64,000 nt of DNA from Candidatus Roizmanbacteria bacterium RIFCSPLOWO2_01_FULL_39_19 (GTDB lineage Bacteria > Patescibacteriota > Microgenomatia > UBA1406 > HO2-37-13b). A program made the position numbers and the translations under genes. Location of the stretch: positions 14,275 through 78,274 of the forward strand of contig MGAM01000013.1 of assembly GCA_001789725.1 (NCBI GenBank), written 5' to 3'. Below, in pieces: positions 1 to 64,000 of the stretch (within the stretch, counting starts at the first letter, position 1; each line of letters begins with the position of its first letter). The notes under the pieces were generated by a model that ran no database searches, was not told the origin of the DNA, and saw only the letters and a program-made list of their open reading frames with translations.

Positions 1-1679
1 AGGTTATTAATCCTGAACGTACCATCGCTTTCTGTATTAATCTTTGTAATAGTTTGGTACTCCTGAGCTCCGTTTGGAAGATGTTGCAGGATTTTTACCA
101 GTTCTACAGTTGCAGTTTTTGTAAGCGGTTTGCCGTCTTTTTCAGTGACTTTTCCCGAAATGCTTCCTGTCCCGACCTGAACGGTCGGCTGTGCAGATAC
201 AGCAGGAGACGAACTTGGAGAAACTTGAATTTTGTCTGGATTCTCAGTAAAGACACGCATGCTTCCAAGAGTTTTTTCTGTTAAAACAATATGTTTGTTT
301 GCTGGGAATGAGATGCCGTTTAACGGAGTAATCAGAACCTTATTTTGGTCAATTTGTTGTAATGTGATTTGAACCCGATTGGATTCATCCGACTCTGGAA
401 GAACAGAGGAGGGTTGGGCAAGCAATTCACTATATGATTGATCAGTCATATACACATAGACAGGAGATGAAATCGGCCCGAGACCCAGCTCAAACTCGCG
501 CGATTTGGCTACATAACGGACTATATTATCAGTAATGCTTATAGGATTAACAAATTGCAGCAAAAGAGAGACATTCTGCTGGCCGTATACCGGTGGTAAA
601 CCATTCGCTGGATCGATAAGTTGTTCTGATCCATCATCACGCTTGAGAGTTAACAGGTTTTCTGTTTGGCTTCTGTCAAAAATCTTGAAAAAATAGTTAC
701 CAACCTGATTGTCAAACGTGTGAACAATAGCATAATATGTACTTGTATATGGTGGGATAAACTCAGTTCTCGTGTCTTTGCTATCAAGACTATTACCATT
801 AAGGTCGAATAATTCAGTTTCAATGAAACTGCGAGGTTGGTCGGATTGTTCTTCAAGGGCAACAACCGTAAGACGTTGGCCTTGGATTGCGGTAAATATA
901 TAGGGCTTTGCAAACCCATTCTTATATGGGATATCTGATGTTGTAATACTTTCGGGTAGCGGGTCCCCCATCACTTTAGCTTCTTTAAACGAGGTTGTTG
1001 GTATACCGTCAATCGCTTCAGCAGCAAATACTGTAAAGGAAGAAAATACACTAAATGTATTATGAGACAGCGCTAACGAAACACCATGAATGAAATTATC
1101 AAATTGTTTGTCTATCGAGTAGTTCGGCAGATATACAAAAGTGATTTGCAGATATCGCGTATCATTTTTATAGAGTGCCTGCTTAAAAAGCCTCTTTGAT
1201 TTTGCATAGTTTTCTTTCCCGGATTGGATTGTCAAAGTATTCCCATTTACAGTTTTACTTTGCGTTTCTTCTGTTTTAAGCGTTGGGTTTGAAGATTTTT
1301 TGCTTGTCAGTCCGGACTCGATATCAACATATGTGTTTGTAGCCTCATACTTAGGAATAAAAAATCTGCCTGCAAAGAAATCTGGCGTGTCACTAAGAAG
1401 ACGGGCTGTCCATTAATCCGGCAAGGAAATTACAAATCCTGTTTGTAACTTAATTGATGTGCTTTTAGACGTTGAGGTCTGAATTTTTTTCTGAACTGAT
1501 TTCTTTATATTTAGAATGGGATTTTTTGTTTTGGAAAAATAAAAGATGCCCACAATTACAGGAATAAGTAGCCCGACAATTACAATAAAAATCTTTATCC
1601 AGTTAGTTGCGTAATTGTTAATGATGGGAATTTGGGCTTGATCCTCGATTTGAGGATCTTGGGTCGTTTGCGGTTCCAT
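1..1679 (-). pseudogene. Membrane-anchored secreted protein with a carboxypeptidase-regulatory-like domain, interrupted by an in-frame TAA at 1413-1415; runs off the left edge
   Basis: ORF 1413..1679 (N-terminal TM) ends ...ISLPD-TAA, and the same frame continues WTARLL... open to position 1 (GTGSISGKVTEKDGKPL...SDGTFRINN). Confidence 0.7.
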
Positions 1680-1735
1680 ACTCTTTTTTAGTATATCATA
1701 AAAAGGTTTTCAAGCTAAAAAGACTGTTAATTTTT

Positions 1736-1958
1736 ATAATAGACGAGTTTCGCGTTAACACCATCCTGGACTCTGGAGACCAACCACTCCGTCATGCTGG
1801 ACTCATTTTTCTTTGTCATCCTGAATTTGATTAATGTCATACTAGAGCGCACACAATAGGATCTTTGTGGGATTCTATCGTCACTCCGTTCCTCCAGAAT
1901 GACGGGGGAATTTCCTAGAATGACGAGTTACATTTTTAAAGCGAAATTCGTGTAATAT
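1736..1958. mobile_element. MITE-like non-coding element with 18-bp imperfect terminal inverted repeats and internal GTCAT..ATGAC REP-like pieces
   Basis: Left ATAATAGACGAGTTTCGC versus reverse complement of right end ATATTACACGAATTTCGC (15/18); internal GTCATGCTGGA, GTCATCCTGAA and two AGAATGAC. Confidence 0.6.
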
Positions 1959-1978
1959 TGGGGGGCAAATTACCTCGT

Positions 1979-2719
1979 TTAATCTGTAACAACGTAGCGA
2001 AATTGCTCAAATCGCTTGCCATCTTTTAGCGGAGCAAAATAATCGGTCGATCTTTGGGCATGGTCCAGTGAATATTGTGAGGAATGTGCGGCAATCGCCT
2101 GCGTACGTTTTTGCGCAAAGGACGTTACGTTAATATATACCGTATCTTGGCTATCCCAACTATCAACAAACAAAAATTCTGTAACAGTGTGACTTTGGTG
2201 GGTATTATCAAGCTGATCTGGGAAAAATAACACATCCCTGCTATATGGGTATACAGCATCAACAACACCGATCGCTGTATTGCGATGATCACGGTGATTG
2301 ACATAATAATTTCCTTGTGTGTCGCGGATAAGTATTTTTTCGGGATTATGTGTTACAACAAGATCTGGTTTAAAACTACGAATGATGCTTGTAAGCCTTT
2401 CGACAGTTGCAAGAGATGCTTCAACTTGGCCGTCGCCGATATTGAGGTTTTCACTGTCCGATGATGAAAGTCCAAGTATCTTTAGCCCTTCTGCATCTTC
2501 AGTTTCCCTAGTTTTAGCAAGCTCTTCCTCAGCTATAGCCTGCTGGCGTGAACCTTTGTTGCCTGTCGTCATTTTGATGAGTCTGACGGATTTTTCATCC
2601 TCAACAAGTCGAGCGATTGTCCCGCCACAATAGATTTCGGCATCATCAGGATGGGCAAATACAAAAAGAACTCTTTTCTTTTTCGAGAATATTTTGTTAA
2701 ATGAATCTACTTGTTGCAT
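1979..2719 (-). CDS. PIG-L/LmbE family deacetylase
   Basis: AHPDDAE and HRDH motifs, C-terminal AHSSQ. Confidence 0.9.
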   Translation of the reverse strand: MQQVDSFNKIFSKKKRVLFVFAHPDDAEIYCGGTIARLVEDEKSVRLIKMTTGNKGSRQQAIAEEELAKTRETEDAEGLKILGLSSSDSENLNIGDGQVEASLATVERLTSIIRSFKPDLVVTHNPEKILIRDTQGNYYVNHRDHRNTAIGVVDAVYPYSRDVLFFPDQLDNTHQSHTVTEFLFVDSWDSQDTVYINVTSFAQKRTQAIAAHSSQYSLDHAQRSTDYFAPLKDGKRFEQFRYVVTD

Positions 2720-2730
2720 AATGATTGATC

Positions 2731-3360
2731 CTAATAATTATTTTGCATTTGTCTAATTCTGCCAACAAGTGATTTTGAAAATTCTTCTTCAGGATCAAGA
2801 TACCATTCCCTCATAGAGGTAAATAGTCTTGTGGGTTGTCCTTGTAAAGCGAGTACTGCAATCATTTCCTCAAGTGCAGAAGCAATTGCGATACCTTTTC
2901 CTTTTAATAATGGATGTCGTTCTAAAATCAAATTTCTATAAACTCCGATTGTTAGACAGTCAATTAACCCTTCTTCTGCATACGTATCTAAAAATTCCCA
3001 TTTATTAGCGGCTTCAAAAGCACGTAATAATCTAAGCGTAGGACCGACGGCGGGTTTTTGACTCATCTCATGTTCAAGTTCTTCTACCGTAGGAAGCATT
3101 AGTTCAAAGCTTTTAAATACATCTCTTAATGTAGTTGAATACGGCAAATCACTTGCGGAATCGAAATCAACAATTTCTTCACCTCCTAGAAAGCGATTGG
3201 ATTGACCAATACCTCTGTCTAATTCCGATAATGGTTGTAAGACAATTTTATCATCTTGTTCCAATGCGTCTAAAGCTGAAGGAACGTTACTTCTATTACC
3301 AATTGTTCTATGGGCAATTCTTCTCAAGAAGGCAGAAACTTCTTTTGGTTCTGTATGCAT
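2731..3360 (-). CDS. Hypothetical protein
   Basis: Long ORF; start moved to ATG 3360 because TGATATAAT lies just upstream (3368-3376). Confidence 0.6.
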   Translation of the reverse strand: MHTEPKEVSAFLRRIAHRTIGNRSNVPSALDALEQDDKIVLQPLSELDRGIGQSNRFLGGEEIVDFDSASDLPYSTTLRDVFKSFELMLPTVEELEHEMSQKPAVGPTLRLLRAFEAANKWEFLDTYAEEGLIDCLTIGVYRNLILERHPLLKGKGIAIASALEEMIAVLALQGQPTRLFTSMREWYLDPEEEFSKSLVGRIRQMQNNY

Positions 3361-3507
3361 TGCTCCGATTATATCAGATACCATCAATTGTTTAATTGTT
3401 AACCGCGGGGGTTTGATTAACTCATAATCAAAAAGATGACCCATCAAAACCTCATTTAAGGAGACTACGGCTTATTTTAAGGAAACAGTTGATAGAATAG
3501 TTACCAT

Positions 3508-4572
3508 ATGAATAAGCGTTTAGTTGTCAGTTCCGTTATTGCTATTGGAATTTTTACTAGTACTATTGTTTATAACCATTTTTCCAAATCCTCTTTTAGA
3601 TCTAGTACTGCTTCAAATCCAAACACTCACCTAGAAGGAGGTGGTGGCTTAATAGGGGAGCTTAGCCCACTTTCTATAGAATATATGCGAGGGCAAGAAT
3701 ATCCAGGAAGCGATATCGTCATTAAGCAAACACTCCCGCCTGGCTCAAATTACGACAGATACATTGCTTCATATAATTCGGATGGACTGAAAATATACGC
3801 ACTCTTAACTGTTCCGCAGGGAGAAAAGCCCAGAACCGGCTGGCCGGTAATTATCTTTAACCACGGCTATATTCAGCCAGAACAGTACCGGACAACCGAG
3901 AAATATCTTGCTTATACTGATGCGTTTTCCAGACATGGCTATATTGTCTTTAAATCTGATTATCGGGGACACGGTAATTCCGAGGGGAAGCCGGAAGGTG
4001 CTTATTACTCTCCTGCCTACACAATTGATGTTTTAAATGCTGTTTCTTCGCTGAAGAAATATAAAGACACCGACCCCGAAAGAATCGGTATGTGGGGACA
4101 CTCCATGGGTGGAACGCTAACTTTAAGGTCTATGGTGGTCACAAACGATATTAAGGTTGGTGAAATCTGGGCAGGAGTGGTGGCTTCATATCAGGATTTA
4201 ACCAATAATTGGCATCACCCAGACCTCAACTCTCGACCCTGGGTTCCATCTCAGAGAGAACAAGCGGTAAGACGGCCAGGAAGACAACAGCTCGTTGATA
4301 AATACGGCAGCTTTGAAGCGAATCCCTATTTTTGGCAGTCAATTTCACCAATAGCGTTTGTTAAAGATATTTCCGGCCCGATTCAACTTCAACATGGAAC
4401 AGCTGATGAAGAAGTACCCTTGCTTTTTAGTCAAAAGTTAGATGAAGCAATGAAGAATGCCGTGAAGCCGGTTGAGTTTTATGCCTACGAAGGAGATAAT
4501 CATAATCTTTCCAATAATTTAAGTACTGCATTACAAAGATCGGTTGATTTCTTTGATAAATATTTAAAATGA
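3508..4572 (+). CDS. Membrane-anchored S9-like alpha/beta hydrolase
   Basis: GMWGHSMGG nucleophile motif, HGTADEEV, GDNH; N-terminal TM. Confidence 0.85.
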   Translation: MNKRLVVSSVIAIGIFTSTIVYNHFSKSSFRSSTASNPNTHLEGGGGLIGELSPLSIEYMRGQEYPGSDIVIKQTLPPGSNYDRYIASYNSDGLKIYALLTVPQGEKPRTGWPVIIFNHGYIQPEQYRTTEKYLAYTDAFSRHGYIVFKSDYRGHGNSEGKPEGAYYSPAYTIDVLNAVSSLKKYKDTDPERIGMWGHSMGGTLTLRSMVVTNDIKVGEIWAGVVASYQDLTNNWHHPDLNSRPWVPSQREQAVRRPGRQQLVDKYGSFEANPYFWQSISPIAFVKDISGPIQLQHGTADEEVPLLFSQKLDEAMKNAVKPVEFYAYEGDNHNLSNNLSTALQRSVDFFDKYLK

Positions 4573-4709
4573 GAACATTTGGATGGTTGCAACTTTTGTT
4601 AACATTTTGATTGTTCCAGTCTTTCCTTTGCTTGTTCGGCTCAGATCGAATTTTGAAAAGCCTTAATAATAATCCAAGGTAAATCGAACTTTTTTAATGA
4701 ATCGAATTG

Positions 4710-4923
4710 TTATGTATTTGAAAAGCGATGAAGAATGGACGCAGCGAGTGTTTGGTAGGGAATCCCTTGTTCGGCTGCTTTAGCCTTCAGTTTCTGATAC
4801 ACTCGTTCTGACAGTCGTAGATTAATATTTTTTGTTTTATTCAACGTAACCGTCGCGTACGATTTGTGTTCTCTTTTAAGCGTTTCGTTTTTCTTTGGGT
4901 CCTACCCTCTTTTTTCCTTTCAC
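4710..4923 (-). pseudogene. Fused remnant of a BrnT-like toxin N-terminus and a CopG/BrnA-like antitoxin C-terminus
   Basis: Minus strand reads *DPKKNETLKREH then KSYATVTLNKTKNINLRLSERVYQKLKAKAAEQGIPYQTLAASILHRFSNT*. Confidence 0.6.
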
Positions 4924-5005
4924 AGAAATTATAACTCAAATTTCTAAAAAGTCTCAAATGTATCATAACTCATTCAGGCAGATTCTTGTATAATTGACAT
5001 CATCA

Positions 5006-5489
5006 ATGAAACTAAGCGACAAGCTAATTGGATTGCTCATAGGGTTGATGAAGAATTCTGCACAAAAGGGCAATTTGGCAAATTCGGGATTGGTTTTAGA
5101 AGACAACAAACTGCTCGCCTCTGCAGAGAGTCTTGTTGCCTCTGGTCACGATGCAACCGCGCATTCTGAGAGAGTGCTTGTTGCAAAGGTATGCAGATTA
5201 AAAAAACAACAACTATACGCCCGGGTTGCAGATGATTTCCGTTGTTGAGCCTTGTACCATGTGCTTAAGTGCGTGTTCTCAAGCTGGATATACGTCTGTA
5301 AATTTTATTATCCCTGCAAAACCGTACATCACCCGATTCCCTTATGTCACAGACGGAATTTCACTTCAAAAAAAACAGGAGCTCGCCCAAAATTTTTCAG
5401 AAAAGATCGACCTTATTCATCTTAAACAATACGAGGCGAAGTTTAAAAAGATTTTTGATGATGCAATGAAAGATTTGTTTATAAAATAA
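5006..5489 (+). pseudogene. TadA-like nucleoside deaminase, frameshifted at the A7 run 5200-5206
   Basis: HDATAHSE in the first frame, EPCTMC in the second; removing one A restores a continuous ORF. Confidence 0.8.
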
Positions 5490-5490
5490 A

Positions 5491-5943
5491 ATGGATAGTA
5501 AAAAGAAAAAAATACATGACTTTTTGAGTACCCATATTATTTGTTCTCTCTCTACTGTAACTGTCTCAGGAATCCCGGAAGCTGCCGCGATGGCGTTTAC
5601 TGAAACAGACGACTTGTTAATTATTTTTCAAACGTCCAACAGTACACGAAAATACTATAATCTGCAGCGTAATCCCAAAGTTGCAATTGTTGTCGGTTTT
5701 GATTTTGAACAGTACATATCAGTGCAGTATGAGGGCATTGCTAAAGAGGTTCCAGATGGCGAGCGTGAACGTATAAGTCATATTCATGTTGCAAAACATT
5801 CAGAAATCTCGACCAAGTATGCTAACGTCATAGAAAATAAATACTTCATTGTCATGCCAACATGGATACGTTACTCTGATTTAAAGGCAGACCCGAATCA
5901 AATATTTGAGCTCGACTTTTCTAAAAAAACTATACTACCATAA
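5491..5943 (+). CDS. Pyridoxamine 5'-phosphate oxidase-like (split barrel) protein
   Basis: LSTVTVSGIP, TRKYYNLQRNPKVAIVV, SVQYEG. Confidence 0.85.
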   Translation: MDSKKKKIHDFLSTHIICSLSTVTVSGIPEAAAMAFTETDDLLIIFQTSNSTRKYYNLQRNPKVAIVVGFDFEQYISVQYEGIAKEVPDGERERISHIHVAKHSEISTKYANVIENKYFIVMPTWIRYSDLKADPNQIFELDFSKKTILP

Positions 5944-6682
5944 TGAGAATACTCACGACGAAATCTCTTAAATTGGCGGTATTGACAAGGGGTGACCAAA
6001 ATTCAGACAAAATCGCAATTATGCTTCCCGGAAGGCTTGATACAAAAGATTACATAAATTTCACCAGCCACATCGATTATCTTTCTCGAAAAGGTTTTTA
6101 TATAATCGCTTTTGATCCACCTGGAACTTGGGATAGCCCTGGAAACATTGAGTTTACAACCACGAATTATATTAATGCTGTTAACGAACTGATAGAATAT
6201 TTTGGAAATAAACCAACGCTACTTTTGAGGCATAGTAGAGGTGGACAAGTAGCTATGATTGCTGGAGCTAATAATCCTAGCGTGATCGCATTTGCTCTTG
6301 TGAACGCCTCTTATGGCCTACCGACACCTCCCGACCCGGAACAAGTAACGAACGGATTCCTCGCGGAGCACAGAGACCTACCACCCGGAGATGTTAAAAC
6401 CACCAAACAAAAGGAGTTTCACCTATCACTGAATTACTTTAAGGATGGTGAACAATAGATCCACTCCCTGGATTAAAAGCATGCACTAAGCCTAAATTGC
6501 TTATATATGGAACTGAGGATGAGTATACCGAACCTCAAGAAGTTAAAAAGATATTTGCGTCTATTCCTGAATCGAAAATGATTCATAAGCTGCATTGTGA
6601 ACATGACTATCGATATCATGCAGATGCAATCGACGAAGTCGACAAAGTATTAGGAAGTTTTGTTAATAAATATTTCGAATAA
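5943..6682 (+). pseudogene. Alpha/beta hydrolase broken by a 1-nt deletion near 6457
   Basis: CAA TAG ATC CA restores to Q-Y-D-P-L-P-G-L-K-A-C-T-K-P-K-L-L-I-Y-G-T-E-D; nucleophile motif is RHSRGG instead of GHSRGG. Confidence 0.75.
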
Positions 6683-6748
6683 TCATGTCTCTTGTTAAAA
6701 ATGTAGGCAGCAATTCACCAGAAAGAACTACCAATCGGCTTCCACTAC

Positions 6749-7378
6749 TCATGCCGTAGCTGCAATTCCTTTTATCTTTTCCCATTTTGCTCGTGAACAC
6801 TTCTTTGGCCAATCCCTCCAACCCTGGTCATTGCGGTATACTTCCCAGTCATCATCTTCAACCCAATGAAGTTTGCTGTCATCAGTAATGTGCCGAACAA
6901 ATTCTTTACCATTCAAATGATCAATCTCGTGTCTGAATATTCTCGCAGTGTAGCCTGAATATTCTTCTTCAAGTGGATTACCATTTTGGGAATATGCCTT
7001 AATTTTAATCTTGCTCGGACTCGCAACTATTCCACACACATGATCAGTTGACCAACATCCTTCATACCATTCTTCAGTTTCATCAGATTGCCACGTTATT
7101 TCTGGATTGATAAATACTCTCAAATCACCAACTTTCCCCTTTCCATCTGCAATAACATCTATAAGAATAATTTGTTTAGAGATGCCAACCTGCGGAGCAG
7201 CAAGACCAACACAAAAAGCCTGAGAGCGATCTTTTTGATGACCATAGGCAATATCAAGCATTGATTCGATAGTTTTCTGAATTTCTTCTGAGTTCATGTC
7301 ATCAAGACTGATGGCATGTGCTTTTTGGACTAAAACAGGATCATGTGGAGCGACAAAATGCTTCTTATCAATTGGCAT
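6749..7378 (-). CDS. def: Peptide deformylase
   Basis: GLAAPQVG, EGCWS, HEIDHLNG motifs. Confidence 0.9.
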   Translation of the reverse strand: MPIDKKHFVAPHDPVLVQKAHAISLDDMNSEEIQKTIESMLDIAYGHQKDRSQAFCVGLAAPQVGISKQIILIDVIADGKGKVGDLRVFINPEITWQSDETEEWYEGCWSTDHVCGIVASPSKIKIKAYSQNGNPLEEEYSGYTARIFRHEIDHLNGKEFVRHITDDSKLHWVEDDDWEVYRNDQGWRDWPKKCSRAKWEKIKGIAATA

Positions 7379-7408
7379 ACGGCATTATACTATATAATGG
7401 TGATAGCC

Positions 7409-7453
7409 AGTCCGAACTTGGTCTAACCTCCTGAGCAACACATTCTGGAGCAT
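7409..7453 (+). repeat. Bipartite direct repeat copy 1 (AGTCCGAACTyGGT ... TCTGGAGCAT), possible att remnant
   Basis: Both blocks recur at 8831-8860, flanking one gene. Confidence 0.5.
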
Positions 7454-7520
7454 TGGGACAACTTACTTATTTATACACCGAATGAACGATCGAACCACTT
7501 GATATACTGAGTTCCATATT

Positions 7521-8729
7521 ATGCGAACCTCCACTCAGACTTTGCGAGACAAAATAATACAGCTTTTAGAAGCAAATCGCGTTGATATTCATAGTAAATA
7601 TACCTACACAAAACCAGCTCCGAAAGTTTACGAGCAACAATGGCTCTGGGACTCATGTTTCCACGCTATTGTTCAAAGGTGGATTGACCCAGAAATGGCT
7701 AAGAGAGAATTACTCACTGTTGTGGCTCATCAAGTTGACAATGGCACTCATACAGGAATGATCCCCCACATGAACTACTGGGATAATGCTGGGAGCGAAT
7801 TATGGGGAATTGCTCATCGAAGTATCATTACTCAACCGCCTATTATTGCCTGCGCCACACTACTTGTTCACGAGGTAGGCCATGATAAAAAATTTCTCAA
7901 TGCGATGTATGAGCCTCTTGCAAAATACCACCGATGGCTCACGAGTGACAGAGATCCAGATGGTGATAACCTGGTAAGCATCATTCATCCATGGGAATCG
8001 GGTTGGGATGCATCTCAAAGATGGGATCGGATTTTAAAGCTCAATAAACCAACTGATGACGATAGCAAGATGGAAAGGGTAAAGCTCGTATTAGCCCTGA
8101 AAACTTACGACTGTGATCCTAATGCTCTTGAACAACAGAATTACTTTTCTGTTGAAGCAATTGATTTTAATAATATCCGAGCAGCAGATATCGAATCATT
8201 GGCTGCAATTGCTAAAATTCTTGGAAAGGATGATGACTCTATGTCTTGGAAAAGTATTGCAAAGAAAATTCAAGGTGCTATTCACCGGAAAATGGTTCTT
8301 GAAAATTACTATGATTTAACCAGTGCAGATGAAATACCAATCCGAGTTAATAATGCAGCAAAGTTTATCTCATTATTTGGAGGAAGTATCTCTCACAGAG
8401 AGGCTCTAGAACTGGTAAAGAAATTACAAAGCCATGTGTATTGGCCTCACTTTGGCATAACAACGACACCCACATCATCAGACACATTTGATCCAAATAG
8501 GTATTGGAGAGGGAATGTATGGCCATGTGTCAATTGGTTAATTTACAAGGGGCTAAAAAGGTATCATTTTGATGATGTCGCGAAAAAATTAGCTCGAAAT
8601 TATATCGATCTGGTTCTAGAGAACGGTTTTTGGGAATACTACAACCCACTTACTGGGCAAGGACTTGGAGCGAAGGATTGCAGCTGGGCAGCATTAGTAT
8701 TAGATCTGGCAATTGAAGAGAATCTATAG
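7521..8729 (+). CDS. MGH1/GH63-like (alpha/alpha)6 glycoside hydrolase
   Basis: QWLWDSCF, TQPP, HPWESGWD, YWRGNVW, FWEYYNPLTG. Confidence 0.85.
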   Translation: MRTSTQTLRDKIIQLLEANRVDIHSKYTYTKPAPKVYEQQWLWDSCFHAIVQRWIDPEMAKRELLTVVAHQVDNGTHTGMIPHMNYWDNAGSELWGIAHRSIITQPPIIACATLLVHEVGHDKKFLNAMYEPLAKYHRWLTSDRDPDGDNLVSIIHPWESGWDASQRWDRILKLNKPTDDDSKMERVKLVLALKTYDCDPNALEQQNYFSVEAIDFNNIRAADIESLAAIAKILGKDDDSMSWKSIAKKIQGAIHRKMVLENYYDLTSADEIPIRVNNAAKFISLFGGSISHREALELVKKLQSHVYWPHFGITTTPTSSDTFDPNRYWRGNVWPCVNWLIYKGLKRYHFDDVAKKLARNYIDLVLENGFWEYYNPLTGQGLGAKDCSWAALVLDLAIEENL

Positions 8730-8830
8730 CTTGCTCGGGTTGTGGTTATTGGTGAGGGTACCTTTTGCCGGTTTCTGCATAGTGAGAGAGCGTGTATTTG
8801 TGGCTGGGGGAGTCTGAGACCAGGAGATAT

Positions 8831-8860
8831 AGTCCGAACTCGGTGCGCCCTCTGGAGCAT
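8831..8860 (+). repeat. Bipartite direct repeat copy 2
   Basis: AGTCCGAACTCGGT-N6-TCTGGAGCAT. Confidence 0.5.
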
Positions 8861-8925
8861 AGGCAGACCAGCAACTGTAAAAGTCAGCAAGTGGATCAGA
8901 GGTATATACTACACATATTGATAGT

Positions 8926-9396
8926 ATGAATAAAAAAGAAATTATTCAACAGTTAAAAATTGCTCACGAAGGCCTTCGCGAAATCTTGGCTACTGTTTCG
9001 CCAGAGATCGCTGACAGCGCGCTAATTACTCCAAAAGGCTGGACAGTGAAAGATATTTTGAGTCATCTTATAGATTGGAACGTGCAGTTTTTGCAAGATT
9101 TTAAGAATATTTTGAGTGACTCTTGGGAAGAAATTAATAATGATACCTTTAACCAAGCTTCGTACGAAAAGAGGAAGGATTTACCGTATCATCAAGTATA
9201 CGCAGAGTGGGAATTATCAATTGAACCTGTTATTGAATTACTGCAATCTTTAACGTCAGAGGAATGGCATCATGTTTGCAAAGGAGCGACATGGCATAAT
9301 GGCACTTTGGTAACGATACCTTCGCTGTTTGAATATACATACAAAGGAGAGCCTCACGAGCTTGGTCATGGTAAGGAGATTAGAAAAGCACTATAA
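8926..9396 (+). CDS. DinB/YfiT-superfamily four-helix bundle protein
   Basis: GWTVKDILSHL...W and C-terminal HELGH. Confidence 0.75.
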   Translation: MNKKEIIQQLKIAHEGLREILATVSPEIADSALITPKGWTVKDILSHLIDWNVQFLQDFKNILSDSWEEINNDTFNQASYEKRKDLPYHQVYAEWELSIEPVIELLQSLTSEEWHHVCKGATWHNGTLVTIPSLFEYTYKGEPHELGHGKEIRKAL

Positions 9397-9459
9397 AAAT
9401 TATAATTGGCTACGTACCGCCCCATTGACATTTTTTTAGTGAAATGATTAACTTAATAT

Positions 9460-10203
9460 GTGGCACGAAAGATTTTTATAGGCATCGGAGTATTATTTTC
9501 AATTTTTATATTGTTGTTTGTTCTTTCGCAAAATCAACCCCCTCCTCTACTAACCACTAATTTTGTTAACCTTGACAAAATAGAGAGGATTTCGCGTTTC
9601 AGAAGTTGTGCTGGCCACGTCACCGTACCCCAAAACAATAGAGAGCAGCGTAGAAATATGAAACACTATTTCTGGATAAAAAAATCAATTACAACTAACG
9701 ATAAGCCTGTTGAAATATATGCCCCATATAACGGATTTGTTTCAGTGCTTCGCTCTGATTCTAACGAAGGACTAGAGGGCGAAATTGCACTTGTTCCAAA
9801 AGACGTCTTTGTTTTCTTACCCCCAATCGGACGGTGGACATTTAGTGTCCAGCACATAAACGTGAGACAAGACCTAAAACGCGGGAAAGAGGTTAAAGCG
9901 GGAGAGCTCTTGGGAACAGCAACAATACGCGGTGAAGGCGGAGGTTCGTTTGATATTGTTTATGCAAAATTTGCCCCAACTCTTAAAAAAATTGACAATT
10001 GGACTGATCCGTTTATTGATCTTGATTCTGTTTTTAATCATATGAGTGATAGCGTTTTTGCACAATATCAGAAAAAGGGAGTTGCAACAAAAGATGACAT
10101 CGTAATGCTGAAAGAGCAAAGAGATCAAAACCTTTGTCAATATCAGAATGGGGGACCTTATTTTGAAAATCAAGAGGATCCTGATAATTGGGTAATTTTT
10201 TAA
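9460..10203 (+). CDS. Exported hypothetical protein, M23-like barrel possible
   Basis: N-terminal TM; IYAPYNG and VKAGELLG. Confidence 0.55.
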   Translation: MARKIFIGIGVLFSIFILLFVLSQNQPPPLLTTNFVNLDKIERISRFRSCAGHVTVPQNNREQRRNMKHYFWIKKSITTNDKPVEIYAPYNGFVSVLRSDSNEGLEGEIALVPKDVFVFLPPIGRWTFSVQHINVRQDLKRGKEVKAGELLGTATIRGEGGGSFDIVYAKFAPTLKKIDNWTDPFIDLDSVFNHMSDSVFAQYQKKGVATKDDIVMLKEQRDQNLCQYQNGGPYFENQEDPDNWVIF

Positions 10204-10213
10204 TGACAACGCA

Positions 10214-10984
10214 TTACTCTACCCCATGAGTGATAGATATAGCCATATACATGACTACTATCCCAACAATAAAAGGAATTAACTGGCTCCATCTTTTTTC
10301 CCTTTCAAAGTCTTCATGCAGGTCGGGTATTAAGTCTGAACAGGCAATATAAATCAAAGTTCCTGCGCTAAATGCTGTTGCTGCAGGTAACATATTCTGT
10401 ATTGATTCAAGAAAAAAATATCCTCCTATTGCTCCGACGAGCGCAGTTAAGGATGATAAAAAATTATAGAAAAGAGCTTTTGATTTTTTCATTCCTTCAT
10501 GTATTAACACCGTAAAATCAGCAATCTCGTGGGGGATTTCATGAGCTGCAATTGCGATTGTTGTAGTTATGCCCAGCGCCGGATTAAGCAAAAAACCCGC
10601 TGCAATAATAACCCCGTCAATAAAATTATGAACGCCATCACCTACTAAGACTAGAATTGCGATTGGATTGTGACGATGAGTATCGCCATGATGATGATAA
10701 CCTAGTAAAATTCTTTCAAAGAAAAAAAATGAGATGATCCCTAAGAAAGTTGGGATAAATATATTTGTATCTGGGTTTAATGCTCTCGCCTGTTCTGCAG
10801 CCTCCGGAAGCAAGTCGAAAAATGATACTGTTAAAATAACGCCGGCTGCAAAACTTATAAGCAGTGGAATAATTTTTTTGGTCAAAAGCTTTCTCCAAAT
10901 CAACAATATCCCCCCTGCAAAAGATGTTAGACTTATAAGAATTGATGCAATGATTATATTGAAAAGCATATGAAATGTTACCAC
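10214..10984 (-). CDS. ZIP family metal transporter
   Basis: HNFIDG, AHEIPHE, His-rich loop. Confidence 0.9.
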   Translation of the reverse strand: MVTFHMLFNIIIASILISLTSFAGGILLIWRKLLTKKIIPLLISFAAGVILTVSFFDLLPEAAEQARALNPDTNIFIPTFLGIISFFFFERILLGYHHHGDTHRHNPIAILVLVGDGVHNFIDGVIIAAGFLLNPALGITTTIAIAAHEIPHEIADFTVLIHEGMKKSKALFYNFLSSLTALVGAIGGYFFLESIQNMLPAATAFSAGTLIYIACSDLIPDLHEDFEREKRWSQLIPFIVGIVVMYMAISITHGVE

Positions 10985-11010
10985 ACAATTGAGGTTTTGT
11001 GAATTAATTC

Positions 11011-12534
11011 TTACCTAAAATAGAGCCAGTCGGCGGTTGTAATTTCCGATGGAATTTCTAAATCTTCTTTGATTAATTCATATTTTCTAATTTCATATCC
11101 CCCACTTAACTTAATTATTTCTTCGGGTTGACTTTTGATATGTAACTTATTCTCTATCCACCAGGTTGGCACTAAATCAATCCTTTCTTTTGGAGGTGAC
11201 TCCATCAAAATATATGTTGTTGGCTTTTTTTCGAACTTATAGATTTTTTTTTCAGAGACTCTACTCACATAAGAGAGTGCGTATTTGTCTTGATAACCGT
11301 AAATATCAGGAGAATAAATGAAAATTCCGGATTCCTCAGGAGCATCTGAGAAAATCTGTTTCATATTATTTAAATGAAACTTCCACGACCTAGTATTATT
11401 GCCAATTTCTTTTGATAAATCATTTGCATGACTAATATTTTGGCTTGTCATTAAAACGAGCAATATTCCAAGAAGAACAAAATATAAATGTTTAGGAACA
11501 AATTTATGAAATGTTGAAAACATCATAAGAGGTAAAAGTGTCATCGGGAACCACCATAGTTCAAGCATTAGTCCTCTATGTATGAGGGTAAGAAAATAAT
11601 AGCCAATATGGAAATATAAAAAAATTATGTAAATATGCCTGTATTTGATTTTGCTTTTCAAAATCACAACGAAACTAAAAACAAAGAGAGCGAAAATCAG
11701 AAGATTCATATTATTGAGATCTGATGAAGAATTTCTAAATAAATTAAATCCCCGGGTGGTTATGTTCTCAATTCTGTTTTTCACAGATTCTGAAAATGGC
11801 ATCGGAAATTGGTCTCTTTCCCCTTGAACATATTTAATAATTGATTTTGTCTGTAAGAAGTCATGGCGAATGTCAATCAGTAAAAATGATGATGCGAAGA
11901 TTAAAAGAGTTCCAAAACACAAAAGATGAAGAAACTTCTTATTTTTGATAATTACAAACAAACTAGCCAAAGTTGATAAAATCAGAAGCGGTCCGCCAAT
12001 TGCAAGTTGAAATTGAACAATTGCCCCAAGCATGAAAAGATGACCTATTAGAAATTTCCACTGTTTTGTTTGAAAGTACTTTACAAAAAAATAAAAATAC
12101 AAAGGGAGAGAAAGAAGCGCACCGCTCCCATGATAAAACCCTTGAACATACGGAACTAGATAAGCAGATGATAAAACAAGAGCAATAAGAGCCGACGTTT
12201 CATCAAATAATTTTTTGACTACAAAATAAATTGATGAAATAAGCCCCACGGTTAATAAAAACCAAAACCATCCGGTTGCAATCGGGTTGCCTTTGCCAAT
12301 AATATAGGCTGGCATATTAAGGTAATGCCACAAAATTCCATGAAAAACTCCTTTTTTATCTGCCCGGGGTCCAATTAAAACCATCTTTTTATCAGCAATT
12401 TCATCCATTATCAAAAAGTCTCTGGCATTGTCGGTTTGATAAAAGATGTCCTGGTGAAGATAGCTCCAAGCAGAAAATATCAGATTGATACCAATAAAGA
12501 AAAAAATTAGCCACTTCAATGCCTTATTCATCAA
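11011..12534 (-). CDS. GT-C fold (ArnT/PMT-like) membrane glycosyltransferase
   Basis: Multi-TM; DNARD...LIGP in first loop. Confidence 0.7.
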   Translation of the reverse strand: MMNKALKWLIFFFIGINLIFSAWSYLHQDIFYQTDNARDFLIMDEIADKKMVLIGPRADKKGVFHGILWHYLNMPAYIIGKGNPIATGWFWFLLTVGLISSIYFVVKKLFDETSALIALVLSSAYLVPYVQGFYHGSGALLSLPLYFYFFVKYFQTKQWKFLIGHLFMLGAIVQFQLAIGGPLLILSTLASLFVIIKNKKFLHLLCFGTLLIFASSFLLIDIRHDFLQTKSIIKYVQGERDQFPMPFSESVKNRIENITTRGFNLFRNSSSDLNNMNLLIFALFVFSFVVILKSKIKYRHIYIIFLYFHIGYYFLTLIHRGLMLELWWFPMTLLPLMMFSTFHKFVPKHLYFVLLGILLVLMTSQNISHANDLSKEIGNNTRSWKFHLNNMKQIFSDAPEESGIFIYSPDIYGYQDKYALSYVSRVSEKKIYKFEKKPTTYILMESPPKERIDLVPTWWIENKLHIKSQPEEIIKLSGGYEIRKYELIKEDLEIPSEITTADWLYFR

Positions 12535-12563
12535 AAATAGTTTACAATATATGTGGGTAATTT

Positions 12564-13295
12564 ATGAAAGGAAAAATATCAATCGTTATACCTGTCTATA
12601 ACGAAGAAAATTTTATTAATGAGACAATCTCAAAAGTTATTGATGCCGACTCGCGGGGTTATGAGAAAGAAATAATTATAGTTGATGATGGAAGTAGGGA
12701 TAAAACAGTTGAAAACATTAAGTTATTTATTGAAAATCGTCATGAAAATAAAAACTTTGTTATTAAACTAATTGCCAAAGAGAAAAATGAAGGAAAAGGC
12801 GCAGCGCTAAAGAACGGATTTTTAGAAACAACCGGCGACATTGTGATTATTCAGGATGCTGATTTGGAATATTCTCCTGATGATTACCCTCTTCTTCTTG
12901 AGTCATTTGTAACACACAACGCTGATGTCGTCTATGGCAGCCGATTTATCTCAAATCGCCCTCATCGGGTTTTATATTTCTGGCATTATCTTGCCAATAA
13001 TATGCTCACTCTTTTTTCAAATGTTTTGACCAACCTAAATTTAACCGATATGGAAACAGGATATAAAGTTTTTAGAGGAGATTTAATAAGAGAAATCGCA
13101 CCAAAATTGAAATCAAAAAGATTCGGTTTTGAGCCGGAAATTACGGCAAGAATTACAAAAATTAAAGATCTTAAAATGTTTGAAGTGGGAATTTCCTATT
13201 GGGGACGGACATACCAAGAAGGAAAAAAGATCGGCTGGAAAGACGGAGTTAAGGCAATATTAGAAATAATGAGATTTAACTTATTTTCCCGATAG
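12564..13295 (+). CDS. GT2 family glycosyltransferase (DPM1-like)
   Basis: SIVIPVYNE, VDDGSRD, QDADLEY, DMETGYK. Confidence 0.92.
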   Translation: MKGKISIVIPVYNEENFINETISKVIDADSRGYEKEIIIVDDGSRDKTVENIKLFIENRHENKNFVIKLIAKEKNEGKGAALKNGFLETTGDIVIIQDADLEYSPDDYPLLLESFVTHNADVVYGSRFISNRPHRVLYFWHYLANNMLTLFSNVLTNLNLTDMETGYKVFRGDLIREIAPKLKSKRFGFEPEITARITKIKDLKMFEVGISYWGRTYQEGKKIGWKDGVKAILEIMRFNLFSR

Positions 13296-16200
13296 GAAAT
13301 CAAGCATCCTTGCAAGTAAATTTTTTGATTCTTTTGGTGGTTCTTGTGCTTGTTGTTTAACTTGTTTTTTCTCATGTTTTTGCATGGTTGTTTTTTTAAC
13401 AGGGTCTTTTATAATTTCAGCTTTCTGTGTTTTAAAAGGTACAAAAGTAGATGGTCGAACAAATCCTGCAACTGCCATATAGTAACCCTTCACTGTTGAA
13501 AGCGCTGCCACGGTTCTATTTTTCTTATCAACAACACTTGTTGGCAAAATTTTCCATGTTTTTCCTTCATTGAGCGACTGAGCAAGAACCAAAGAATTTT
13601 CCGGTAATTTTCCAAGTTGATTTTTATTGTATTTTATCGCCACTATTGAGGATCTAAGAGGATTGATAATTTTTGCATCATTAAAAAACGAGCGGAACCA
13701 AAGGTCGTAAACATCAGAAACCTGCCAATATGACCCTATATGGTAAGGATGTTTTTTGGCATAGACGATACTGCCCAGGTAGCTGTCCCACAATAGCGTA
13801 TTTGGTTCAACTATAGTAATAACCTGATCTCCCATCTTCAAGACGCCTCCCGTTTTTGCCAGTAGTGACGCAGTCCGAGCTTGAGTCGAGCTGGACGAGG
13901 AGGAACTTGAAGTTGACGAACTGCTATTTTTCCCAGCCGAGAAAGGAGCGAAGTCGGTAAAGTGATTTGTGGTGACAGTAATAGTGTTATTATCTTTGTC
14001 AATTGAAATATTATCTGATGTTTTCCAAGCATTAGTCGTAGCATCCCAGTAACCGGCTAAAAGATCATTTTCAGTTAATCCCAGTGAGGAAAGTGTTGCC
14101 TCTGAGTATGGCATAACAATGGTAACGTTAGAATTGAAGCTCGTTGTAATTTCAGATCCATTGGAGTCAAGAGCTGTAATGTCATAGCCTATGTTGACCG
14201 GTGTTGCCAAACTCTGATTAGGCAGTTGAGCTTTAGATGTGACGGTAACAGTGACCGTTCCAGATGACGACAGGGCGCCTGCCGGAATATTAATTGTTGT
14301 GCCGTCAGATAAAGTTATAGTTTTCTGGTTGGTAGTAGTGTAAGTAACAGTAGTTGAATCAGGCATTGTCCCCGAATTTGAAAGACTTAAGTTTAGCGTA
14401 TTCGTACCGGTTGATGGGCTTACAATACTCTCGGACGATCTTATAAATGAAGTTTTAGAAACATCATACATTGCCTTTATATGCCAATTTGTTCCAGTTG
14501 ATACCGATAAACTATAGTTCCCGTTACTGTCAGCAGTAGTCCCAGAATATCCTCCAACCTCACTCCAACTACTAACGAAAGCTGATTTTCCAGCACTATT
14601 TTGTGTTACTGTTCCGGTAATGGTAGCATCAGCATTGGTAAATTGTAAATTGACGGTTGAGGTTCCTCCGCTTGTGGGCGTAACTGAGACTCTGCTTGGA
14701 TTTATATACGAGTAGGACGGCGGGACAAAGGTTTGAACGTAATACGTTGTGCCTGAGGGAACTTTTATTGAATAATCACCCGTTGAATCAGTCATTGTCC
14801 CTTGATTAAACATTGACTCGCGACTGAAGGATCCTGCTGTATCGTTAGATCTGGTATCGATAGTAATCCAAGCGCCGGCTAAACCGGTTCCGTCAGGATC
14901 TTTAACGGTTCCGCTTATTGTAGCGTCATTTTTCTTAACAAGAATATTTTTTGTTTGAGTAAGAGAACCTGATGTAATCGATACTTTATTATTTGACGGG
15001 GGTTGTCTAAGATAAGTATTGCTCTCCCCGTCAGTTAATGATGGATCTATCCAATAACCAATGTACCAATCACCCGGACAGACTTGCATTGAATAAGATC
15101 CGTCAGTTGTATTTACTGTTGCCATTGCGAAATTTGTAGTTCCGGAGTTGGCAAAAACTTCAGCCCTTACTCCCGTAATAGTTGAGCCAGAATCAGAATC
15201 TTTTTTAAGATAGCCACTTATTGTCCCTGTAGCTTGAGTCATTGTGATTGTTGCTGAGGAGGTGGCATTGGCAGTTGATGTTACTGAACTTGAAGAGCCG
15301 GCACAATAACCCGCCCCGGGGGGAAGAGATACTCCTACATTGTAAGTTCCAGCCGGCACTTTTAGCGTGAATACTCCATTTTTAACTGGAGCTCCCATAG
15401 AGGAATACATCATTGGTCCCGGTCCTGATGATGTTCCGCTTGTTTCGACATACGCATAACCCATTTCCAAGTTAGTGAGCGTATCTCCGCCTGAATTTAC
15501 AAGTCTCCCGCTGATTGTTGCGTTAGCTATTTGCAACGTCACATTATTCCCTGATGACGTAGCATTTTCAGCTACAGTTACCTGAAGAGGCGCCTGATCA
15601 TTAATATATGTGGTTCCGCTATAACTACCTGACATTCCGGGATCTTGAGAAACTGAGACCATCCAAGTACCGACAGAAACCAAAATTGAATAATTCCCAC
15701 TAGAGTCAGTTGTGGCATAGCCCCAACCACCGCCATTTTGTTTCCATGTGTTAACGTTTTTGTTGGCGACACCGGCTCCATTAGAATCAGTTACTCTACC
15801 GGAAATGGTAGAATTTTTAGTAACCAATCTAATATTGCCGGCAGCATATCCATCACAAGTCCCATCAGAATTAGCGTCTTTTACGGTGAATTTTATATCT
15901 GACGGTGATCCATAATTAGATTGCCAGCTGCTTACGCCTAAATTATATGATCCCTCCGGTACTTTTAGATTAAATGTGCCGTTTGAAGCAACATTTCCTC
16001 CATTTCCTCCGCCCTGATAAGACCAAACACTAACATAAACTGACGATTGAGGATCAGACAAGGCGCTGCCGTCAGGAGCTAACACTGTGCCGGTCACCGT
16101 GCAATTGGCTGTTTGGGCGGTAAAATTTGCGGTTGTTGATGTACCCAGGCTATCGTTATTGGCAAATTTAACTCGAGTTGGCATCTTATTGTATGTCCAA

Positions 16201-16814
16201 TCAACATCTTGAGGGCTACCTCCGTAGTTGGCTCTTGGGGTTACCATCCAAGCGCCGGTACCAACTTTTAAAGTATAGACACCACTGGAATTGGTCGTCG
16301 CCTGTACCCAGCCCATGCCCATTTCTTTATACGCCTCAACATAAGCTCCTGATATCGGAGATCCGTTTGATTTTGTGAGTGTTCCGGTTATTGTATTGTT
16401 GGGGGTAATAAATGTAATTACGGCACGGCTTGAACTGTCAAAATTTGTGCCAGCAAGACCGGTGCGATAATAAATCTGACTCGAGTTAGTAAAAGTGATT
16501 GTTGTGCTTGTTAAGTCTGGGGCTATTAAACCATCCGGGTTTTGCCAAGGCGCTCTCAATTCTAGAATATAGTCGGTGCTAACAACAAGATCGGTGAAAG
16601 AAAATGTTCCATCTTCGGCAGATGTTGTCCATTGGCTACTACTAGACCAGTTGTTCGTCCGCAGCATAATTTCTGCGCCGGCAAAGGCAGTTGATCCATT
16701 TGATTTCACCGTTTTACCTTGAATTGTAGCAGCAAAAATTTGACTAGAGAAATAAGGAATAATTAAATAAGCAATAAGGAAAGTCAAAGTCAAGCCCAGG
16801 AATTTTTTATACAT
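13281..16814 (-). CDS. Large Ser/Thr-rich surface protein with carboxypeptidase-regulatory-like repeats and ZU5-like C-terminal domains
   Basis: Signal peptide; repeated TISG.V.D..G...TDS.G.YS units; TINIPAGAL...TTNHFTDF. Confidence 0.75.
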   Translation of the reverse strand: MYKKFLGLTLTFLIAYLIIPYFSSQIFAATIQGKTVKSNGSTAFAGAEIMLRTNNWSSSSQWTTSAEDGTFSFTDLVVSTDYILELRAPWQNPDGLIAPDLTSTTITFTNSSQIYYRTGLAGTNFDSSSRAVITFITPNNTITGTLTKSNGSPISGAYVEAYKEMGMGWVQATTNSSGVYTLKVGTGAWMVTPRANYGGSPQDVDWTYNKMPTRVKFANNDSLGTSTTANFTAQTANCTVTGTVLAPDGSALSDPQSSVYVSVWSYQGGGNGGNVASNGTFNLKVPEGSYNLGVSSWQSNYGSPSDIKFTVKDANSDGTCDGYAAGNIRLVTKNSTISGRVTDSNGAGVANKNVNTWKQNGGGWGYATTDSSGNYSILVSVGTWMVSVSQDPGMSGSYSGTTYINDQAPLQVTVAENATSSGNNVTLQIANATISGRLVNSGGDTLTNLEMGYAYVETSGTSSGPGPMMYSSMGAPVKNGVFTLKVPAGTYNVGVSLPPGAGYCAGSSSSVTSTANATSSATITMTQATGTISGYLKKDSDSGSTITGVRAEVFANSGTTNFAMATVNTTDGSYSMQVCPGDWYIGYWIDPSLTDGESNTYLRQPPSNNKVSITSGSLTQTKNILVKKNDATISGTVKDPDGTGLAGAWITIDTRSNDTAGSFSRESMFNQGTMTDSTGDYSIKVPSGTTYYVQTFVPPSYSYINPSRVSVTPTSGGTSTVNLQFTNADATITGTVTQNSAGKSAFVSSWSEVGGYSGTTADSNGNYSLSVSTGTNWHIKAMYDVSKTSFIRSSESIVSPSTGTNTLNLSLSNSGTMPDSTTVTYTTTNQKTITLSDGTTINIPAGALSSSGTVTVTVTSKAQLPNQSLATPVNIGYDITALDSNGSEITTSFNSNVTIVMPYSEATLSSLGLTENDLLAGYWDATTNAWKTSDNISIDKDNNTITVTTNHFTDFAPFSAGKNSSSSTSSSSSSSSTQARTASLLAKTGGVLKMGDQVITIVEPNTLLWDSYLGSIVYAKKHPYHIGSYWQVSDVYDLWFRSFFNDAKIINPLRSSIVAIKYNKNQLGKLPENSLVLAQSLNEGKTWKILPTSVVDKKNRTVAALSTVKGYYMAVAGFVRPSTFVPFKTQKAEIIKDPVKKTTMQKHEKKQVKQQAQEPPKESKNLLARMLDFLSGK

Positions 16815-16874
16815 TTATATATATCAAACTAGGAAAAAGGCTTTCTTAGTATAGAATAGTCAGACTTATATCTC

Positions 16875-19796
16875 TTGTCAAGGAATAAAAGAGCATATAT
16901 ACTAAAATTGATGTCTTTTAAAAAAACGGTTAGAAATCAATTAATTAAACCGATTATTTTTACAATATTAATATCTGTAGGATTGTTGCTTTTTCTTATT
17001 CAACTCATAATTAACCCACTTGGCCAACCTCAAACTAAAAATATTAAGGCAGAATCATGGTTTGAAGATTCCGTTAAAAATCAAGAATCTTTACTTGTTC
17101 CAACTATCACAATAGATTTTTATTCTTCAAAAGAACAAATAATACGATATAAAAAGTTATATGAACAATCTATTAGTCAACCAAAAATTTCGCCCGTTCT
17201 TACATTTGACTTAAAAACCGCTCCTTCTCAAGCCGATGTTTATAGTCAAATTTCGCCTATTTATCCGCCGGTATTGCCCAAACCTCTTTTTGTCAAGACT
17301 GAAAAATATGTTTGCCCGGACGGGATTAAGGGAGAAAACGGTTGTGATTTTATCGGCGGTGATGGTTTGCAAGAGGCCATTGATTCGGCTCCAAAATCTT
17401 CTTTAGAGAAAATAACTAAAATTTACCTTCGACCCGGCCATTATCGTCGCAGTCGTCCAACCGCTGTTTCGGGTTTTGATCAAGCTGGACAGCCAAAAGA
17501 TATATGGGCACAATGGACGGTGGAAGATAAATTTTTGATTATCGAAGGCGAGGATAATGTAGTTTTAGATAACTACGAAGGCAATGTTGCTGCTGGTCTT
17601 TTTATCAAGGACGGTTATGTTTGGGTTAATAAAGTACGTTTTGATAATACCGCCGAGACGATGTTGTTGGCTGCCGGGACAGCGAGAGTTAATATCACTT
17701 TTAACACCTTCCGTCAAGGAAAAATTGCCATACTGATAGAAGAGCAAGTCATTGGCAATATTAGGGACAATCAAATGATAGGTGGATTTGAGCGCGGCAT
17801 ACACATCTCAGGCAATGGTCAGGTAAAAATTGCTCACAATACGATAAGTCAGGCCAAGATCGTTGGCATCAGCACCGATGCTTTTGCAAAAACTAGAATA
17901 GACAATAACTGGTTCGAAAACAATACCTATGGCATCGATATTTCCAAACAATCACGCACTACAATAACTAATAACTCGCTTTTAAGACAGAAGATAACCG
18001 CGCTTCATTTATATGATCAAGTTGAAGCGCTTGTAGTCAATAATGATTTTTTTCAGACAACTTCTGGTTCGCCGAATGATAAATGGAGCAGAGCTAACTT
18101 AGTATCAATTGATAATTTAAATTCTGCTGAGAATAATCAAATTGTTGTTAAAAACAATCTTATCCATGATTCCAACGGATTTGGAATTTATGTTAATAAC
18201 GTCAGTGGCGTCCCTGTCAGCATTTTATCGAACCGTTTTGATCAAAATAAAGGTTATTTTGGGGCGTTGGTGCTAGATAAAGCCAAAAGCATTACCATTG
18301 CTGGTAATAGTATATATTTCAACGACGGTCGAGGTGTAAGTACATTTAACGCTTCAACCGGATGGATATACAACAATCTGGTAGTTAACAACAGCCATAT
18401 CGGAATCCAAGCGGAACATTATTCTGAATTTGATATTTATAACAATACGCTCGTTGGCAACGGCAATAACAACCTTCATCTAACCTGCTCTCTTAATGAT
18501 TGGACCAATACGTTTATCAAAAATAATATTGCTGCTAATGAAAGGCTCATGTCAAACCCCCATGACGATCCGCGGCTTTGTGGTAAGGGGGCCAATTATT
18601 TTCTTGGTGGCAAAGTGGCGATTAATAACGTTCGAGAATTTAAATCCAACTGGTCGTGGTTATCAAAACCATGGGAGTTAGCATGTCAACCGGAAATTAG
18701 CAACAATTGTACCAATGCTGATTTTCATGGCTTGGACCATCATCCTTGGTGGTATGATACCCAATATAAAAATATGGCAGCCGACCCAATGTTTATTGAC
18801 TATAATAATGCCGATCTTCGCTTAAAAATGAACTCTCCTGCTAAATCCGCGGGAACAACGGGTGAAGAAATTGGCGCTTATGGTGGGCCAAACCGTTGTT
18901 TGCTTGACCCGGGCCTTCCTGGTTGTTGGCATCCGCCAACCAGAGTGACACAAACGATTTTAAGCCCTGATGGCAAAACTAATTACGGCCGAACCTGTAA
19001 TTTGGTAAAACAATATGGCAAACAGTCATGGCTGCCATTTGCTGGTCAGACAGAATGCTCTGGTTGGTCCTCTGTAGCAAGCAAGCTTAATCTAGGTTCA
19101 TACCAAGGAAATTCTCAAACCGGCTATGCCTCCTTCGTTTATCAGAAAGGCGATATTCAGTGGCTTGATCAGTCGGTGATTGTCGATACTGTTAAGACTG
19201 CTCACCGGCTCTGTCCAATTAATGAGGCTACTGGCCAGCTTGACAGAAATAACTGTAAACCGTGGGAATATTATAATCTTCCAAAAATTGAGGGAATACG
19301 CAATCGAATTAGCGACATGGACAGCTATGTTGAATATAAAAATAACCAACGTATATTGTCACAGACACTCTTAGATGAAAACGGTTCATTTGTTTATAGT
19401 CGAACTTGTTCGTTTACTGATTCCCGTCCTAATATCTGGGACGGCGAGCCAGCAACAAAAAATTGCAATGATTGGCAGACATATCCTTTAGGAGGATTTA
19501 TTTCCAATGATCCAGTGCAGAAGTATCAAGGCATCGCTTCCTTAGTGAAATTTATCGATAATCAAAATTATTATTATTATCAGTACTTTTTAAGTAACAA
19601 CGGGCAAAATATCTGGGCCCGTGAATGTCCCGGAGATAAATATAAAGGTATCGTCTGGTCAAATTGTGAAAATTGGGGACAAGACACCATTGCTGAACTA
19701 AAATTACCTATGAATATGGCACTCACTGTTGACATAAATACTCTTTTCTCTTATTGTCCCATCAACAAAATTTGGGACGGGGAGAGATGTAATTAG
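16875..19796 (+). CDS. Right-handed parallel beta-helix protein with Cys-rich C-terminal region
   Basis: LQEAID..IYLRPG.Y, many I.NN.I repeats, DP.F..DLRL..SPA..IGAYGG. Confidence 0.75.
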   Translation: MSRNKRAYILKLMSFKKTVRNQLIKPIIFTILISVGLLLFLIQLIINPLGQPQTKNIKAESWFEDSVKNQESLLVPTITIDFYSSKEQIIRYKKLYEQSISQPKISPVLTFDLKTAPSQADVYSQISPIYPPVLPKPLFVKTEKYVCPDGIKGENGCDFIGGDGLQEAIDSAPKSSLEKITKIYLRPGHYRRSRPTAVSGFDQAGQPKDIWAQWTVEDKFLIIEGEDNVVLDNYEGNVAAGLFIKDGYVWVNKVRFDNTAETMLLAAGTARVNITFNTFRQGKIAILIEEQVIGNIRDNQMIGGFERGIHISGNGQVKIAHNTISQAKIVGISTDAFAKTRIDNNWFENNTYGIDISKQSRTTITNNSLLRQKITALHLYDQVEALVVNNDFFQTTSGSPNDKWSRANLVSIDNLNSAENNQIVVKNNLIHDSNGFGIYVNNVSGVPVSILSNRFDQNKGYFGALVLDKAKSITIAGNSIYFNDGRGVSTFNASTGWIYNNLVVNNSHIGIQAEHYSEFDIYNNTLVGNGNNNLHLTCSLNDWTNTFIKNNIAANERLMSNPHDDPRLCGKGANYFLGGKVAINNVREFKSNWSWLSKPWELACQPEISNNCTNADFHGLDHHPWWYDTQYKNMAADPMFIDYNNADLRLKMNSPAKSAGTTGEEIGAYGGPNRCLLDPGLPGCWHPPTRVTQTILSPDGKTNYGRTCNLVKQYGKQSWLPFAGQTECSGWSSVASKLNLGSYQGNSQTGYASFVYQKGDIQWLDQSVIVDTVKTAHRLCPINEATGQLDRNNCKPWEYYNLPKIEGIRNRISDMDSYVEYKNNQRILSQTLLDENGSFVYSRTCSFTDSRPNIWDGEPATKNCNDWQTYPLGGFISNDPVQKYQGIASLVKFIDNQNYYYYQYFLSNNGQNIWARECPGDKYKGIVWSNCENWGQDTIAELKLPMNMALTVDINTLFSYCPINKIWDGERCN

Positions 19797-19805
19797 AACA
19801 GAGAG

Positions 19806-20228
19806 GTGGTGAAAAAAATGAATTCAATGCTTAAAAGAGGACTTATCGCCGGAGTTGTCAACCTCATCGTTGGTTTGTTGTTTCAACAATTTTTTGGCAC
19901 GATTTTCCCGTCAGTGGGAGCCGAGTATCAGAACACGGCACTTTTTAGACCTTGGAATGACCCATTAATGACTTTATTTTTTGCATATCCATTTATTTTA
20001 GGCATTGTCCTTGCCTATTTTTGGGACATGGTTTACAGCAGCTTAAAAGGAAATGCTCAACAAAAAATATTTAATTTTGCAAAAATTTATTTTTTGATTG
20101 CTACAATTCCCGGAATGTTTATTTCATACACGAGTTTTCAAGTTTCGGCGTTGCTTGTTTTAAGCTGGACATTGTCAGGATTTATCGAAGCATACGTTGC
20201 CGGATGGGTTTTCACAAGAATGAAGTAA
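19806..20228 (+). CDS. Four-TM membrane protein
   Basis: Hydrophobic ORF. Confidence 0.65.
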   Translation: MVKKMNSMLKRGLIAGVVNLIVGLLFQQFFGTIFPSVGAEYQNTALFRPWNDPLMTLFFAYPFILGIVLAYFWDMVYSSLKGNAQQKIFNFAKIYFLIATIPGMFISYTSFQVSALLVLSWTLSGFIEAYVAGWVFTRMK

Positions 20229-20277
20229 TAGTTGTTGTTTAAATTTTTTACATCTGATAAGATCAGATTGGGTTATT

Positions 20278-21003
20278 ATGATCATTCAAGATAAAGTAGC
20301 AATTGTAACCGGGGCCACATCAGGAATTGGTCTTGAGACTGCAAGATTACTCCATGCCCAAGGAGCCCATCTGGCGCTCGTTGCCCGCTCAAGAGACAAA
20401 CTAGAAGAACTTGTAAAGAAACTGCCCGAATCATTTATTGTTGTTGCCGATTTATCAAAAGAAGGAGAGGCCCGTGATATAGTCAAACAAGCATGCAATC
20501 ACTTTGGAAGAGTTGAGATTGTTGTTAACAATGCCGGGTGCGGATATGACGGGTTAGTTGAAAACCTTAACACTGACAAAGTCAGACAAATTTTTGAGCT
20601 TAACTTCATTGCCCCGCTTGCCATTATGCAGGAGACCATTCCGTTAATGAGAAAACAAGGAGAGGGATCCATCGTTAACATTAGCTCAGGAACTTCGCTT
20701 CTAAATATTCCAAATATTTCCGCATATTCTTCAATAAAAAGCGCTCTTACCAGATTATCGTTAACAGCGCGCGAAGAATTGGAAAGTTCAAATATTGTAG
20801 TTAGTGTAGTATATCCATACGTCACCGATACCAACTTTGGCAATAATGTGCTTAGTGGACCGCGTCAAAAAGAAATTCCAGACAAAGACGATGTTTTACC
20901 GCCTCCTGATAAACCGGAATATATTGCCTCGAAAATTATTGAGGTCATTGAAACAGGCGAGCCAGAAATTTTTGCTCATGAATGGATGAAAGATATCAAA
21001 TGA
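20278..21003 (+). CDS. SDR family oxidoreductase
   Basis: TGATSGIG, NNAG, YSSIK. Confidence 0.9.
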   Translation: MIIQDKVAIVTGATSGIGLETARLLHAQGAHLALVARSRDKLEELVKKLPESFIVVADLSKEGEARDIVKQACNHFGRVEIVVNNAGCGYDGLVENLNTDKVRQIFELNFIAPLAIMQETIPLMRKQGEGSIVNISSGTSLLNIPNISAYSSIKSALTRLSLTAREELESSNIVVSVVYPYVTDTNFGNNVLSGPRQKEIPDKDDVLPPPDKPEYIASKIIEVIETGEPEIFAHEWMKDIK

Positions 21004-21019
21004 CTGCTACTTATTTCTC

Positions 21020-21035
21020 TGTGATTTAAATCACA
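21020..21035. promoter_or_regulatory. Perfect CRP-type box TGTGA-N6-TCACA
   Basis: TGTGATTTAAATCACA upstream of the DUF1573-ccdA genes; Crp-family gene nearby. Confidence 0.7.
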
Positions 21036-21040
21036 TAATA

Positions 21041-21057
21041 ATCCCCCCGGGGGGGAT
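21041..21057. promoter_or_regulatory. CsoR/RcnR-like G/C-tract palindrome
   Basis: ATCCCCCCGGGGGGGAT in an AT-rich promoter region. Confidence 0.5.
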
Positions 21058-21082
21058 AGAATGCATACCATATAAATGGCAT

Positions 21083-21580
21083 ATGACTGAAAAGAAAGTG
21101 TTCATTATTATTGGTGTTGTTGTAGTTTTACTGGTTGGTACAAGTGCCGTAATTCTTGGAAGCAGTCCAGTTCCTACAAAAATTACAACTAGCCAAAACG
21201 CCAGTATAGCAACTGCTAATACAAGTTATGACTGGGGATATATTCAATATAACAGCCCAAAAGCAATTAAAGGATTTAAAATTAAAAATAACGGCACTGA
21301 GTCTTTAAAAATAGGCAAAGTTAAAACTTCCTGTAGCTGCACCACTGCTCAAGTCATTATAGGAAATAATAAAAGCCCGTTGTTCAGTATGCATGGCGGG
21401 TCTAATTGGGTAGGTGAAGTTAAACCCGGAAAGGAGGCCTCATTGGAAATTATTTTTGATCAAACCTTTCATGGACCATCCGGCATAGGCCCTTTTGAAA
21501 GATATATAACAATTGAAACGAATGACGCAAGCAAACCTAAATTAGAGTTTTACCTTAAAGGGATCGTGGTTAAATCTTAA
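21083..21580 (+). CDS. DUF1573 domain protein
   Basis: IKNNG...KTSCSCT, HGPSGIG. Confidence 0.8.
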   Translation: MTEKKVFIIIGVVVVLLVGTSAVILGSSPVPTKITTSQNASIATANTSYDWGYIQYNSPKAIKGFKIKNNGTESLKIGKVKTSCSCTTAQVIIGNNKSPLFSMHGGSNWVGEVKPGKEASLEIIFDQTFHGPSGIGPFERYITIETNDASKPKLEFYLKGIVVKS

Positions 21581-21591
21581 AAAACCAACTA

Positions 21592-22446
21592 ATGGGTACA
21601 CCGGAAGGCATATTATTCCAGACATCTTTAATTGCAGCATATGTGGCCGGAATAGTTGCGTTGTTTGCTCCTTGCTGTGTCACATTTCTTCTTCCGGCAT
21701 ATTTAGGGAATGTTTTCAAAGAGAAAGAAAGGGTTTTGTTTATGACACTTGTTTTTGGGGCAGGTATTTTTGTGGTATTACTGCCGGCTGTTTTAGGAGT
21801 AGCTACTTTGTCCAAGTTCTTTTTTGATAATCATGACACTGTTTATTTTTTTGGCGCAATTGTCATGTTCATCACTTCGGTAGTTACTTTTTTAGGTATC
21901 AAGCTTCCAATGCCACGCTTGGGGAATGTAAACAGTCAAAAGACTGACATCTTTTCGATATTTACTCTTGGGGTTTTCTCCGGAATAACAAGTGCTTGTT
22001 GTGCCCCGGTTTTGATTGGTATTTTAACTTTGACGTTTTTGTCTCCAAACTTTTTTGGGGCGTTGTCAATTGGCGCTATGTATGTGCTTGGCATGGTAAC
22101 ACCTTTACTTCTGATATCGGTGTTTTTAGACGGAAAAATGCCCGGAGTCAAAATATTAAGAAGGTGCCTTTTTACAGTAAAAATATTTAGAAAAGAGTTT
22201 GCCGTGCTAACAAGCAATTTAATTGCTGCCGGTGTTTTTGCTTTTACCGGTTGGTTAATTTTGGTACTTACCTTGCAAGGAAAGCTTGCGATGAACTCTC
22301 AAGAGACTTTCACAAAACTGATTCAAAATTCTGCTCAAGCAATTGATGGCTATATTGGCAATAACCAGTTATTAAATATCATTTTTGTTCTTATGGTGTT
22401 TATTTTCCTTTATTGGTTAGCTGGTAAAATTAAGAAAAGGAAATAG
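21592..22446 (+). CDS. CcdA/DsbD-like TM disulfide-interchange protein
   Basis: FAPCC..LLPAY and SACCAPVL. Confidence 0.8.
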   Translation: MGTPEGILFQTSLIAAYVAGIVALFAPCCVTFLLPAYLGNVFKEKERVLFMTLVFGAGIFVVLLPAVLGVATLSKFFFDNHDTVYFFGAIVMFITSVVTFLGIKLPMPRLGNVNSQKTDIFSIFTLGVFSGITSACCAPVLIGILTLTFLSPNFFGALSIGAMYVLGMVTPLLLISVFLDGKMPGVKILRRCLFTVKIFRKEFAVLTSNLIAAGVFAFTGWLILVLTLQGKLAMNSQETFTKLIQNSAQAIDGYIGNNQLLNIIFVLMVFIFLYWLAGKIKKRK

Positions 22447-22473
22447 GGATCACCTCAAATAGTCTTAAATTAG

Positions 22474-23121
22474 TTGATGATTTTCAAAGATAGAGCTGAT
22501 GCTGGTAGACAACTTGCAAGAAGCCTTCAAAAATACAGGCGGGAAAATGCAATTATTCTGGCTTTACCCCGAGGCGGGATTGCCGTTGCCTATGAAATAG
22601 CAAAAATACTAGAACTCCCCTTGAATGTCATAATTTCCAGAAAACTTGGAAGTCCCGGCAATTCAGAGTTTGGCATCGGAGCAATATCGGAAAATCACGT
22701 CCGGGTTCTTGATAAAAAAACAATCGATTTTCTTAATATTTCAAAAAAAGAAATTAACGAGATCATAAAACAAGAAAATCTTGAGCTGCAAAGGCGAATC
22801 TACACTTATCGTCATAATCAAAAACTTCCCTCTCTCTTTAATAAGACTGCAATTCTCATTGATGACGGAGTAGCAACCGGCGTAACCGCGCAAGCTGCAA
22901 TTAAGGTGGTTTATAAGCTGCGACCTAAAAAGATCGTTTTTGCAACTCCTGTTTGCGCTCAGCAGGCTGCGGGCGTTATCAAAAATCAGGTAGATGATTT
23001 TATTTGTCTTTTCTGTCCTTATGACCTATCTGCAATTGGGGCATATTATAAAAGTTTCTTTCAGGTGACCGATGAGCAAGTTATCGAGTTTCTAAAATCT
23101 AAAATAGGGGAACTTCATTAG
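22474..23121 (+). CDS. Phosphoribosyltransferase family protein
   Basis: DRADAG, LPRGG, LIDDGVATG. Confidence 0.9.
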   Translation: MMIFKDRADAGRQLARSLQKYRRENAIILALPRGGIAVAYEIAKILELPLNVIISRKLGSPGNSEFGIGAISENHVRVLDKKTIDFLNISKKEINEIIKQENLELQRRIYTYRHNQKLPSLFNKTAILIDDGVATGVTAQAAIKVVYKLRPKKIVFATPVCAQQAAGVIKNQVDDFICLFCPYDLSAIGAYYKSFFQVTDEQVIEFLKSKIGELH

Positions 23122-23153
23122 AGATTGATAGACCGATGATATAATAACTAGAT

Positions 23154-23807
23154 ATGGATGCTGCGGTTTTAAAAAAACTGAATTCATTTTTTTCACAATA
23201 TAAACTTCGAAAATGCAAGAAAAATGAAATCCTTATTCTTTCGGGTGAAGATCCAAAGGGAATTTATTATATCAAAGATGGGTACGTCAAGATGTATGGT
23301 ATTTCTAAAAAGGGTGACGAGCTCATTTTAAATATATTCAAACCAATTTCATTTTTCCCAATGAACTGGGCAATAAATAACACTCCAAATATTTACTATT
23401 ATGAGGCAATGACACCGCTTACCTTCTGGCAGGCTCCGAAGGATAAAACACTTACTTTTATCAAAAAAAATCCCGAGATACTTTTTGACCTTCTGTCAAG
23501 AGTTTACACAGGAGTTGACGGCATCATTTCCCGAATGACATATTTGATGACAGGGAGTGCCTACGCTCGTCTTGTTGCTGAAATTATAATTTATACAAGA
23601 CGATTTGGAAAGATTTTAGATACAATTCATGACACAAGAAGATTAAAAATCACTGAGAAACAACTGGCAACTTCATCTGGCATGACGAGAGAAACAGTAA
23701 GTCGGGAAATGAAAAGGTTGAAAGATAAGAGGCTCGTTTCCTTCACTCGTAATGAACTTACGATTTTTGACACAAATAGGCTCGAGGAGGAACTTGAAAA
23801 CTATTAG
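23154..23807 (+). CDS. Crp/Fnr family transcriptional regulator
   Basis: cNMP-binding-like N-terminus; HTH with GMTRETVSR recognition helix. Confidence 0.9.
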   Translation: MDAAVLKKLNSFFSQYKLRKCKKNEILILSGEDPKGIYYIKDGYVKMYGISKKGDELILNIFKPISFFPMNWAINNTPNIYYYEAMTPLTFWQAPKDKTLTFIKKNPEILFDLLSRVYTGVDGIISRMTYLMTGSAYARLVAEIIIYTRRFGKILDTIHDTRRLKITEKQLATSSGMTRETVSREMKRLKDKRLVSFTRNELTIFDTNRLEEELENY

Positions 23808-24157
23808 TAAGTGGTTTTGGTAATAATTTCTCTAGTTGGGATTACTCTGCTCTTGTTTTTTTGACTGCTGGGCAAACCTATCGGCAACAAGTATCCTTGC
23901 CAAATACCATCGCCTACAAGAAGCTCTAAATGCATAAGATCTGTTAATTTTGGTTCATCCTTAACATCATAAAGTCGATATTTCCCTATAGACAGCACTG
24001 ATTCTGGCTTGATGTTTTTTCTGGAAAAAACAATAATACTGCTAATATTATCAATATTAATCCAAGCGAGAGTTTTTGTTCTATCAAGTGATAGAATTTT
24101 ATTTTTATCTTTTGTTTCATAAAGCACGTATCGACCGTTTTTTAAGAATGTGATCAT
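23804..24157 (-). CDS. Hypothetical protein
   Basis: ORF with internally repeated GxYxLY motif; divergent from the CRP box. Confidence 0.6.
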   Translation of the reverse strand: MITFLKNGRYVLYETKDKNKILSLDRTKTLAWINIDNISSIIVFSRKNIKPESVLSIGKYRLYDVKDEPKLTDLMHLELLVGDGIWQGYLLPIGLPSSQKNKSRVIPTREIITKTTY

Positions 24158-24190
24158 GGAAAAAGTCTACAGAGAAAGTTTATTTATTTC

Positions 24191-24206
24191 TGTGAGTGAA
24201 ATCACA
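24191..24206. promoter_or_regulatory. Perfect CRP-type box TGTGA-N6-TCACA
   Basis: TGTGAGTGAAATCACA in the divergent intergenic region before VKOR. Confidence 0.7.
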
Positions 24207-24240
24207 GTTTGTTTCCAAATTCTAAGGTATTATTGTATCA

Positions 24241-24660
24241 ATGAGTAAAGGTCGGATTTTTTTAATTGTTAAAATATTTGCAGTAATAGGACTAATTCTT
24301 TCGTCTTATCTGTTATGGCAGCAGTTTTTCCGTCCTGCATTTCAGCCATGTAACATTAACAGTTTTATCAACTGTGACGCTATTGTGTCAGGTCCAGTTG
24401 CAAAAACATTTGGGATTTCTACTCCTCTTTACGGCTTTATCGGATATATAATCATTTTGTTTGCCGTGTTTACAAGGAGGATAAGACTGCTTCTTTTTAT
24501 GGCGACATTTGGTCTGATTTTTTGCTTATGGCTTGCCTACATAGAACTTTTTGTCTTGAAAGTTATTTGTCCCATTTGTATCGGTTGCCAGCTAGTTATA
24601 GCATCCATTTTTAGCCTTGCCGTAATGATAAACCGTAACAAAGACGTTAAAAATCAATAA
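24241..24660 (+). CDS. Vitamin K epoxide reductase (VKOR) family protein
   Basis: C-x7-C loop (CNINSFINC), FGISTP, CPIC. Confidence 0.9.
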   Translation: MSKGRIFLIVKIFAVIGLILSSYLLWQQFFRPAFQPCNINSFINCDAIVSGPVAKTFGISTPLYGFIGYIIILFAVFTRRIRLLLFMATFGLIFCLWLAYIELFVLKVICPICIGCQLVIASIFSLAVMINRNKDVKNQ

Positions 24661-24664
24661 CAAT

Positions 24665-24931
24665 ATGTATAATCCAAAAGCAAAAGCCAATGCTTTAGCC
24701 ATAGTTGGGGCCTTGTTCTATATTATTTGCGCCGGTTGGGTAATGCTGTCAAAAAGCAGTTTCATAGTATTATTTTCTACATGGACACATAGTGTTGATT
24801 TAAGTGCCTTACCGTCTAAAACGCCCGACTTAATGAGTGTTTTAATTGGATTTATTACATTTACGATCGCTGTATGGATTGCCGGCTATTTATTTGCAAT
24901 ATTTTATAACTTCTTTGAGAGAGGCAAATAG
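24665..24931 (+). CDS. DUF5676-like two-TM protein
   Basis: YIICA..WTHSVD..YNFF pattern. Confidence 0.6.
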   Translation: MYNPKAKANALAIVGALFYIICAGWVMLSKSSFIVLFSTWTHSVDLSALPSKTPDLMSVLIGFITFTIAVWIAGYLFAIFYNFFERGK

Positions 24932-25010
24932 TATTGTTCAACACTCGTTTATATTATTGTATTTTTTAAGTCTTTTGTTTGCTATATAATCGTTCTGTGA
25001 TGCAAAGTAT

Positions 25011-25415
25011 TTATGTAGTACTTAAAAAATTGATAGAAAGATCGATGCAACTCACACTAAAAGCTTGTTTTTACAAAATCAGAAAGGTGACAAATTTTAT
25101 CTTATTATCTACCTCGCTTTGGAAAGAGCTGACCTAAAATCATTATCATCCATCATTAGGGAGAAAAAATTGAGTTTTGCATCGCCAGACAGTTTATTAA
25201 AATTACTGAATATCACCCCGGGTTCTGTTTCTCCTTTTGGACTTATTAATGATGAAAAACATCTGGTCTGTGTTATTGTTAGCAATAGCGTTTTAAAAGG
25301 CAAGAAAATTGGTTTTCATCCCAATATTAATACCTCAACATTAGCTATTAAAACTGGTGATTTTAAGAGGTTTCTTGAGTGAACGGGAAATTATGTCTCT
25401 TATTTAGACATTTAA
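25011..25415 (+). pseudogene. YbaK/ProX-type aminoacyl-tRNA deacylase remnant
   Basis: HTKSLFL, LSFAS, PGSVSPFGL, FHPNIN; N-terminus missing and TGA at 25380-25382 where Trp would continue TGNYVSYLDI. Confidence 0.7.
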
Positions 25416-25458
25416 TAAAGTCGAAAAAACACCCATGATTACCTGTATAATCTGATTC

Positions 25459-26076
25459 ATGGCCAATATCAATAATCCCGATGATTCCCGCTATAAACAA
25501 CTTAAACAAATTCTTGACGAAATCTTATATCTTAAAGATTCGCCTCTTTACGAGTATCGAAAGATAAACAATAACAAACCGGTTATAGGAGAAGGAACTC
25601 ATTATGCAAGCATCATGTTTGTTGGCGAAGCGCCGGGAGAAAATGAGGCCAAGCAAGGTCGTCCATTTTGTGGAGCTGCCGGCCGAATTCTTGATGAGTT
25701 GCTTGCATCAATTGGTCTAGCCCGAAATGAAGTTTACATCACCAATCTTGTTAAGGATCGCCCACCAAATAACCGCGATCCATTACCTGATGAAATTGAA
25801 CTATATTCACCATATCTTGACAGGCAGATCGAGATTATTCAACCCAAATGTATTGCGACTCTGGGTAGACATTCAATGAAATATTTAATGGAAAAATACG
25901 GACTAGGTGAAAAATTGGCATCAATAAGTGTAATCCATGGCCATAAATTTGATATAAAAATAAACAAAACAAAAACTGCTTATATTCCTCTCTATCACCC
26001 CGCCGTTGCTTTATACACTGCATCTAAGAAGAAGACGTTGATTGATGATTTTCAGGTTCTAAAAAATTTTAGCTAA
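25459..26076 (+). CDS. Uracil-DNA glycosylase, family 4
   Basis: GEAPG, GRPFCG, RPPNNRDP, YHPA. Confidence 0.92.
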   Translation: MANINNPDDSRYKQLKQILDEILYLKDSPLYEYRKINNNKPVIGEGTHYASIMFVGEAPGENEAKQGRPFCGAAGRILDELLASIGLARNEVYITNLVKDRPPNNRDPLPDEIELYSPYLDRQIEIIQPKCIATLGRHSMKYLMEKYGLGEKLASISVIHGHKFDIKINKTKTAYIPLYHPAVALYTASKKKTLIDDFQVLKNFS

Positions 26077-26702
26077 AATAAATCTGTCATCGTAGAAAGT
26101 TTCTTCAGTACTCTATCAATAGATTTTTGTGGCTTAGCAGCCAAGCCCGACTGTTTCGTGTCTACTTCATCTTCAAGTTGTTTTTTGATGTCTTGAGTGT
26201 CAACATCTTGCATCATTTTTTCAAGTTCTTCGTCTCCTTCAATTTTTATTCCCAGACGCTTCATAATGATTGCCTGCATTTGAATAAGTTTTGTTATTTC
26301 TTTTTCAGCAATCATATCAATCTGCAGATGAGTCTCCTCACGCAACTCCCCGATTTTTGCCTGACGATTTTGGCTAAGAAGCACAAAAATCGATAAAAAT
26401 ATTGCCTCAAGGGACACTATCATAGTTAGGAGTCCAAAAGGAAACGGATCAAATGGGAAAATTTCCGGTATTATATTAGTGTTTATTACAACCCAGCCAA
26501 TAAAGAAAGCCGTGTGAAATAACAAAAACGGCAAACTACCGGAAATTTCAGTAATTTCATCAGAAAACTTGTCGTAAAGAGTTCTCTTCTTATCATGCTC
26601 TTTTCTAAAACTCTCAATTTTTTCCTGATGACGGGCAAGCCTCTCTTTGTTTGATGGGAATCTAACAACAAGTTCGCCTTTTTTTCTTTGATAAAGCTTC
26701 AT
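26073..26702 (-). CDS. DUF1003 membrane protein
   Basis: FDPFPFGLL..SLEAIFLS..SQNR. Confidence 0.88.
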   Translation of the reverse strand: MKLYQRKKGELVVRFPSNKERLARHQEKIESFRKEHDKKRTLYDKFSDEITEISGSLPFLLFHTAFFIGWVVINTNIIPEIFPFDPFPFGLLTMIVSLEAIFLSIFVLLSQNRQAKIGELREETHLQIDMIAEKEITKLIQMQAIIMKRLGIKIEGDEELEKMMQDVDTQDIKKQLEDEVDTKQSGLAAKPQKSIDRVLKKLSTMTDLF

Positions 26703-26754
26703 AAAAAAATACAGACTTCTTTATCTAGTTGTACCAAAATTTGTGGTTGAGTGC

Positions 26755-26940
26755 TATAGCAACCGCAAAACAAAATGTCGGTTTTTTATACTGTCATGCT
26801 GAACTCGCTGCGCCCTTCCGTAGTCTTGTACGAAGGAGGGTTTCAGCATCCCAACAATGAGATCCTGAAATAAAACTTGTCCCGAACTTGATTCGGGATT
26901 CAGGATGACAAATTAGACAGTTTGAATTGCGCTAGCTATA
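26755..26940. mobile_element. 186-bp MITE-like repeat, copy 1
   Basis: Two mismatches versus 45966-46151; ends TATAGCAACCGCAA / TTGCGCTAGCTATA; nested hairpins. Confidence 0.8.
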
Positions 26941-26941
26941 G

Positions 26942-28765
26942 TTAAGATTTTCTTCCTTTAACCCGTCGTTGGGTTTGAGTTAGAAATTGTTTTCTTAGTC
27001 GAAGATTTTGAGGAGTGACTTCAAGGAGTTCATCATCCCCTATAAAGTCTAAATACTGCTCCAGGCTTAGTTGCGTTGCCGGCTCAAGAATATCCTTAAC
27101 TCCCTCGCCCGATGAGCGGTTATTGGTAAGCTGTTTAGCTCGACAGACATTAATTTCAATATCTCGTTCCTGAGACGCGATTCCGATGACCATGCCTTCA
27201 TAAACTTTAATGCCGGCTCCATAAAGAAGTGTCCCTCGGGTTTGGGCATTAACCAGTCCGTAGGTTAATGTCTCGCCGGTTTGCGTTGCAATGAGAGCTC
27301 CGTTTCTAACGGTAGCAGTGTCCGTCCCCACCGGCTCGTATCCTAATAAATATGTGCTTATAATTGCCGTTCCTCTAGTTCCTGTTAATAAAATTCCTCT
27401 TACCCCAATTAAATTACGGCTGGAAATTTTGTAGATTAACCTCATCCCAATGTCTCCAATAGGATGCATATTGATGATTTTTCCTTTTCTTTTTCCTATT
27501 TCATCAGACACCACGCCCGTATAAACTTTCTCAACATCAACGGTTAATTCTTCAAACGGTTCACAGTTAACTCCATTAATTTCTTTCATGATTACCTGAG
27601 GTTTAGCTATTTCCATTTCAAATCCTTCGCGTCTCATGGTTTCAATCAAAATAGCCAGGTGGAGTTCACCTCGCCCGCAGATAATAAATGAGTTTGGGTC
27701 CACACTTTCTTCAAGACGAAATCCTAGATTTGTTTCCAATTCTTTTATTAGCCGTTCTTTAATCTGTCTAGATGTTACATATGTTCCTTCTCGTCCGGCA
27801 AACGGACTGGTATTTGGCCCTATTCTTATTTTAATTGTCGGTTCTGCAACTTCAATTATGGGAAGAGGATCTAAATTATTGACATCAACTACAGTTTGAC
27901 TTATTGAAAGCTCGGGAATCCCGGCTAGTGCGATAATGTCACCGGACACCGCCTCCTCGACTTCTCTTCTTTCAAGTCCAACACTTGTATAAATTTTTGT
28001 TGCGGTGTAAGTTCCGATTAATTTTTCTTTGTCAAGAAGAGCTATTTTCATTCCTTTTGTTATTTTTCCTCTTGAAATTTTACCTATGCACAGTTTTCCA
28101 ACGTATGAGTCATAATCCAGAGTTGATATAAGCATTTGGAATGGTTTTTCAATATCAACGCTACTATTTGGAATTTCATCGACGATAGTTTCAAATAGCA
28201 CCCCGAGATCTCCAGTACTTCGCGAATATAACTCTGGCAACTGTCTAAATGCTTTTCCGTCTCTGCCAACTCCATAAAGAGTTGAGAAATTTAATGATTC
28301 TTCATTCTCGGCAAGTTCAATAAATAAATCTTCAACCTCATGTTGAACTTCCAAGGGTCGAGCATCTTTCTTATCAATTTTATTGATGAATAAAATAATT
28401 TTAAGACCAGACGCAAGTGCTTTTTTAAGAACAAATCTAGTTTGAGGAAGAGGTCCTTCAGCAGCGTCAACTAGAAGAAGAGCTCCGGAGGCCATATTAA
28501 GCACTCTCTCCACTTCACTTCCAAAGTCAGCATGTCCAGGAGTGTCAATAATATTGATTTTATCTTGCCCGTACATCACGCTGGTATTTTTGGCCAAAAT
28601 CGTGATTCCCTTCTCTTTCTCAAGGTCGCTCGAGTCCATCAGGAATGATTCTTGCATCTCCTTTTGATTTTCCCTAAAAATTGCCGATTGTTTTAAAATT
28701 GCATCAACCAACGTTGTCTTTCCATGATCAACGTGGGCAATTATTGCAATATTTCGTATATTCAT
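26942..28765 (-). CDS. typA: Translational GTPase TypA/BipA
   Basis: IAHVDHGKTT, GITILAKNT, GRGELHL, RREGFE, LEVTP. Confidence 0.95.
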   Translation of the reverse strand: MNIRNIAIIAHVDHGKTTLVDAILKQSAIFRENQKEMQESFLMDSSDLEKEKGITILAKNTSVMYGQDKINIIDTPGHADFGSEVERVLNMASGALLLVDAAEGPLPQTRFVLKKALASGLKIILFINKIDKKDARPLEVQHEVEDLFIELAENEESLNFSTLYGVGRDGKAFRQLPELYSRSTGDLGVLFETIVDEIPNSSVDIEKPFQMLISTLDYDSYVGKLCIGKISRGKITKGMKIALLDKEKLIGTYTATKIYTSVGLERREVEEAVSGDIIALAGIPELSISQTVVDVNNLDPLPIIEVAEPTIKIRIGPNTSPFAGREGTYVTSRQIKERLIKELETNLGFRLEESVDPNSFIICGRGELHLAILIETMRREGFEMEIAKPQVIMKEINGVNCEPFEELTVDVEKVYTGVVSDEIGKRKGKIINMHPIGDIGMRLIYKISSRNLIGVRGILLTGTRGTAIISTYLLGYEPVGTDTATVRNGALIATQTGETLTYGLVNAQTRGTLLYGAGIKVYEGMVIGIASQERDIEINVCRAKQLTNNRSSGEGVKDILEPATQLSLEQYLDFIGDDELLEVTPQNLRLRKQFLTQTQRRVKGRKS

Positions 28766-28915
28766 GTTTAAATATTTCAAAATGACTCATAAGTATATCA
28801 AATTATGCACAAATTACGTAAGTAGAATCGTCCTTTTAGGAAATAAAAAATAACTATTGCAAACTACCTCATTTTCAATTAGGCTGAATGTAATGAGAGA
28901 GGGGGTGACATATAG

Positions 28916-29128
28916 ATGAATATGAAAATGCTACATATGATCGCTTACCTACTCCTATGGGTAGGAGGTATCAACTGGGGTTTAATTGGACTCTTTAAAT
29001 TCAATCTTGTTGAGGCGCTCGGCTTGCCGGCAGGAATAGTAAGTCTCGTTTATATTCTTGTCGGATTATCAGCTGTATATACGCTAGCAACACACATGGG
29101 CGATTGCAAAGTGTGTTCCAAAAAATAA
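28916..29128 (+). CDS. DUF378 small membrane protein
   Basis: VGGINWGLIGLF..NLV..VYILVG. Confidence 0.85.
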   Translation: MNMKMLHMIAYLLLWVGGINWGLIGLFKFNLVEALGLPAGIVSLVYILVGLSAVYTLATHMGDCKVCSKK

Positions 29129-29204
29129 TTTAGATTGTTATAGCAGTACCTAAACCTGGTTTATAAGACCGGATGTTGTTTACTCGACAAAATTTCAAAT
29201 TATT

Positions 29205-30455
29205 ATGATTATTGCTGCCGTAAAAGGTCTACAGATTATTGATTCTCGAGGTAACCCTACCGTGAAGGCATATATAACTTTAAATGATGGATCGGTTCAT
29301 TCTTCCTCTGTGCCGTCTGGAGCATCGATTGGCGTCCACGAAGCAAAAGAGCTTCGTGATCTTGACCCGAAGCATTTCTTTGGCCAAGGCGTCAGACATG
29401 CCATTGAAAATATTGAAACTCACATAAGAAAAGCAATTATTGGTAAACGTATTGATTCGCCTAGAATGATTGATGAGGTCATGCTTCGTCTTGATCATAC
29501 TTCGAATAAATCGGTAATCGGCGCCAACTCTATGCTCGCTGTTTCCCAAGCCATGCTTAAAGCAGCAGCTTTCGCCTCAAACATTCCTCTTTGGAAGTAT
29601 ATTAACGACTATTATTTCCCGCAAGTTCAACCATCATATCCAAGATTATTTATTAATGTTATAAATGGAGGTAGGCATGCTAACTGGAGTTTTGACATTC
29701 AGGAATTTGTTATAGCTCCAAAAAAAAATATTCCATCGGTATCTGTAAGAGTTGGAGTTGAAATTTTTCAATCAATAAAACGTGAACTTATAAAAAGAAA
29801 ATTGTCCATACTTGTTGGCGATGAAGGTGGCGAGTCGCCTCAACTCGAATCAAATGAAGAAGTTTTTGAATTAATAAGAAAATCAGCTCTTTCTGTCAAT
29901 TACACCCTTGGTGTAGATTATGACTTTGGTATTGATTCTGCTGCAAGCCAATTATTTCAGGATGGCAGATATTTTTTTAAGAAAGACAATATAAAATTAT
30001 CTTCAGAAGGATTAATCGAGAGGTACAAAAAATATATTGATGATTTTCATATCAGCTTTTTCGAAGACCCGTTTGCCGAGGATGATTGGGAAGCATTTGT
30101 TATGTTTACAAAAATATCGGAAAACAAATATGTAGTTATTGGTGACGATCTTTTTGCAACCAATATTGAAAGGATAGAAAAGGGCATAAAAATAAACGCA
30201 GCAGGAGGCATTATTATTAAACCCAACCAAATCGGAACAATTTTAGAAACTGTCGAGGCGATAAAACTGGCAAAAAGCGCCGGCTGGGTAGTAATTATTT
30301 CCCATCGTTCAGGGGATACGGAGGACACGTTTATCGCTGATTTGGCTTACGGATGTGGAGCGGATTTTATAAAAACAGGATCAATGTCTCGATCTGAACG
30401 GCTAGCTAAATACAATCGACTACTTGAAATTGAATTTTTCGAGAGTGGGGTTTAA
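29205..30455 (+). CDS. eno: Enolase
   Basis: IDSRGNPTV, VPSGAS, GDEGG, KPNQIG, SHRSG, ERLAKYN. Confidence 0.95.
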   Translation: MIIAAVKGLQIIDSRGNPTVKAYITLNDGSVHSSSVPSGASIGVHEAKELRDLDPKHFFGQGVRHAIENIETHIRKAIIGKRIDSPRMIDEVMLRLDHTSNKSVIGANSMLAVSQAMLKAAAFASNIPLWKYINDYYFPQVQPSYPRLFINVINGGRHANWSFDIQEFVIAPKKNIPSVSVRVGVEIFQSIKRELIKRKLSILVGDEGGESPQLESNEEVFELIRKSALSVNYTLGVDYDFGIDSAASQLFQDGRYFFKKDNIKLSSEGLIERYKKYIDDFHISFFEDPFAEDDWEAFVMFTKISENKYVVIGDDLFATNIERIEKGIKINAAGGIIIKPNQIGTILETVEAIKLAKSAGWVVIISHRSGDTEDTFIADLAYGCGADFIKTGSMSRSERLAKYNRLLEIEFFESGV

Positions 30456-32137
30456 TTTGTATAAATTTTAAATGGGGTTAACAGGTTTGCTCCGACGATC
30501 GAATCTATCTGTCTTAATCCGTTGGGTATTTTACAGTTGTGACGATCAATCACAAGAATGCGAGGTAGTCCCATATCAATATTGGAGCTAGATGAGCATT
30601 CGCTTTTGACGAAAAAAACATTATTGATATTTTCCAGTTGTATATTAAATTTTATTCTTTTTGCAAACTCCTTGTTAAAGTTATTTGTATAAAACAGATA
30701 GTAGAGAGGAAATGTCCTGTCAATGGGTAAGTAAACTTTGTTGTAAGCCTTTCTATGTTTTTCAACATATTTCACAATTTCCTTTTGCCCGTCATTCCTA
30801 ACTAAACTTGTTGCTCTATCACTTTGAACCGAATATTGGTGCCAAAAAAAAACTAATTCACCTATTAGGATAGACATTACTGCGAGTAAGATAATTTTTT
30901 TGTATTTTGGGATTAACGCTAATTGGAACAGGCCATATCCAATCAATATTGAAAGAGGAATTGTCATAAAAACCGATCGGTGAATGTTTGGAGAGTCAAT
31001 AATAGTTAGTCCTGCAGGAATCGGCGCCAGGAAAAGTAAAAAAAATACCATCATTAAATTTTTTTTATCTAATTTTCCTTTATCTTTTTTAAGAATGTGG
31101 TAAAGTCCAAGCAATAGAAGAGGCAAAAAGATGACATATAACAGTCCCTGCTCTGGTACAAAAAAATGAGGTGAGTTTCCTCCTCTGACAAATAAAACAT
31201 CAGGAGAAAAATAGCGACTATATTGATAAATAAATTCTCGGGAATATCCCAGGATTTTGTTGCTAAAAATTCTTGCTATAACTACCGATTTCTCATTAAA
31301 TATCGCCTCTTGAATTCTTATCGAAACTCCTGACAACGGGCTAAAAATTGATGTCTGAATAAATCTACCTTTCCCCCATGCGGTTAACCCAATAAAGAGA
31401 GTTAAACCGGTAAAAAGTAAGCACATAAGAGTTGGCAATGCAATTTTTGTCTTGTTATTTTTTTTAAAGTAAATTAGAAGATATATTAAAAAAACAGCCG
31501 GGGTATAGATTCGAAACGGATGGTAAAAAAAATAAGAAAATAGAAATATAATTAATGATAAAAATAAATATTTATAGTTATTTTTTGTCTTAAAAAATAG
31601 CAGCAGAACAAGTCCAAATGCAAAAACCGTTGAGCCCATTAAGCCCTCAACGGTGGTCCTTGACAATACTATATGCCAAGGCATAATGGCAATCACAAAG
31701 GCCGAGCACAACCCAGCAACCGCATTTTTAAATGTCAGTTTTGATAAAAAATATACTGGAAATACCGCAAGCGCCCCAAGAAACGCACCAAAAAACCTTA
31801 CTCCTAAGCCATTAGGACCAAACAACACCACTCCTAATCCGGATAGATAAAATGGTAATATAATATAGTAGTCACCGAATTTATTGAAGTAAAGAAGTGG
31901 CCATTTATTCCCGTAAACGTCAATTCCATTCCTTAAAATAAAATGGCCAACGTAGCCACTTAATATTTCATCTTCATGGAGATTAATAGGAAGTTTGTCA
32001 AGATTATAAACCCTTAAAAAAAGAGCGATTAAAAAAATAACAAAAAGCGCAATAATATTTCTGTGATTAGTAAAAAACTTGACATAAAACATAAATTTTC
32101 TTAAAAAGAAATTAATTCTGGTTACCCGGAAAGTCAA
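30452..32137 (-). CDS. GT-C fold (ArnT/PMT-like) glycosyltransferase
   Basis: LRVYNL..HEDE, GIDVYG..WP, PWHIVLSR. Confidence 0.8.
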   Translation of the reverse strand: MTFRVTRINFFLRKFMFYVKFFTNHRNIIALFVIFLIALFLRVYNLDKLPINLHEDEILSGYVGHFILRNGIDVYGNKWPLLYFNKFGDYYIILPFYLSGLGVVLFGPNGLGVRFFGAFLGALAVFPVYFLSKLTFKNAVAGLCSAFVIAIMPWHIVLSRTTVEGLMGSTVFAFGLVLLLFFKTKNNYKYLFLSLIIFLFSYFFYHPFRIYTPAVFLIYLLIYFKKNNKTKIALPTLMCLLFTGLTLFIGLTAWGKGRFIQTSIFSPLSGVSIRIQEAIFNEKSVVIARIFSNKILGYSREFIYQYSRYFSPDVLFVRGGNSPHFFVPEQGLLYVIFLPLLLLGLYHILKKDKGKLDKKNLMMVFFLLFLAPIPAGLTIIDSPNIHRSVFMTIPLSILIGYGLFQLALIPKYKKIILLAVMSILIGELVFFWHQYSVQSDRATSLVRNDGQKEIVKYVEKHRKAYNKVYLPIDRTFPLYYLFYTNNFNKEFAKRIKFNIQLENINNVFFVKSECSSSSNIDMGLPRILVIDRHNCKIPNGLRQIDSIVGANLLTPFKIYTN

Positions 32138-33803
32138 AAAATCTTTTTAAAATATGTTTCTTTTTTTCTACGAAGAAAAAAATTATCAGTCCAGCAATGG
32201 ACAGAGCCGACACTAAATTGCCAAGCACTCTAACTTTCGTATCGGTAAATTTTAAGTAAATATTATGCCTTCCTTTGGGTACGTTATAAGTTATTATCCC
32301 GCGGTAATTTGGATCCTGAAATTGGATGTCAACTGGCTTTGAATCTACCCAAACCTTCCAACCCGGAAAATAGAAAGTATAGTCAGCCATTCTTATATCT
32401 GTTATGGCATTAACTGCATATTTACGCCATGAATTACTTAATTCTCTTGAAACGATTTTCCCTTGTCCTTCTATAATTTCACCTTTCTGTCTTTTTACTG
32501 GATAGTCATCAGTTATTCCTGTCCAGATTGTATTCATGTTTGTTGAATGGAGATTAATTTTTGTAAATAGGTACTGACTTAAAGGGTGATCCGTATTGTT
32601 CTTACTGTAAAGTTGGGGAAATCGTAAAAATGCAAAAGCGACTATCAACGTCAGAGCAGCTATTTTTAGCTTATTATTTTCAAATTTATTTAAGATATAC
32701 GCTATAATAATTGGGGGGACAAAAATAAATAGCGACAACATGCGCCATGGGAATTGTATATTGCTTAAGATGTTAATCTTCTCGTAAAAAATAAGGGCAT
32801 AATCGGTAGTCAAAAATAACGACGTAACCCCAACAAAAACGGCTATGTCTAGCATATCAACTTTCCATTTTTTAGCTATCATGATCCGTCTTACTAAGTA
32901 GAGTATTCCAATAACAAGTATTATCACCTCAAATAATCCTGGAGTAACAAAGTGGCCACGATTTAAGACGTCACGATCAAAATAATAGTACCAGTTTGGG
33001 TCTATAAAATTCTTTAGGTGAAGTGTCTGTCCCTGTGTTAGGTGATTTCCGCTTCCGTAGTAAAAATATTTAATTTCAATATTTAAAGGAATAAGGTAAT
33101 ATGCAGCCATCAGAAGGCCCCAACCCATTGACACGCCTGTTAAAAATAACTTTTTAATTTTTTCTTTCTCATCTTTTAATAAAAATAACAGGTAAGGAAA
33201 TATAATAAATGATGCAACAACCATCATCATCGGATGGCTAAGCGCCAATCCAGTAAATGATATCGCGAGTAAAATAATTGCCCATCGCTTTTTTTCTTTT
33301 ATAAGATAATAAAGCGCAAATAGCACTAAAGGGAAAAATACTGATGCGAAAAACTCCGGCAATGCCTCTCTTACATAAAGATTTAATATTCTGTAAGGCG
33401 AGATGTTGTATAAAAATATTGCGACAGTCGATGGTATTTGTTTGAAATAAATCCTCAAGAATTTATACAAAATCAGATTTGAAAGGACTGTCGCAATTAA
33501 GGCAACTATCTTCCACGACACAATTGCATTATGTGTGATAAAAGTCATCCACGCTCCCAAATATGAGATAAATTGATGGGCCACCAGAGGAACTGGCATG
33601 CCATAGTTTGCAAAACCGTCAGCCCATGTTGGTTTAAGATCTCCACTTTTGATGGCAAGATAAAATTGGGTAATTGTTGTAATGTGCGCTCTCCCATCCA
33701 TATGAGCAGAGTGACCTTTGTTGAAAAAAAGGTCAAAGACCAATAAAAAAGAAACTAAAAGAATAAAAAAAATATAAAAACGTTCTTTCGTTTGAATAAA
33801 CAT
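32112..33803 (-). CDS. Multi-TM GT-C-like protein (PTPS-related/YfhO-like)
   Basis: HMDG..H, PYR..YVRE, IQFPWR, YFPGW. Confidence 0.7.
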   Translation of the reverse strand: MFIQTKERFYIFFILLVSFLLVFDLFFNKGHSAHMDGRAHITTITQFYLAIKSGDLKPTWADGFANYGMPVPLVAHQFISYLGAWMTFITHNAIVSWKIVALIATVLSNLILYKFLRIYFKQIPSTVAIFLYNISPYRILNLYVREALPEFFASVFFPLVLFALYYLIKEKKRWAIILLAISFTGLALSHPMMMVVASFIIFPYLLFLLKDEKEKIKKLFLTGVSMGWGLLMAAYYLIPLNIEIKYFYYGSGNHLTQGQTLHLKNFIDPNWYYYFDRDVLNRGHFVTPGLFEVIILVIGILYLVRRIMIAKKWKVDMLDIAVFVGVTSLFLTTDYALIFYEKINILSNIQFPWRMLSLFIFVPPIIIAYILNKFENNKLKIAALTLIVAFAFLRFPQLYSKNNTDHPLSQYLFTKINLHSTNMNTIWTGITDDYPVKRQKGEIIEGQGKIVSRELSNSWRKYAVNAITDIRMADYTFYFPGWKVWVDSKPVDIQFQDPNYRGIITYNVPKGRHNIYLKFTDTKVRVLGNLVSALSIAGLIIFFFVEKKKHILKRFFDFPGNQN

Positions 33804-33849
33804 TTACTCAGTTATTAAATAACTTTAACATTATATACTATGTGTATAC

Positions 33850-34437
33850 ATGAACATTATGCGGTATAAGTTTGAATTCATTTTAATCACATTAGTTCTG
33901 ATACTTTTTGTAATCTTGCAGCCTAAGCTGTCGGTCTATCTTTTCTACCCAAAAAGAACCACAATGTTGAACGGTTTTACTAAAGATATAAAAACAACAC
34001 AGAAAATAGATGCAAAGAAGTTCTGGCAGTTTCGGGAGTTTTATTATCCGGGCTATATAAAAATTGACAAGAGCGGATTTAAATACCCCAAGTATTTGCA
34101 ACAACTGAAAACATTGGGAGTTAAAATGGTTGATAATACTGCCCCAAGAGTATTTTTGATCTATAACTCAGACAAACTGAGCAGCGTCGAAGCAATTGTT
34201 GAAAAAGACCAACTGAAGGATTTAGTTATTGACTTAAAATCAAGTTCAGAGTCAACGCTTATTGATAATAAAACAGAATACGTTGCCAAGTTTCATGACA
34301 AAATTTATGTTTACTTTGTAAAACCTGTCCCAGAGATGCTTACCGCCAACGGATATTATGACTATAAAAATCCTCATGATAGAGTAATTATTGAAGGAAA
34401 ATATTGGCTAAATATAAGCGCAATCAATATTAATTAG
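33850..34437 (+). CDS. Hypothetical membrane-anchored protein
   Basis: N-terminal TM, 195 aa ORF. Confidence 0.6.
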   Translation: MNIMRYKFEFILITLVLILFVILQPKLSVYLFYPKRTTMLNGFTKDIKTTQKIDAKKFWQFREFYYPGYIKIDKSGFKYPKYLQQLKTLGVKMVDNTAPRVFLIYNSDKLSSVEAIVEKDQLKDLVIDLKSSSESTLIDNKTEYVAKFHDKIYVYFVKPVPEMLTANGYYDYKNPHDRVIIEGKYWLNISAININ

Positions 34438-36157
34438 TTATATACACGGTAACAAGATTGTTTTTATATATTTTCTTAAATTTACGTCGACAACTATTTA
34501 GTTTATTTCCTATTGGGTTTTGTTTTAATTCGTATAAATAATTTGCTTTCCTTATTACATCGCAATTCCAATTACGACTCATATCAGCTCTCTCTCTGTA
34601 ATCAATACCGACTAGCTGCAGTTGAACTTCGTCAGCTATAAAACTCTGTTTATTAGAGAACGCAGTAATATACGATGAGTCTCCAAGTGAATAAATCGGT
34701 AATGGCCTAACTGAAGGGCGATTCTTATCAGTTGGCAGCGGTGAAAATACAACGCCATATGGTTGTTTCTTTAAAAAATCAAGGGCGACAATTTCATCTT
34801 TTGGAAGATATACATGTCCCGGTGGTTGACCAAAAGTCCTTATTATGTCAAGCGACGTGGGAACGGTTAGAAGTAAAATAACCGAAGTTATAATTGCCCC
34901 GATTGTTTTATTTTTTTTAATCAGCAAATAAATTGTTTCTGCTGCAAAAATATTGCTTAAGAAAAAGGCATAATAACTAAATTGAACAGTGTTCCACCAA
35001 ACACCTCTCTGAATAAAAAAAATACTAAGTACAAGTGAAAAGACTACTGTTAAAAATACGATAATATCAAATTGCATAATTTTCCTTTTTAGCGCTTGAT
35101 TGAGTAAATATATAAGCCCGATCATTCTTGTTCCGAAATTAAAAACTATGTAAAGTCCCAAAACAAACATATTGATTACTACAAGTCGAGGGCTAAACCG
35201 GCCTGAGTTTTCAAGAAAATATTTTGCATTTGTTATGTTTTTCATATAAAGAAGTTTTGGCTCTTCAATTATTGGATATACTGTCGAAAAAGGAGAATAA
35301 ACTAACGGAAGTCCTCCGTTAGTCTGTCCTCCAATTCCATAAAAGAAGAAAATAACAATAAGAGAAAATCCGCCGACAAACAACAAAGATTTTATAAAAC
35401 CTAAAATATCCTTTGACTTATAAAAAGTCAGGGCAAAATATAGCAGCACAATAAAACCACTTATTATGCCCGCATAAAACTTCAGTGCAAGATTAATTGC
35501 GACTAAAAATCCTAACATGATTATATTCTTTAAACTTGGTTTAGGGCTCTTTATGACGACTAGAATTAGCGTTATGATCACAAGCGAAAATGCGTATTGA
35601 AGATTTGTTAGCGAAAGAAGTGATTGCATAGCCAAGAGTCCACTTGATCCCCATATTGTCTTGTCGTGAATCCAGGTAATTACAAATGAAAAAGATCCGG
35701 AAAAAAACACAAAAAAAAGAAATATGAATGCAAATACTTTTTCTTTGTGAATCTTCTCTGATAGCTTTAACAGCAGGTAGCTAAATAATCCAAACCATAC
35801 AATGGGAAGAATCTTAAAGTAACTCGCTGTTGCTGAGATACCCAACTTTGTTAGAAAATAAATCAAAACATCAAGAAAGTAATTATAGCTGGATAGTATC
35901 TCACCAGAAAAGGTCGGGGCAACGAACGGAAAATGATTAAATGATATTGCAACGATTGCAAGATGCCAGATAGCATCGTGACCATGGGCTCCCCAGAAAT
36001 ACAATCCGCACGTACCTCCAAAACAATATTGGCTTCCACTGGGAATAATTGTCAACATATAGCTGGCAAAGGCGATTATTATCAATAGGACTATCGCAAG
36101 ATTTTTTTTAATCAAACTTATCATTTTTTTTATTTCCCAAAAAAGCCATTCTGACAT
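34430..36157 (-). CDS. Multi-TM GT-C-like membrane protein
   Basis: HDAIWHLA loop, many TMs. Confidence 0.65.
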   Translation of the reverse strand: MSEWLFWEIKKMISLIKKNLAIVLLIIIAFASYMLTIIPSGSQYCFGGTCGLYFWGAHGHDAIWHLAIVAISFNHFPFVAPTFSGEILSSYNYFLDVLIYFLTKLGISATASYFKILPIVWFGLFSYLLLKLSEKIHKEKVFAFIFLFFVFFSGSFSFVITWIHDKTIWGSSGLLAMQSLLSLTNLQYAFSLVIITLILVVIKSPKPSLKNIIMLGFLVAINLALKFYAGIISGFIVLLYFALTFYKSKDILGFIKSLLFVGGFSLIVIFFFYGIGGQTNGGLPLVYSPFSTVYPIIEEPKLLYMKNITNAKYFLENSGRFSPRLVVINMFVLGLYIVFNFGTRMIGLIYLLNQALKRKIMQFDIIVFLTVVFSLVLSIFFIQRGVWWNTVQFSYYAFFLSNIFAAETIYLLIKKNKTIGAIITSVILLLTVPTSLDIIRTFGQPPGHVYLPKDEIVALDFLKKQPYGVVFSPLPTDKNRPSVRPLPIYSLGDSSYITAFSNKQSFIADEVQLQLVGIDYRERADMSRNWNCDVIRKANYLYELKQNPIGNKLNSCRRKFKKIYKNNLVTVYITN

Positions 36158-36179
36158 ATCATGTATTATACTGCTATCT

Positions 36180-37733
36180 ATGTTTTTTCTAGGGTTTCTA
36201 TTTTCGTTACCCGTCTTACTTTGGATCTATATCAATAACTGGAATGAAACTCGCCTAGACAGCTTGACTCCACCAATTATTATTATTGGGGTAATTATTT
36301 TACTAACTTTTTTAGTTAGTTTATTTTTTTTAAAGAAGCAAAATATTGCAATATTATATTCAGCAATTTTTGTTCTTTTGTTTTTTTCGTATGGAACATT
36401 GACAAGATTTATCCATCAATTTCCTACTATCACTAGTATTCTTCATTCCCGACCGGAGAAACTTGCAATCCTTTTAACTTGTAGCATTTTAATAATTGTT
36501 TTTTTGAAAGTAAATAAAATTAATGAATTGTCGTTAAGCAAACTTATTAACTCGCTGATAGTCGCGGGAATCGTTCTTGCTATATTTCCACTTGTTTTTA
36601 TTATTCTTCATGAAATAAAGCGTCCTCCCTTGTTTGATGGTCAACTATTCTCAATTAATAACAAAATAAATAAGAATAATACTCCTGACATTTATTATCT
36701 AATTGTTGAGAGATATGCAGGTTTTGAAACTCTTAAAAAGAGATATAACTTTCGATCTGATTTAGAAAGATACTTAAAAAAAGAAGGATTTTATTTAGCT
36801 TCGTCACGGCCCAACTATCCCCACACCTCACTGTCTCTTGCATCATCTTTAAATATGAATTATCTAAGTTCCCTTGAAAAAAATGCCATTTTATACAAGG
36901 GTGATCAAACACATTTATTTAGCCTTATTAATAACTCTTTATTTTTTAATTTTCTAAAAAATAACGGATATGCAATTTTTAATTTTAGCGACTTATGGCA
37001 AGGAACAGAATATAATCTTAACGCCGATTATAATTTTAATTACTACGGTCCCCTACCTGCATTTACAAGATTATTTCTTGAAGAAACTGCATTTGATTTT
37101 TTCTACAAAAAATACCGCTTTGAAAAAGATAAAACAGCGTCATACAAAACAGACAAAAGATTGAGTGAGCAATATAAGTTAAATAAACTCAAGGAAGTTG
37201 TAAGAATGAATAATAAAAAAATTGTTTTTTTTCATCTACTTGTTACTCACGAACCCTATATTTTAGGACCTTTAGGTCAATCATTAACTGATGAGGAATT
37301 TATCAAAACTCCCCATGAAAAAAAATATATCAATCACATTGGGTATAGCAATATTGTTTTAAGACAATTTGTCAACACCATTAAAAAAAGTCGTCGTCCC
37401 TTTATTATTGTCATTCAGGCCGACGAAGGACCTTATACACAGGAATTGAGAAAAGCGGTTGATAAAGGAAATTTTTCATGGAAGAAGGTAAGCGACGATG
37501 CAATAACAACTCATATGAGCATATTAAACGCTTACTATTTCCTGGATAAAAATTATCAAAATTTGTATCCCACAATTAGTCCTGTAAATAATTTTAGAGT
37601 AATTCTAAACCAGTTTTTTAATCAAGACTTGCCACTACTTGAGGACAAGTACTTTTTGAATCAGGATTTTAGTCATCTGTACAAATTTAAGGATATAACT
37701 AAAAAAATGTTAATTGATTTTCCAATTAAATAG
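36180..37733 (+). CDS. Membrane sulfatase-like/alkaline phosphatase superfamily protein
   Basis: PDIYYLIVE, NYPHT..S.ASSLNM, THEPY, QADEG. Confidence 0.75.
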   Translation: MFFLGFLFSLPVLLWIYINNWNETRLDSLTPPIIIIGVIILLTFLVSLFFLKKQNIAILYSAIFVLLFFSYGTLTRFIHQFPTITSILHSRPEKLAILLTCSILIIVFLKVNKINELSLSKLINSLIVAGIVLAIFPLVFIILHEIKRPPLFDGQLFSINNKINKNNTPDIYYLIVERYAGFETLKKRYNFRSDLERYLKKEGFYLASSRPNYPHTSLSLASSLNMNYLSSLEKNAILYKGDQTHLFSLINNSLFFNFLKNNGYAIFNFSDLWQGTEYNLNADYNFNYYGPLPAFTRLFLEETAFDFFYKKYRFEKDKTASYKTDKRLSEQYKLNKLKEVVRMNNKKIVFFHLLVTHEPYILGPLGQSLTDEEFIKTPHEKKYINHIGYSNIVLRQFVNTIKKSRRPFIIVIQADEGPYTQELRKAVDKGNFSWKKVSDDAITTHMSILNAYYFLDKNYQNLYPTISPVNNFRVILNQFFNQDLPLLEDKYFLNQDFSHLYKFKDITKKMLIDFPIK

Positions 37734-37748
37734 GACTATTATTTTTCT

Positions 37749-38084
37749 ATGTCACTTATTATTTCACTAGTACTTAACGCACTAGCAGTTTATGCTTCAT
37801 CCTGGATTATTCCCGGCGTTCATCTTAATGACTTATATACCGCTCTTATTGTGGCTGTTGTCTTAGGATTAATTAACACTTTTATCAAGCCGGTTTTGGT
37901 TTTGTTAACTTTACCAATTACTCTTCTCACTCTTGGATTATTTTCTCTCGTTATTAACGCATTAATGATTCTTTTGGTTGACAGATTAGTCTTAGGATTT
38001 GCAGTTGATGGATTTTTAGCAGCATTAATATTTAGCTTGGTTTTATCTATCATTAGCACAATCCTGAACAATCTTTTCAATTAA
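37749..38084 (+). CDS. YvlD/DUF360 (phage-holin-like) membrane protein
   Basis: IKPVL..LTLP..LLTLGLF..VINA. Confidence 0.88.
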   Translation: MSLIISLVLNALAVYASSWIIPGVHLNDLYTALIVAVVLGLINTFIKPVLVLLTLPITLLTLGLFSLVINALMILLVDRLVLGFAVDGFLAALIFSLVLSIISTILNNLFN

Positions 38085-38093
38085 AAACACACA

Positions 38094-39326
38094 CTAGCAA
38101 ACCGATCCTGCCACAAATAGATCATTTACTCTGGTTTTAGTGTGAGTTGGAAGTTGAAAAAGCGCAAATTCGTGTTCTTCTCCCCAATATATACTTTTTA
38201 CTCCGTATTTTTCTTTTATAGAAAAAATAGAATTTTTAAGATCATTTGATCTTTCTCCGTGTTCTTCAAATAAATATTGTTGAATGCAGCTGTCGTCAAC
38301 AAAATCTGTCAATACTACTCCAACTTGTCGGTAAAGCTTTGAACTATCAATGAGTTTTTCTAGTAACTTTCTCACCTGTTTAAAAATATCCCCGCTTAAA
38401 TTTGTTGCCGATCTCAGACGTACTTCAAAATGAATATGGCGCATGGTCTGCAACCTCAAGAAACATAAAACTTTTCGTGGCGCTTGTTTGTATCTGTATG
38501 CTTTAAAACAAGCCAAATTAAGGTTGTGAATAAAACGACTGAGTATATATTCCTTATCAGTTGTGGGTGATGGGAACGTGCGAAATGTTGAAATTGACTG
38601 ATACGAATCTTTTAAGTCACAGTTAACTGGTTGTCTATATTCTCCGTGAAGTTCAAAATATAATTTCTGTATGTTTTTGTTGTACAGCAATTTTACCACT
38701 GACAATGGTTTTTTGTATAAGTCATATGCCGTGCTAATTCCATATTGTAAAAATTTATTGTTCAGCGCTCTTCCTACCCCACAGATTGCATCAATCGGCT
38801 GTTCTTTTAAAAATGGCTCGATATCTTTTTTTGAGACTATCGTATATCCGTGAGGTTTGTTGGCGCTAGACGCCATTTTAGCAAGCGTTTTGTTGACAGA
38901 AACCCCAATTGAAACAGGGATCATTAACGACGACTCTATTTCATATTGAATTGCCTTAGCAATTTGTAAATGTTCTTGTCTGTCAAGATACATTGATAAA
39001 TCAATGAAAACTTCATCAACCGAAAAAACTTCAACAAGAGGACTAAACCGGCGCGATATGGCGACCATTTTTCTTGATATCGCCTCATACAAATGGTAAT
39101 CAGAGTCAAAAATAATCACTTGCGGAAAATTCCTTTTAATATCACAGGCAAGCATTTCCCGCTTAACTCCTAAATTTTTTGCTTCATAAGACACCGCAGT
39201 TGCAACTCCCCTTTCCCTGCCAACTACAAGTGGCTTGTCACGAAACTGAGGATAAACAGACTGAATACATGACGCAAAAAAGGAGTCGCCGTCAACGTGA
39301 GCAATAGCAATTGGCCAGTCATTCAT
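38094..39326 (-). CDS. dinB: Y-family DNA polymerase (DinB/UmuC-like)
   Basis: HVDGDSFFAS, SYEAK, SVDE, NKTLAKMAS...KPHG. Confidence 0.85.
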   Translation of the reverse strand: MNDWPIAIAHVDGDSFFASCIQSVYPQFRDKPLVVGRERGVATAVSYEAKNLGVKREMLACDIKRNFPQVIIFDSDYHLYEAISRKMVAISRRFSPLVEVFSVDEVFIDLSMYLDRQEHLQIAKAIQYEIESSLMIPVSIGVSVNKTLAKMASSANKPHGYTIVSKKDIEPFLKEQPIDAICGVGRALNNKFLQYGISTAYDLYKKPLSVVKLLYNKNIQKLYFELHGEYRQPVNCDLKDSYQSISTFRTFPSPTTDKEYILSRFIHNLNLACFKAYRYKQAPRKVLCFLRLQTMRHIHFEVRLRSATNLSGDIFKQVRKLLEKLIDSSKLYRQVGVVLTDFVDDSCIQQYLFEEHGERSNDLKNSIFSIKEKYGVKSIYWGEEHEFALFQLPTHTKTRVNDLFVAGSVC

Positions 39327-39423
39327 ATCTCAAAACATGTAACTCGAAACGTGTAACGCAAGAAGACATTTTTTTATTAAGTTCTTCTTTTTTGAGTTAA
39401 AAGTTTTTGCGTTTTGTGTAATG

Positions 39424-39453
39424 ATTATAAGGTGAACGATCGTTTACTGTCAA
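39424..39453 (-). promoter_or_regulatory. Consensus sigma70 promoter for dinB with a palindromic operator (GTGAACGATCGTTTAC, 39432-39447) in the spacer
   Basis: Minus strand TTGACA-N18-TATAAT; GAAC-N4-GTTT resembles the GAAC-N4-GTTC SOS box. Confidence 0.7.
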
Positions 39454-39503
39454 GTAATAAGATTGCAGAAAAAATAACATTTTTTTAGTATTCTAAACAA
39501 AGA

Positions 39504-39989
39504 ATGCTTATATCAGTTGAATTATTCGTAACCCAGATACGGGAGGAATGGGTGATATATAAAAAATATACATTTGATATTACAAAAGAAACATCAGATC
39601 CAGATGATTTGGTAGTTGAATATGCACAGAAGAATATATTTAAAGAAAATGTAAATCAACTAAATTTCGTTATGCACTCAACAAGCTGGCATTACGATCA
39701 CAATGGAAGAATCACAATGACGTACATGTTCTATTCAGACTTTATAGACGTAAAAATTATGTCTCATAAGCGAATTTTATTGAAAGATTTAACGATAGCA
39801 AAAAGCTCAAATCCTAAAAAGCCACGCCCAAACAAAATTACAGAGACAAACATAGTGGCTCACGGAATAAGACACATCGGCTATTTAACTCAAACCGAAA
39901 AGAAACTTATATTTGCAAATGCGATTAAGCCGGCCAATTACGAGATTCTAAAACAAATTGTAAATAATCTTGCCGGAGAGATTGGGTAA
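39504..39989 (+). CDS. Hypothetical protein
   Basis: 161 aa ORF, HSTSW motif. Confidence 0.6.
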   Translation: MLISVELFVTQIREEWVIYKKYTFDITKETSDPDDLVVEYAQKNIFKENVNQLNFVMHSTSWHYDHNGRITMTYMFYSDFIDVKIMSHKRILLKDLTIAKSSNPKKPRPNKITETNIVAHGIRHIGYLTQTEKKLIFANAIKPANYEILKQIVNNLAGEIG

Positions 39990-39991
39990 TA

Positions 39992-40975
39992 CTAATTATT
40001 TCTCTGTTTATCACTTAAAAGTCGGGTTGAGTCAAGTTTTTGGCCAAAGTTCAGAAAATTTCTGGTAACAAGTGAGAGTTGGTTATAAGCATTAGTCATA
40101 TGTTTTTGCAAAAGGGATAACGCTTTATTAGTCTGTTCATAATCTCGGCTCAAAGCCCGCAGATGAATCAGAATTTCTTTTGCTCTTTCTTCAATTTTCT
40201 CGCCTTCAAACGAAACTAAAAGAACGCGCAAATATGCATAAAAGCTCATTGGGGAAACCAGTAGCACTCTGTTTTTTCGGCTAAAATCGTGCATTTCTGT
40301 TGTAGAGATAATCTCGTAATAAACAGATTCTGAGGGAATATACATAATTGCATAATCAATTGTTCCCTCGCCAGGTTTTACATATTTTTCTCCTATCAAT
40401 TTAATGTGTGTCTTTACATCATTTAAAAATGACTGATGGAATTTTTTTTGAATTTCTTCACCTTTTGATAAGATGTATTTCTGATAATTCTCTGAAGGAA
40501 ATTTAGAGTCAATAGGAATGAATCCTTTTTGTGTTTTTAAAATAAAATCAACTTTTGACCCATCGGCAAAACTATATTGGGCACTATACATCGATCGAGG
40601 TAAAAATTCTTCGAGGATCGATGATAATATATGTTCGCCAACTCCGCCTCTAAGTTTGGGGGATTTGAGCAAATTTTGAATATCACTCATAGACCGTCCA
40701 ATTTCTGAAAACTCTCCTATTGATTTTTGAACTTGAGAGATAACTACAGATGCATTATCAAGTCGTTTATTAAAGTCGGCCATTGTTAAGTCGAGACGTT
40801 TATCAATCTTATCTGTTGACGACTCCATCCGAGAGGTAACTTGTTTGAGCCACTCGACAATCTCCTGACTTTGACTGGATTTATTTTTTACATCACGAAG
40901 TAAATACCAAATAACACCAATGATGGCAACGAAACCAATAATGATTATAAGAATTAATGCACTTATCTGATTCAC
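39992..40975 (-). CDS. rmuC: DNA recombination protein RmuC
   Basis: PKLRG..GE, PIDSKFP, MYIPSESVY, VSP. Confidence 0.9.
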   Translation of the reverse strand: MNQISALILIIIIGFVAIIGVIWYLLRDVKNKSSQSQEIVEWLKQVTSRMESSTDKIDKRLDLTMADFNKRLDNASVVISQVQKSIGEFSEIGRSMSDIQNLLKSPKLRGGVGEHILSSILEEFLPRSMYSAQYSFADGSKVDFILKTQKGFIPIDSKFPSENYQKYILSKGEEIQKKFHQSFLNDVKTHIKLIGEKYVKPGEGTIDYAIMYIPSESVYYEIISTTEMHDFSRKNRVLLVSPMSFYAYLRVLLVSFEGEKIEERAKEILIHLRALSRDYEQTNKALSLLQKHMTNAYNQLSLVTRNFLNFGQKLDSTRLLSDKQRNN

Positions 40976-40985
40976 AGTGCGCTAA

Positions 40986-41207
40986 TTATACAGAAATAAA
41001 CTCCTCAACGCTTATGCCCGTCTGATTTAATATCGCTTTTAAGGTCCCTTTCGGTAAGTCTTTAAGATGGAGAGGAATAGTTGCGCGTTGTTTGGTTTTC
41101 ATGTGATAAAGAATTACATGGCTTCCGGTCTGTCTATCCTTTACGAATCCGAGTTTTTGAAATCTTTTAATAGCGTCTTTAGGTTTTAGAATCGGCAGTT
41201 TAGGCAT
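40986..41207 (-). CDS. hicA: HicA toxin
   Basis: RQTGSH, IPLH..LPKGTL..IL; start taken at MPKLP. Confidence 0.9.
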   Translation of the reverse strand: MPKLPILKPKDAIKRFQKLGFVKDRQTGSHVILYHMKTKQRATIPLHLKDLPKGTLKAILNQTGISVEEFISV

Positions 41208-41457
41208 GGGTAAGATTAAGTTTTGAAAAGTCAATATTCATCTGACTATAGAAAACATCTTTTTCTACAGGAATATCTTCTTTATGTGCCTCAAGACTTT
41301 CAATATAAATTCCAATCGCCTCTCTCGCCATCTTTTTTGATTCAGGTAAATCTTTGCCATAAGTTACGCACCCCGGCAAGAGAGGAACAAAGGCAGTATA
41401 GCCCCCTTCAGGCTCCTTTTGAAAAATTACAGTGTAATTTAGAGTCCTTGCTTTCAT
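41200..41457 (-). CDS. hicB: HicB antitoxin
   Basis: EGGYTAFVPLLPGCVTYG..AREAI. Confidence 0.9.
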   Translation of the reverse strand: MKARTLNYTVIFQKEPEGGYTAFVPLLPGCVTYGKDLPESKKMAREAIGIYIESLEAHKEDIPVEKDVFYSQMNIDFSKLNLTHA

Positions 41458-41491
41458 GTTGATTCATTATATCATAGCCAATCCTGTATCT

Positions 41492-42241
41492 TTAGATTCT
41501 GCCTCCGTCCACTATAAGAGTTTGACCAGTGATAAAATCTGCCTTATTTGAAGCGAAAAACAACACAGCTTTTGCAATATCTTCGGGCGTTGCTATTCTG
41601 CCAAGTGGCGTTTCTTTTTGAAGAATTTCTCGTCTTTCTTTGCCTAAATTTCGCATTAAATCTGTATCCGTTGGTCCCGGGGCAACTACATTAATCGTAA
41701 TATTATACTTCCCCAACTCCCTTGAAAGAGTCTTTGTCATGTTGCTGACTCCAGCCTTCGATGACCCATAAGAAACACTGACTAAGCTTCCAACAAGAGC
41801 CGCAATTGATGAAATATTAATAATTTTTCCTTTTGTTTTTTGTTTCATATAGGGAAGAACCTCTTTTATGCAAAAAAAAGCCCCTTTCAGGTTTATGTCA
41901 AAGGTGTTATCCCACATCTCCTCGGTCGTTTCATTTATAGGAGCAGGCAGTTGAATACCAGCGTTATTAATAATAATATCTATTCCTTTGAATTTTATTA
42001 TCGATTCCTTTACTAATTTTTTGATCTCATTAATCTCTGAAATGTCGGCTCTTATTGCTATAGCATCGGGGCCGATTTTTTTAATTTCCGCGACTAATTT
42101 ATTTGCTTCCTTTTTTGATTTGTAATGGTTAACAACAATTTTAGCTCCTTCCTTAGCAAAGGCCAACGCAATAGCTCTACCTATGCCTCTTGCAGCCCCT
42201 GTAATTAAAACTACTTTATTTTGAAATCTCAAGTCAACCAT
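41492..42241 (-). CDS. FabG-like SDR oxidoreductase
   Basis: TGAARGIG, NNAG, YGSSK, PLGR, ITGQ..VDGG. Confidence 0.9.
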   Translation of the reverse strand: MVDLRFQNKVVLITGAARGIGRAIALAFAKEGAKIVVNHYKSKKEANKLVAEIKKIGPDAIAIRADISEINEIKKLVKESIIKFKGIDIIINNAGIQLPAPINETTEEMWDNTFDINLKGAFFCIKEVLPYMKQKTKGKIINISSIAALVGSLVSVSYGSSKAGVSNMTKTLSRELGKYNITINVVAPGPTDTDLMRNLGKERREILQKETPLGRIATPEDIAKAVLFFASNKADFITGQTLIVDGGRI

Positions 42242-42279
42242 AAAGATGAAGTATATCAGTTTTAACTCCTACCACAAAA

Positions 42280-43368
42280 TTAAACCAAATTTGAAGATCC
42301 TTTGAAAATCTTAGGCTTTAGCCAATCAGATGGTGTCCCTTGATTATCTTGTGCGTTGGGTTGCTGTTGTTGCCCATTTTGTGGCATAGCAGAAGGTTGC
42401 GGAATGACATCCTGATTGACAGGTTGACTCATTGATTGATTTGTTAGACTTGGTTGAGGGGCAGTCATTGGCGGGTAGTCATCGACAAAGTTTTCATCTT
42501 CACCATCGTCATAATATGGATCATCATAAGGGTTTATCGGTGGATTGTAAGGTTGGTTAAACGGGCTGGTTTGTGGTGTCGTCGGTGCAAATTGACCCGG
42601 ATGGCCAAATGCAGTGTCCTTTTTAACATATGGTTTTTTTAATGCGCCGGCTCGAAGCAAGCGAGAGGCGATATCAAATGTATCAGCATTAACTGAATAC
42701 GAAGTAAAATTATTAGTTGCGTAAACCAAACCTGTATAGAGGTTAGTTGAAATATCTTTATCAAGCTCGATTTTTAAATAAGAGACAATTGACAAAATAA
42801 TCTCAGAAACTGAGGATGATTGTTTCTCGACAACGTTAATTGTTCCATATTGTCCGTTATTAAAACGTCTATCAACATTAATAATCTCAACGCCACTGAA
42901 TTTTTCCTGATTATTGGTATAGATCTTACCCAAGTTTTCAAGACGAGCAGTCTCTATGGTGATGATTACATCAATTATTCCTCCTGTATAGCCAAATGAT
43001 ACTTGCTTAGGCTCAAGCCTGATAGCGCCTTGTGACGGCGCAACAAAAACCTTGAGACGATCACCCTCGACCTCAGAAGTTATTTTATCAACTGCCCCTT
43101 CATGATATGGGAACGAAATAACTAAAGTGTTACCATCTTGTGCTTGTAAGTCGGTAATAATTTTTTCCGATGCTATAATATCAACTTCCTTTTGGGGCTG
43201 TTCCTCTGCGACTAAAGTCACCTGTTTACCGGCTTTTGACAGGGCAAGATACAAGCCGGCAGCTGATGCCTGAGCATCGGCGGATGCCGTTTTTGGCATG
43301 CAGATAACAAACGATTTTTTCTCTTCTAATACCTTCAAAATTTGTGGGTATTGATTGTCTAATATCAT
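42280..43368 (-). CDS. Degenerate DHH/NrnA-like protein with Pro/Gln-rich tail
   Basis: Follows infB; IINVDRR in place of IDHH; SSVSEI, LYTG..TNNF. Confidence 0.7.
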   Translation of the reverse strand: MILDNQYPQILKVLEEKKSFVICMPKTASADAQASAAGLYLALSKAGKQVTLVAEEQPQKEVDIIASEKIITDLQAQDGNTLVISFPYHEGAVDKITSEVEGDRLKVFVAPSQGAIRLEPKQVSFGYTGGIIDVIITIETARLENLGKIYTNNQEKFSGVEIINVDRRFNNGQYGTINVVEKQSSSVSEIILSIVSYLKIELDKDISTNLYTGLVYATNNFTSYSVNADTFDIASRLLRAGALKKPYVKKDTAFGHPGQFAPTTPQTSPFNQPYNPPINPYDDPYYDDGEDENFVDDYPPMTAPQPSLTNQSMSQPVNQDVIPQPSAMPQNGQQQQPNAQDNQGTPSDWLKPKIFKGSSNLV

Positions 43369-44816
43369 ATACTATAAGATTTTATCATATCACCTACCTT
43401 AAAGTCAAGATTGGGGCTAGTGAGCATCCCCCCTTCCTCATTTTTCTTCAGTTCTCGGATTTGTTTAGTCTTTTGTTTGAGCGATTCTATATGGGCCATT
43501 CCAATAACGCTGTCTCCCCGATAGAGTTCAATTTCATCTCCAATTGCTAATTTTCCTGTTTGAATAGAGATACCGGCAATATTTTGGTTTTCAATTAAAA
43601 AATTAGCAATAATTCTTGCCTGCCCCTTAAAACGGGACTGTTTCTCGTCTTTTTCCTGGTAAAGACTCAAAACCTCATCAATTTCTTCAAGTAACTTATA
43701 TATCAAACTATAGGTCTTAATCAGTACTTTCTCATCTTTAGCGATTTCAACAACATCTTTGGGAATCCCCTGATTAAAGTTGATAATGATTGCTCCGGTA
43801 ACTTTCGCAAACAAAATATCAGATTTTGTTATTTCACCAATTTCCGCTTTTTCTATCTGAACTGATTCGTTTAGGTTTAGACTATCGACTATTGCCTCAA
43901 CCGATCCGTGATTGTCGGCCTTAATTACCATTTTCAATTTTCTTTTTTCTTGTTTTTCTTTAAAAAAATCAGCAGTGCTTAGCGGTTTTTTCTCGGAGAC
44001 TTCCGGCGAAGTTGACTGGTCTTCATATACAGTAAGTTTGGATCCAACAGATGGGGTAACATTAAATCCTAAAAGCACAAATGGATTAGAGGGAACTACT
44101 TTATTCACTCTATCCCCACTATCATTCATCAACGATCTTATCTTTGCTTCTTTTCCTTCACAAAAAACCGTTTGTGAGACAGTAAGGTAACTGTTTTTTA
44201 TAATACAAGATATGGCAATTCCCGCCTTTGTCTTATTAATTTCAATAACATACGCCTCTAACTGCCCTTCAAGTTCGTAGCTAAACTTCTGCTCAGCGGA
44301 GATAAACAAAATTGCCTCAAGCAAGTCTTTAACATTATCTCCCGTCTTGGCTGAAATCCCAACTGCCGGTGTTGTTCCGCCAAATCCTTCTGTTAAAATT
44401 TCGTATCTTAATAAATCTTTTTTGACTTTATCAAGATTAAAGTTTGGAAGATCAATTTTGTTAACTGCAACAATAAAAGGAAGCTTTGTTTTTTTGATAA
44501 TTTCGATCGATTCAATTGTTTGTGGTTTGACTGACTCGACTCCGTCAATAAGAAGAATGGCAATGTCGGCTACCGTTGCTCCTCTGGATCTGATTTTCGT
44601 AAATGCCTCATGTCCCGGGGTGTCAATAAAGGTTATCTTAGACACCGGGTAACCTGAGAGATCTGTTTCAACCTCATACGCACCAACTTTCTGAGTTATT
44701 GATCCCTCTTCTTTGGCTGCAACATTTGATTTTCGAATATAGTCAAGCAGAGTAGTTTTACCATGATCAACATGTCCTAAAACTACTACAACCGGACTTC
44801 TTGGTTGTGTATTCAT
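43365..44816 (-). CDS. infB: Translation initiation factor IF-2 (short form lacking the N-terminal domain)
   Basis: GHVDHGKTTLLD, DTPGHEAF..RSRGA, IKAD..GS.EA. Confidence 0.95.
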   Translation of the reverse strand: MNTQPRSPVVVVLGHVDHGKTTLLDYIRKSNVAAKEEGSITQKVGAYEVETDLSGYPVSKITFIDTPGHEAFTKIRSRGATVADIAILLIDGVESVKPQTIESIEIIKKTKLPFIVAVNKIDLPNFNLDKVKKDLLRYEILTEGFGGTTPAVGISAKTGDNVKDLLEAILFISAEQKFSYELEGQLEAYVIEINKTKAGIAISCIIKNSYLTVSQTVFCEGKEAKIRSLMNDSGDRVNKVVPSNPFVLLGFNVTPSVGSKLTVYEDQSTSPEVSEKKPLSTADFFKEKQEKRKLKMVIKADNHGSVEAIVDSLNLNESVQIEKAEIGEITKSDILFAKVTGAIIINFNQGIPKDVVEIAKDEKVLIKTYSLIYKLLEEIDEVLSLYQEKDEKQSRFKGQARIIANFLIENQNIAGISIQTGKLAIGDEIELYRGDSVIGMAHIESLKQKTKQIRELKKNEEGGMLTSPNLDFKVGDMIKSYSI

Positions 44817-44818
44817 GA

Positions 44819-45892
44819 TTATTTCTCATTTAAGTCATCTAAACTATCCTTAACTTCTTTTTCTTTTGGATCGGCAGCTGCTTTTTCAGGTTTATTCTCC
44901 TCACTATTGATCGTCTCTTCTTTTGGTTCTTCTACCGCCTTTTCTTCAAGCTGCACTACATCAATATCATATCTCGTTAAATGCCCCGCCAAATTAACAT
45001 TGACGCCACCCTTTCCTATTGCCAGTGGCGCTTGTTCCTGAGTAACAAAAACTTTAGCTGTTTTTTTGGTCTTATCAAGTTCAACAGACTGGACTTTAGC
45101 CGGAGAAAGCGCCTCTCTGACAAATAACTCATCATCGGCGTTATATTGGATAATATCAATTTTTTCATCAATTCCAAGCTCATCATTTACGGATTTTACT
45201 CTTATCCCCTTTTGGCCGACACATGCCCCCACTGGGTCAACAGCAGCAGCATCGGAATAAACAGCTACCTTTGCCCTCTCGCCCGGTTCGCGAACAACAG
45301 CATGAATCTTAACAGTCCCCGATGCAATTTCAGGAACCTCTTTTTTAAAAAGTTCTTCGACAAGTTTTGGGTCGACCCGAGATAAAATTATGCGAGAATT
45401 ACCATATTCATCTTCATCAATTTTCTTGATATAGAGGGTATAGGAGTTGTTCACAGAGTAATCCTCGCTGCGGATTCGCTCTTGTGCCGGTAAGACTCCC
45501 TCAGCCTTACCAATATCAAAATGAACATTTTTGGGATCAAACCTAATAACCCTCCCTTTGACAATTGTGCCTACTTGGGTAGTGTAATGTTTAACTATCT
45601 CCCTTTTCTCCGCTTCACGAATTTTCTGCAAGATTACTTGACGGGCAGTTTGTGCAGCAATTCTTCCAAAACCGGGAGGAGTTATATCCTCTTCGTTTTT
45701 TAAAACATGGGTTTCGCCCGAATTTTTATCAATTTTAGCCTCAAATGTTGCTTCTTCGTCATCTCCATAATCTTTTTTGTAAGCAGCTAAGACTGCCTCC
45801 TGAATTGATGATATAACGTCATCAATTGATATTCCCCGCTCTGTTGCAACTTGATTTAACGCCAAGAAAAACTCACTTTTAATAACAGTCAT
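44819..45892 (-). CDS. nusA: Transcription factor NusA
   Basis: FGRIAAQTARQVI, EVPEI, REPG.R.K, DPVGACVG. Confidence 0.95.
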   Translation of the reverse strand: MTVIKSEFFLALNQVATERGISIDDVISSIQEAVLAAYKKDYGDDEEATFEAKIDKNSGETHVLKNEEDITPPGFGRIAAQTARQVILQKIREAEKREIVKHYTTQVGTIVKGRVIRFDPKNVHFDIGKAEGVLPAQERIRSEDYSVNNSYTLYIKKIDEDEYGNSRIILSRVDPKLVEELFKKEVPEIASGTVKIHAVVREPGERAKVAVYSDAAAVDPVGACVGQKGIRVKSVNDELGIDEKIDIIQYNADDELFVREALSPAKVQSVELDKTKKTAKVFVTQEQAPLAIGKGGVNVNLAGHLTRYDIDVVQLEEKAVEEPKEETINSEENKPEKAAADPKEKEVKDSLDDLNEK

Positions 45893-45965
45893 AAGACGAA
45901 ATTATAGCATTATATGAGGCAAACATCAACTTTCAAAACCATTCTCTGTAGCAGCTTTTTTTAGA

Positions 45966-46151
45966 TATAGCAACCGCAAAACAAAATGTCGGTTTTTTAT
46001 ACTGTCATGCTGAACTCGCTGCGCCCTTCCGTAGTCTTGTACGAAGGAGGGTTTCAGCATCTCAACAATGAGATCCTGAAATAAAACTTGTCCCGAACTT
46101 GATTCGGAATTCAGGATGACAAATTAGACAGTTTGAATTGCGCTAGCTATA
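45966..46151. mobile_element. 186-bp MITE-like repeat, copy 2
   Basis: Direct copy of 26755-26940 with two substitutions. Confidence 0.8.
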
Positions 46152-46166
46152 ACTAGCTAATGGACT

Positions 46167-46709
46167 CTAGCAGTTGCTAAACATTAATGGAATTCCAGCA
46201 CATGAGATAATAAATCTTAAATAGATTGGCCACAAAAATATTACTGGCAGCGAACTGGCATCTAGCGCCACTCCTTGCACTAAGAAATACAGATAAGCAA
46301 CAATTCCGACAAAGCAATAACTTATTGTAAATCTTTTCCACGATTGCCAAATACTAAACCATACCAAAGAAAAAGACAAGATAAGCGATGCAATCAAAAA
46401 AGAAACTGCGGCAACACGCAGGTTTTGCGCTTTTTGATATTCCCTTTTGTATATTTGAGCAATTACGGGGGTTGGAACAATCTCCGGTTGGCGTGATAAC
46501 GACTCATTTTTAATCTGTGTTTTATCAATCGGCAGCTCTACGTGGATTACTGAACGTGTCCCAAATATTTGCTCACTGGTTGCAAACTCTATTTCAACAG
46601 CTTTAGTTTGCAGTTGTGCATGAATAATTTCGCCACCAACATAGATTAAAACACCAAGAAGAAAGTATAGAAACAAGAATTTGTTTATTGCAAAGATTTT
46701 TTTTGTCAC
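46167..46709 (-). CDS. Hypothetical membrane protein
   Basis: Several TM segments. Confidence 0.55.
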   Translation of the reverse strand: MTKKIFAINKFLFLYFLLGVLIYVGGEIIHAQLQTKAVEIEFATSEQIFGTRSVIHVELPIDKTQIKNESLSRQPEIVPTPVIAQIYKREYQKAQNLRVAAVSFLIASLILSFSLVWFSIWQSWKRFTISYCFVGIVAYLYFLVQGVALDASSLPVIFLWPIYLRFIISCAGIPLMFSNC

Positions 46710-46801
46710 AACTTTAACTAAAAAACAGTTTAATTCTTTGATAATCTGAAATCAACTTGTTTATTAAATTTTATGGTTAGGCGACATTCGTCCTGAAGGT
46801 A

Positions 46802-47617
46802 TTATTTAAAAGCAAACCAACCATATAGTCCGGCGTCATTTAATTTTGATTTTAATATTAATGGTGTATTAAATATAGGAAGTAGTTTCTTTAATTCAAG
46901 TTTTAAAGGGCTAATAAATTGCTCAAATTTATTAGCAACACCGCCGCCAATAACCATTATTTCTGGAGACCATAAAACAATTAAATTAGCTAAACCAACT
47001 GCAACCAATTTTGAATATGCTTTCCATATATTTTTATCATCACACTCTTCTGCTGTTATACCAAATATTTGTTTGAATGCTGTTCCGGAAGCATAAGATT
47101 CGAAACATCCTCTTTGACCACAGCTCCAAACTTTTGTCTCATAAAAGTTTATTATTTGATGGGCCGGCTCAATCCCGAAATGGTGAGGAGTAATTTTTTT
47201 ATTTATTATCAAACATCCACCGATACCAGAACTTAGGGTAAGATATCCGACTAGAGAATAATTTCTCCCCGCACCATATACGGCTTCTCCTAACGCAGCA
47301 ACATTCGCATCATTTTCTAAGAGAAATGAAGTTTTTGGGAATGCTTGGAACAGGGGCTGAAAAATATTTTGTCCCCGCCATAATTTTTTTTGTCCCCATT
47401 TAATAAAAATGCCTTTCTTTTTGTCAAGAGATCCAGCAGCAGCAATATTGATTTTTGAAATATCTAAAGATTGACTTTTTATCTCAAAAATAATTCTGTT
47501 AATTTGATCTTGAAAGTTGTCAAAAGTAGTAAAACGAATGATTTTGTCGAATTTTCTTTTATTGTTAGAAAAACCTAATCTTGAAGTAGACCCTCCAATA
47601 TCAATACAAATGGTCAT
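46802..47617 (-). CDS. ROK family sugar kinase
   Basis: DIGGS, LENDAN.AALGE, CGQRGCFE. Confidence 0.9.
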   Translation of the reverse strand: MTICIDIGGSTSRLGFSNNKRKFDKIIRFTTFDNFQDQINRIIFEIKSQSLDISKINIAAAGSLDKKKGIFIKWGQKKLWRGQNIFQPLFQAFPKTSFLLENDANVAALGEAVYGAGRNYSLVGYLTLSSGIGGCLIINKKITPHHFGIEPAHQIINFYETKVWSCGQRGCFESYASGTAFKQIFGITAEECDDKNIWKAYSKLVAVGLANLIVLWSPEIMVIGGGVANKFEQFISPLKLELKKLLPIFNTPLILKSKLNDAGLYGWFAFK

Positions 47618-47749
47618 AAAAGTCTATGTTTATCTTAAATAATATGCTTGCTCACGGTAAATCTCATAATCCAATTTTAGCATTCTATCAATTCGAGTTT
47701 ACTCCGTATGTGTCGAAGTGCTTGCTAGCCGTAGCTTTAACGAAGGATA

Positions 47750-47777
47750 GTCCAGGCTTGTAACAGACGTTAGAACT
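47750..47777 (+). repeat. Array junction J1 (type A right arm), preceded by a REP-like hairpin
   Basis: GTCCAGGCTTGTAACAGACGTTAGAACT after CCGTAGCTTTAACGAAGGATA. Confidence 0.85.
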
Positions 47778-47795
47778 CTTTTCGTTACACGAAAA

Positions 47796-48542
47796 TTATA
47801 CTTTTGTTCCAGTAATGATCGTTGCAAGACCTCCAGACATTGGTAACGATTCGACTTCAGAAAGTCCAACCTGATCAAATACCACGGTTAGATTAGATCC
47901 ATCTCCAAAGTCTGCTAAATATCTATTAATCATCAGAAAACGGTCATAGTGACCATCAAAAAGGGCGAAAGCGAGCGGCATCATTTTGTACATGTATAAG
48001 TGTTGTAGCCTTTGTAAGGCTCTCTGACTAGGTACCGTAATTTCTACTGTAGCGAATCTGCCACCGGGTTTTAACACACGTTTCATTTCCTTTGCAAAAA
48101 AATTGTGGAGATCCGAACACAATGTTTTCACCCCGTATCCAGAAAAAATGGCGTCTAAAGAATTATCCTCAAAAGGTAATGTGGTCGCGTCACTCGTCAT
48201 TAAGCTAACATTTGAGTATCTGTTTCTTTGTTTTCTTTGCTCTGCACCATTAATCATTCCCTTTGAAAAATCAATTGAGAAAATATGTCCATCGGGGCCA
48301 ATAAAGGGTAATAAGTGTTTCCACGATTCGCCTGTGCCTCCCATAAAATCTCCAACTACCATACCTTGCTTAAGTCTTAATACATGAGCGGCATTTCTTC
48401 TCCAAAGTTCGGTAAGCCCTAAAGAAGATAAAGTTGATACAAGTTCATACGAGCCTGATAGATCGTCGAAAAGTCCTTGTAGATATACGGGCGAGTAGTT
48501 TGTATCATGAACGGACGGATTTCCAGCTCCTTCTAAGCCCAT
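47796..48542 (-). CDS. UbiE/MenG-like SAM-dependent methyltransferase (cargo of J1-J2)
   Basis: D..GGTG, IDFS.GM, DAT.LPFEDNS.D, RVLKPGG. Confidence 0.85.
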   Translation of the reverse strand: MGLEGAGNPSVHDTNYSPVYLQGLFDDLSGSYELVSTLSSLGLTELWRRNAAHVLRLKQGMVVGDFMGGTGESWKHLLPFIGPDGHIFSIDFSKGMINGAEQRKQRNRYSNVSLMTSDATTLPFEDNSLDAIFSGYGVKTLCSDLHNFFAKEMKRVLKPGGRFATVEITVPSQRALQRLQHLYMYKMMPLAFALFDGHYDRFLMINRYLADFGDGSNLTVVFDQVGLSEVESLPMSGGLATIITGTKV

Positions 48543-48596
48543 AAGAAATCTATTTTAGCACTTTCTGACAAGATAATCAATTATGTAGACAATCAT

Positions 48597-48637
48597 GTCC
48601 AGGCTCGTGACAGATGTTAGAATCTTTTACGCACAAA
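48597..48637 (+). repeat. Array junction J2 (type A)
   Basis: GTCCAGGCTCGTGACAGATGTTAGAATCTTTTACGCACAAA. Confidence 0.85.
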
Positions 48638-48638
48638 C

Positions 48639-48986
48639 CTAATTGTCATTTTTCTCTAAAAGGACATTGAGTTGCTCAATGAGCGGAGGAATATCATTTT
48701 TGATAATGTCCCAGATGATGTTCGTGTCGACTTCCATATAGTCATGAATAGCAACATTACGAAAGTCGATAATATCTTGCCTTGGAATAGTGTCATGTTC
48801 TTTTCTGAACTCAGATGATATATTTGTTGCAGCCTCCCCAATTATTTCTAAATTTCTGATCGCCGCAGCTTGATCCCAATTATCTGTCTCGAAATGTTCA
48901 AAGTCATTAGCAGTTGCATAAGCAATAACAGCCTCAGCGGCATCTTTCATGTGCATTAAATAAGCATATGGATTACTATTTCTCAT
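48639..48986 (-). CDS. HepT-like (DUF86) HEPN toxin
   Basis: RNLEIIGEA, RNVAIHDY (RX4H). Confidence 0.9.
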   Translation of the reverse strand: MRNSNPYAYLMHMKDAAEAVIAYATANDFEHFETDNWDQAAAIRNLEIIGEAATNISSEFRKEHDTIPRQDIIDFRNVAIHDYMEVDTNIIWDIIKNDIPPLIEQLNVLLEKNDN

Positions 48987-49255
48987 ATAAATCTTTTTTC
49001 GTGTTTTAGTATGCTCTCTTTAAGATAGGGACTTATTCCGTTATAGCTTACTAGGTCAACTTCTTTTTGAAGCGATTTCTCTAGATCCCTTTTTAAACGT
49101 ACAAACAGAAGTCTCATTCCCTTAGGGGGTTGAATCAGTATGTCTATGTCACTTGTATCATCATAATCACCGCGTGCATAAGAACCAAATAATGCAGCTT
49201 TTTTTACGCCATATTGTTCTAGAAGCGGTATTATTTTCTGAGTTATTGTATCCAT
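48983..49255 (-). CDS. MNT (MntA-like) nucleotidyltransferase antitoxin
   Basis: LFGSYARG....SDID; overlaps the HEPN gene start. Confidence 0.9.
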   Translation of the reverse strand: MDTITQKIIPLLEQYGVKKAALFGSYARGDYDDTSDIDILIQPPKGMRLLFVRLKRDLEKSLQKEVDLVSYNGISPYLKESILKHEKRFI

Positions 49256-49351
49256 ATTTGTAATTCTATCAAATTGTTTGTAATTTGCGATGAGATAGTA
49301 ACCAATTTAATAGGCATTTAACTTTCGCCTTGTAGTAATTCGAACTGTTGT

Positions 49352-49402
49352 GAAAGTCTCAAAACTAAGTCCAGGCTAGTTGAATATGTAGGAAATTATT
49401 AT
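49352..49402 (+). repeat. Array junction J3 (type B), core at 49369
   Basis: GAAAGTCTCAAAACTAA-GTCCAGGCTAGTTGAATATGTAGGAAATTATTAT. Confidence 0.85.
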
Positions 49403-49444
49403 AGAGGTCAAATCTTCCAATATATAGCTTAATTGGAATAGACC

Positions 49445-49651
49445 TTATTGTTTGAAATGTTCGTGATTTTCATTCTCCCGAAAAAGTTCACTACAAGTCT
49501 CACAGAGATTTGCTGGTTCTAAGGGTTGTCCCTTGAATTTACATTTTTCTTCTTTACATACATTATCACCTGCTTCAAATTCTTCCTCTGTAATTCCCTT
49601 CATTTCAGGATGAAAACTGTAGCAAGTAAAACAAATATATCGTTTTTTCAT
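49445..49651 (-). CDS. Small Cys/His-rich putative metal-binding protein (sole cargo of J3-J4)
   Basis: CFTC, CKEEKC, CETC, HEH; TGATATAAT just upstream. Confidence 0.7.
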   Translation of the reverse strand: MKKRYICFTCYSFHPEMKGITEEEFEAGDNVCKEEKCKFKGQPLEPANLCETCSELFRENENHEHFKQ

Positions 49652-49660
49652 ATTAAGGTG

Positions 49661-49765
49661 ATTATATCAAAAGTCCGAATCTATTCCTCTGTTCAGATAG
49701 TTTGATATGTTTGAGTGAAGCTAAAAACCGAGTCCACGCTGGTTGAATATGTGGGGAATTATTAT
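49661..49765 (+). repeat. Array junction J4 (long left arm plus type B right arm), core at 49732
   Basis: ATTATATCAAAAGTCCGAATC...GTTTGATATGTTTGAGTGAAGCTAAAAACCGA-GTCCACGCTGGTTGAATATGTGGGGAATTATTAT. Confidence 0.85.
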
Positions 49766-50268
49766 TCAGCTAATATTGCCATTATTTGATTTGCTGTCTC
49801 TTCTGGTGTTTGATTAGTATTGTCAATTTTGTGCTCGTTACTGTACTTCGGTTCGTCTCTTAATTTTCTATTTAATTCAATAGATTGCTTAAAATCTCTG
49901 AAACCACTATCTCTTGATTCCGTAAGAACTCTTTGTTTGAGTATTTCATCGTTATTGAGATAGAGTGTAATAACTATATTTTCATAACTTTTGAGTTCTT
50001 TTATAATTCTTTCAATACCATTTTCTGTAAAGCCACCCACAATGACGTTCCTATAATTATGTTTTGCATAATTCTTCAATATGAATACTAAATTTTCAAA
50101 AGACATTTCTTCTTCAGCGGTGCTTGTATTTTTCCAGTCTTGATTAAGGTGGTAATCTCGGATCCAATCGTAATCAATATAAACAGAATCCAATTTCTTT
50201 TTAAGAAGCCTGGCGAGTGTGGTTTTACCCGATCCTTGAGCACCTAATATCAAGATAAAATTATTCAT
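49762..50268 (-). CDS. P-loop kinase (AAA_18/AAA_33-like)
   Basis: GAQGSGKTT, IDNT..TPEET. Confidence 0.85.
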   Translation of the reverse strand: MNNFILILGAQGSGKTTLARLLKKKLDSVYIDYDWIRDYHLNQDWKNTSTAEEEMSFENLVFILKNYAKHNYRNVIVGGFTENGIERIIKELKSYENIVITLYLNNDEILKQRVLTESRDSGFRDFKQSIELNRKLRDEPKYSNEHKIDNTNQTPEETANQIMAILAE

Positions 50269-50278
50269 ATCGAATCAA

Positions 50279-50362
50279 GTATATCAAAAGTCCAGATCTA
50301 TTCCTCTGTCGTAACAGTTTGATATGTTTGAGTGAAGCTAAAAAGTCTGTCCAAGGGGAGGG
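50279..50362 (+). repeat. Array junction J5: left arm near-identical to J4, right side tRNA-3'-like; core at 50349
   Basis: ...GTTTGATATGTTTGAGTGAAGCTAAAAAGTCT-GTCCAAGGGGAGGG. Confidence 0.75.
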
Positions 50363-50463
50363 TATCTTCCGTTAAAACTTCAGATACCAGGGATTCCCTC
50401 TTTCGCATAAAGCTTCAGAGGGCTAGCCATCCTCCGATTTATCCTTCTCTAAAGCTACTGATA
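50361..50463. repeat. Three REP-like hairpins at the 3' end of the GIY-YIG gene
   Basis: GGTATCT..AGATACC (50361-50388), CCCTCT..AGAGGG (50396-50422), TATCCTTCTCTAAAGCTACTGATA (50440-50463, inside the CDS). Confidence 0.75.
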
Positions 50464-50707
50464 ATGATTTGAAAAATCTTTTCTTCATAAATGCTATACC
50501 ACTCCCACTTTTTAAATATTTTTCGAATGTGATAGCCTGTTTTTCAGTTTTAAAAGCACAGTACCACTCAAGTTCATAATGTAAGTTTGACTTAGTAGAT
50601 TTTACACGGCCGGAAAGGTGTTCTCTAAGACGATTTTTCAAATCACTTGTATAACCTACATAATAACGATCGGTTTTGTAGTTTCTCAAAATATACGTAT
50701 AGAACAT
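50423..50707 (-). CDS. Stand-alone GIY-YIG nuclease
   Basis: FYTYIL..YYVGYT.DL..RL.EH, FEKYLKSGSG. Confidence 0.92.
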   Translation of the reverse strand: MFYTYILRNYKTDRYYVGYTSDLKNRLREHLSGRVKSTKSNLHYELEWYCAFKTEKQAITFEKYLKSGSGIAFMKKRFFKSLSVALEKDKSEDG

Positions 50708-50730
50708 AGTACTTTAGAGCTATACAGCTT

Positions 50731-50787
50731 GCTATCTTTCGTTAAAACTTCAGATAGCCAGCTATCCGTAGCTTTAGCGAAGGATAG
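50731..50787. repeat. Inverted pair of REP-like hairpins upstream of GIY-YIG
   Basis: GCTATCTTTCGTTAAAACTTCAGATAGC and CTATCCGTAGCTTTAGCGAAGGATAG. Confidence 0.75.
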
Positions 50788-50820
50788 TCCACGCTGGTTG
50801 ATTATGTAGGAAATTATTAT
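50787..50820 (+). repeat. Array junction J6 (type B), preceded by the same REP-like hairpin as J1
   Basis: GTCCACGCTGGTTGATTATGTAGGAAATTATTAT. Confidence 0.85.
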
Positions 50821-50829
50821 CAGACCTAC

Positions 50830-51183
50830 TTATTTACAATTTGAATAACAAAACGATATTTTCCCTATTACATCAAGTCTACGAAGTGGCAGAGGATTGT
50901 TTTTCACAAAAATCATATCCTGTTCAACTCTATCTACAATTCCGACCTCATTAACGTCAGGATTTTTTAAAGACTTAAAAGCAATAATATCCCCCATTTT
51001 GAGAGAACCAAGTCTATAACTTAGCTTGTTTACAATGACATATGCTCCAACTGGATATTTTGAAATTGTATTACGTAGTTGTAATGGTTGAAATGCGAAG
51101 AGATATAGGAAAATGGGAATTAGAAACAATAGAAATATACCGAAGACCAAAATTATTATGGATTTGAATAGTTTATCCACCAT
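50830..51183 (-). CDS. S26 signal-peptidase-like protein, catalytic residues doubtful
   Basis: TM then VIVNKLSY..GDIIAF..VIGK; start set at ATG 51183 below TGATATACT. Confidence 0.65.
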   Translation of the reverse strand: MVDKLFKSIIILVFGIFLLFLIPIFLYLFAFQPLQLRNTISKYPVGAYVIVNKLSYRLGSLKMGDIIAFKSLKNPDVNEVGIVDRVEQDMIFVKNNPLPLRRLDVIGKISFCYSNCK

Positions 51184-51190
51184 AGTTTTC

Positions 51191-51310
51191 AGTATATCAG
51201 AAACCAAGAAGTCCGAATCCACACTCCTGTTGCGATAGTTTGATACATTTCGGTGAGGCTAAAATGTTGGTCCAGGCTCGTAACAGACGTTAGAACTTTT
51301 TACGCACAAA
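51191..51310 (+). repeat. Array junction J7 (long left arm plus type A right arm), core at 51270
   Basis: AAGTCCGAATC...GATAGTTTGATACATTTCGGTGAGGCTAAAATGTTG-GTCCAGGCTCGTAACAGACGTTAGAACTTTTTACGCACAAA. Confidence 0.85.
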
Positions 51311-51324
51311 GAAAGGTATGATTG

Positions 51325-51570
51325 CTACTTTTTTTTGTAAGCAATTGATGGAGAAGTAGATCGAGGCAAAATAGATTGAACAATATTTTTTGGCAATTGC
51401 ATAGCCGCCTGCTTCAAAAATACAGAGGCATCGAGAATCTCAAGCAGTACCGCTTCTCTTTTTGGGGAGAAATGCACAATAAGATCGCCCGATTGCTCAG
51501 CATAATCTATGTTTTGATCATTTAGCTCGATAAGCAAAATATCATCCTCTTTGTTGTATTTAAATTTCAT
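51325..51570 (-). CDS. DUF2283 protein (putative antitoxin)
   Basis: Y..EDDILLI..LEILDAS. Confidence 0.85.
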   Translation of the reverse strand: MKFKYNKEDDILLIELNDQNIDYAEQSGDLIVHFSPKREAVLLEILDASVFLKQAAMQLPKNIVQSILPRSTSPSIAYKKK

Positions 51571-51572
51571 AT

Positions 51573-51830
51573 TTAATAATACCTTCCTTTCTCTGCGGGA
51601 TATACCGTAATTATCTTTATTATATCATCTTCAAGTTTGTATACAACTCTCAATATGAGTTTAGTATCGAAATTTTTCGAGGCAATAATTTTTGGTACAT
51701 CCGACTCTGAATCAATATGATCAGGATTGTTGACAGTATCTTTAATCTGTGCCAGGCTTATTTTAAAACCTCTTTTGGCAAGCAAAGGAATTTTATCTTT
51801 AACAAGATGCCTACTTAGAATGAATTTCAT
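51573..51830 (-). CDS. DUF4258 protein (putative RelE-like toxin)
   Basis: SRH, NPD, LRVVY...IITVYP; upstream of DUF2283. Confidence 0.8.
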   Translation of the reverse strand: MKFILSRHLVKDKIPLLAKRGFKISLAQIKDTVNNPDHIDSESDVPKIIASKNFDTKLILRVVYKLEDDIIKIITVYPAEKGRYY

Positions 51831-51967
51831 AAACTCAATTCTAACACTTTGCACAGTTAAGATTCTAGCCTTGTGGGGGAATTATTACAAAAGTTATTCT
51901 GTTACAACAAGAGTTATAATTTTACCTCTCTTGATTTTGATCTAATTTCCAATTAGGATAATAACAG

Positions 51968-53065
51968 ATGAGAAAAAACAAAAGAAGTAAGAAGCCATAC
52001 AATCCTTCTAATAGGAAATTCTTAATTGTAGCTTTATTAATTATAATTGTTGTATTATTTACTGGCAAAACCTTTCTACAAAAACAGGAGTCCCAATCCA
52101 ACAATGTGCTAGGATTACTCCTCGCTAAAGGAGACAACGATTCAGGTGGATCATCCGGAAGTGGTTCGGGGAGTGGATCGTCTGAGAGTGGAAGCTCGGA
52201 TTCAAGTGAAAGCCGATCTGATTCGGGTTCTTCAAATTCTGAATCTTCAGGTTCAGAATCATCTGGAAGTTCTGAGTCAACAAGTGGCACGGGAGGAGCT
52301 TCTGGTTCTTCGGGTTCATCTGGGGTTTCAAACATCGTTCCAACACGAACGAGGTTCATAAATCCCACAACAGGTATTCGCACGGAAACAGAGGTGAAAC
52401 AAGATGAAGAGCGTACCGAAGTAAGACTTAGTGAGGGTGAGCGTATCAGAACAAGAACGAAAGATGGGAGAACAAGAATTGATATTACCTCAGGAGGTGT
52501 GAAAACCAGACTTGAAATAAGAGATGGTAGGTTTATTATAAAAGCAGAACAGGGAGATGGAACTGAAGTTGAACTTGAAGATGACGCGCTCTTTAAGATT
52601 GAGGAAAGATTGGCTACAAACCAGATAAAAATAGCAACAGATGAGGCAAATAGATTTGTAATACAACGAGGTAATGCCGGTGCTGTTAGTCAATTCCCGC
52701 TATCCATCGATCTTGCCACCAATACGCTGATAGTGAACACCCCTTCAGGACAAAAAAATGTAACAGTGCTTCCAGATCAGGCAGTGCAAAATCTTCTCGT
52801 TGCAAACATTGTTAGTCGTTTAGGTAGCAGTGCGGTTGTTAATTCCTTTCGAACTGGTGAGACCTCAACGCTTGCTCAAGTTATAACATTGGGTGAGCAA
52901 AATGGTATTCCAATCTATGAAATCAATGGAATCTCAGATCAAAGACTACTGGGCTTTGTTCCCGTAACTATTGAAAAGACTATTGCTGTTTCTGCCGAAA
53001 CTGGAGCCGTAGTCTCAACTCAAGTCTCATTTGTTAATAAGGTGTTAGATTTTCTCTCCTTTTAA
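51968..53065 (+). CDS. Membrane-anchored protein with Ser/Gly linker
   Basis: TM, poly-S/G tract, C-terminal RLLGFVPV..VSAETG. Confidence 0.7.
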   Translation: MRKNKRSKKPYNPSNRKFLIVALLIIIVVLFTGKTFLQKQESQSNNVLGLLLAKGDNDSGGSSGSGSGSGSSESGSSDSSESRSDSGSSNSESSGSESSGSSESTSGTGGASGSSGSSGVSNIVPTRTRFINPTTGIRTETEVKQDEERTEVRLSEGERIRTRTKDGRTRIDITSGGVKTRLEIRDGRFIIKAEQGDGTEVELEDDALFKIEERLATNQIKIATDEANRFVIQRGNAGAVSQFPLSIDLATNTLIVNTPSGQKNVTVLPDQAVQNLLVANIVSRLGSSAVVNSFRTGETSTLAQVITLGEQNGIPIYEINGISDQRLLGFVPVTIEKTIAVSAETGAVVSTQVSFVNKVLDFLSF

Positions 53066-53080
53066 ACTCTACATTGTCTT

Positions 53081-53132
53081 GAAAGCCTAAAAAAGTAAGT
53101 CCAGGCTGGTTGAATATGTTGGAAATTATTAC
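53081..53132 (+). repeat. Array junction J8 (type B), core at 53099
   Basis: GAAAGCCTAAAAAAGTAA-GTCCAGGCTGGTTGAATATGTTGGAAATTATTAC. Confidence 0.85.
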
Positions 53133-53141
53133 CAGCAACAA

Positions 53142-53708
53142 TCATTTCTCTAAAATCCCCTCAATTCCTTCCAGTAACCTATCAAATTGCGTATACCCAG
53201 CACTTGCATTGAAGTGACCAGAGTTTGATATAAACGTTAAATCTACTCCAAGTTTACGTGCAAGCTCCTCACCATTTCCCAAAGAAACATATGGATCGTT
53301 ATCTGAATGATACACAGTAGCAATTCCTGCATTGGATTTTATTGTTTCCCAATCAAAGTTGAATCCATTACTGAAAGCATAATCACCATCCCAATTTTTA
53401 ATAGGTTTGACGCCGATTGGTGCAGAAACAAGAACAACCGCTTTAACTGGCTCTTGAAGTCTTTCAAGTAGTCGTAACAGGAATAACCCTCCCAAACTGT
53501 GACCAATTAAAATTGTATTGTCTTTTATGCTTTGTTCATAATCTTTAAGAACCTTGAGCCACGCTTCAAGAGATTGTCCTTCAGGGGTAGGAAACTGAGG
53601 AATAGTGGTGTCATATCCTGCTTTAACAAGCTCTTGTTTTAGCCACGGAAACCAGTTCTCACCTGGATGACCACCTGTGCCATGAAAAATAAAGAGGTTT
53701 TCTTTCAT
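53142..53708 (-). CDS. RBBP9/YdeN family alpha/beta hydrolase
   Basis: HG..G...NWFPWL, GHSLG, SDNDPYV, GHFN. Confidence 0.9.
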   Translation of the reverse strand: MKENLFIFHGTGGHPGENWFPWLKQELVKAGYDTTIPQFPTPEGQSLEAWLKVLKDYEQSIKDNTILIGHSLGGLFLLRLLERLQEPVKAVVLVSAPIGVKPIKNWDGDYAFSNGFNFDWETIKSNAGIATVYHSDNDPYVSLGNGEELARKLGVDLTFISNSGHFNASAGYTQFDRLLEGIEGILEK

Positions 53709-53805
53709 AGAGGAAATTATATCAGAAGTTCCATCTTTCAAATTGTCATAGGATTGAGCTCAATAGTAGCGAGAAGGATAAAGTTTCATGTATACTTTCT
53801 TTTAT

Positions 53806-54798
53806 ATGAGTGAAGCTGGAGATATGGGCGAACCACCAGTATCAAGATTGCGTGGTGATTTAGTTCAAAGACAACAATCAAAAGAAGCAAAAGGGTCTCC
53901 TTCGGAACGATTTCACCTTGCCACTACAGTCAACACTGTTGGTGATGAAGATGGCCCACCTTTTTCAGCGTCTTATCAACTTGATAATACAGGAAATCTC
54001 AAAGGAAGTCTTACTCCGAGAAATGGAGAGATGGTGAGCGTGCTATCTGTTGCAGATGGACTAGGTGGAGGTGCTTCAGAACTTCACAATGGATATGGCT
54101 CAACTCCACGAACTGGAGCCTATATTGCTGCACGAGAGGTACAATCTATTATTCCCGAACTTATTGCGAGTGATACAGGTTTTTTATCTGCATCAACCGC
54201 AGACATAAAATCACGACTTGAAGAGGCATTATCACAAAGGTTTCGTACTATGTCAGAGCGGTATCCACCTACACATGGAGAAAGTAGATTGAAAAGTGAT
54301 CTTATCAATCCGCTTGCCACAACATTCTCAACAGCCATCTTACATGAAACACCAGAGGGTACTAAGGTAAAAGTCTTTTGGAGAGGAGATTCCCCAGTAG
54401 TTATTGCAACACCCACAGAAACTTACGCAACAGAAACTGGCACAACTGGTGATGCAGCAATGGGCAGAGAAGGAAGTGTTAACCTATCAAATCAGTCTTT
54501 ACAGGCGGCAGAATTTACTTTTCCAGCAGATACGATTGTTGTATTCGCTGCATCTGATGGATGGTTCAAACGACCTGGCACTGATGGAATTCAAAGAGGA
54601 GTCCAAGACCTAATACAGGCATTGGGAGAAGCTGTTGGATCAAGTGATGTTCAACCAAGAATCAAAGCTAAATACGTTGTTGGATTGGTAGAACCTGATG
54701 ATACAACGCTTGCTCTTATAACGAATAGAAATAGTCCATCAGAATTACATCTGATACCGCCGATAAGTATTAAGCCGATAACCCCATTATCTATATAA
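53806..54798 (+). CDS. PP2C/SpoIIE-like phosphatase
   Basis: DED, VADGLGG, TT, GDS, ASDG, DDTT. Confidence 0.75.
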   Translation: MSEAGDMGEPPVSRLRGDLVQRQQSKEAKGSPSERFHLATTVNTVGDEDGPPFSASYQLDNTGNLKGSLTPRNGEMVSVLSVADGLGGGASELHNGYGSTPRTGAYIAAREVQSIIPELIASDTGFLSASTADIKSRLEEALSQRFRTMSERYPPTHGESRLKSDLINPLATTFSTAILHETPEGTKVKVFWRGDSPVVIATPTETYATETGTTGDAAMGREGSVNLSNQSLQAAEFTFPADTIVVFAASDGWFKRPGTDGIQRGVQDLIQALGEAVGSSDVQPRIKAKYVVGLVEPDDTTLALITNRNSPSELHLIPPISIKPITPLSI

Positions 54799-54811
54799 AA
54801 GCTTTAATAGC

Positions 54812-55966
54812 TTATGTGAGAGAACCTGCCCTTTTATAAAAATACGTATTAGCAAGTAAAACCGCCTGTGCACATACAAGGGCTGGGACTATTCCCCAAA
54901 TATCTGCTATGACGCCCAAAATAAATGACGACAGGGCAATTAAAAGGCACGTAGTAAATGATTGAAGCGACGCCATTGTTGCTCGTTGTTCATTAGTAAA
55001 TTCTTGATGGAAAAGGGTGTTCTCAGCAACATTGGCTGAGCCGTAAAATAATGAAGTCAATGCCATAAAGATCGGCGAGAGTGGAGTAATGAAAATCGCA
55101 GCAAGAGTAGTTATAATTGGCGTAGATATAGTATCCGTAATAATTACTTTTATTGGTGTAAATCTTTTAATTATCTTTCCACCAAAATAATAACTTACCG
55201 CAGCAGCAACTCCTGAGACAGTGCGAGGAATACCAAGAGCCCATGTTGGCCAGACTAGATTGTAAAAAGCAGCCTTAAACTCATACGCAGCCTCTCCCAC
55301 GCCATAGTTAATGGTTCCAGCGATAGTGAGTAATCGTAATTTTTTATTCTCAAGTGTCTTTTTAATAGCTATATTTAAGTGTTGAAATACATTCCCAGTC
55401 TTTTTAGTATGTACTTTTGGTTCTATCAACTGTGTACTCAATAACACCGATATAACCTGAGGAATAACAGAGAGCCACATAACAAGCGGAAATGAGATAT
55501 ATGCTATGAAGCCTCCTAAAACTGCAGAAACTGCTGATGCTACCTGAAACATTGAACTCGTTTGTCCAAGATGATGAGAGTATTCCTGTTCTTGATTGTG
55601 TTCTCTTAGTGTATCGTGAAGTAATGAAGTGTTATTACCACTAAAAAACGATCTACCTAATCCTTCAAAGATAGCTCCAACCACAAGAATCCAATATGAG
55701 ATTCCGATTGCATAAAAAACTACTGCTAAGACACCTGATAATGCTCCTAAAATCATCGTATTTTTCCTTCCAATTCTGTCTGAAAAAATACCTGTTGGGA
55801 CTTCAAGTAAGGCCGTTGAAATAAAAACAACAGAAATAATACTCATGGCAAGTGCATACGAGCCAGTAATTCTTTGAAAGTAGAGAATTAAGATTGCAGC
55901 AAAGAGACGAAAACTTGAGAAGAAGTTAAACCAAGTGAGGACTCTAATGTTTCTGTGAGGCGACAT
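54812..55966 (-). CDS. MFS transporter
   Basis: EVPTG..SDRIGRK, many TMs, RAT..S. Confidence 0.9.
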   Translation of the reverse strand: MSPHRNIRVLTWFNFFSSFRLFAAILILYFQRITGSYALAMSIISVVFISTALLEVPTGIFSDRIGRKNTMILGALSGVLAVVFYAIGISYWILVVGAIFEGLGRSFFSGNNTSLLHDTLREHNQEQEYSHHLGQTSSMFQVASAVSAVLGGFIAYISFPLVMWLSVIPQVISVLLSTQLIEPKVHTKKTGNVFQHLNIAIKKTLENKKLRLLTIAGTINYGVGEAAYEFKAAFYNLVWPTWALGIPRTVSGVAAAVSYYFGGKIIKRFTPIKVIITDTISTPIITTLAAIFITPLSPIFMALTSLFYGSANVAENTLFHQEFTNEQRATMASLQSFTTCLLIALSSFILGVIADIWGIVPALVCAQAVLLANTYFYKRAGSLT

Positions 55967-56107
55967 TATTCAAGTGTATCAGAAGTTCTAACCGTTCCGC
56001 CTCATTGTAGTTTGGATTGTTAGGGCAGGTATCCATTAAACTAGACACATATTCTCACTGACAAATAGTGTTAAAAGTAACAATAAGTGAGGAGGTGAAC
56101 CACGTTT

Positions 56108-56362
56108 ATGGGTACATTTAAATTCATACCAAAAGAAACAAAGGAACAGATATTAAAACGAATAAAAGAAGAAGGTATCACTGTTTTGCAAGCAGCGGCA
56201 GACGCAGGCATCTCTACAAAGTCAATATATAACTGGATGCGAAGCAAAACCATTTCAGATTGTTCTGTTTTGGAAATTAGTCGCCTCAAGCGGGAAAACA
56301 AAGAATTACTAGAGATAATAGGTAGACTAACCCACAATTTAACTAAACCAAAAAAAAATTAA
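56108..56362 (+). CDS. IS3 OrfA (HTH)
   Basis: GIS..SIYNW, EISRLKREN.EL. Confidence 0.85.
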   Translation: MGTFKFIPKETKEQILKRIKEEGITVLQAAADAGISTKSIYNWMRSKTISDCSVLEISRLKRENKELLEIIGRLTHNLTKPKKN

Positions 56363-56372
56363 AGAGATCCGT

Positions 56373-57209
56373 ATGATAGTTACAGAAAAAAAACGAGAAA
56401 GTAAAACACAATTAGCCAAGAACCTTGGAGTTTCAAGATCGTCTCTGTACTACAAAACAAAAAGAGATGATCAAGACCAAGAAATGAAAAAACAAATCTT
56501 AATTGTGCTTGGTTTACATCCAAGTTACGGGCATAAAAGAATTGCTCTTGAGTTTGGACTTAACAACAAACGGATACGTCGTGTTATGAAAAAATACGAC
56601 ATAAAACCATACCAAAGAAGGGTTCAGAGACTTAGAAAAAAAGAAGATGAGGGAAAAGAAGCAACGGAATTAAAGAATGAGATTGTTGGATTTTGTCCAA
56701 TAGCACCAAACATCGTCTGGGCATCCGATTTTACATATATTAAATTTCAAGGATCATTTATCTATCTGGCAACAGTCATTGATATATATACCAGAGAGAT
56801 TATCGGCTGGAATATATCAATGCGACATGATACGAATTTAGTCTTGGAGGCATTAAAACAAGCTATCGAGAGGATACAAACAAAACCACTCTATCTGCAT
56901 TCTGATCAAGGATCAGAATATGACGCAAGGGAGTATGAAAACCATGTTATGGAAAAAGGTATTGTTATGTCCATGAGTCACAAATCATCTCCCTGGGAAA
57001 ATGCTTATCAGGAATCTTTTTATTCACAATTTAAAGTTGATTTAGGACACGTTGATAGATTTGATACAAGAGAACAGTTAATTGAAGAAATGTATCAAAC
57101 AATTTATTACTACAACAATGAAAGAATACATGGTAGTTTAAAGATATCTCCTGTTAAATTTAAACAAAATCATGAAAATCGGTTAGAGAAAGTGAGAATA
57201 ACTGTCTAA
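56373..57209 (+). CDS. IS3 OrfB DDE transposase
   Basis: WASDFTYI, HSDQGSEY, ENAYQESF, YYNNERIH. Confidence 0.92.
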   Translation: MIVTEKKRESKTQLAKNLGVSRSSLYYKTKRDDQDQEMKKQILIVLGLHPSYGHKRIALEFGLNNKRIRRVMKKYDIKPYQRRVQRLRKKEDEGKEATELKNEIVGFCPIAPNIVWASDFTYIKFQGSFIYLATVIDIYTREIIGWNISMRHDTNLVLEALKQAIERIQTKPLYLHSDQGSEYDAREYENHVMEKGIVMSMSHKSSPWENAYQESFYSQFKVDLGHVDRFDTREQLIEEMYQTIYYYNNERIHGSLKISPVKFKQNHENRLEKVRITV

Positions 57210-57227
57210 AGAAATGGGTACTTGACA

Positions 57228-57665
57228 AGCAGTTCCTGTTCCTGCACCAACATTGCCGTTTTGTACTGGTTCTGATGAAAGGTTGTCAACAGCTTCAGCA
57301 CCATACTCTGGGTCATATTGAAACAGTTCAACTCCAAGATCGTACACGATAGCTCCACTAACCTCTGGAATGATTGACTTCCCAGTTTTCCATCCTATTC
57401 CTTGTTCTGTAAGCTTTTGAGAAATTGGTGTGGCAGATAGTAACCCACTCAAACTTCCACCAGCAATAAAAATCCCTCTCCTCTCTGGGAAACTTTTTCC
57501 ATTTCGCAGGTTTTCTGTTGAGTACAATCCAGGAGCTCCACCGTAGGACACGTATGAGACAGGCAATACCTTATCGAAGAGAATAAAAGTGCAACCCGTA
57601 AGTTTATCTGGATGAGTGGAATGTCCAACCTGAACACCAGATAAAGCAGTGAGAGTATTGTTCAT
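57228..57665 (-). pseudogene. Peptidase S58/DmpA (P1) family gene truncated by IS3
   Basis: GVQVGH..LTGCT, GGAPG, GGS..GL, GNVGAGTG then the IS end; C-terminal half absent. Confidence 0.85.
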
Positions 57666-57671
57666 ACAGGT

Positions 57672-57759
57672 ATTATATCTCAGCTTTTTAGATTGTTATA
57701 AAAGCCTAAACGGAGCGTGTCCAGGCTCGTAACAGACGTTAGAACTTTTTGGGCACAAA
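57672..57759 (+). repeat. Array junction J9 (type A), core at 57719
   Basis: GATTGTTATAAAAGCCTAAACGGAGCGT-GTCCAGGCTCGTAACAGACGTTAGAACTTTTTGGGCACAAA. Confidence 0.85.
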
Positions 57760-57830
57760 TCTGAGGGATAAGTTATATAGATATTTAAGGCCCTATATCA
57801 ATTTTTCTGCTATAATAGGCCAAACTGTAT

Positions 57831-59381
57831 ATGACAGCAGAAGTAGCTTCTCATACAAAACAGGTCTTTTTAGTCGCTGAGGGTTCAATTGGTCCAGTAG
57901 AAAGAGATCGAGGCGGAAACTGGTATGAACCACTGGGAGTTTGGGTTCATCCCGAAATACAATCCTATATGGATTCAATGCCGGAAGCAGAACGTCTACT
58001 GGTTGAACGATCATTTCCTCTAAGTTTTGCTGTAGCCACTGCTTATAACGCTCAAATTGCTGACGTTGATTCTCATCAATTATGGCCACAATCTTTTTAT
58101 GAAAATGACGGTACGCAAAAACTACTTGAAGCGGCTGAAGTAAATCCTTCAATTGGAGATCCATTTGCAGTGGTCAGAGGTCAACCACCATATGGCGTTA
58201 TTCCCTTCAGTCTTACATATTTTGATGAACTTCAATCTGCTGTTGCTGCTTTAGAAGATATGATAGCAACAGACAGTCCGTCCGCCGTAAATTTAGCTCC
58301 ATATTTAGATGCACTCCGAAGAGCATACACACCCGATGAATTACGGACCAGTGATTTACCCTATTTGCATGAGGCGGATACAGCATGGGTGCACCTTGAT
58401 CCCGACACAGAGTTAATTTTTTTTGCAGAACCTACCGAGTCTTATTCTGATAACCTTGCTGCATTACGAGATGACGATAGCATAAGAAGATGGGCAATTG
58501 ATGTTGCAAATGCAAACGGACTTGGGCCATGGAAGAATTTTTTTGAGTTTAGGTTGATGCAGAAAGTTGATTTTGTGGTTAACCAAGAAGAAGTAGATGC
58601 AATTAGAGCAACAACTCGTAATCATTTCGTTAGACCAGGAGATGCACCTGTCCCTGCAAGTTTAGAGTTTAGGCGCTTACTTCTAGCCTCTGGACACGGA
58701 GCTCATCCCGCAAGAACAGCAAAAAATTACCCAAATTTTAATGATATTCGAAACGATCCAAATGGTGGTTATAAGAACGTACTCTACACCAATATGATTG
58801 AGGAAGGATTAGATAGTCAAGCCGTACCAATTCTGATGCATGCTTTTGGCACTGATTTTATGAGTCGATTCCCCAAAGAAAGACTCATGAGAGGCTCAAC
58901 ATTGCGGATTATCGGACATGAAGAAAATCATTCTTACAGGGTACACAAGGGTAATCTTGCTTTGGAAGAATTAAAGGCAACCATTGATGGCTTTGTGGCA
59001 GTTGATGAAGCGGGGAGATTTAAGGACGAAATAGATACGGTTTGTTTATCTACCGTCGGAGGAGCATTGTTTATTCGTTATAAAACTGCAAAAGCTCGGG
59101 CTGAAGGAGACACAAGAACCGAAAGAGGCTATAAGGCATACCATACCGGTGATACTATCATGATGAATTATCTTGCAGCAGCTGGGGCGTTTATTGACGT
59201 TAATGGTCATTATGGGGATATTGATTTTGATAATTTCAGGACAGCAATGAGAGACCTATGTAAAGAACTAGAGCAAGTCAGAGAAGGGACTGTTTCAGCT
59301 TCTGATTTTCAAGCAGCATGGGGAGCAGAAGAGATCTGGGATAGCTTTAAGGTTCTGCCTCCTGGAGTAGAACTCCACTAA
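57831..59381 (+). CDS. Zincin metallopeptidase, M49/DPP-III-like
   Basis: AKNYPN, KNVLY.N, HEENH, LEELKA. Confidence 0.6.
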   Translation: MTAEVASHTKQVFLVAEGSIGPVERDRGGNWYEPLGVWVHPEIQSYMDSMPEAERLLVERSFPLSFAVATAYNAQIADVDSHQLWPQSFYENDGTQKLLEAAEVNPSIGDPFAVVRGQPPYGVIPFSLTYFDELQSAVAALEDMIATDSPSAVNLAPYLDALRRAYTPDELRTSDLPYLHEADTAWVHLDPDTELIFFAEPTESYSDNLAALRDDDSIRRWAIDVANANGLGPWKNFFEFRLMQKVDFVVNQEEVDAIRATTRNHFVRPGDAPVPASLEFRRLLLASGHGAHPARTAKNYPNFNDIRNDPNGGYKNVLYTNMIEEGLDSQAVPILMHAFGTDFMSRFPKERLMRGSTLRIIGHEENHSYRVHKGNLALEELKATIDGFVAVDEAGRFKDEIDTVCLSTVGGALFIRYKTAKARAEGDTRTERGYKAYHTGDTIMMNYLAAAGAFIDVNGHYGDIDFDNFRTAMRDLCKELEQVREGTVSASDFQAAWGAEEIWDSFKVLPPGVELH

Positions 59382-59396
59382 ACTCTATTAACCAAT

Positions 59397-60083
59397 TTAA
59401 CTTTTTATCATAGCATCAAAAACTATTGGAGATTTATTTTTATTAGCTAGATCTTGAAGATGAGCCAATGTGTTTTCCATTGCTTCATTTACCTCAAATA
59501 TAAACTTCTTACTGATAATTTTTTCTTCTCCGGTCAGCACAATCAGTTTGCTCTCGATATTACCTTTATGAATTAATTTTTGCTTAGCATTTTCAAACTC
59601 TATAGCAAGTCTTGTTGTTCCTCTTGCATTAACAACAATCGGAAATCTGATATTCAGATCTGGTAATCTTGATCCACCTTGATCAACGTTAAAAAATAGC
59701 TTGAAATGCATCGGCCCATTTCCTAATTTTATATTTACGCCTTTGATTACTTGAGGATAACCATATTGATTTGTTATTGTGAACTCTAAGTGTATACGAG
59801 TTCCCAGCAACGTAGGGCTTTTTACTATGCCCATAAAAGGACTTAAAGTCAAACTCATTTTATTATCAATATTTCCCATACTACCATCACTCGAGAGTAG
59901 TTCTTGTGTTTGCTGTGCCACTAAGTCGGGGTAAACTTCGCTTGCCGTTCCAACGTATGCTTGATTAATTACCAGGTCTCTAGAGACATTAACATTAACT
60001 TCCTTTTTATCTCCTAACTTAAGCGACGGGTTTAAGCTAAGTTTCTCAATATTTATTAATTTATCTACGGCGCTTATGCCCAT
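59397..60083 (-). CDS. Hypothetical protein
   Basis: 228 aa ORF. Confidence 0.6.
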   Translation of the reverse strand: MGISAVDKLINIEKLSLNPSLKLGDKKEVNVNVSRDLVINQAYVGTASEVYPDLVAQQTQELLSSDGSMGNIDNKMSLTLSPFMGIVKSPTLLGTRIHLEFTITNQYGYPQVIKGVNIKLGNGPMHFKLFFNVDQGGSRLPDLNIRFPIVVNARGTTRLAIEFENAKQKLIHKGNIESKLIVLTGEEKIISKKFIFEVNEAMENTLAHLQDLANKNKSPIVFDAMIKS

Positions 60084-60101
60084 ATTGTAAATATTCCAAA
60101 A

Positions 60102-60524
60102 CTAGTTTTTAGTATAAGTTTTATCTATTAACCCTTTAAGTGATCGTACTAAGTTAACAATGGTTTGCATAATCGGATTCATTTGTTTAGCAGTCGTTGG
60201 TCCGGCCGCATTACTCGCCATAGCAACGCCATAATGTCTGAAAACATCCTCCACAATTTTCCCAACAGTGCTCAATAAGTATTGATCCTTCTCTCTCTCA
60301 AGCCATTTAAGCTTCCAAAAAAGGTAAGCAGAAACAGTAAAGGTAGAGAGAATACTAATAATACCTGTTTTATATTGCCATTCAGGTAGATCTGAGAACA
60401 AAAGTCGATTAAGAAGGTAAAGTGCAGCTCCTCCAGAAAATATAGGGACTATGGATCCTGTGTTTTTTTCACGTAGTTTCTTAAATATCTCATCTTTTTT
60501 CATACCTACTTGTATAAATTTCAC
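60102..60524 (-). CDS. Hypothetical two-TM protein
   Basis: Two hydrophobic segments. Confidence 0.55.
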   Translation of the reverse strand: MKFIQVGMKKDEIFKKLREKNTGSIVPIFSGGAALYLLNRLLFSDLPEWQYKTGIISILSTFTVSAYLFWKLKWLEREKDQYLLSTVGKIVEDVFRHYGVAMASNAAGPTTAKQMNPIMQTIVNLVRSLKGLIDKTYTKN

Positions 60525-60610
60525 TTGAGCAAGTAGTATATCATAGTTTAGGCTGTTATAAAAGAATAGTCATTCTTGTCTCTATTTATTCTGCTCGCAT
60601 TAAAGAGTTT

Positions 60611-60943
60611 TTATTTAGAGCCCTTCTCTTTGATCGGAAACAAGTATCGATATAGTGCTCCGCCGCCATAAAACACAAGAGGTGTTATTACAGCAATGCC
60701 AAGATAAATCCACATTAGTTTTTCAATATATTTATCAGTTTCTATATAGCCGAAACAAATGTCTATTTGATCAATTCCCACTCTTTTAACGCATTTCCCG
60801 TATTCCTCGGTCAATCGAAGACTTTGCTCACTTCTGGTGCTAAGTATTTTTAATCCCAGTATCGCACTTAAGATTGTTACAAGCAGCACTAAAATATTTA
60901 CCAATTTGTATAATCGTTGCCAACTCAATTGTCTTTTTTGCAT
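60611..60943 (-). CDS. Hypothetical two-TM protein
   Basis: TM-loop with two Cys-TM. Confidence 0.6.
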   Translation of the reverse strand: MQKRQLSWQRLYKLVNILVLLVTILSAILGLKILSTRSEQSLRLTEEYGKCVKRVGIDQIDICFGYIETDKYIEKLMWIYLGIAVITPLVFYGGGALYRYLFPIKEKGSK

Positions 60944-60951
60944 ATTCTTTT

Positions 60952-61293
60952 TTAATCGATAGGATATTTTTTAAAACATTCATCTTTTGACTTACGGCGA
61001 AGTTCTTCATTCCGATCCGCATTAGCAAACGGCAAACTGCAGTCCTCTTTAAGCCCACGAACTTTACACTCACTATCCCAATGCTCACTGTAAGCGCTGT
61101 CTGCGCCTGATAAACATATATTAAGATATGCCCTATTGGCAACTTTTTGTCTATCGGTTGCCTGCTGCTCTTTTTTTTGAAGATCTATTTTTGTCCATTC
61201 TTTTTGTGGCAAGAAAATCACAAAATAGTAGGCAGTCGATAAGGTGATAATAAGCATTGCCATGGAAAACAGGTTTTTACTATCAAACTTCAT
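60952..61293 (-). CDS. Membrane-anchored Cys-containing protein
   Basis: YYFVIFLP TM, four Cys, CFKKYP end. Confidence 0.65.
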   Translation of the reverse strand: MKFDSKNLFSMAMLIITLSTAYYFVIFLPQKEWTKIDLQKKEQQATDRQKVANRAYLNICLSGADSAYSEHWDSECKVRGLKEDCSLPFANADRNEELRRKSKDECFKKYPID

Positions 61294-61314
61294 AGACTTT
61301 TTAAAAAAACTAGA

Positions 61315-62073
61315 TTAATTTGCAACATGTTCGACATTACAGTTGTTACATGATGATGGTTTATCTCCAAATTCTCTTGTTTCACCATAAATCGATTCGG
61401 CTACCACCCATAACTTATTTGAACCTTGAGCGCTCATTGGGCCAGCAGTACAGCTGGTATTATCCCCAACAGGTCGTTCTCCTGTCAGACTCATACTGCC
61501 GCCCCATAAGGTATACAAACATCGTTTTAAAACTTTATTTGCCGTTACTACAGCAGTAACAGAATTTCCACTCCAATTAACTTCCCATGACGCCTCAAAG
61601 GGACGATTGTCTGGTGTTGGAGTCGGCGTTGGTTCTGGAGTAGTTGGTACTGTTGGAACGACTGTTGGAGTTGTTGTTGGCACCGATTGATTATTTGCCG
61701 ACTGATTATTACTATTGTTTGAGGGTTGATTTGAGGAATTATTTTGAGGTGCTGATTGGTTATTGTTTGAACTGTTTGCCTGTGGATTGCTTGACTGATT
61801 TTGTTGTGGTATAGCAGTTGGTGTAGGAGAGACGTAAGAACGCTTTTTGACTATCGTCGGTGTAGGGGTGTGAGATATTTTAATACTGATGCCCTCTACC
61901 TTACCACTTTGACTTCTTTTGCTGTCTGCTTTTTGAATCGGCTTCGTATTAACGAACTTCGCATGCAGTGTCACGACACTTACACCTGCCAAAAGCATGC
62001 CTATAGCAACTGTTACAAAAAGCTTGTTGTGTAAATAACTTAATAGGACAGTCTTTATTTTTATTTTCATCAT
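61315..62073 (-). CDS. Membrane-anchored Pro/Thr/Asn-rich protein
   Basis: TM, PTPT and NNQS repeats, small beta domain. Confidence 0.65.
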   Translation of the reverse strand: MMKIKIKTVLLSYLHNKLFVTVAIGMLLAGVSVVTLHAKFVNTKPIQKADSKRSQSGKVEGISIKISHTPTPTIVKKRSYVSPTPTAIPQQNQSSNPQANSSNNNQSAPQNNSSNQPSNNSNNQSANNQSVPTTTPTVVPTVPTTPEPTPTPTPDNRPFEASWEVNWSGNSVTAVVTANKVLKRCLYTLWGGSMSLTGERPVGDNTSCTAGPMSAQGSNKLWVVAESIYGETREFGDKPSSCNNCNVEHVAN

Positions 62074-62201
62074 AGTTAATAGATCAAAATCTATACCTAT
62101 AGTATATCAGACCTATAGAAACTTTTCAAGTTCAATACTGTGCCTAAAAAAGCAGTATAAAGACGATATTTTATGGCTAAGGAAGGGAAAATAAGCAGTA
62201 T

Positions 62202-62426
62202 ATGACATATTACTATACAAACAAAATTAAAGAGGAGCTTGGAAATAACATAAAACAGTCAAGAAAAAAGCTAAAGAAGAAACAAGTTGAGATTGCCGTC
62301 GACGCAGGAGTCAATCCCAGTTACTACGGTAAAATTGAGCGTGGTTTAGTCAACCCATCGATCGAAAAAGTTTTTCGGATTGTAAAGGCACTAAGGGTTA
62401 AATCTTCAGACTTGCTTCCGTTCTAA
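62202..62426 (+). CDS. XRE-family HTH regulator
   Basis: LG..IK..RK, YYGKIERG..NPS. Confidence 0.9.
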   Translation: MTYYYTNKIKEELGNNIKQSRKKLKKKQVEIAVDAGVNPSYYGKIERGLVNPSIEKVFRIVKALRVKSSDLLPF

Positions 62427-62864
62427 TAATCTTGTTTGCATAGAATAACTTGTATCCTTAATGATTTTATTTGTTTCGTCATGCGCAGTATCAGTGATAA
62501 CTATGTTGATATCCTGTTGTTCGTTTTTTTCATCCCTACCAAATACACTTTTTTCCTTTCTTTCAAGATACCATCGTGCTGTGGCAGTATCTTTTTCTTT
62601 TAAAATAGCAGTAGTAATCCTATTGGCAGCAACAAGTGTTAAATAAGCGCGCGCCGAGTCCATTTTTCGTCTAAAAACCTCATCAGATTCGTAATAATTG
62701 TAATAAGTCTGTTTTGAAATTGTAGCGTATTGACAGGCTGTTTCTATACTTAAACCACTTAATAACGCCTCTTCTAGTTTTTTGACAACGTATGGAAGAA
62801 TAACTCGGGGTCTACCACCACCATTCTGTGAAATCTGTCCATTGGGAATTGTTTGAGCATGCAT
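62406..62864 (-). CDS. Phage terminase-small-subunit-like HTH protein
   Basis: GGRP..KLEEA...AC.YA.IS..TYY, ARWYLER. Confidence 0.55.
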   Translation of the reverse strand: MHAQTIPNGQISQNGGGRPRVILPYVVKKLEEALLSGLSIETACQYATISKQTYYNYYESDEVFRRKMDSARAYLTLVAANRITTAILKEKDTATARWYLERKEKSVFGRDEKNEQQDINIVITDTAHDETNKIIKDTSYSMQTRLLERKQV

Positions 62865-62911
62865 AACTATATTTTACAATATTTAAGATACCGTTTATAA
62901 TACAGTTTAAA

Positions 62912-63649
62912 TTGAAATGGCAAGATATGGAAGACATATTTAGTAATATTCCTATTGACTTACTTCGTCAAGAATTAGACGTTCTCAACGTTTTGTTAAC
63001 CAAGCTTCAATATTCAAATGAAAAAAACAAGGTTACCAGTGCAGTAATTGATCTTGTCGTTGGAAAATACTTCGGAATGGGTGGTAGAACTGATTTAAGA
63101 AGAATTACTGAAATCTTAACTCGACTAAAAAACTTAAAGATTATAAAAAAAATAGCTAAGGGGCACCTTGATGGTGCAAATACCATTATTAGTTTGACTA
63201 TTGATAAAAAGGAATTAATTAATTATCAGGGCAAACTAGAACAAAAAATTGATAGTAAAACTCCCGCAGAACAAAAACGATGGGTCGATTATGACTATGA
63301 AACCAAAACTATTAAATTAATACAGAGAAATCAGCAAGTCGTCGCACTCACATTCAGAAAACTCCCAAGCGGTGAAATGAGCGATCAAAATATCTTATTT
63401 GAAGCCGGATATGAATCATGGAAAAATGGGGTCACTCAGTTATCCAAAGATGACTGGCTAAAATTAGTCTTAGTGAAGGTAAAAAAAATTAAACGCAATA
63501 TCGAGATTACACCAAAATGGTTTAAAAATACGCGTAGTAATTTAAGACGAACAATTGCAGACAGTGAAGCTAAAAATCTTATTATTGCTTTCGATTATGA
63601 TCACGAAACGAAAATGTTCACTTTTGATATAATACAATCTCCTCTTTAA
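62912..63649 (+). CDS. Hypothetical basic protein, possible winged helix
   Basis: 245 aa Lys-rich ORF. Confidence 0.55.
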   Translation: MKWQDMEDIFSNIPIDLLRQELDVLNVLLTKLQYSNEKNKVTSAVIDLVVGKYFGMGGRTDLRRITEILTRLKNLKIIKKIAKGHLDGANTIISLTIDKKELINYQGKLEQKIDSKTPAEQKRWVDYDYETKTIKLIQRNQQVVALTFRKLPSGEMSDQNILFEAGYESWKNGVTQLSKDDWLKLVLVKVKKIKRNIEITPKWFKNTRSNLRRTIADSEAKNLIIAFDYDHETKMFTFDIIQSPL

Positions 63650-63662
63650 CTCCAAAAACAGC

Positions 63663-63736
63663 GTACACCAAGCCTTACACCCGGTGTAAGCCAATTTTGA
63701 GGCTAGAAATACCTATTGACAAGATATCGGTGTAAC
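63663..63736. promoter_or_regulatory. Operator-like TACACC/GGTGTA sites around a TTGACA box
   Basis: Palindrome CTTACACC-C-GGTGTAAG 63674-63690; half sites at 63663 and 63728; TTGACA 63716-63721. Confidence 0.55.
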
Positions 63737-63753
63737 TCCATGGTTTTCCTCAT

Positions 63754-63993
63754 ATGGAAACAATGGTAGTAAAGGATATGGCGGTCGCCTCATTTCTTCT
63801 CTGTTCTGGTCAAGTTCGTTTAGTAAAAACAGAGAGAATAAACGAAAAACTTGTTTTATTCCATTTCTCACCTAAAAAAATTGCAGAAAAACTTGTTGCT
63901 GATTTTTGGTCTGATCAAGCCATAGTTTCCCCACGAAAAGTATTTGAGGCAAGAAGAAGTCTTACAGATTTGATTTTTTCAGGATCACCATGA
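63754..63993 (+). CDS. DUF5659-like small protein typical of integrated elements
   Basis: KDMAVASFL...VLFHF...FW..VSP. Confidence 0.6.
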   Translation: METMVVKDMAVASFLLCSGQVRLVKTERINEKLVLFHFSPKKIAEKLVADFWSDQAIVSPRKVFEARRSLTDLIFSGSP

Positions 63994-64000
63994 TAACAGC

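Follow-up and report, generated by a model that had tools for sequence, protein, structure and literature searches.

How can a repeat without an open reading frame of its own look like protein-coding DNA? This question is raised by a stretch of 64,000 nucleotides from Candidatus Roizmanbacteria bacterium RIFCSPLOWO2_01_FULL_39_19 (hereafter, the window), which carries eight direct repeats with the common core GTCCAGGCT on the + strand between positions 47750 and 57764. The core GTCCASGCTNGT matched eight times on that strand (47750–57730) and once, with one mismatch, on the − strand at 1760, a match unrelated to the junctions; these nine matches compare with 0.65 expected, and none of 100 shuffles reached nine. 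Translated from TCC, the arms to the right of the core read S-R-L-V-x-[DY]-V-x-x-[FY]-Y, followed by a short tail. An earlier note on this DNA had proposed that the arms are interchangeable C-terminal tails of an integrase, and its eight arm translations were all reproduced letter for letter.

Junctions and cargo of the window array

The outermost junction, J1 (47750–47790, + strand, like all those that follow), consists of the core GTCCAGG and a type A right arm (a P′ half-site). Type A arms were also found at J2 (48597–48642; tail SRLVTDVRIFYAQT, then stop), J7 (51270–51321; SRLVTDVRTFYAQRKV, stop), and J9 (57719–57764; SRLVTDVRTFWAQI, stop), the last junction in the window, and type B arms at J3 (49369–49432; SRLVEYVGNYYRGQIFQYIA, stop), J4 (49732–49789; STLVEYVGNYYSANIAII, stop), J6 (50787–50844; STLVDYVGNYYQTYLFTI, stop), and J8 (53099–53153; SRLVEYVGNYYQQQSFL, stop). 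J5 (50341–50345) is a half site only: its left arm, of the usual class, terminates in GTCCA, and the place of the right arm is taken by an unrelated unit, a GIY-YIG gene between inverted hairpins. The tail of J1 (SRLVTDVRTLF...) meets no stop nearby and continues antisense to a methyltransferase gene. The left arm of J1 (47718–47749, + strand; ccgtagctttaacgaaggata) contains a small hairpin (CTAGCC..GGATAG) of the same class as the left arm of J6; we read it as the original tRNA flank (B arm) because this class lies directly downstream of an intact tRNA-Tyr in locus L116.

The details that had suggested a coding function also held. All three variable sites in the first eight type A codons are synonymous third positions, and third positions account for five of the six variable sites in the first 11 type B codons. 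Seven of the eight tails stop after 14–20 codons, and the tails have no long open frame upstream (0–16 open codons), with TAG directly 5′ of TCC in J1 and J6.

The cargo between the junctions (47796–57665) consists of gene families on the − strand with some + strand ORFs: a UbiE-type methyltransferase, a HepT/MNT pair, a 68-aa ORF, a P-loop kinase, the GIY-YIG gene, and an S26-like protein, followed by a DUF2283/DUF4258 pair, a 365-aa secreted protein (+), an alpha/beta hydrolase, a 336-aa ORF (+), an MFS transporter, and an S58 peptidase fragment. The S58 peptidase gene is interrupted by an IS3-family insertion sequence (56061–57236, + strand, ends placed by eye; OrfA 56108–56362, OrfB 56373–57209), which stands outside the attachment-site system; apart from its transposase, no recombinase was found among the window cargo. 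The innermost unit (57765–64000), possibly the youngest element, is truncated by the end of the window and measures 6 kb or more. It encodes a 516-aa ORF that belongs to no family, together with small ORFs whose weak matches are phage-like (BppU_N, small terminase).

Codon-position pattern of the arms in related genomes

With all 34 positions weighted equally, we scanned 40 loci drawn from the window, from 14 genomes of its family and order, and from elsewhere. The scan returned 94 arm copies and no control matches, and 85 of the copies were full length. Among these 85, mismatches at codon positions 1, 2, and 3 numbered 79, 111, and 247, respectively (column permutation p = 0.0006). The 18 copies outside the reach of earlier search patterns, a subset whose bias runs against the codon-position effect, split 37/41/60 (p = 0.037). 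Variation with a period of three thus persisted with many more copies and was not even over codon positions, as expected if the right arms behave like coding DNA. In the arm frame, only 4 of the 85 copies had a stop within 11 codons, compared with 10 to 72 of 85 in the other five frames. Replacements were conservative, with V, I, M, or L at codon 4, V or I at codon 7, R or K at codon 8, and F or Y at codon 10; Arg was encoded by AGA, AGG, CGG, and CGA, and the stop fell at codon 15 in many genera. Arms were present in 51 of the 223 genomes of the order, searched by DNA pattern and by peptide, and in 48 of the 401 sampled genomes of the class.

A codon pattern could arise by chance in a structured RNA or in regulatory DNA such as a terminator or an operator. 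A weak hairpin can indeed be drawn (CGTGGAGG/TTTTTAYG), and T-runs and −10 boxes lie nearby. However, the arms had no Rfam match, their pair-type covariation was no better than in shuffles, and neither the period-three signal (p = 0.0006) nor the identity of the arm with the C-terminus of recorded recombinase proteins (see below) fits such a function, which makes this reading disfavored and scarcely credible.

The array also resembles a chromosomal integron, or an attC cluster without an integrase in which the arms would form one side of the attC hairpin: at a conserved chromosomal place, repeats of 60–100 nt alternate with small accessory-gene units that share one orientation. In fact, no integron integrase was found: the TIGR02249 cut-off is 265 bits, whereas the best score was 35 bits for the window's genome and 82 bits among five relatives, and the matches broke around profile positions 181–232 in the test for the IntI-specific insertion. 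By eye, no R″/R′ pairing was seen between left and right arms. The arm's only internal hairpin was 74.7% paired, versus 72.6% in shuffles, and was not richer in compensatory pairs than these; moreover, the arm sequence is conserved over the whole class, unlike attC. The integron reading can be regarded as refuted for practical purposes. What the array shares with integron arrays is a fixed platform, units in one orientation between recombination sites, and cargo rich in toxin–antitoxin pairs; it differs in having neither IntI nor a folded attC, and in having conserved sites with a reading frame and a tRNA end as the platform.

tRNA-Tyr and the recombinase genes that read into the site

The arm core is the antisense 3′ end of tRNA-Tyr(GTA), which in antisense starts GTCCAG[GA]GGG[GA]AGGATTCGAAC. 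A tRNA-Tyr(gta) was present in 25 of the 31 array loci scanned; it lay just past the last arm in all 25 and was antisense to the arms in 23 of them, the two loci of opposite orientation being L010 and L093. Related loci thus showed an intact tRNA at the inner end and repeats in one orientation, as expected of tandem accretion at a tRNA gene. Going beyond the earlier note, these data narrow the chromosomal partner to the 3′ end of tRNA-Tyr(GTA).

Given this partner, the arms might be displaced partial copies of the tRNA-Tyr 3′ end left by islands of tyrosine integrases, their protein-like appearance being an accident of descent. The motifs GTCCAG[GA], GAGGAT, and T.GAAC are common to the arms and antisense tRNA-Tyr, and each relative examined encodes two tyrosine recombinases. 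Tandem islands with partial tRNAs are well known (Islander, PMC4383910; tycheposons, 10.1101/2020.12.28.424599). However, the identity with the tRNA covers 7 nt only, beyond which the arms diverge through 3-nt and 2-nt insertions and many substitutions; ARAGORN found no tRNA in the arms and called none in the window. A descent by copying also does not account for the period-three variation, the conserved stop position, or the serine recombinase genes that run through the site in the arm's frame. The tyrosine recombinases are Xer-like by size and score, fall far below the integron-integrase cut-off, and lie far from the arrays: PF00589 matches in the window's genome and five relatives were on other contigs or hundreds of kb away, with none on the island. 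We consider this origin very unlikely.

Large serine recombinase (LSR) genes do read into the site. In L099, a locus from a genome of the same order, a 550-aa LSR ends ...NPRL|SRGEDSNF... and, keeping the frame of the arms, stops within the antisense tRNA-Tyr; two arms are located 8.3 and 12.3 kb upstream. In the metagenomic loci L140 and L143, the order is arm, 8.6–9.2 kb of cargo, LSR, and tRNA-Tyr. The LSRs of L099 and L140 both contain Resolvase (PF00239), Recombinase (PF07508), and Zn_ribbon_recom (PF13408) domains, all above cut-off. Furthermore, the arm at the far end of L140 encodes SRLVEDVRNFYAYI followed by a stop, which is the exact tail of a database LSR, P0021. This protein and the integrated L140 LSR are identical at 531 of 531 residues up to the core and differ only in the tail after it, SRLVEDVRNFYAYI in P0021 and SRGEDSNLRRR in L140. 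GTCCAGG is common to the far-end arm and the tRNA-side junction, and joining the L140 LSR body to the far-end arm gives exactly P0021. A third protein, P0005 (537 aa), ends ...RPIW|LRLVENVRTSYVTSH, and most of its homologs among those listed continue ...W|LPGLDSNQEP, the tRNA-antisense reading. In these cases, the arm translation is literally the C-terminus of an LSR protein on record.

These observations bear on the earlier proposal that attP lies in the 3′ end of a recombinase gene, large serine or tyrosine, whose C-terminus depends on the neighboring unit or tRNA. The recombinase is of the serine type, not the tyrosine type. The position of attP is borne out in relatives (L099, L140/P0021, and P0005), whereas no recombinase gene was found reading into the arms of the window or of its own genome; the exchange of C-termini is likewise supported by one LSR with both tails, again in relatives only. 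Nearly all arms in arrays are orphans with no recombinase gene upstream. An LSR abutting tRNA-Tyr was found only in L099 among the array loci searched, so most arrays are LSR-less. No LSR with the type B tail (SRLVEYVGNYY) or the window's exact type A tail was found in the 401 sampled genomes. For long proteins with the majority tail, a word search gave none at E ≤ 10 and a profile search against 1.84 billion representatives returned nothing beyond a 40-aa fragment, both searches being insensitive to a 14-residue match.

The window's own array would reach its tRNA-Tyr end in an assembly gap, and the recombinase of its innermost unit is likewise unassembled. There is no LSR gene or remnant in the window and none adjoining an arm in its genome, where tblastn with two tRNA-Tyr-type LSRs gave chance matches only and the genome's own LSR, located at the tmRNA gene, matched itself alone. 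Contig C8 of the same genome starts in the T-loop of an antisense tRNA-Tyr, and the assembly has no other tRNA-Tyr. The inner end of the array (LSR and tRNA-Tyr) therefore probably falls between contig C13 and the start of C8, in a gap that the assembly does not bridge.

Site architecture is consistent with an attP/attB pair. Relative to the tRNA, the arm places GAGGAT 3 bp and T[AC]GAA 5 bp further from the core, the latter at +21 to +25 as against +16 to +20 in antisense tRNA-Tyr. A section of Rutherford et al. 2013 (PMC3783163) describes the distal motif of serine integrases as shifted 5 bp outward in attP relative to attB. The distal motif of the arm conforms to this rule of about 5 bp and is a candidate zinc-ribbon motif. 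At the LSR end in L119, no clear dyad was seen.

Proposed route of array formation and its implications

Taken together, we consider it highly probable (roughly 85%) that the junctions are attachment sites of elements inserted serially at the extreme 3′ end of tRNA-Tyr(GTA) by an LSR. The attP would lie inside the last ~15 codons of the LSR gene, with the core GTCCAG[GA], antisense to the tRNA's last acceptor bases, discriminator, and the first C of CCA, read as Ser-Arg and probably containing the crossover point. In the free element, the P′ arm (the right arm described above) would complete the LSR with the tail LV[ED][DY]V[RG]T[FY]Y.. and a stop, and the arms would read like protein because they encode there the last ~14 residues of the element's own serine integrase. 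Upon integration, the LSR gene would come to abut the tRNA and take its tail from the antisense strand (SRGEDSN...), and the P′ arm would move to the far end of the element, orphaned beside pre-existing DNA. Further insertions would displace older units outward with loss of their LSR, leaving an array of [variable left arm][core][P′ arm][cargo]. The window's array was presumably built by this route, and selection on the tail would operate for as long as the arm is part of a live element.

For textbook serine integrases, attR and attL are not recombination partners of attP, so serial insertion needs either a tolerant left half of the chromosomal site or another origin of the LSR-less units. In a rival view of the array, these units would be cassettes that have stayed mobile instead of dead remnants, each with a complete site of left half, core, and P′ arm, captured and excised at tRNA-Tyr by an LSR acting in trans, as on an integron-like serine-recombinase platform. 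Left arms of different genera share the consensus TTAGATTGTC..GCTCTAAAA, 6–9 nt before the core, and the same class also adjoins the intact tRNA. By eye, GCTCTAA in many left arms mirrors TTAGAAC of the right arm as a near inverted copy, approximately symmetrical around core position +5. Left- and right-arm types occur in varying combinations in the window, and the cargo is integron-like (toxin–antitoxin pairs and small enzymes, each with its own extended −10 box). Contigs of four public runs join left and right arms of different junctions, but the sides of these joints are only 21–56 nt long at 90% likeness, and repeats or other organisms are a frequent source of such joints. In addition, neither an excised circle nor an empty site was seen, and serine integrases normally require attP × attB. 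We regard mobile cassettes as possible but doubtful. This explanation agrees with serial insertion on the arms and differs on the nature of the array.

Serial insertion at tRNA-Tyr by an LSR can be compared with several known systems. It shares with serine-integrase attP × attB systems (A118/LI, Bxb1, and phiC31) the Resolvase, Recombinase, and zinc-ribbon domains, a short core, hybrid end sites, and a distal motif whose position in the element's site is shifted 5 bp outward from that in the chromosomal one. Unlike in those systems, the chromosomal site is a tRNA gene 3′ end in antisense and attP lies within the recombinase's last codons, so integration would rewrite the enzyme's C-terminus. 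SSV1-type archaeal virus integrases are tyrosine recombinases with attP inside int, and integration splits the gene into two large parts, which inactivates it. The attachment site likewise lies within the recombinase's own gene and integration alters that gene, whereas here the enzyme is a serine recombinase and only the last 12–20 residues are exchanged, leaving the body intact. In mycobacteriophage BPs, which uses a tyrosine integrase, attP lies in the repressor gene and integration swaps its C-terminal end. The protein encoded across attP thus differs between free and integrated states in both cases, but the gene affected here is that of the serine integrase itself, known as two sequence forms.

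Tandem tRNA/tmRNA islands, as described in parts of the Islander/TIGER work and of the preprint on Prochlorococcus tycheposons, are similar in serial insertion at one tRNA with older units outward, direct repeats, degraded integrase-less units, and a variable island at a fixed place. They differ in using mostly tyrosine integrases and true partial tRNA copies, whereas the repeat here has just 7 nt in common with the tRNA, contains a reading frame, and does not represent a tRNA fragment. According to the tycheposon preprint, 27 of its 937 elements carry a large serine recombinase (10.1101/2020.12.28.424599). In the 2014 Islander paper, targeting of tRNA genes by serine recombinases is described as not known (PMC4383910), and later reports are possible. 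Antisense overlap with other tRNA genes or tmRNA was found for 9 of the 12 LSR genes in the genomes of five relatives and for 19 of the 20 complete metagenome genes. Because such overlap is common, tRNA targeting may be the rule rather than the exception for serine integrases of these lineages.

We did not find described a serine integrase that ends within its own attachment site and, once integrated, within an antisense tRNA. In this layout, the C-terminus would be rewritten at every integration or excision, since the end of the integrase gene is the attachment site or the antisense tRNA. Conservation at the amino acid level argues that the free-form tail has some role. More speculatively, the P′ tail and the tRNA-antisense tail may make two functionally different integrases, with LSR-less units captured and released in trans at a tRNA-Tyr platform. 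If so, the P′-encoded tail (SRLVEDVRTFYAQI), under selection class-wide, would be needed for integration of the free element or for enzyme stability, and the tRNA-antisense tail (SRGEDSN...) would weaken or redirect the integrase after integration; the enzyme would sense its own recombination state without a separate directionality factor. For tool building, such compact integrases with short, predictable sites would be of use. Serial insertion accounts for a conserved, ORF-less "coding" repeat in about one-fifth of the genomes of one small-genome groundwater order and in many families of the class. It identifies tRNA-Tyr as the anchor of the main variable region of these bacteria, and, if trans capture is true, tRNA-Tyr would be the platform of a serine-recombinase "integron" in these small genomes.

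The repeat array and its cargo

On the + strand of the window, a repeat starting GTCCA[GC]GCT occurs in eight copies between 47750 and 57764. The pattern gave nine matches in the window against 0.65 expected, one of which (at 1760, on the opposite strand) is unrelated, and an additional, ninth junction lies at approximately 50341, where GTCCA alone is followed by an unrelated unit. Each full junction (J1–J4 and J6–J9) comprises a left arm, the core, and a right arm whose translation from TCC is referred to here as its tail; type A tails start SRLVTDVRT and type B tails read SRLVEYVGNYY. Between the repeats lie small units whose accessory genes are mostly on the − strand. They encode a methyltransferase, a HepT/MNT pair, a P-loop kinase, a 94-aa GIY-YIG protein (50423-50707, − strand), a DUF2283/DUF4258 pair, a hydrolase, an MFS transporter, and an S58 peptidase whose gene is interrupted by an IS3-family element (OrfA/OrfB; 56061-57236), with a fragment remaining at 57183-57665. 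An integron was ruled out: neither this genome nor five relatives encode IntI, and no attC fold was found. Core genes for a ROK kinase, NusA, and IF-2 lie to the left of the array, and a 516-aa ORF (57831-59381) with no Pfam family and no relative among 24 genomes of the family directly follows the last arm. When the flanking ROK and 516-aa proteins were used for an empty-site comparison, the relatives were too distant.

An extended −10 box, with the sequence TGATATAAT or a near variant, was located 6-13 nt upstream of the ATG of each − strand cargo gene (49660-49680, 50277-50295, 51195-51212, 53710-53725, 55975-55990, and 57668-57685), suggesting that a promoter and a very short leader come with each unit. 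Inverted hairpin copies occur on both sides of the GIY-YIG gene (50346-50786); their loop is conserved (..TCTGAAGTTTTAACGAAAGA..), and their stems covary (GGTATCT/AGATACC, GCTATCT/AGATAGC, and CCCTCT/AGAGGG). In other genomes, this hairpin sits inside arms, between CTCG and GTGGA (loci L091:11392 and 12605, and L087:1110), and the hairpin around the gene may be a small mobile module.

Coding-like behavior of the right arms

The earlier note had read the right arms as protein-coding DNA from their tails and from counts of variable sites; every quoted tail and all of these counts were reproduced from the sequence. Because the eight copies in the window are few, more were collected. Repeat arrays were found in 51 of the 223 genomes of the order (by a DNA pattern with 2 mismatches allowed, for which a reversed-pattern control gave approximately 7 hits, and by a 15-residue peptide in six frames), and the repeat was also present in 48 of the 401 genomes sampled from the class, including one flagged as unpublished (G288). 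These first search patterns left third codon positions free and were thus biased, and therefore 40 loci were rescanned without this bias using two natural 34-mers with up to 11 mismatches at any position, which yielded 94 copies, with 0 hits for the reversed strings. Substitutions in this larger set were not evenly spread: codon positions 1, 2, and 3 carried 79, 111, and 247 mismatches, respectively (85 full-length copies, p = 0.0006), and in the 18 copies beyond the reach of the earlier patterns the numbers were 37, 41, and 60 (p = 0.037). A stop within 11 codons was present in 4 of the 85 copies in the arm frame, compared with 10-72 of 85 in the other frames. Tails from more distant genera (e.g., SRAIEGIRTFYTQV and SRTMESIRTFYAQI) showed conservative replacements, and the position of their stop codon was unchanged. 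The coding-like behavior of the arms is real. The open frames around the tails of six-frame matches in the order (n = 78) span 14-129 aa, and therefore the array arms are not gene ends; one chance match in the order-wide search lay inside a 243-aa frame.

Several other readings of the arms were ruled out. Coding on the minus strand, in the frame that shares the wobble position, is interrupted by stops in J6 and several relatives. For a structured RNA, the hairpin within the arm was barely above shuffles, and Rfam returned nothing relevant. The tmRNA tag of the genome (AGYNRFAYTVA) is unrelated to the tails. A tail-like internal match in a 619-aa protein of another genome (G406) was taken as chance, and the slightly tail-like end of IS3 OrfB (NRLEKVRITV) was judged a coincidence.

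A serine recombinase gene with two tails

The main point of the earlier note, namely that the attachment site lies in the 3' end of the recombinase gene, for which SSV1 and mycobacteriophage BPs are parallels, is supported. One case is locus L099, in a genome of the same order as the window, where a 550-aa large serine recombinase (LSR) with Resolvase, Recombinase, and Zn_ribbon_recom domains runs over an antisense tRNA-Tyr gene and reads ...SNPRL up to the core and then SRGEDSNFRRDKPDSFTDCSD to its stop, with TCC AGG in the arm frame; two arms are located upstream on the strand of the LSR, at distances of 8.3 and 12.3 kb. Another involves P0021 (543 aa), a database relative of the L099 LSR, which ends ...SNPRL and, past the junction, SRLVEDVRNFYAYI. 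A metagenome scan with P0021 recovered contigs L140, L141, and L143, in which the LSR ends SRGEDSNLRRR over tRNA-Tyr, and L140 and L143 contain one arm each, 8.6 and 9.2 kb upstream of the LSR, respectively. Up to the core, the L140 LSR and P0021 are identical in 531 of 531 residues, and the upstream arm of L140 encodes SRLVEDVRNFYAYI followed by a stop, which is exactly the P0021 tail; therefore, rejoining the element ends gives the recorded protein. One LSR gene exists with both tails. This change of tail may act as the recombination-state switch that the earlier note proposed. As for a recombinase running into the arms, it was found in relatives, where the L099 LSR reads across the site in the arm frame, but not in the genome of the window (77%-complete), where no LSR lies beside any arm.

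We also searched for recombinases carrying the tail itself. The majority arm had 0 hits in viral contigs. A word-based search for long proteins that carry the tail gave nine candidates, 0 of them at E ≤ 10, and a tail profile against 1.84 billion representatives matched two sequences, a 40-aa fragment and an unrelated repeat protein, both methods being poor at 14-residue matches. No LSR with the type B tail was found in the 401 sampled genomes. In genome G425, the class-wide search placed a tail match at residues 532-546 of an open frame of 547 residues (537 aa from the first start), and this protein is an LSR ending ...RPIW and then, across the junction, LRLVENVRTSYVTSH. The ...RP.W junction is common in its homologs, most of which, among the matches listed, continue with LPGLDSNQEP or similar, the kind of continuation that an antisense tRNA T-arm encodes.

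Ending inside an RNA gene was frequent among LSR genes. In the genome of the window and five relatives (loci L127-L139 in the relatives), 9 of 12 LSR genes have their 3' end within a tRNA or tmRNA gene that converges on them, as do 19 of the 20 complete LSR genes at metagenome loci L140-L161; the overlapped tRNAs are Asn, Ser, Glu, Pro, Lys, Gly, Gln, His, and Tyr. The sole LSR in the genome of the window (539 aa) belongs to a 6.6-kb element at the tmRNA gene, outside the window (contig C15:48553-55600 of G000; locus L126), which is flanked by direct repeats, approximately 75 nt long, derived from the 3' region of the tmRNA. This LSR ends ...LVEMPGVEPG and then SRMVFKKRSSKG, translated from antisense tmRNA, reading in frame through GTCCAGA from G at the junction into SRMV.., and GTCCAGA.T.GT is common to this site and the arms of the window. 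Tyrosine recombinases were rejected as the agents, as those found were Xer-like and distant from the arrays. A Xer/dif system was likewise set aside: inspection by eye revealed no dyad separated by a 6-8 bp spacer, and the site is present in only about a quarter of the genomes. According to a statement in the Islander paper (PMC4383910), serine recombinases were not known to target tRNA genes. We found no literature combining "Candidate Phyla Radiation" with "large serine recombinase" and, among the matches listed, nothing relevant on a serine integrase whose gene contains attP; the tycheposon study includes 27 LSR-bearing elements, whose sites may be described in its supplements.

tRNA-Tyr as the target and the possible growth of the array

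ARAGORN detected tRNA-Tyr(gta) in 25 of the 31 array loci; in all 25 it lies past the last arm, and in 23 it has the expected orientation. In the two exceptions, reversed copies lie at L010:12420-12504 and L093:8955-9038, possibly owing to inversion. The antisense 3' end of tRNA-Tyr starts GTCCAG[GA]GGG[GA]AGGATTCGAAC, so the repeat core is present in the tRNA gene. Array locations are conserved (L085-L103 and L010-L013) because tRNA-Tyr sits there: within the family of the window the arrays adjoin nusA-infB, and in the order's larger family an asnS / D-Ala-D-Ala carboxypeptidase block is a few kb away.

The arm and antisense tRNA-Tyr both carry GTCCAG[GA]; beyond it, the arm has GAGGAT 3 bp and T[AC]GAA 5 bp farther from the core than the tRNA does. 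For serine-integrase sites, Rutherford et al. 2013 (PMC3783163) describe a distal motif that is 5 bp nearer the center in attB than in attP. By this rule, the 5-bp outward shift makes the arm resemble a P' half-site and the tRNA a B' half-site, and the two look like half-sites of one enzyme; the crossover dinucleotide must lie within the 7 bases common to both. Among the left arms there are a few classes, namely small hairpins and a class with GCTCTAAAA 6-9 nt upstream of the core; in other genomes, these classes also occur immediately 3' of intact tRNA-Tyr genes. At the outermost junction, J1, the left arm matches the flank of the intact tRNA-Tyr at locus L116, which would fit J1 as the first attL.

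No tRNA was found in the window by ARAGORN, and no complete tRNA-Tyr was found in the assembly; contig C8 begins within the T-loop of an antisense tRNA-Tyr. In the simplest reading, the array would continue past the end of the window's contig (C13), with the innermost unit followed by an LSR and the tRNA at C8. Among the array loci searched, L099 was the only one with an LSR at tRNA-Tyr, and most arrays are LSR-less. Standard serine integrases would not be expected to place a second element beside a first. For the array to grow, either the chromosomal left half matters little, or LSR-less units move in trans, or there is another route. Logan contigs from four public runs contained joints between arms of different junctions, with short sides and a likeness of 90, which are not proof of activity, and many different sequences, by short matches, preceding the arm at 53099. 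Islands arranged in tandem at tRNA genes, with inner units that have degraded, are well documented (Islander, PMC4383910; tycheposons, 10.1101/2020.12.28.424599). Beyond what the earlier note had proposed, the enzyme, a serine recombinase, and its chromosomal target, tRNA-Tyr, are now named.

Follow-up and report, generated by a model that had tools for sequence, protein, structure and literature searches.

Small or tandemly stacked mobile modules have been described in several forms. IMEX and the pdif modules of Acinetobacter plasmids lack an integrase and carry a single gene or a handful of genes, toxin-antitoxin pairs among them; they lie between short conserved sites, can form tandem stacks and depend on the housekeeping (Xer) recombinase for their movement. 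In streptococci, cis-mobilizable elements (CIMEs) are non-autonomous derivatives flanked by att sites that are mobilised in trans. For the tycheposons of Prochlorococcus, successive integrations at a single tRNA 3′ end have been outlined to displace older elements outwards and to leave partial tRNA copies between the elements (10.1101/2020.12.28.424599). Likewise, tandem accretion at the tmRNA gene has been outlined for the ssrA islands of Dehalococcoides (PMC3146451). A search-level look at the literature returned no account of the cassette system presented below.

The window, the whole stretch of 64,000 nucleotides analysed here, lies on contig C13 of the source assembly G000 (22 contigs, 658,267 bp) of Candidatus Roizmanbacteria, a small bacterium from groundwater. 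In a sequence check, all nine GTCCA cores of the preliminary description (J1 to J9) were found in place on the plus strand. A repeat search of the window placed arm A at 47750, 48597, 51270 and 57719 and arm B at 49369, 49732, 50787 and 53099. The division into two right-arm types thus holds for eight of the nine junctions and fails for the one at 50349, which has a hairpin-type arm. An arm of this type was also found in another family (G061, L072 position 5218). The same repeat search gave a left-arm family of 93 nt (49644-49736, 50261-50353 and 51182-51274) that precedes J4 with arm B, J5, and J7 with arm A. Left-arm and right-arm types pair freely, as had been proposed.

Furthermore, we searched G000 and 223 genomes of one order (81 genera) for the arms. 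In the 22 contigs of G000, the regular expressions for arm A and arm B gave four matches each, all on the plus strand of C13 inside the 10-kb locus, and no match elsewhere. GTCCANGCT alone had 16 matches across the genome, of which eight were in the locus. Arm B was present in 15 of the 223 genomes, belonging to 12 of the 81 genera, and also in 29 metagenome contigs, and the reversed arm patterns that served as controls gave no match in either 61 or 223 genomes. Among species genomes, the exact arm-B pattern was found in seven stretches, five titled Ca. Roizmanbacteria and two titled 'uncultured Gammaproteobacteria' MAGs; the latter apparently correspond to G076:C15 and G088:C1. The arms are thus confined to this locus and to one order, and the junctions represent locus-specific joints of a recombination type, as claimed earlier, and not scattered promoter or terminator motifs.

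All junctions and, unless stated otherwise, all genes of the array read on the minus strand. J2 to J4 and J6 to J9 were each recovered by repeat search, regular expression and arm profile. J1 (47750..47783; core, which is TGGAC on the minus strand, and arm A; arm profile E 2.9e-6) adjoins on its far side the ROK gene, presumably the original tRNA-distal flank, and this conserved flank also includes infB, nusA and a gene for a 180-aa membrane protein (43365..47617, minus strand). Cassette 1 carries a UbiE/COQ5-type methyltransferase (47796..48542; Pfam PF01209, E 4.5e-35). Behind J2 (arm A, 48597..48630), cassette 2 (cargo 48639..49255) holds a toxin-antitoxin pair of HepT (48639-48986; PF01934) and an MNT nucleotidyltransferase (48983-49255; PF18765), proteins with relatives in the arrays of L073 and L078. 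J3 (arm B, 49369..49402) is followed by cassette 3, encoding a 68-aa protein with no family match (49445..49651), and J4 (arm B, 49732..49765) by cassette 4, encoding a P-loop kinase-like protein (AAA_18 / shikimate-kinase-like; 49762..50268). At J5 (50349..50398; sequence and folding), the minus strand shows a hairpin (stem GGTATC/GATACC, 16-nt loop), then CTCCCCT and then the core. The cargo of cassette 5 is a 94-aa GIY-YIG nuclease (50423..50707; Pfam PF01541), the gene of which is flanked by four hairpins with a similar loop (hairpin repeats). Between J6 (arm B, 50787..50820) and J7 (arm A, 51270..51303), cassette 6 encodes a short S26 signal-peptidase-like protein (50830..51222).

The 1829-bp unit next to J7 kept its boundaries in our analysis but is not a single unit. 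By eye, we found a core-less arm-B remnant inside it (51866..51887, minus strand; no match with the arm profile), probably a decayed junction, and two units have therefore probably fused. The first (51325..51854) encodes DUF2283 (51325-51570) and a DUF4258 / RelE-like nuclease (51573-51854), likely a toxin-antitoxin pair, and the second a 365-aa protein rich in Ser/Gly that matches no family and is encoded antisense to the array (51968..53065, plus strand). Similarly, the 4620-bp unit next to J8 (53099..53132; its arm B fits the consensus) is bounded as described, but it is composite and not simple, with left-arm-like remnants (53697-53817 and 55972-55988, repeat search) and an IS3-family insertion sequence (56026-57224; 34-nt inverted repeats at 56026-56059 and 57191-57224). 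This unit (53142..57665, mixed strands) further encodes a Ser_hydrolase (53142-53741, minus), a 336-aa protein of no assigned family (53788-54798, plus), an MFS transporter (54812-55966, minus) and the N-terminal half of an S58 peptidase (57183-57665, minus). The arm A of J9 (57719..57750), the last junction seen, belongs to whatever lies to its right, where a larger mobile element adjoins (57831..64000, mixed strands). In this element, an HEENH motif is found in a 516-aa protein (57831-59381) that may be one further cargo unit. Also present are six ORFs that match no family (59397-62073 and 62912-63649) and genes for an HTH_3 regulator and a terS-like protein; between these and the contig end (L009) lie genes for an SSB-like protein and a primase-polymerase.

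In reverse complement the core reads TGGAC, which in tRNA-Tyr covers the final three bases of the acceptor stem, the discriminator A and the C that opens CCA, and which terminates 20 of 20 tRNA-Tyr genes of the family among those listed. In L007, L037, L072, L073, L075, L078, L079, L095, L103/L105 and L116, arrays with these same arms set out from an intact tRNA-Tyr gene, directly at its 3′ end; G006/L110 and L113 have an array inverted with respect to this gene. The suggestion of one attB per locus is thus borne out in the relatives, where it is the tRNA-Tyr 3′ end, but not on the contig of the window, where we looked for tRNA-Tyr and found it absent. Contig C8 of G000 opens with the first 66 nt of tRNA-Tyr and therefore breaks inside the gene. 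The order array, ROK, nusA, infB in G000 agrees with the order tRNA-Tyr, cassette, nusA, infB in G015, and we infer that the tRNA-Tyr of G000 lies beyond the right-hand element.

The locus is probably a tandem row of integrase-less cassettes that accreted by site-specific recombination at the tRNA-Tyr 3′ end and are mobilised in trans. Very small cassettes, mostly with one gene or one toxin-antitoxin pair, would stack at the extreme 3′ end of tRNA-Tyr. On the minus strand, each would consist of a variable, promoter-like 5′ arm that falls into families, the cargo, a conserved 3′ arm of ~30 nt (type A, B, tRNA-like or hairpin) and TGGAC, which is common to cassette and tRNA-Tyr and would mark the exchange point. 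The sequences establish the anatomy of the sites, the association with tRNA-Tyr in relatives, the fact that cassettes are shared as modules and the lack of a linked recombinase; circular intermediates, the enzyme and the exact exchange dinucleotide are putative.

Alternatively, islands or prophages with integrases of their own might have integrated successively at tRNA-Tyr and decayed, so that the units are scars that were never small circles. Indeed, some arrays (L073 9904, L079 10612 and L007 13183) harbour tRNA-like arms that comprise 17-20 nt from the 3′ end of tRNA-Tyr, as in ordinary island scars. Decay, lost cores and an IS insertion in units 7 and 8 and the larger element adjoining J9 also fit, and tandem integrations with remnants at tRNA genes are known from the outline of tycheposons (10.1101/2020.12.28.424599). 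However, decay would not leave both arms intact around single intact genes. Counting 79 junctions in 37 non-redundant loci, we obtained 42 units bounded by neighbouring junctions, with a median length of 969.5 bp (range 358-4620 bp). Arms A and B, ~90% identical across two families, are not decayed tRNA copies either. Moreover, integrase fragments were absent, as the tyrosine-recombinase profile gave nothing at E<0.01 among 1717 ORFs.

The same one-gene unit and arm also occur in two genera. G088 and G047 have a cassette of 85% nucleotide identity between different neighbours; the homology ends exactly at the downstream TGGAC, whereas the upstream arm differs (arm B vs tRNA-like). This supports the earlier claim of modular cassettes, common to different genera, with breakpoints at the core. 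In addition, another unit occupies different array positions in two congeners, and L112 has a 106-nt junction alone in common with L102/L074/L114, the cassette on the arm-B side being different. In each of four public runs, 5 to 8 assembled contigs matched the window rightwards from 53099 (J8) and diverged leftwards; circle junctions and empty sites were not seen in these contigs. We consider decayed islands an unlikely origin of the units.

Slightly less likely still is a history in which no dedicated recombinase took part. The arms would be conserved 3′-end and promoter modules for expression, and after DNA uptake these repeats of 30-90 nt would serve homologous recombination or gene conversion that shuffles the cassettes. 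Several 5′ arms contain promoter-like sites (57699-57672, 50287-50260, 49272-49245 and 48580-48552; 50 in the whole region vs 33 expected by chance), TGTGATATAAT-like boxes are found ~38 nt past the core in several loci, and arm B frequently begins with TAATAA. Shuffling would give the same breakpoints at the end of the common block (TGGAC), and the lack of a recombinase linked to the arrays fits as well. The arms could also be kept for gene expression. On the other hand, every array has its first joint with the tRNA itself, which has only TGGAC plus 1-2 bases in common with arms A and B, too little identity for homologous recombination, and expression signals should also occur elsewhere in the genome, which the arms do not. 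Of five terminator-like hairpins found, none lies at a junction, and the junctions fold no better than shuffled sequences.

A shift of 5 nt in the TTCNAAY heptamer is also unexpected for expression signals. In 22 of 23 distinct tRNA-Tyr genes this heptamer and TGGAC are 9 nt apart, and among 65 distinct arms the distance is 14 nt in 50 and 15 nt in seven, whereas eight lack the heptamer. Across 65 sites, the information content stays high between -29 and the core and drops almost to zero past it, and a TTTAG-type motif after the core was found in only 19. Part of the conservation upstream of the core reflects the way in which the sites were collected, namely with an arm profile.

The nuclease of cassette 5 raises the question of homing with collateral transfer, in which small GIY-YIG enzymes would cut tRNA 3′ ends and look-alike arms and repair would copy donor cassettes in. 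Genes of this type directly follow tRNA-Tyr or an arm plus TGGAC in the window, L072 (twice), L095, L107 and L113, they stand beside other tRNAs in L078, L046 and contigs C8 and C10 of G000, and other genera have close homologues of 77-84% identity. However, homologues are present in 184 of the 223 genomes of the order, mostly without arm-B arrays, and were not found in the array-bearing G003, G007 and G094. The 94-aa protein is a bare nuclease domain, and homing in general requires long flanking homology, which makes this route very improbable.

In our preferred reading of cassettes accreted at tRNA-Tyr, the recombinase is supplied from elsewhere. As previously noted, site-specific recombinases are missing from all units of the window; in the array, the sole recombination enzyme is the IS3 DDE transposase (Pfam). 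Nor was a site-specific recombinase among the 25 commonest Pfam families of 101 ORFs of at least 170 aa. A tblastn search for serine recombinases yielded one array-bearing locus, in G019 (L080, the same locus as L117), with the gene ~8 kb from the arm. As no recombinase is in or beside any array, we infer that the enzyme acts in trans and is encoded outside the array. A bigger element using the same site, for instance the primase-polymerase element adjoining J9, might supply a large serine recombinase, an assignment we make tentatively. We favour it because of the 5-bp motif shift between tRNA and arm and because such recombinases sit at tRNA genes in this order: the gene overlaps or abuts a tRNA or tmRNA 3′ end in at least 12 of 18 loci, and in a relative of the window's element it lies between the primase-polymerase gene and tRNA-Asn. 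Resolvase-family matches were absent from the array-bearing G076 (95% complete) and G007 (89% complete). Since recombination of attP with attL is not usual for serine integrases, tandem growth needs the special assumption that 5′ arms replace the tRNA flank. The second candidate, the universal host Xer-like tyrosine recombinases, appears doubtful to us. The one-sided site conservation is odd for a dimeric recombinase of either the serine or the tyrosine type.

Compared with the known systems, the locus resembles large serine recombinase attP/attB sites in the very short identity at the exchange point, in the placement of recombinases at tRNA 3′ ends in this order and in a 7-8-nt motif whose distance to the centre is 5 nt longer in the element arm than in the tRNA arm. 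It differs in that no such recombinase is linked to the arrays except ~8 kb away in G019 and that the second half-site is poorly conserved. To our knowledge, serine integrases do not build attP-like tandem joints. The motif offset fits the 5-bp shift of a zinc-ribbon-domain motif, one motif being read by serine integrases with this shift between attB and attP, as outlined in PMC3783163. With IMEX and pdif modules, the arrays have small integrase-less modules in common, and Xer-like recombinases are available, two per genome in 10 of 10 genomes examined. However, the site here is a tRNA end and all units have the same orientation; a dif-like 11-6-11 site was not evident in the junctions, and a crude dif scan of G000 gave one weak match, on another contig. 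Repeated accretion at one tRNA 3′ end and partial tRNA copies between units are as in tycheposons, ssrA islands and CIMEs. Those elements, in contrast, span kb to tens of kb and have, or had until recently, an integrase together with replication or transfer genes, whereas a typical unit here is one gene and the arms are a dedicated conserved family with ~5 nt of tRNA identity, not tRNA copies.

The locus also resembles integrons and CALINs, which are attC clusters lacking an integrase: tandem same-orientation arrays of mostly single-gene modules of ~0.4-1.5 kb without a recombinase, each with a conserved 3′ recombination element and with accessory and toxin-antitoxin cargo. In addition, RYYYAAC-like (ATTCAAC) and GTTRRRY-like (GTTGAAT) words were seen by eye in arm B. 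Nevertheless, that the locus is a true integron array without integrase, with atypical attC sites, is the least credible of the explanations considered. In 18 single-strand folds of the nine junctions (-3.4 to -10.5 kcal/mol, z -2.1 to +1.2), nothing stood out except the hairpin-rich flank of J6, and the junctions do not fold like attC, in agreement with the preliminary description. They are conserved in primary sequence and are not folded imperfect palindromes, attachment is at the tRNA-Tyr 3′ end, and the arrays have no IntI, attI or Pc platform and no adjacent integrase. The only tyrosine recombinase of G000 reaches 48 bits with the integron-integrase model (cut-off 265 bits) and scores as Xer-like. 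Cassettes here perhaps also bring their own promoter. The locus thus looks like a gene-collecting system that would work like an integron but is built differently.

All nine GTCCA cores are present where the preliminary description had placed them, on the plus strand of the window. Repeat finding assigned one conserved 3′ arm type, arm A, to the cores at 47750, 48597, 51270 and 57719 and the second, arm B, to those at 49369, 49732, 50787 and 53099. The ninth core (50349) has an arm of another type, which recurs in another family at position 5218 of locus L072. On the variable 5′ side, repeat finding yielded a left-arm family of 93 nt at 49644-49736, 50261-50353 and 51182-51274. When the source assembly (G000; 22 contigs, 658,267 bp) was searched with regular expressions for arms A and B, four matches were obtained for each, all at this locus. 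The window occupies positions 14275-78274 of contig C13 in this assembly. The junction motifs are thus not ordinary promoter or terminator words spread over the genome, an alternative raised in the preliminary description. In one public metagenome run (X2), the third core (49369) starts with C in place of G in a single contig of depth 9.

Read on the minus strand, where the core is TGGAC, the locus consists of tandem cassettes in the same orientation with about one gene each. The cargo of the smaller units, on the minus strand, comprises a UbiE-type methyltransferase, a HepT/MNT toxin-antitoxin pair, a 68-aa protein, a P-loop kinase-like protein, a 94-aa GIY-YIG nuclease, a short S26-like peptidase and a DUF2283/DUF4258 pair. 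Two larger, partly decayed units hold a 365-aa protein (plus strand), a serine hydrolase, a 336-aa protein, an MFS transporter, an IS3-family insertion sequence and part of an S58 peptidase. The IS3-family element (56026-57224; orfA 56108-56362, orfB 56373-57209, 34-nt inverted repeats) sits inside the S58 peptidase gene, of which only the N-terminal half is left. The array is flanked on the left by ROK, a membrane protein, nusA and infB, and on the right by, in order, a 516-aa HEENH protein, unknown genes, an HTH regulator, a terS-like gene, an SSB-like gene and a primase-polymerase that continues past the contig end. The DNA to the right of the last junction (57719) ends in arm A, as the small cassettes do. 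Scans of the window for tRNA genes and Rfam families gave no match.

Arm B, with up to three mismatches, was found in 15 of 223 genomes of the order, representing 12 of 81 genera and two of three families, while the reversed control gave none. Arm A, with up to two mismatches, occurs in two further genera of the family (3/61 genomes including G000; control 0). An exact arm-B pattern, loosened after a first, stricter version had given a single match, hit seven stretches among species genomes and 29 metagenome contigs. Five of the seven stretches are titled Candidatus Roizmanbacteria; the other two are titled uncultured Gammaproteobacteria MAGs and appear to correspond to contigs of two genomes of this order (G076:C15 and G088:C1). 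In viral contigs, neither the arm A nor the arm B pattern was matched. A profile of the arm together with the core, derived from 36 sites taken by coordinates, was used for scanning, as the preliminary description had proposed, and at a cut-off of E ≤ 0.001 it returned 79 junctions in 37 non-redundant loci. The 42 intervals between adjacent junctions have a median of 969.5 bp (range 358-4620 bp), which are upper bounds on unit size as joints with tRNA-like or hairpin arms are uncounted.

The preliminary description had also called for a comparison of cassette content and order, and across relatives the same cargo families appear in different order. Protein clustering showed that GIY-YIG, HepT/MNT, GNAT and serine hydrolase families recur in the arrays of different genomes. 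A GNAT-like cassette shares 85% nucleotide identity between G088 and G047, which belong to different genera. This homology takes in arm B and ends exactly at the downstream TGGAC, beyond which the sequences are unrelated; the upstream arms are unlike, with arm B in one genome and a tRNA-like arm in the other. These limits indicate that arm B forms the 3′ terminus of the cassette carrying the gene before it and that exchange takes place at or beside TGGAC. A 1.1-kb unit occupies the second or third place of the array in G061 and about the seventh in the congeneric G062, and locus L112 has only a 106-nt junction in common with L102, L074 and L114, after which a different cassette follows.

In four public metagenome runs that were compared with the window, its order is kept in single contigs over 46125-51218 (X1) and 46124-50497 (X3). 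At 53099, 5 to 8 contigs per run agree rightwards and diverge leftwards; these contigs possibly come from related organisms, and assembled contigs cannot show circles. No contig spanned a site from which a cassette had been excised or contained a circle, although contigs cannot demonstrate absence. In X1-X3, contig depth beyond ~53.6 kb on the right is roughly half of that on the left side, a measure that cannot rank the parts of the stretch. Between nusA and the next gene, the segment 45995-46125 contains two long hairpins with no Rfam match. Its contig depth is ~20 times that of its surroundings in all four runs (in X1, 296 against ~15) and it has loose ends on both sides; it looks like a high-copy repeat common to many organisms of the community.

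The core is also the end of a tRNA gene. TGGAC corresponds to the final three acceptor-stem bases, the discriminator A and the first C of CCA, and it terminates all 20 tRNA-Tyr genes inspected in the family. In relatives, the joints are as expected of integration at a tRNA end, with TGGAC repeated at each one. An array of such joints in G007 ends at an intact tRNA-Tyr(GTA) adjoining nusA, and arrays begin directly at tRNA-Tyr in L072, L073, L075, L078, L079, L095, L103/L105 and L116. In G006/L110 and L113 the array lies near tRNA-Tyr and yet is inverted, for which a secondary inversion is the only explanation that we can offer.

In G000 itself, ARAGORN found no tRNA-Tyr. A DNA search located the first 66 nt of the gene at the very start of contig C8, indicating that it is interrupted by the contig end; several other draft genomes likewise have tRNA-Tyr at the end of a contig. 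In G015 the order is tRNA-Tyr, one Peptidase_S51 cassette, arm B, TGGAC, more variable DNA, nusA and infB, with which the minus-strand order of the window (array, ROK, nusA, infB) agrees. From this shared gene order we infer that the G000 tRNA-Tyr would lie to the right of the window, beyond the primase-polymerase element and off the window's contig. In G001, a genome of the same genus, the tRNA-Tyr contig has nothing in common with the window at 43-58 kb.

Next, 65 distinct sites were aligned on TGGAC. Conservation is strong from about −29 to the core, with the type B consensus TAATAAGTTCCAACATATTCAACCAGCC, and information content is about zero after TGGAC; part of the conservation upstream of the core follows from having found the sites by means of the arm profile, whereas the drop after the core does not. 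Of the 65 sites, 19 have a TTTAG-type motif that approximates the left motif in reverse complement, mostly 7-9 nt past the core. The 5′ (downstream) arms group into families, some of which have TGTGATATAAT-like boxes ~38 nt past the core. Several of the 5′ arms in the window contain promoter-like sites, and the region has 50 matches where 33 are expected by chance, a weak indication that 5′ arms act as cassette promoters. Terminator-like hairpins were absent from all junctions of the window.

The conserved arms resemble the 3′ part of the tRNA itself. In 22 of 23 distinct tRNA-Tyr genes, a T-loop-like heptamer, TTCNAAY, is found 9 nt away from TGGAC. In the 65 distinct arms it lies 14 nt from TGGAC in 50 cases and 15 nt in seven, and it is missing from eight. 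Elsewhere, in other genomes, a ~26-nt insert containing GACTTCGCTCAGGGCAAGC interrupts arm A after GTTCTAAC (L082, 3866-3923; contigs of X1, X2 and X5), and words like this insert follow truncated arms in L040, L046, L074, L075 and L083. The insert seems to be a small repeat that targets the arm.

The junctions had been described as different from attC sites, and folding bears this out. Among 18 single-strand folds (nine junctions, both strands), z-scores ranged from −2.1 to +1.2, with 16 of them between −0.9 and +1.2. Except for the hairpin-rich flank of the GIY-YIG gene, the junctions do not fold better than their shuffles, and there is no conserved imperfect palindrome. The sites are therefore not attC-like.

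We then asked which enzyme might act at these sites. In agreement with the earlier statement that no unit encodes a recombinase, no site-specific recombinase was found in the window. Among 101 non-redundant ORFs (≥170 aa) located no more than 2.5 kb from a junction, the 25 commonest Pfam families likewise included none, in a tally that omits single-member families, which might conceal one; two of the 101 ORFs have an IS-type rve domain. A tyrosine-recombinase profile built from 15 members of this order gave nothing at E < 0.01 in the 1717 ORFs of all loci and the window. The 516-aa ORF beside the last junction (57831-59381) was considered as a hidden recombinase and rejected, as it has no match in Pfam, PHROGs or NCBIfam and carries a metalloprotease-like HEENH motif.

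Two further gene families were considered and discarded. GIY-YIG genes often lie directly after tRNA-Tyr or an arm; homologues occur in 184 of the 223 genomes, a single genome giving as many as 15 matches, and three genomes with arrays yielded none. Because the gene is ubiquitous and was not found in these three, it was rejected as the recombinase, and we read the GIY-YIG genes as a separate selfish element that prefers tRNA ends. Small GIY-YIG genes adjoin tRNA genes (Tyr, Gly, Lys) at G000:C8:58-327, G000:C10:10706-10933 and in L072, L078, L095, L113 and L046. The GIY-YIG gene of the window is flanked by four hairpins (50349-50440 and 50733-50786) with similar 14-17-nt loops, GAAGYTTTA..CGRAA, two of which have compensating stem changes. 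The loop motif occurs only four times in the G000 genome (outside the window at G000:C3:12909); the hairpins possibly form a structured element that is carried along with the nuclease gene. Y1_Tnp-like genes were found in four of five genomes checked, unlinked to the arrays (that of G000 is beside a housekeeping gene), and a Y1 transposase was therefore rejected as the mover. Compared with IS200/IS605 elements and their derivatives, insertion after a fixed pentamer agrees, but arms A and B lack a conserved hairpin.

Host tyrosine recombinases do not discriminate between genomes with and without arrays: two Xer-like genes are present in 5/5 array-bearing and 5/5 array-free genomes. The single PF00589 gene of G000, on another contig, is Xer-like, scoring 48 bits against the integron-integrase model TIGR02249, for which the cut-off is 265 bits. 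No 11-6-11-type dyad of a dif-like 28-nt site was seen in the junction consensus, and a scan of G000 for a classical dif, crude and on a genome 77% complete, gave nothing useful. We rate the host Xer-like recombinases as a rather unlikely, second candidate for the trans-acting enzyme.

The ten genomes checked have between 0 and 8 large serine recombinases each, and two array-bearing genomes are without any Resolvase match. In at least 12 of 18 loci, the recombinase gene overlaps or abuts a tRNA or tmRNA gene at the 3′ end of the latter, and three further loci are cut by the contig end at that point. The overlap with the 3′ end of the recombinase gene is convergent for Asn, Pro, Glu and Gln tRNAs and tmRNA (L146, L148, L151, L153-L158, L011, L128 and L080), which looks like the standard integrase arrangement of the lineage. 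When two large serine recombinases were used in tblastn, a single array-bearing locus was hit (L080, the same as L117), where the gene is ~8 kb from the arm and adjoins tRNA-Asn. The sole large serine recombinase of G000 is on contig C15, beside the tmRNA gene. At G000:C15:48553-55600, a 26-aa copy of its C-terminus lies ~5 kb from the gene, which suggests a ~6.6-kb element integrated in the tmRNA gene.

In G061, a relative of the window's primase-polymerase (44% identity) is followed by a large serine recombinase and then by tRNA-Asn. If this gene order is carried over to G000, a serine recombinase would lie in the unassembled gap before tRNA-Tyr. The relatives of this neighbouring element in G012 and G061 have no arms, and a pattern search of viral and species genomes gave no close relative of the primase-polymerase.

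According to PMC3783163, serine integrases recognize one 7-8-bp motif whose distance from the centre is 5 bp shorter in attB than it is in attP, and few identical bases suffice at the exchange point. Such a shift fits the spacings of 9 nt in the tRNA and 14 nt in the arms, for the left half-site only. Large serine recombinases are not known to use attL as a target. Given the weak second half-site, this limitation and the two array-bearing genomes without a Resolvase match, we consider a large serine recombinase a tentative candidate with rather less than an even chance of being the trans-acting enzyme. The share of our expectation that is left by this candidate and the Xer-like enzymes goes to something else.

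Candidate Phyla Radiation genomes are very small, and little is understood of how accessory genes are acquired and exchanged by these bacteria, from which classical integrons are not known. A possible, still doubtful reading of the arrays is that of a dedicated capture platform, independent of integrons, in which the 3′ end of tRNA-Tyr would play the role of attI. Single-gene circles with a ~35-nt tRNA-mimicking arm would be inserted successively at tRNA-Tyr by a trans-acting recombinase. The candidate large serine recombinase might read the arm as attP and the T-arm of the tRNA as attB, by means of the 5-bp motif shift. The outcome would be an age-ordered cassette library, exchanged among genera of these tiny-genome symbionts. 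If true, this single-gene-scale cassette system, which is tRNA-anchored, has its own conserved recombination arms and spans two families within one order as well as many groundwater metagenomes, would represent a second evolutionary answer, reached independently, to the integron task. If the arrays are ordinary island scars, they are a curiosity of one lineage only. Two testable DNA sites, the arm with its TGGAC and the 3′ end of tRNA-Tyr, can be used in the hunt for the recombinase, and a serine integrase with so short a natural site could be a possible tool.

Literature searches on CPR integrons, Roizmanbacteria tRNA-Tyr, Patescibacteria islands and cis-mobilizable elements, which covered sources outside subscription journals, gave no description of such a system. 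In function, the arrays are like an integron cassette array or CALIN, but they differ from integrons in that no IntI-type integrase lies beside the array and the sites show no attC folding. In mechanism, they are closest to tandem accretion at tRNA and tmRNA genes, as described for tycheposons in 10.1101/2020.12.28.424599, and to non-autonomous elements flanked by att sites. Compared with autonomous tRNA-targeted elements, the units encode no integrase and would therefore be of the non-autonomous kind. In contrast to the tRNA accretion systems, they consist of single genes, have a dedicated family of arms and share only ~5 nt of identity with the tRNA. There is a real chance that they represent a distinct cassette-capture system.

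What the first reader, a model, noticed from the sequence alone, without database searches (positions are those of the whole stretch)
50349..50396. J5 preserves a tRNA 3'-end-like attB remnant, predicting a C1:G72 (archaeal-type Tyr) tRNA target
Seen: J5 continues GTCCAAGGGGAGGG instead of an A/B arm. On the minus strand it reads GAATCCCT-[REP hairpin]-CCCTCCCCTTGGAC, and removing the hairpin gives GAATCCCTCCCCTTGGAC. That parses as T-loop end, T-stem CCCTC, acceptor strand CCCTTGG, discriminator A and the first C of CCA. Established: C1:G72 with A73 is the archaeal/eukaryal tRNA-Tyr identity and has been reported in some CPR lineages. Inference: the array grows at the 3' end of a minus-strand tRNA beyond the right edge, and an integrated recombinase would end ...S-K-G-R-D-S-N.
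Basis: partly seen in the sequence, partly recalled or inferred. Interest (0 to 1): 0.7.

Follow-up and report, generated by a model that had tools for sequence, protein, structure and literature searches.

The report
tRNA-Tyr end copy beside GIY-YIG element
The short sequence is a real copy of the 3' end of this bacterium's unusual, archaeal-style tyrosine tRNA, left at the edge of a tiny mobile nuclease gene that in related bacteria inserts right behind tRNA genes.

Summary
On the minus strand, J5 (50349-50396) reads GAATCCCT, a 7-bp hairpin, then CCCTCCCCTTGGAC. The tRNA reading is confirmed in relatives. The organism is a Candidatus Roizmanbacteria MAG. All 21 ARAGORN-called tRNA-Tyr(GTA) genes in its family start with C1 and end ...TGGAC. 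The same-genus gene ends CCCTCCCCCTGGAC, which matches J5 at 13 of 14. The genome's TyrRS is of the archaeal/eukaryal type; that identity switch is already published.

J5 is not the relic of an integrase site. It is the right end of a ~440-bp element encoding a 94-aa GIY-YIG nuclease (50423-50707). Twelve loci of this subfamily were read. In all 12 the element starts directly after "...AC". In 9 of those 12, that "...AC" is the end of a tRNA-Tyr or tRNA-Glu sequence. The element ends with a 13-18-nt copy of the local tRNA 3' end, exact in 3 loci.

The GAATCCCT before the hairpin belongs to the element, not to the target. The genome's own tRNA-Tyr lies on another contig and is cut off in its T-loop, so the link to the array is unproven. 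No recombinase was found. The insertion mechanism is inferred.

The parts
50349..50362 (-). Tail: copy of the tRNA-Tyr 3' end (T-stem 3' strand CCCTC, acceptor 3' strand CCCTTGG, A73, C74). This is the right boundary of the GIY-YIG element.
   Evidence: 13 of 14 identical to the same-genus tRNA-Tyr tail. 14 of 14 identical to G047 tRNA-Tyr. Only hit in the window and in the genome.
50361..50388 (-). Hairpin hp2: stem GGTATCT/AGATACC with loop GAAGTTTTAACGGA (minus strand).
   Evidence: Fold. The same hairpin sits at the same place in the right ends of L101, L115, L117/L107 and L118.
50389..50396 (-). GAATCCCT, a T-loop/T-stem-like piece before hp2. It is carried by the element.
   Evidence: Conserved as (G/A)AATCCC(C)T in 4 of 5 hp2-bearing right ends, even where the local T-stem differs, as in L117.
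50396..50422 (-). Hairpin hp1: stem CCCTCT/AGAGGG with loop GAAGCTTTATGCGAA, directly after the stop codon.
   Evidence: Fold. Homologous hairpins with different, still complementary stems occur in L101, L114 and L118.
50423..50707 (-). 94-aa GIY-YIG nuclease gene.
   Evidence: Pfam PF01541, E 1.4e-15. Close homologues in 12 of 223 genomes of the order, 60-84% identity.
50708..50786 (-). Left end and leader of the element. It holds the boundary hairpin TATCC-TTCGCTAAAGCTAC-GGATA (50763-50786) and a second, hp2-like hairpin (50731-50758).
   Evidence: The boundary hairpin is present in 12 of 12 loci directly after '...AC', with 7 distinct stem pairs.
50787..50819 (-). Junction J50787: arm B plus core CGTGGAC. 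This is the element's left neighbour, where relatives have the tRNA itself.
47720..47749 (-). Solo remnant of a GIY-YIG left end (TATCCTTCGTTAAAGCTACGGCTAGCAAGC) directly after the core of junction J47750. No nuclease gene follows it.
   Evidence: compare with the left ends.
47750..47790 (-). Junction with arm A.
48597..48637 (-). Junction with arm A.
49369..49401 (-). Junction with arm B.
49732..49764 (-). Junction with arm B.
51270..51310 (-). Junction with arm A.
53099..53131 (-). Junction with arm B.
57719..57759 (-). Junction with arm A. It is the rightmost junction on the contig.

Best explanation
J5 is the right-hand junction of a ~440-bp mobile element (window 50349-50786, minus strand). 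The element consists of a boundary hairpin, a 94-aa GIY-YIG nuclease gene, one or two hairpins with a conserved 14-nt loop, and a 14-nt copy of the tRNA-Tyr 3' end.

Shown. Elements of this subfamily sit immediately after position 74 of a tRNA-Tyr or tRNA-Glu gene. They are followed by a 13-18-nt repeat of that same local tRNA's 3' end, and the tRNA stays intact.

Inferred.
(1) The repeat arises at insertion. The likeliest route is nuclease cuts offset between the tRNA's T-stem or T-loop and its 3' boundary, with the overhang filled in. A break repair that anneals in that stretch is an alternative.
(2) The window's copy first inserted behind a tRNA-Tyr. Other small cassettes (arms A and B, which share the last 5-7 nt, CCTGGAC or TGGAC, with tRNA-Tyr) later inserted at the same boundary and pushed it away. 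This gives the 9-junction array.
(3) The tRNA-Tyr whose 5' 65 nt end contig C8 is that anchor.

The tail predicts C1:G72/A73 simply because that is this lineage's normal, archaeal-type tRNA-Tyr.
For: Match to real tRNAs. The tail matches the same-genus tRNA-Tyr at 13 of 14 and is exact against G047. All 21 of 21 ARAGORN-called family tRNA-Tyr genes start CCA... and end ...TGGAC. The own 5' acceptor strand CCAGGGG pairs with the tail's CCCTTGG with one G-U pair. TyrRS is of the archaeal/eukaryal type.

Element anatomy in 12 loci. In 12 of 12 the left hairpin starts right after '...AC'. In 9 of 12 the preceding 18 nt read GAATCC...AC; these are tRNA-Tyr in L113, L116, L117 and L119, and tRNA-Glu in L114, L115, L120, L064 and L121.

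Tails copy the local tRNA. They are exact in L119 (14/14), L114 (17/17) and L120 (18/18), and near-exact in L115, L064, L113 and L101.

Tails track the local T-stem. The pairs are window CCCTC with same-genus CCCTC, L101 CCTTC with CCTTC, G105 CCTCC with CCTCC, and G029 CCCTC with CCCTC.

Mobility. Proteins about 80% identical occupy Tyr sites in some genomes and Glu sites in others. The subfamily is patchy, in 12 of 223 genomes. The window's best matches (80-84%) lie in another family, against 67-72% in its own.

Arrays behind tRNA-Tyr. These are seen in G047, G015 and G003 and in 4 of 8 arm-B loci from the species collection, one of them with a truncated tRNA. In L104 the displaced 'CA' of the encoded CCA plus the native flank follow the last arm (compare G134 and G143).
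Against: The own tRNA-Tyr 3' end is not assembled, and contigs from the source runs stop 9 nt beyond C8's start. Linkage of C8 to this array therefore rests on binning and analogy.

In the window the element's left neighbour is arm B, not a tRNA, so the two flanks share only TGGAC.

No nuclease activity or cut site is known. The protein is a bare catalytic domain of 94 aa. Classical homing makes no duplication.

One tail is poor (L117, 11 of 14). The sample is small and its members are related.

hp2 lies between the element-borne GAATCCCT and the tail in 5 loci, which a simple fill-in model does not explain.

The window's tail has T where the same-genus tRNA has C. It could therefore come from a donor of the G047 type rather than from the local gene.
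Confidence: 0.72

Rival explanations
1. The array is an integron-like stack built by a site-specific recombinase acting on the tRNA-Tyr 3' end, and J5 is the surviving attB half-site of that system. The GIY-YIG gene is only cargo.
For: Nine co-oriented junctions share a core with tRNA-Tyr. Arms A and B are conserved at 0-3 mismatches in 33 nt across genera, next to different cargo genes. Single cassettes are bounded by CCTGGAC behind tRNA-Tyr in G015, G003 and L104.
Against: No tyrosine recombinase lies in the window. The genome has one PF00589 hit, on C15. None was found among 26 ORFs around G047's tRNA-Tyr. The same GIY-YIG element with the same end structure sits at tRNA-Glu, with Glu-type tails. 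A Tyr-specific att site would not give that result.
Confidence: 0.15
2. The tail is carried by the element as a tRNA-like mimic and is not derived from the local tRNA.
For: The window's tail equals the G047-type tRNA-Tyr exactly but differs by 1 nt from the same-genus type. The GAATCCCT before hp2 is clearly element-borne.
Against: The tail switches between Tyr-type and Glu-type among elements about 80% identical in protein. It follows the lineage-specific T-stem in 4 of 5 Tyr cases and is exact in 3 loci.
Confidence: 0.08
3. J5 is what remains of a decayed second tRNA-Tyr gene (a pseudo-tRNA) that merely lies beside a GIY-YIG gene.
For: GAGGG-AAT-CCCT upstream of hp2 resembles a T-arm with 4 nt missing. 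Pseudo-tRNA repeats exist in relatives (L073 and L086).
Against: No homology to tRNA-Tyr extends beyond about 25 nt. Relatives show sharply bounded 13-18-nt repeats next to an intact tRNA, not decayed full genes.
Confidence: 0.04
4. The resemblance to a tRNA 3' end is chance.
For: The matched stretch is short and C-rich. 7 of 100 shuffles give a hit with up to 2 mismatches somewhere in the window.
Against: The match sits exactly at a junction, in register with the shared GGAC. It recurs at homologous element ends in at least 10 other loci, each time with that locus's own tRNA sequence.
Confidence: 0.01

Closest known systems
Genomic islands and prophages that integrate into tRNA genes and are flanked by direct repeats of the tRNA 3' end (recalled general knowledge; no paper read here)
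   Same: Insertion at the 3' part of a tRNA gene. The tRNA is kept intact. A direct repeat of the tRNA end sits at the far side. Tandem stacking at one tRNA is possible.
   Different: The element is about 0.44 kb and encodes no integrase, only a 94-aa GIY-YIG domain. Closely related copies use two different tRNAs, each with a locally matching repeat of 13-18 nt.
Free-standing GIY-YIG homing endonuclease genes, such as phage T4 segB in the tRNA gene cluster (PMC2330249; search listing and abstract seen)
   Same: A GIY-YIG nuclease gene lodged among or next to tRNA genes. Distribution is patchy, as expected of selfish spread.
   Different: The Seg proteins carry DNA-binding domains, and homing leaves no target duplication (recalled). 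Here the protein is only the catalytic domain, and the element is bounded by hairpins and a tRNA-end repeat.
GIY-YIG ORFs in non-intron insertion sequences of CPR rRNA genes (PMC11270868; passages read)
   Same: The same phylum-level group. Small GIY-YIG genes sit inside or beside structural RNA genes without intron features. One relative's locus (L074) is of this rRNA kind.
   Different: That paper has no occurrence of 'tRNA gene'. Its authors doubt that these ORFs spread by homing. It describes no tRNA-end duplication.
Integron cassette arrays
   Same: A co-oriented stack of small, mostly single-gene cassettes (0.36-1.8 kb, toxin-antitoxin pairs among them), separated by conserved sites.
   Different: No IntI was found. 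The arms are 33-41 nt and have no RYYYAAC...GTTRRRY ends. The cassettes have their own promoter-like leaders. The anchor is a tRNA end.
Archaeal-type tRNA-Tyr identity in CPR bacteria (Mukai et al. 2017, PMC5370408; passages read)
   Same: C1-G72 tRNA-Tyr with a variable arm, plus an archaea/eukarya-type TyrRS, reported for Roizmanbacteria. This is what is seen here.
   Different: Nothing new on this point. The finding only rediscovers it from a 14-18-nt remnant.
REP elements with RAYT, and IS200/IS605 elements (recalled features)
   Same: Short hairpins beside a fixed short sequence. Insertion 3' of a specific sequence. A Y1 transposase homologue exists in the genome.
   Different: The Y1 gene is flanked by unrelated inverted repeats. 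Among arm-bearing relatives 6 of 8 carry a Y1 gene, against 47 of 61 overall, so there is no enrichment. IS200-type transposition makes no duplication.

Membership tests
tRNA-Tyr 3' end, archaeal-type identity | T-stem 3' strand, 7-nt acceptor 3' strand and A73, in register with a real tRNA-Tyr gene | tested here: met
   14/14 against G047. 13/14 against the same-genus G001 and G010.
tRNA-Tyr 3' end, archaeal-type identity | The partner tRNA has C1:G72 and anticodon GTA | tested here: met
   ARAGORN finds tRNA-Tyr(gta) in 4 order-level loci and 21 family loci, all starting CCA.... The own 5' part reads CCAGGGG.
tRNA-Tyr 3' end, archaeal-type identity | A cognate archaeal/eukaryal-type TyrRS in the same genome | tested here: met
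   A 364-aa protein on contig C6. Its best solved relatives score E 7e-107 to 3e-34 and all are named tyrosyl-tRNA synthetase. Their archaeal or eukaryal origin is recalled from the entry codes (1j1u, 2cya, 2dlc, 1n3l).
tRNA-Tyr 3' end, archaeal-type identity | Part of a functional tRNA gene at this place | tested here: not met
   ARAGORN finds no tRNA in the window. Upstream lie hairpins and a protein gene.
GIY-YIG nuclease superfamily (PF01541) | Profile match above the curated cut-off | tested here: met
   E 1.4e-15, 57.8 bits against a cut-off of 22.6.
Homing endonuclease gene | Site-specific cleavage of the element-free allele | not testable with these tools
   Needs biochemistry.
Homing endonuclease gene | Patchy distribution at a conserved target, inconsistent with vertical descent | tested here: met
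   Present in 12 of 223 genomes, one copy each. Best identity lies outside the own family. The site is always a tRNA end or a relic of one.
Homing endonuclease gene | Insertion without target duplication | tested here: not met
   A 13-18-nt repeat of the tRNA end flanks the element.
Integrase-borne tRNA-targeting island | A tyrosine or serine recombinase gene within the element | tested here: not met
   The element holds a single 94-aa ORF. PF00589 hits only contig C15. Serine recombinases were not searched.
Integrase-borne tRNA-targeting island | Direct repeat of the tRNA 3' end at both sides | tested here: met
   Met in relatives (L119, L114 and L120 exact). In the window only the right copy is tRNA-like.
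Integron | An IntI integrase next to the array | tested here: not met
Integron | attC sites with inverse core and core (RYYYAAC...GTTRRRY; motif recalled), 57-141 nt | tested here: not met
   By inspection of the arms only. No attC model was available.
REP/RAYT | A Y1 transposase flanked by the same hairpins | tested here: not met
   The Y1 homologue on C9 is flanked by inverted CCTCGGGAGTGAA, which is unrelated to hp1 and hp2.

The most novel reading that the evidence does not exclude
Roizmanbacteria carry an integrase-less cassette-stacking system at tRNA 3' boundaries. Minimal 94-aa GIY-YIG nucleases recognise the T-arm and acceptor end of tRNA-Tyr or tRNA-Glu genes in DNA. They insert their own gene while duplicating the last 13-18 nt, so the tRNA survives. 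They also mobilise in trans non-autonomous cargo cassettes (arms A and B, which end in the same CCTGGAC). The result is integron-like arrays of self-promoted accessory genes behind tRNA-Tyr.
Probability: 0.25. Interest if true: 0.8.

Novelty: new variant of a known kind. Interest (0 to 1): 0.6.

Why it matters
The remnant let a tool-less reader predict an unusual tRNA identity correctly, but that identity is already in print. The new part is the context. A very small GIY-YIG element targets the exact 3' boundary of tRNA genes, copies the tRNA end as it inserts, and sits inside stacks of small accessory-gene cassettes in a CPR lineage.

If the nuclease drives this, it would be a minimal DNA-level reader of tRNA gene ends. 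It would also be a route of gene gain in genomes thought to be streamlined and poor in classical mobile elements.

There is a practical point too. MAG assemblies of these organisms break at tRNA-Tyr, so both the tRNA and the array can be missed.

Three searches of the held paper library found no description of such tRNA-end-duplicating GIY-YIG elements. Subscription journals are not covered.

Tried and rejected
Rfam scan of 45500-58500 at E up to 1: only a sub-threshold fluoride riboswitch hit elsewhere, nothing at the junctions.

Read-level bridging of the own tRNA-Tyr. Nine runs were found, all held as contigs. Laid on C8:1-700, the source-like contigs run only 9 nt past the contig start, and the other pieces are tRNA-Tyr genes of other organisms. 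This gave no information on what follows the tRNA.

Metagenome scan with the hp2 pattern: 2 loci, both the same sequence as L101. No new cases.

Empty-site test between the same-genus genomes G212 and G213: the flank has no DNA match in G212.

Y1 transposase as the driver of the arms: the family is present in 47 of 61 relatives and in 6 of 8 arm-bearing ones, so there is no enrichment.

Canonical integron: rejected.

A fuzzy-regex hairpin survey was uninformative, and one script printed nothing. Both were replaced.

Full report
**What is there.** One search confirms the sequence at 50349-50396. Read on the minus strand, the stop codon of a small gene is followed by four parts:
- hairpin hp1, with stem CCCTCT/AGAGGG;
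- the octamer GAATCCCT;
- hairpin hp2, with stem GGTATCT/AGATACC and a 14-nt loop;
- CCCTCCCCTTGGAC.

Both hairpins appear in the minimum-energy DNA fold (z -1.87, 10 of 200 shuffles fold as well). J5 is one of nine co-oriented junctions between 47750 and 57719 that begin GTCCA on the + strand. Four carry arm A and four carry arm B. Outside this stretch the motif GTCCA[G/C]GCT is almost absent from the 658-kb genome: 12 hits in all, 8 of them here. The genes between the junctions lie mostly on the minus strand and are small and miscellaneous. They include a UbiE-type methyltransferase, a HepT/MNT pair, a 68-aa protein, a P-loop kinase, GIY-YIG, a truncated signal peptidase and a DUF2283/DUF4258 pair.

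**The tRNA prediction.**
- ARAGORN finds no tRNA in the window. It finds 27 tRNAs and a tmRNA in the genome, none of them Tyr, and none right of the window on contig C13.
- The 13-mer CCCTCCCCTTGGA occurs in the genome only at J5.
- A structured pattern (CCAAGGG, 55-80 nt, CCCTTGGA) was run over 223 genomes of the order and hit 6 genomes. Four of the hits are tRNA-Tyr(GTA) genes by ARAGORN, in G047, G134, G143 and G042. The other hits, in G043 and G217, are not tRNAs.
- BLAST with that tRNA found matches in 24 of 25 genomes of the own family. ARAGORN called tRNA-Tyr(GTA) in 21 of the returned loci. All 21 start CCA... and end ...TGGAC.
- The same-genus gene (G001) and that of G010 end GGGGGTTCGAATCCCTCCCCCTGGAC. 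J5's contiguous 14 nt match this at 13 of 14, while the other eight junctions match at 7-9 of 14.
- With up to 2 mismatches this tail hits the window only at J5, against 0.08 hits expected.
- The organism is a Candidatus Roizmanbacteria, going by the record titles of near relatives.
- Its TyrRS is a 364-aa protein on contig C6. The best solved relatives are tyrosyl-tRNA synthetases at E 7e-107 to 3e-34. By entry code, recalled, these are eukaryal and archaeal enzymes.
- C1-G72 tRNA-Tyr with a variable arm, together with an archaea/eukarya-type TyrRS, was reported for Roizmanbacteria and other CPR by Mukai et al. 2017 (PMC5370408, passages read). That part is known.

**The genome's own tRNA-Tyr.** Its first 65 nt (CCAGGGG...GGGGGTT) form the very start of contig C8 on the minus strand, cut in the T-loop. 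The 3' end is therefore unassembled. Contigs from the likely source runs extend only 9 nt further. A different GIY-YIG gene lies immediately upstream of this tRNA. The start of contig C7 holds a further arm-plus-core junction and a leader copy. The array is thus split over several contigs.

**What J5 belongs to.** The gene at 50423-50707 is a 94-aa GIY-YIG domain. Close homologues exist in 12 of 223 genomes of the order, one per genome. Identity is 80-84% in another family against 67-72% in the own family. The flanks of all 12 loci were read.

*Left side.*
- In 12 of 12 loci a hairpin (5-bp stem, loop TTCGCTAAAGCTAC or a near variant) begins directly after '...AC'.
- The stem is fully Watson-Crick in 9 of 12 and occurs as 7 different stem pairs, so it covaries.
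- In 9 of 12 the preceding 18 nt read GAATCC...AC. This is tRNA-Tyr in L113, L116, L117 and L119 (the last cut by its contig start). It is tRNA-Glu in L114, L115, L120 and L064. L121 carries a Glu-type remnant, with the gene 200 nt upstream.
- The window, L063 and L118 have something else at that place.

*Right side.*
- After the stop codon come zero to two hairpins with loops GAAGCTTTATGCGAA or GAAGTTTTAACGRA. Then comes a copy of the local tRNA's 3' end.
- The copy is exact in L119 (14/14, Tyr), L114 (17/17, Glu) and L120 (18/18, Glu).
- It is nearly exact in L115, L064 and L113, and poorer in L117 (11/14).

*A further homologue.* L101 is a Roizmanbacteria contig found through arm B. It has tRNA-Tyr, then three junctions, then arm B, a GIY-YIG gene, hp1, hp2 and the tail CCTTCCCCTGGAC. 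That genome's tRNA-Tyr ends CCTTCCCCCTGGAC.

*Conclusion from the flanks.* The tail follows the local T-stem. The window and its genus both have CCCTC, L101 has CCTTC, G105 has CCTCC and G029 has CCCTC.

The GAATCCCT before hp2 recurs as (G/A)AATCCC(C)T in 4 of 5 hp2-bearing right ends. This holds even in L117, where the local T-stem would give GAATCCTC. That piece and hp2 travel with the element. Only the 14 nt after hp2 are target-derived. In the window the two parts happen to read through as one tRNA end because the local T-stem starts CCCT.

**The array.**
- Arms A and B end in CCTGGAC or CGTGGAC, which are the last 7 or 5 nt of tRNA-Tyr.
- Arm B occurs in 8 of 61 relatives, counting the own genome. 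Arm A occurs in 3 of 61. Both differ by 0-3 mismatches in 33 nt and sit next to unrelated cargo genes.
- In G015, G003 and L104 one cassette lies between tRNA-Tyr...CCTGGAC and arm B...CCTGGAC. G047 has two junctions within 3.4 kb of tRNA-Tyr.
- In L104 the last arm is followed by CAGGCACCA. In G134 and G143 that sequence is the encoded CCA end plus the native flank of tRNA-Tyr. This fits insertion after C74.
- Of 8 arm-B loci in the species collection, 3 have a co-oriented tRNA-Tyr within 3 kb by ARAGORN and 1 more has a truncated one.
- This supports stacking at the tRNA-Tyr boundary in the lineage. The mover of the arm-type cassettes is unknown.
- No integrase is nearby, and a Y1 transposase shows no association.

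**Mechanism.**
- Shown: where the element sits, its bounded repeat of the tRNA end, its hairpin ends, its patchy spread and its use of two tRNAs.
- Inferred: the encoded GIY-YIG nuclease makes offset cuts between the T-stem or T-loop and the tRNA's 3' boundary, and fill-in or annealing there yields the 13-18-nt repeat.
- Inferred: later insertions at the same boundary separated the window's copy from its tRNA.
- I put about 0.9 on the tail being a tRNA-Tyr end copy, about 0.85 on it being the GIY-YIG element's right junction, and about 0.4-0.5 on the nuclease-driven duplication itself.

**Literature.** T4 SegB, a GIY-YIG homing enzyme in a tRNA gene cluster, is the nearest functional analogue (PMC2330249, abstract seen). 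GIY-YIG ORFs in non-intron insertions of CPR rRNA genes are described in PMC11270868 (passages read), without any mention of tRNA genes. Searches found no report of tRNA-end-duplicating GIY-YIG elements. The library lacks most subscription journals.

Noticed in passing
G000 contig C8:1-450 and C10:10706-11010; relatives L072, L073, L076, L082, L083, L085-L091: A second kind of small GIY-YIG gene sits at the 5' side of tRNA genes. In 14 of 28 relatives' loci a co-oriented tRNA starts 7-71 nt after the protein match. In several loci the ORF's last codons and its stop are the tRNA's own 5' part (TAG of TAGCTCAG), and a displaced copy of the tRNA 5' segment lies upstream of the ORF. The genome's own tRNA-Tyr and tRNA-Gly both have such a neighbour.
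   Followed up: partly
window 50731-50758 compared with 47720-47749, L063, L064 and L114: The hp2-like hairpin in the element's left leader is missing from the otherwise homologous leaders of other loci. Its 5' stem strand seems to reuse pre-existing sequence (GCTGGCTAT), as if a loop plus a complementary strand had been added locally. The origin of these hairpins is unexplained.
   Followed up: partly
window 26755-26940 and 45966-46151: A 186-nt repeat, 99% identical, lies upstream of the BipA-like GTPase gene and of nusA. It is built of nested hairpins, one of them of the TTCG...CGG loop family. It gave no Rfam hit in the copy that was scanned.
   Followed up: partly
window 49644-49736, 50261-50353, 51182-51274; G000 C7:~800-900: A ~93-nt leader follows the core in three cassettes, with a fourth copy on contig C7. 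It ends in an extended -10-like TGATATAAT or TGATATACT just before the start codon. The cassettes therefore seem to bring their own promoter.
   Followed up: no
window 56071-57665: An IS3-type transposase (rve domain, 56373-57209) lies inside the largest cassette, next to a truncated S58 peptidase gene at 57183-57665.
   Followed up: no
L073 (G004:C1) and L086 (G004:C1): Tandem pseudo-tRNA repeats follow tRNA-Asp and tRNA-Lys. In them the anticodon arm is replaced by an unrelated hairpin.
   Followed up: no
G000 C9:18018-18707 (L125:1315-2004): A 229-aa Y1 (HUH) transposase homologue with HFHFLL and YIHLNH motifs, flanked by inverted CCTCGGGAGTGAA repeats, in the manner of a RAYT. The family is found in 47 of 61 relatives.
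   Followed up: partly
G000 C7:1-900: Contig C7 starts inside a methyltransferase-like cassette that ends with an arm variant plus CCTGGAC, followed by a leader copy. The genome's cassette array is therefore split over at least three contigs.
   Followed up: partly
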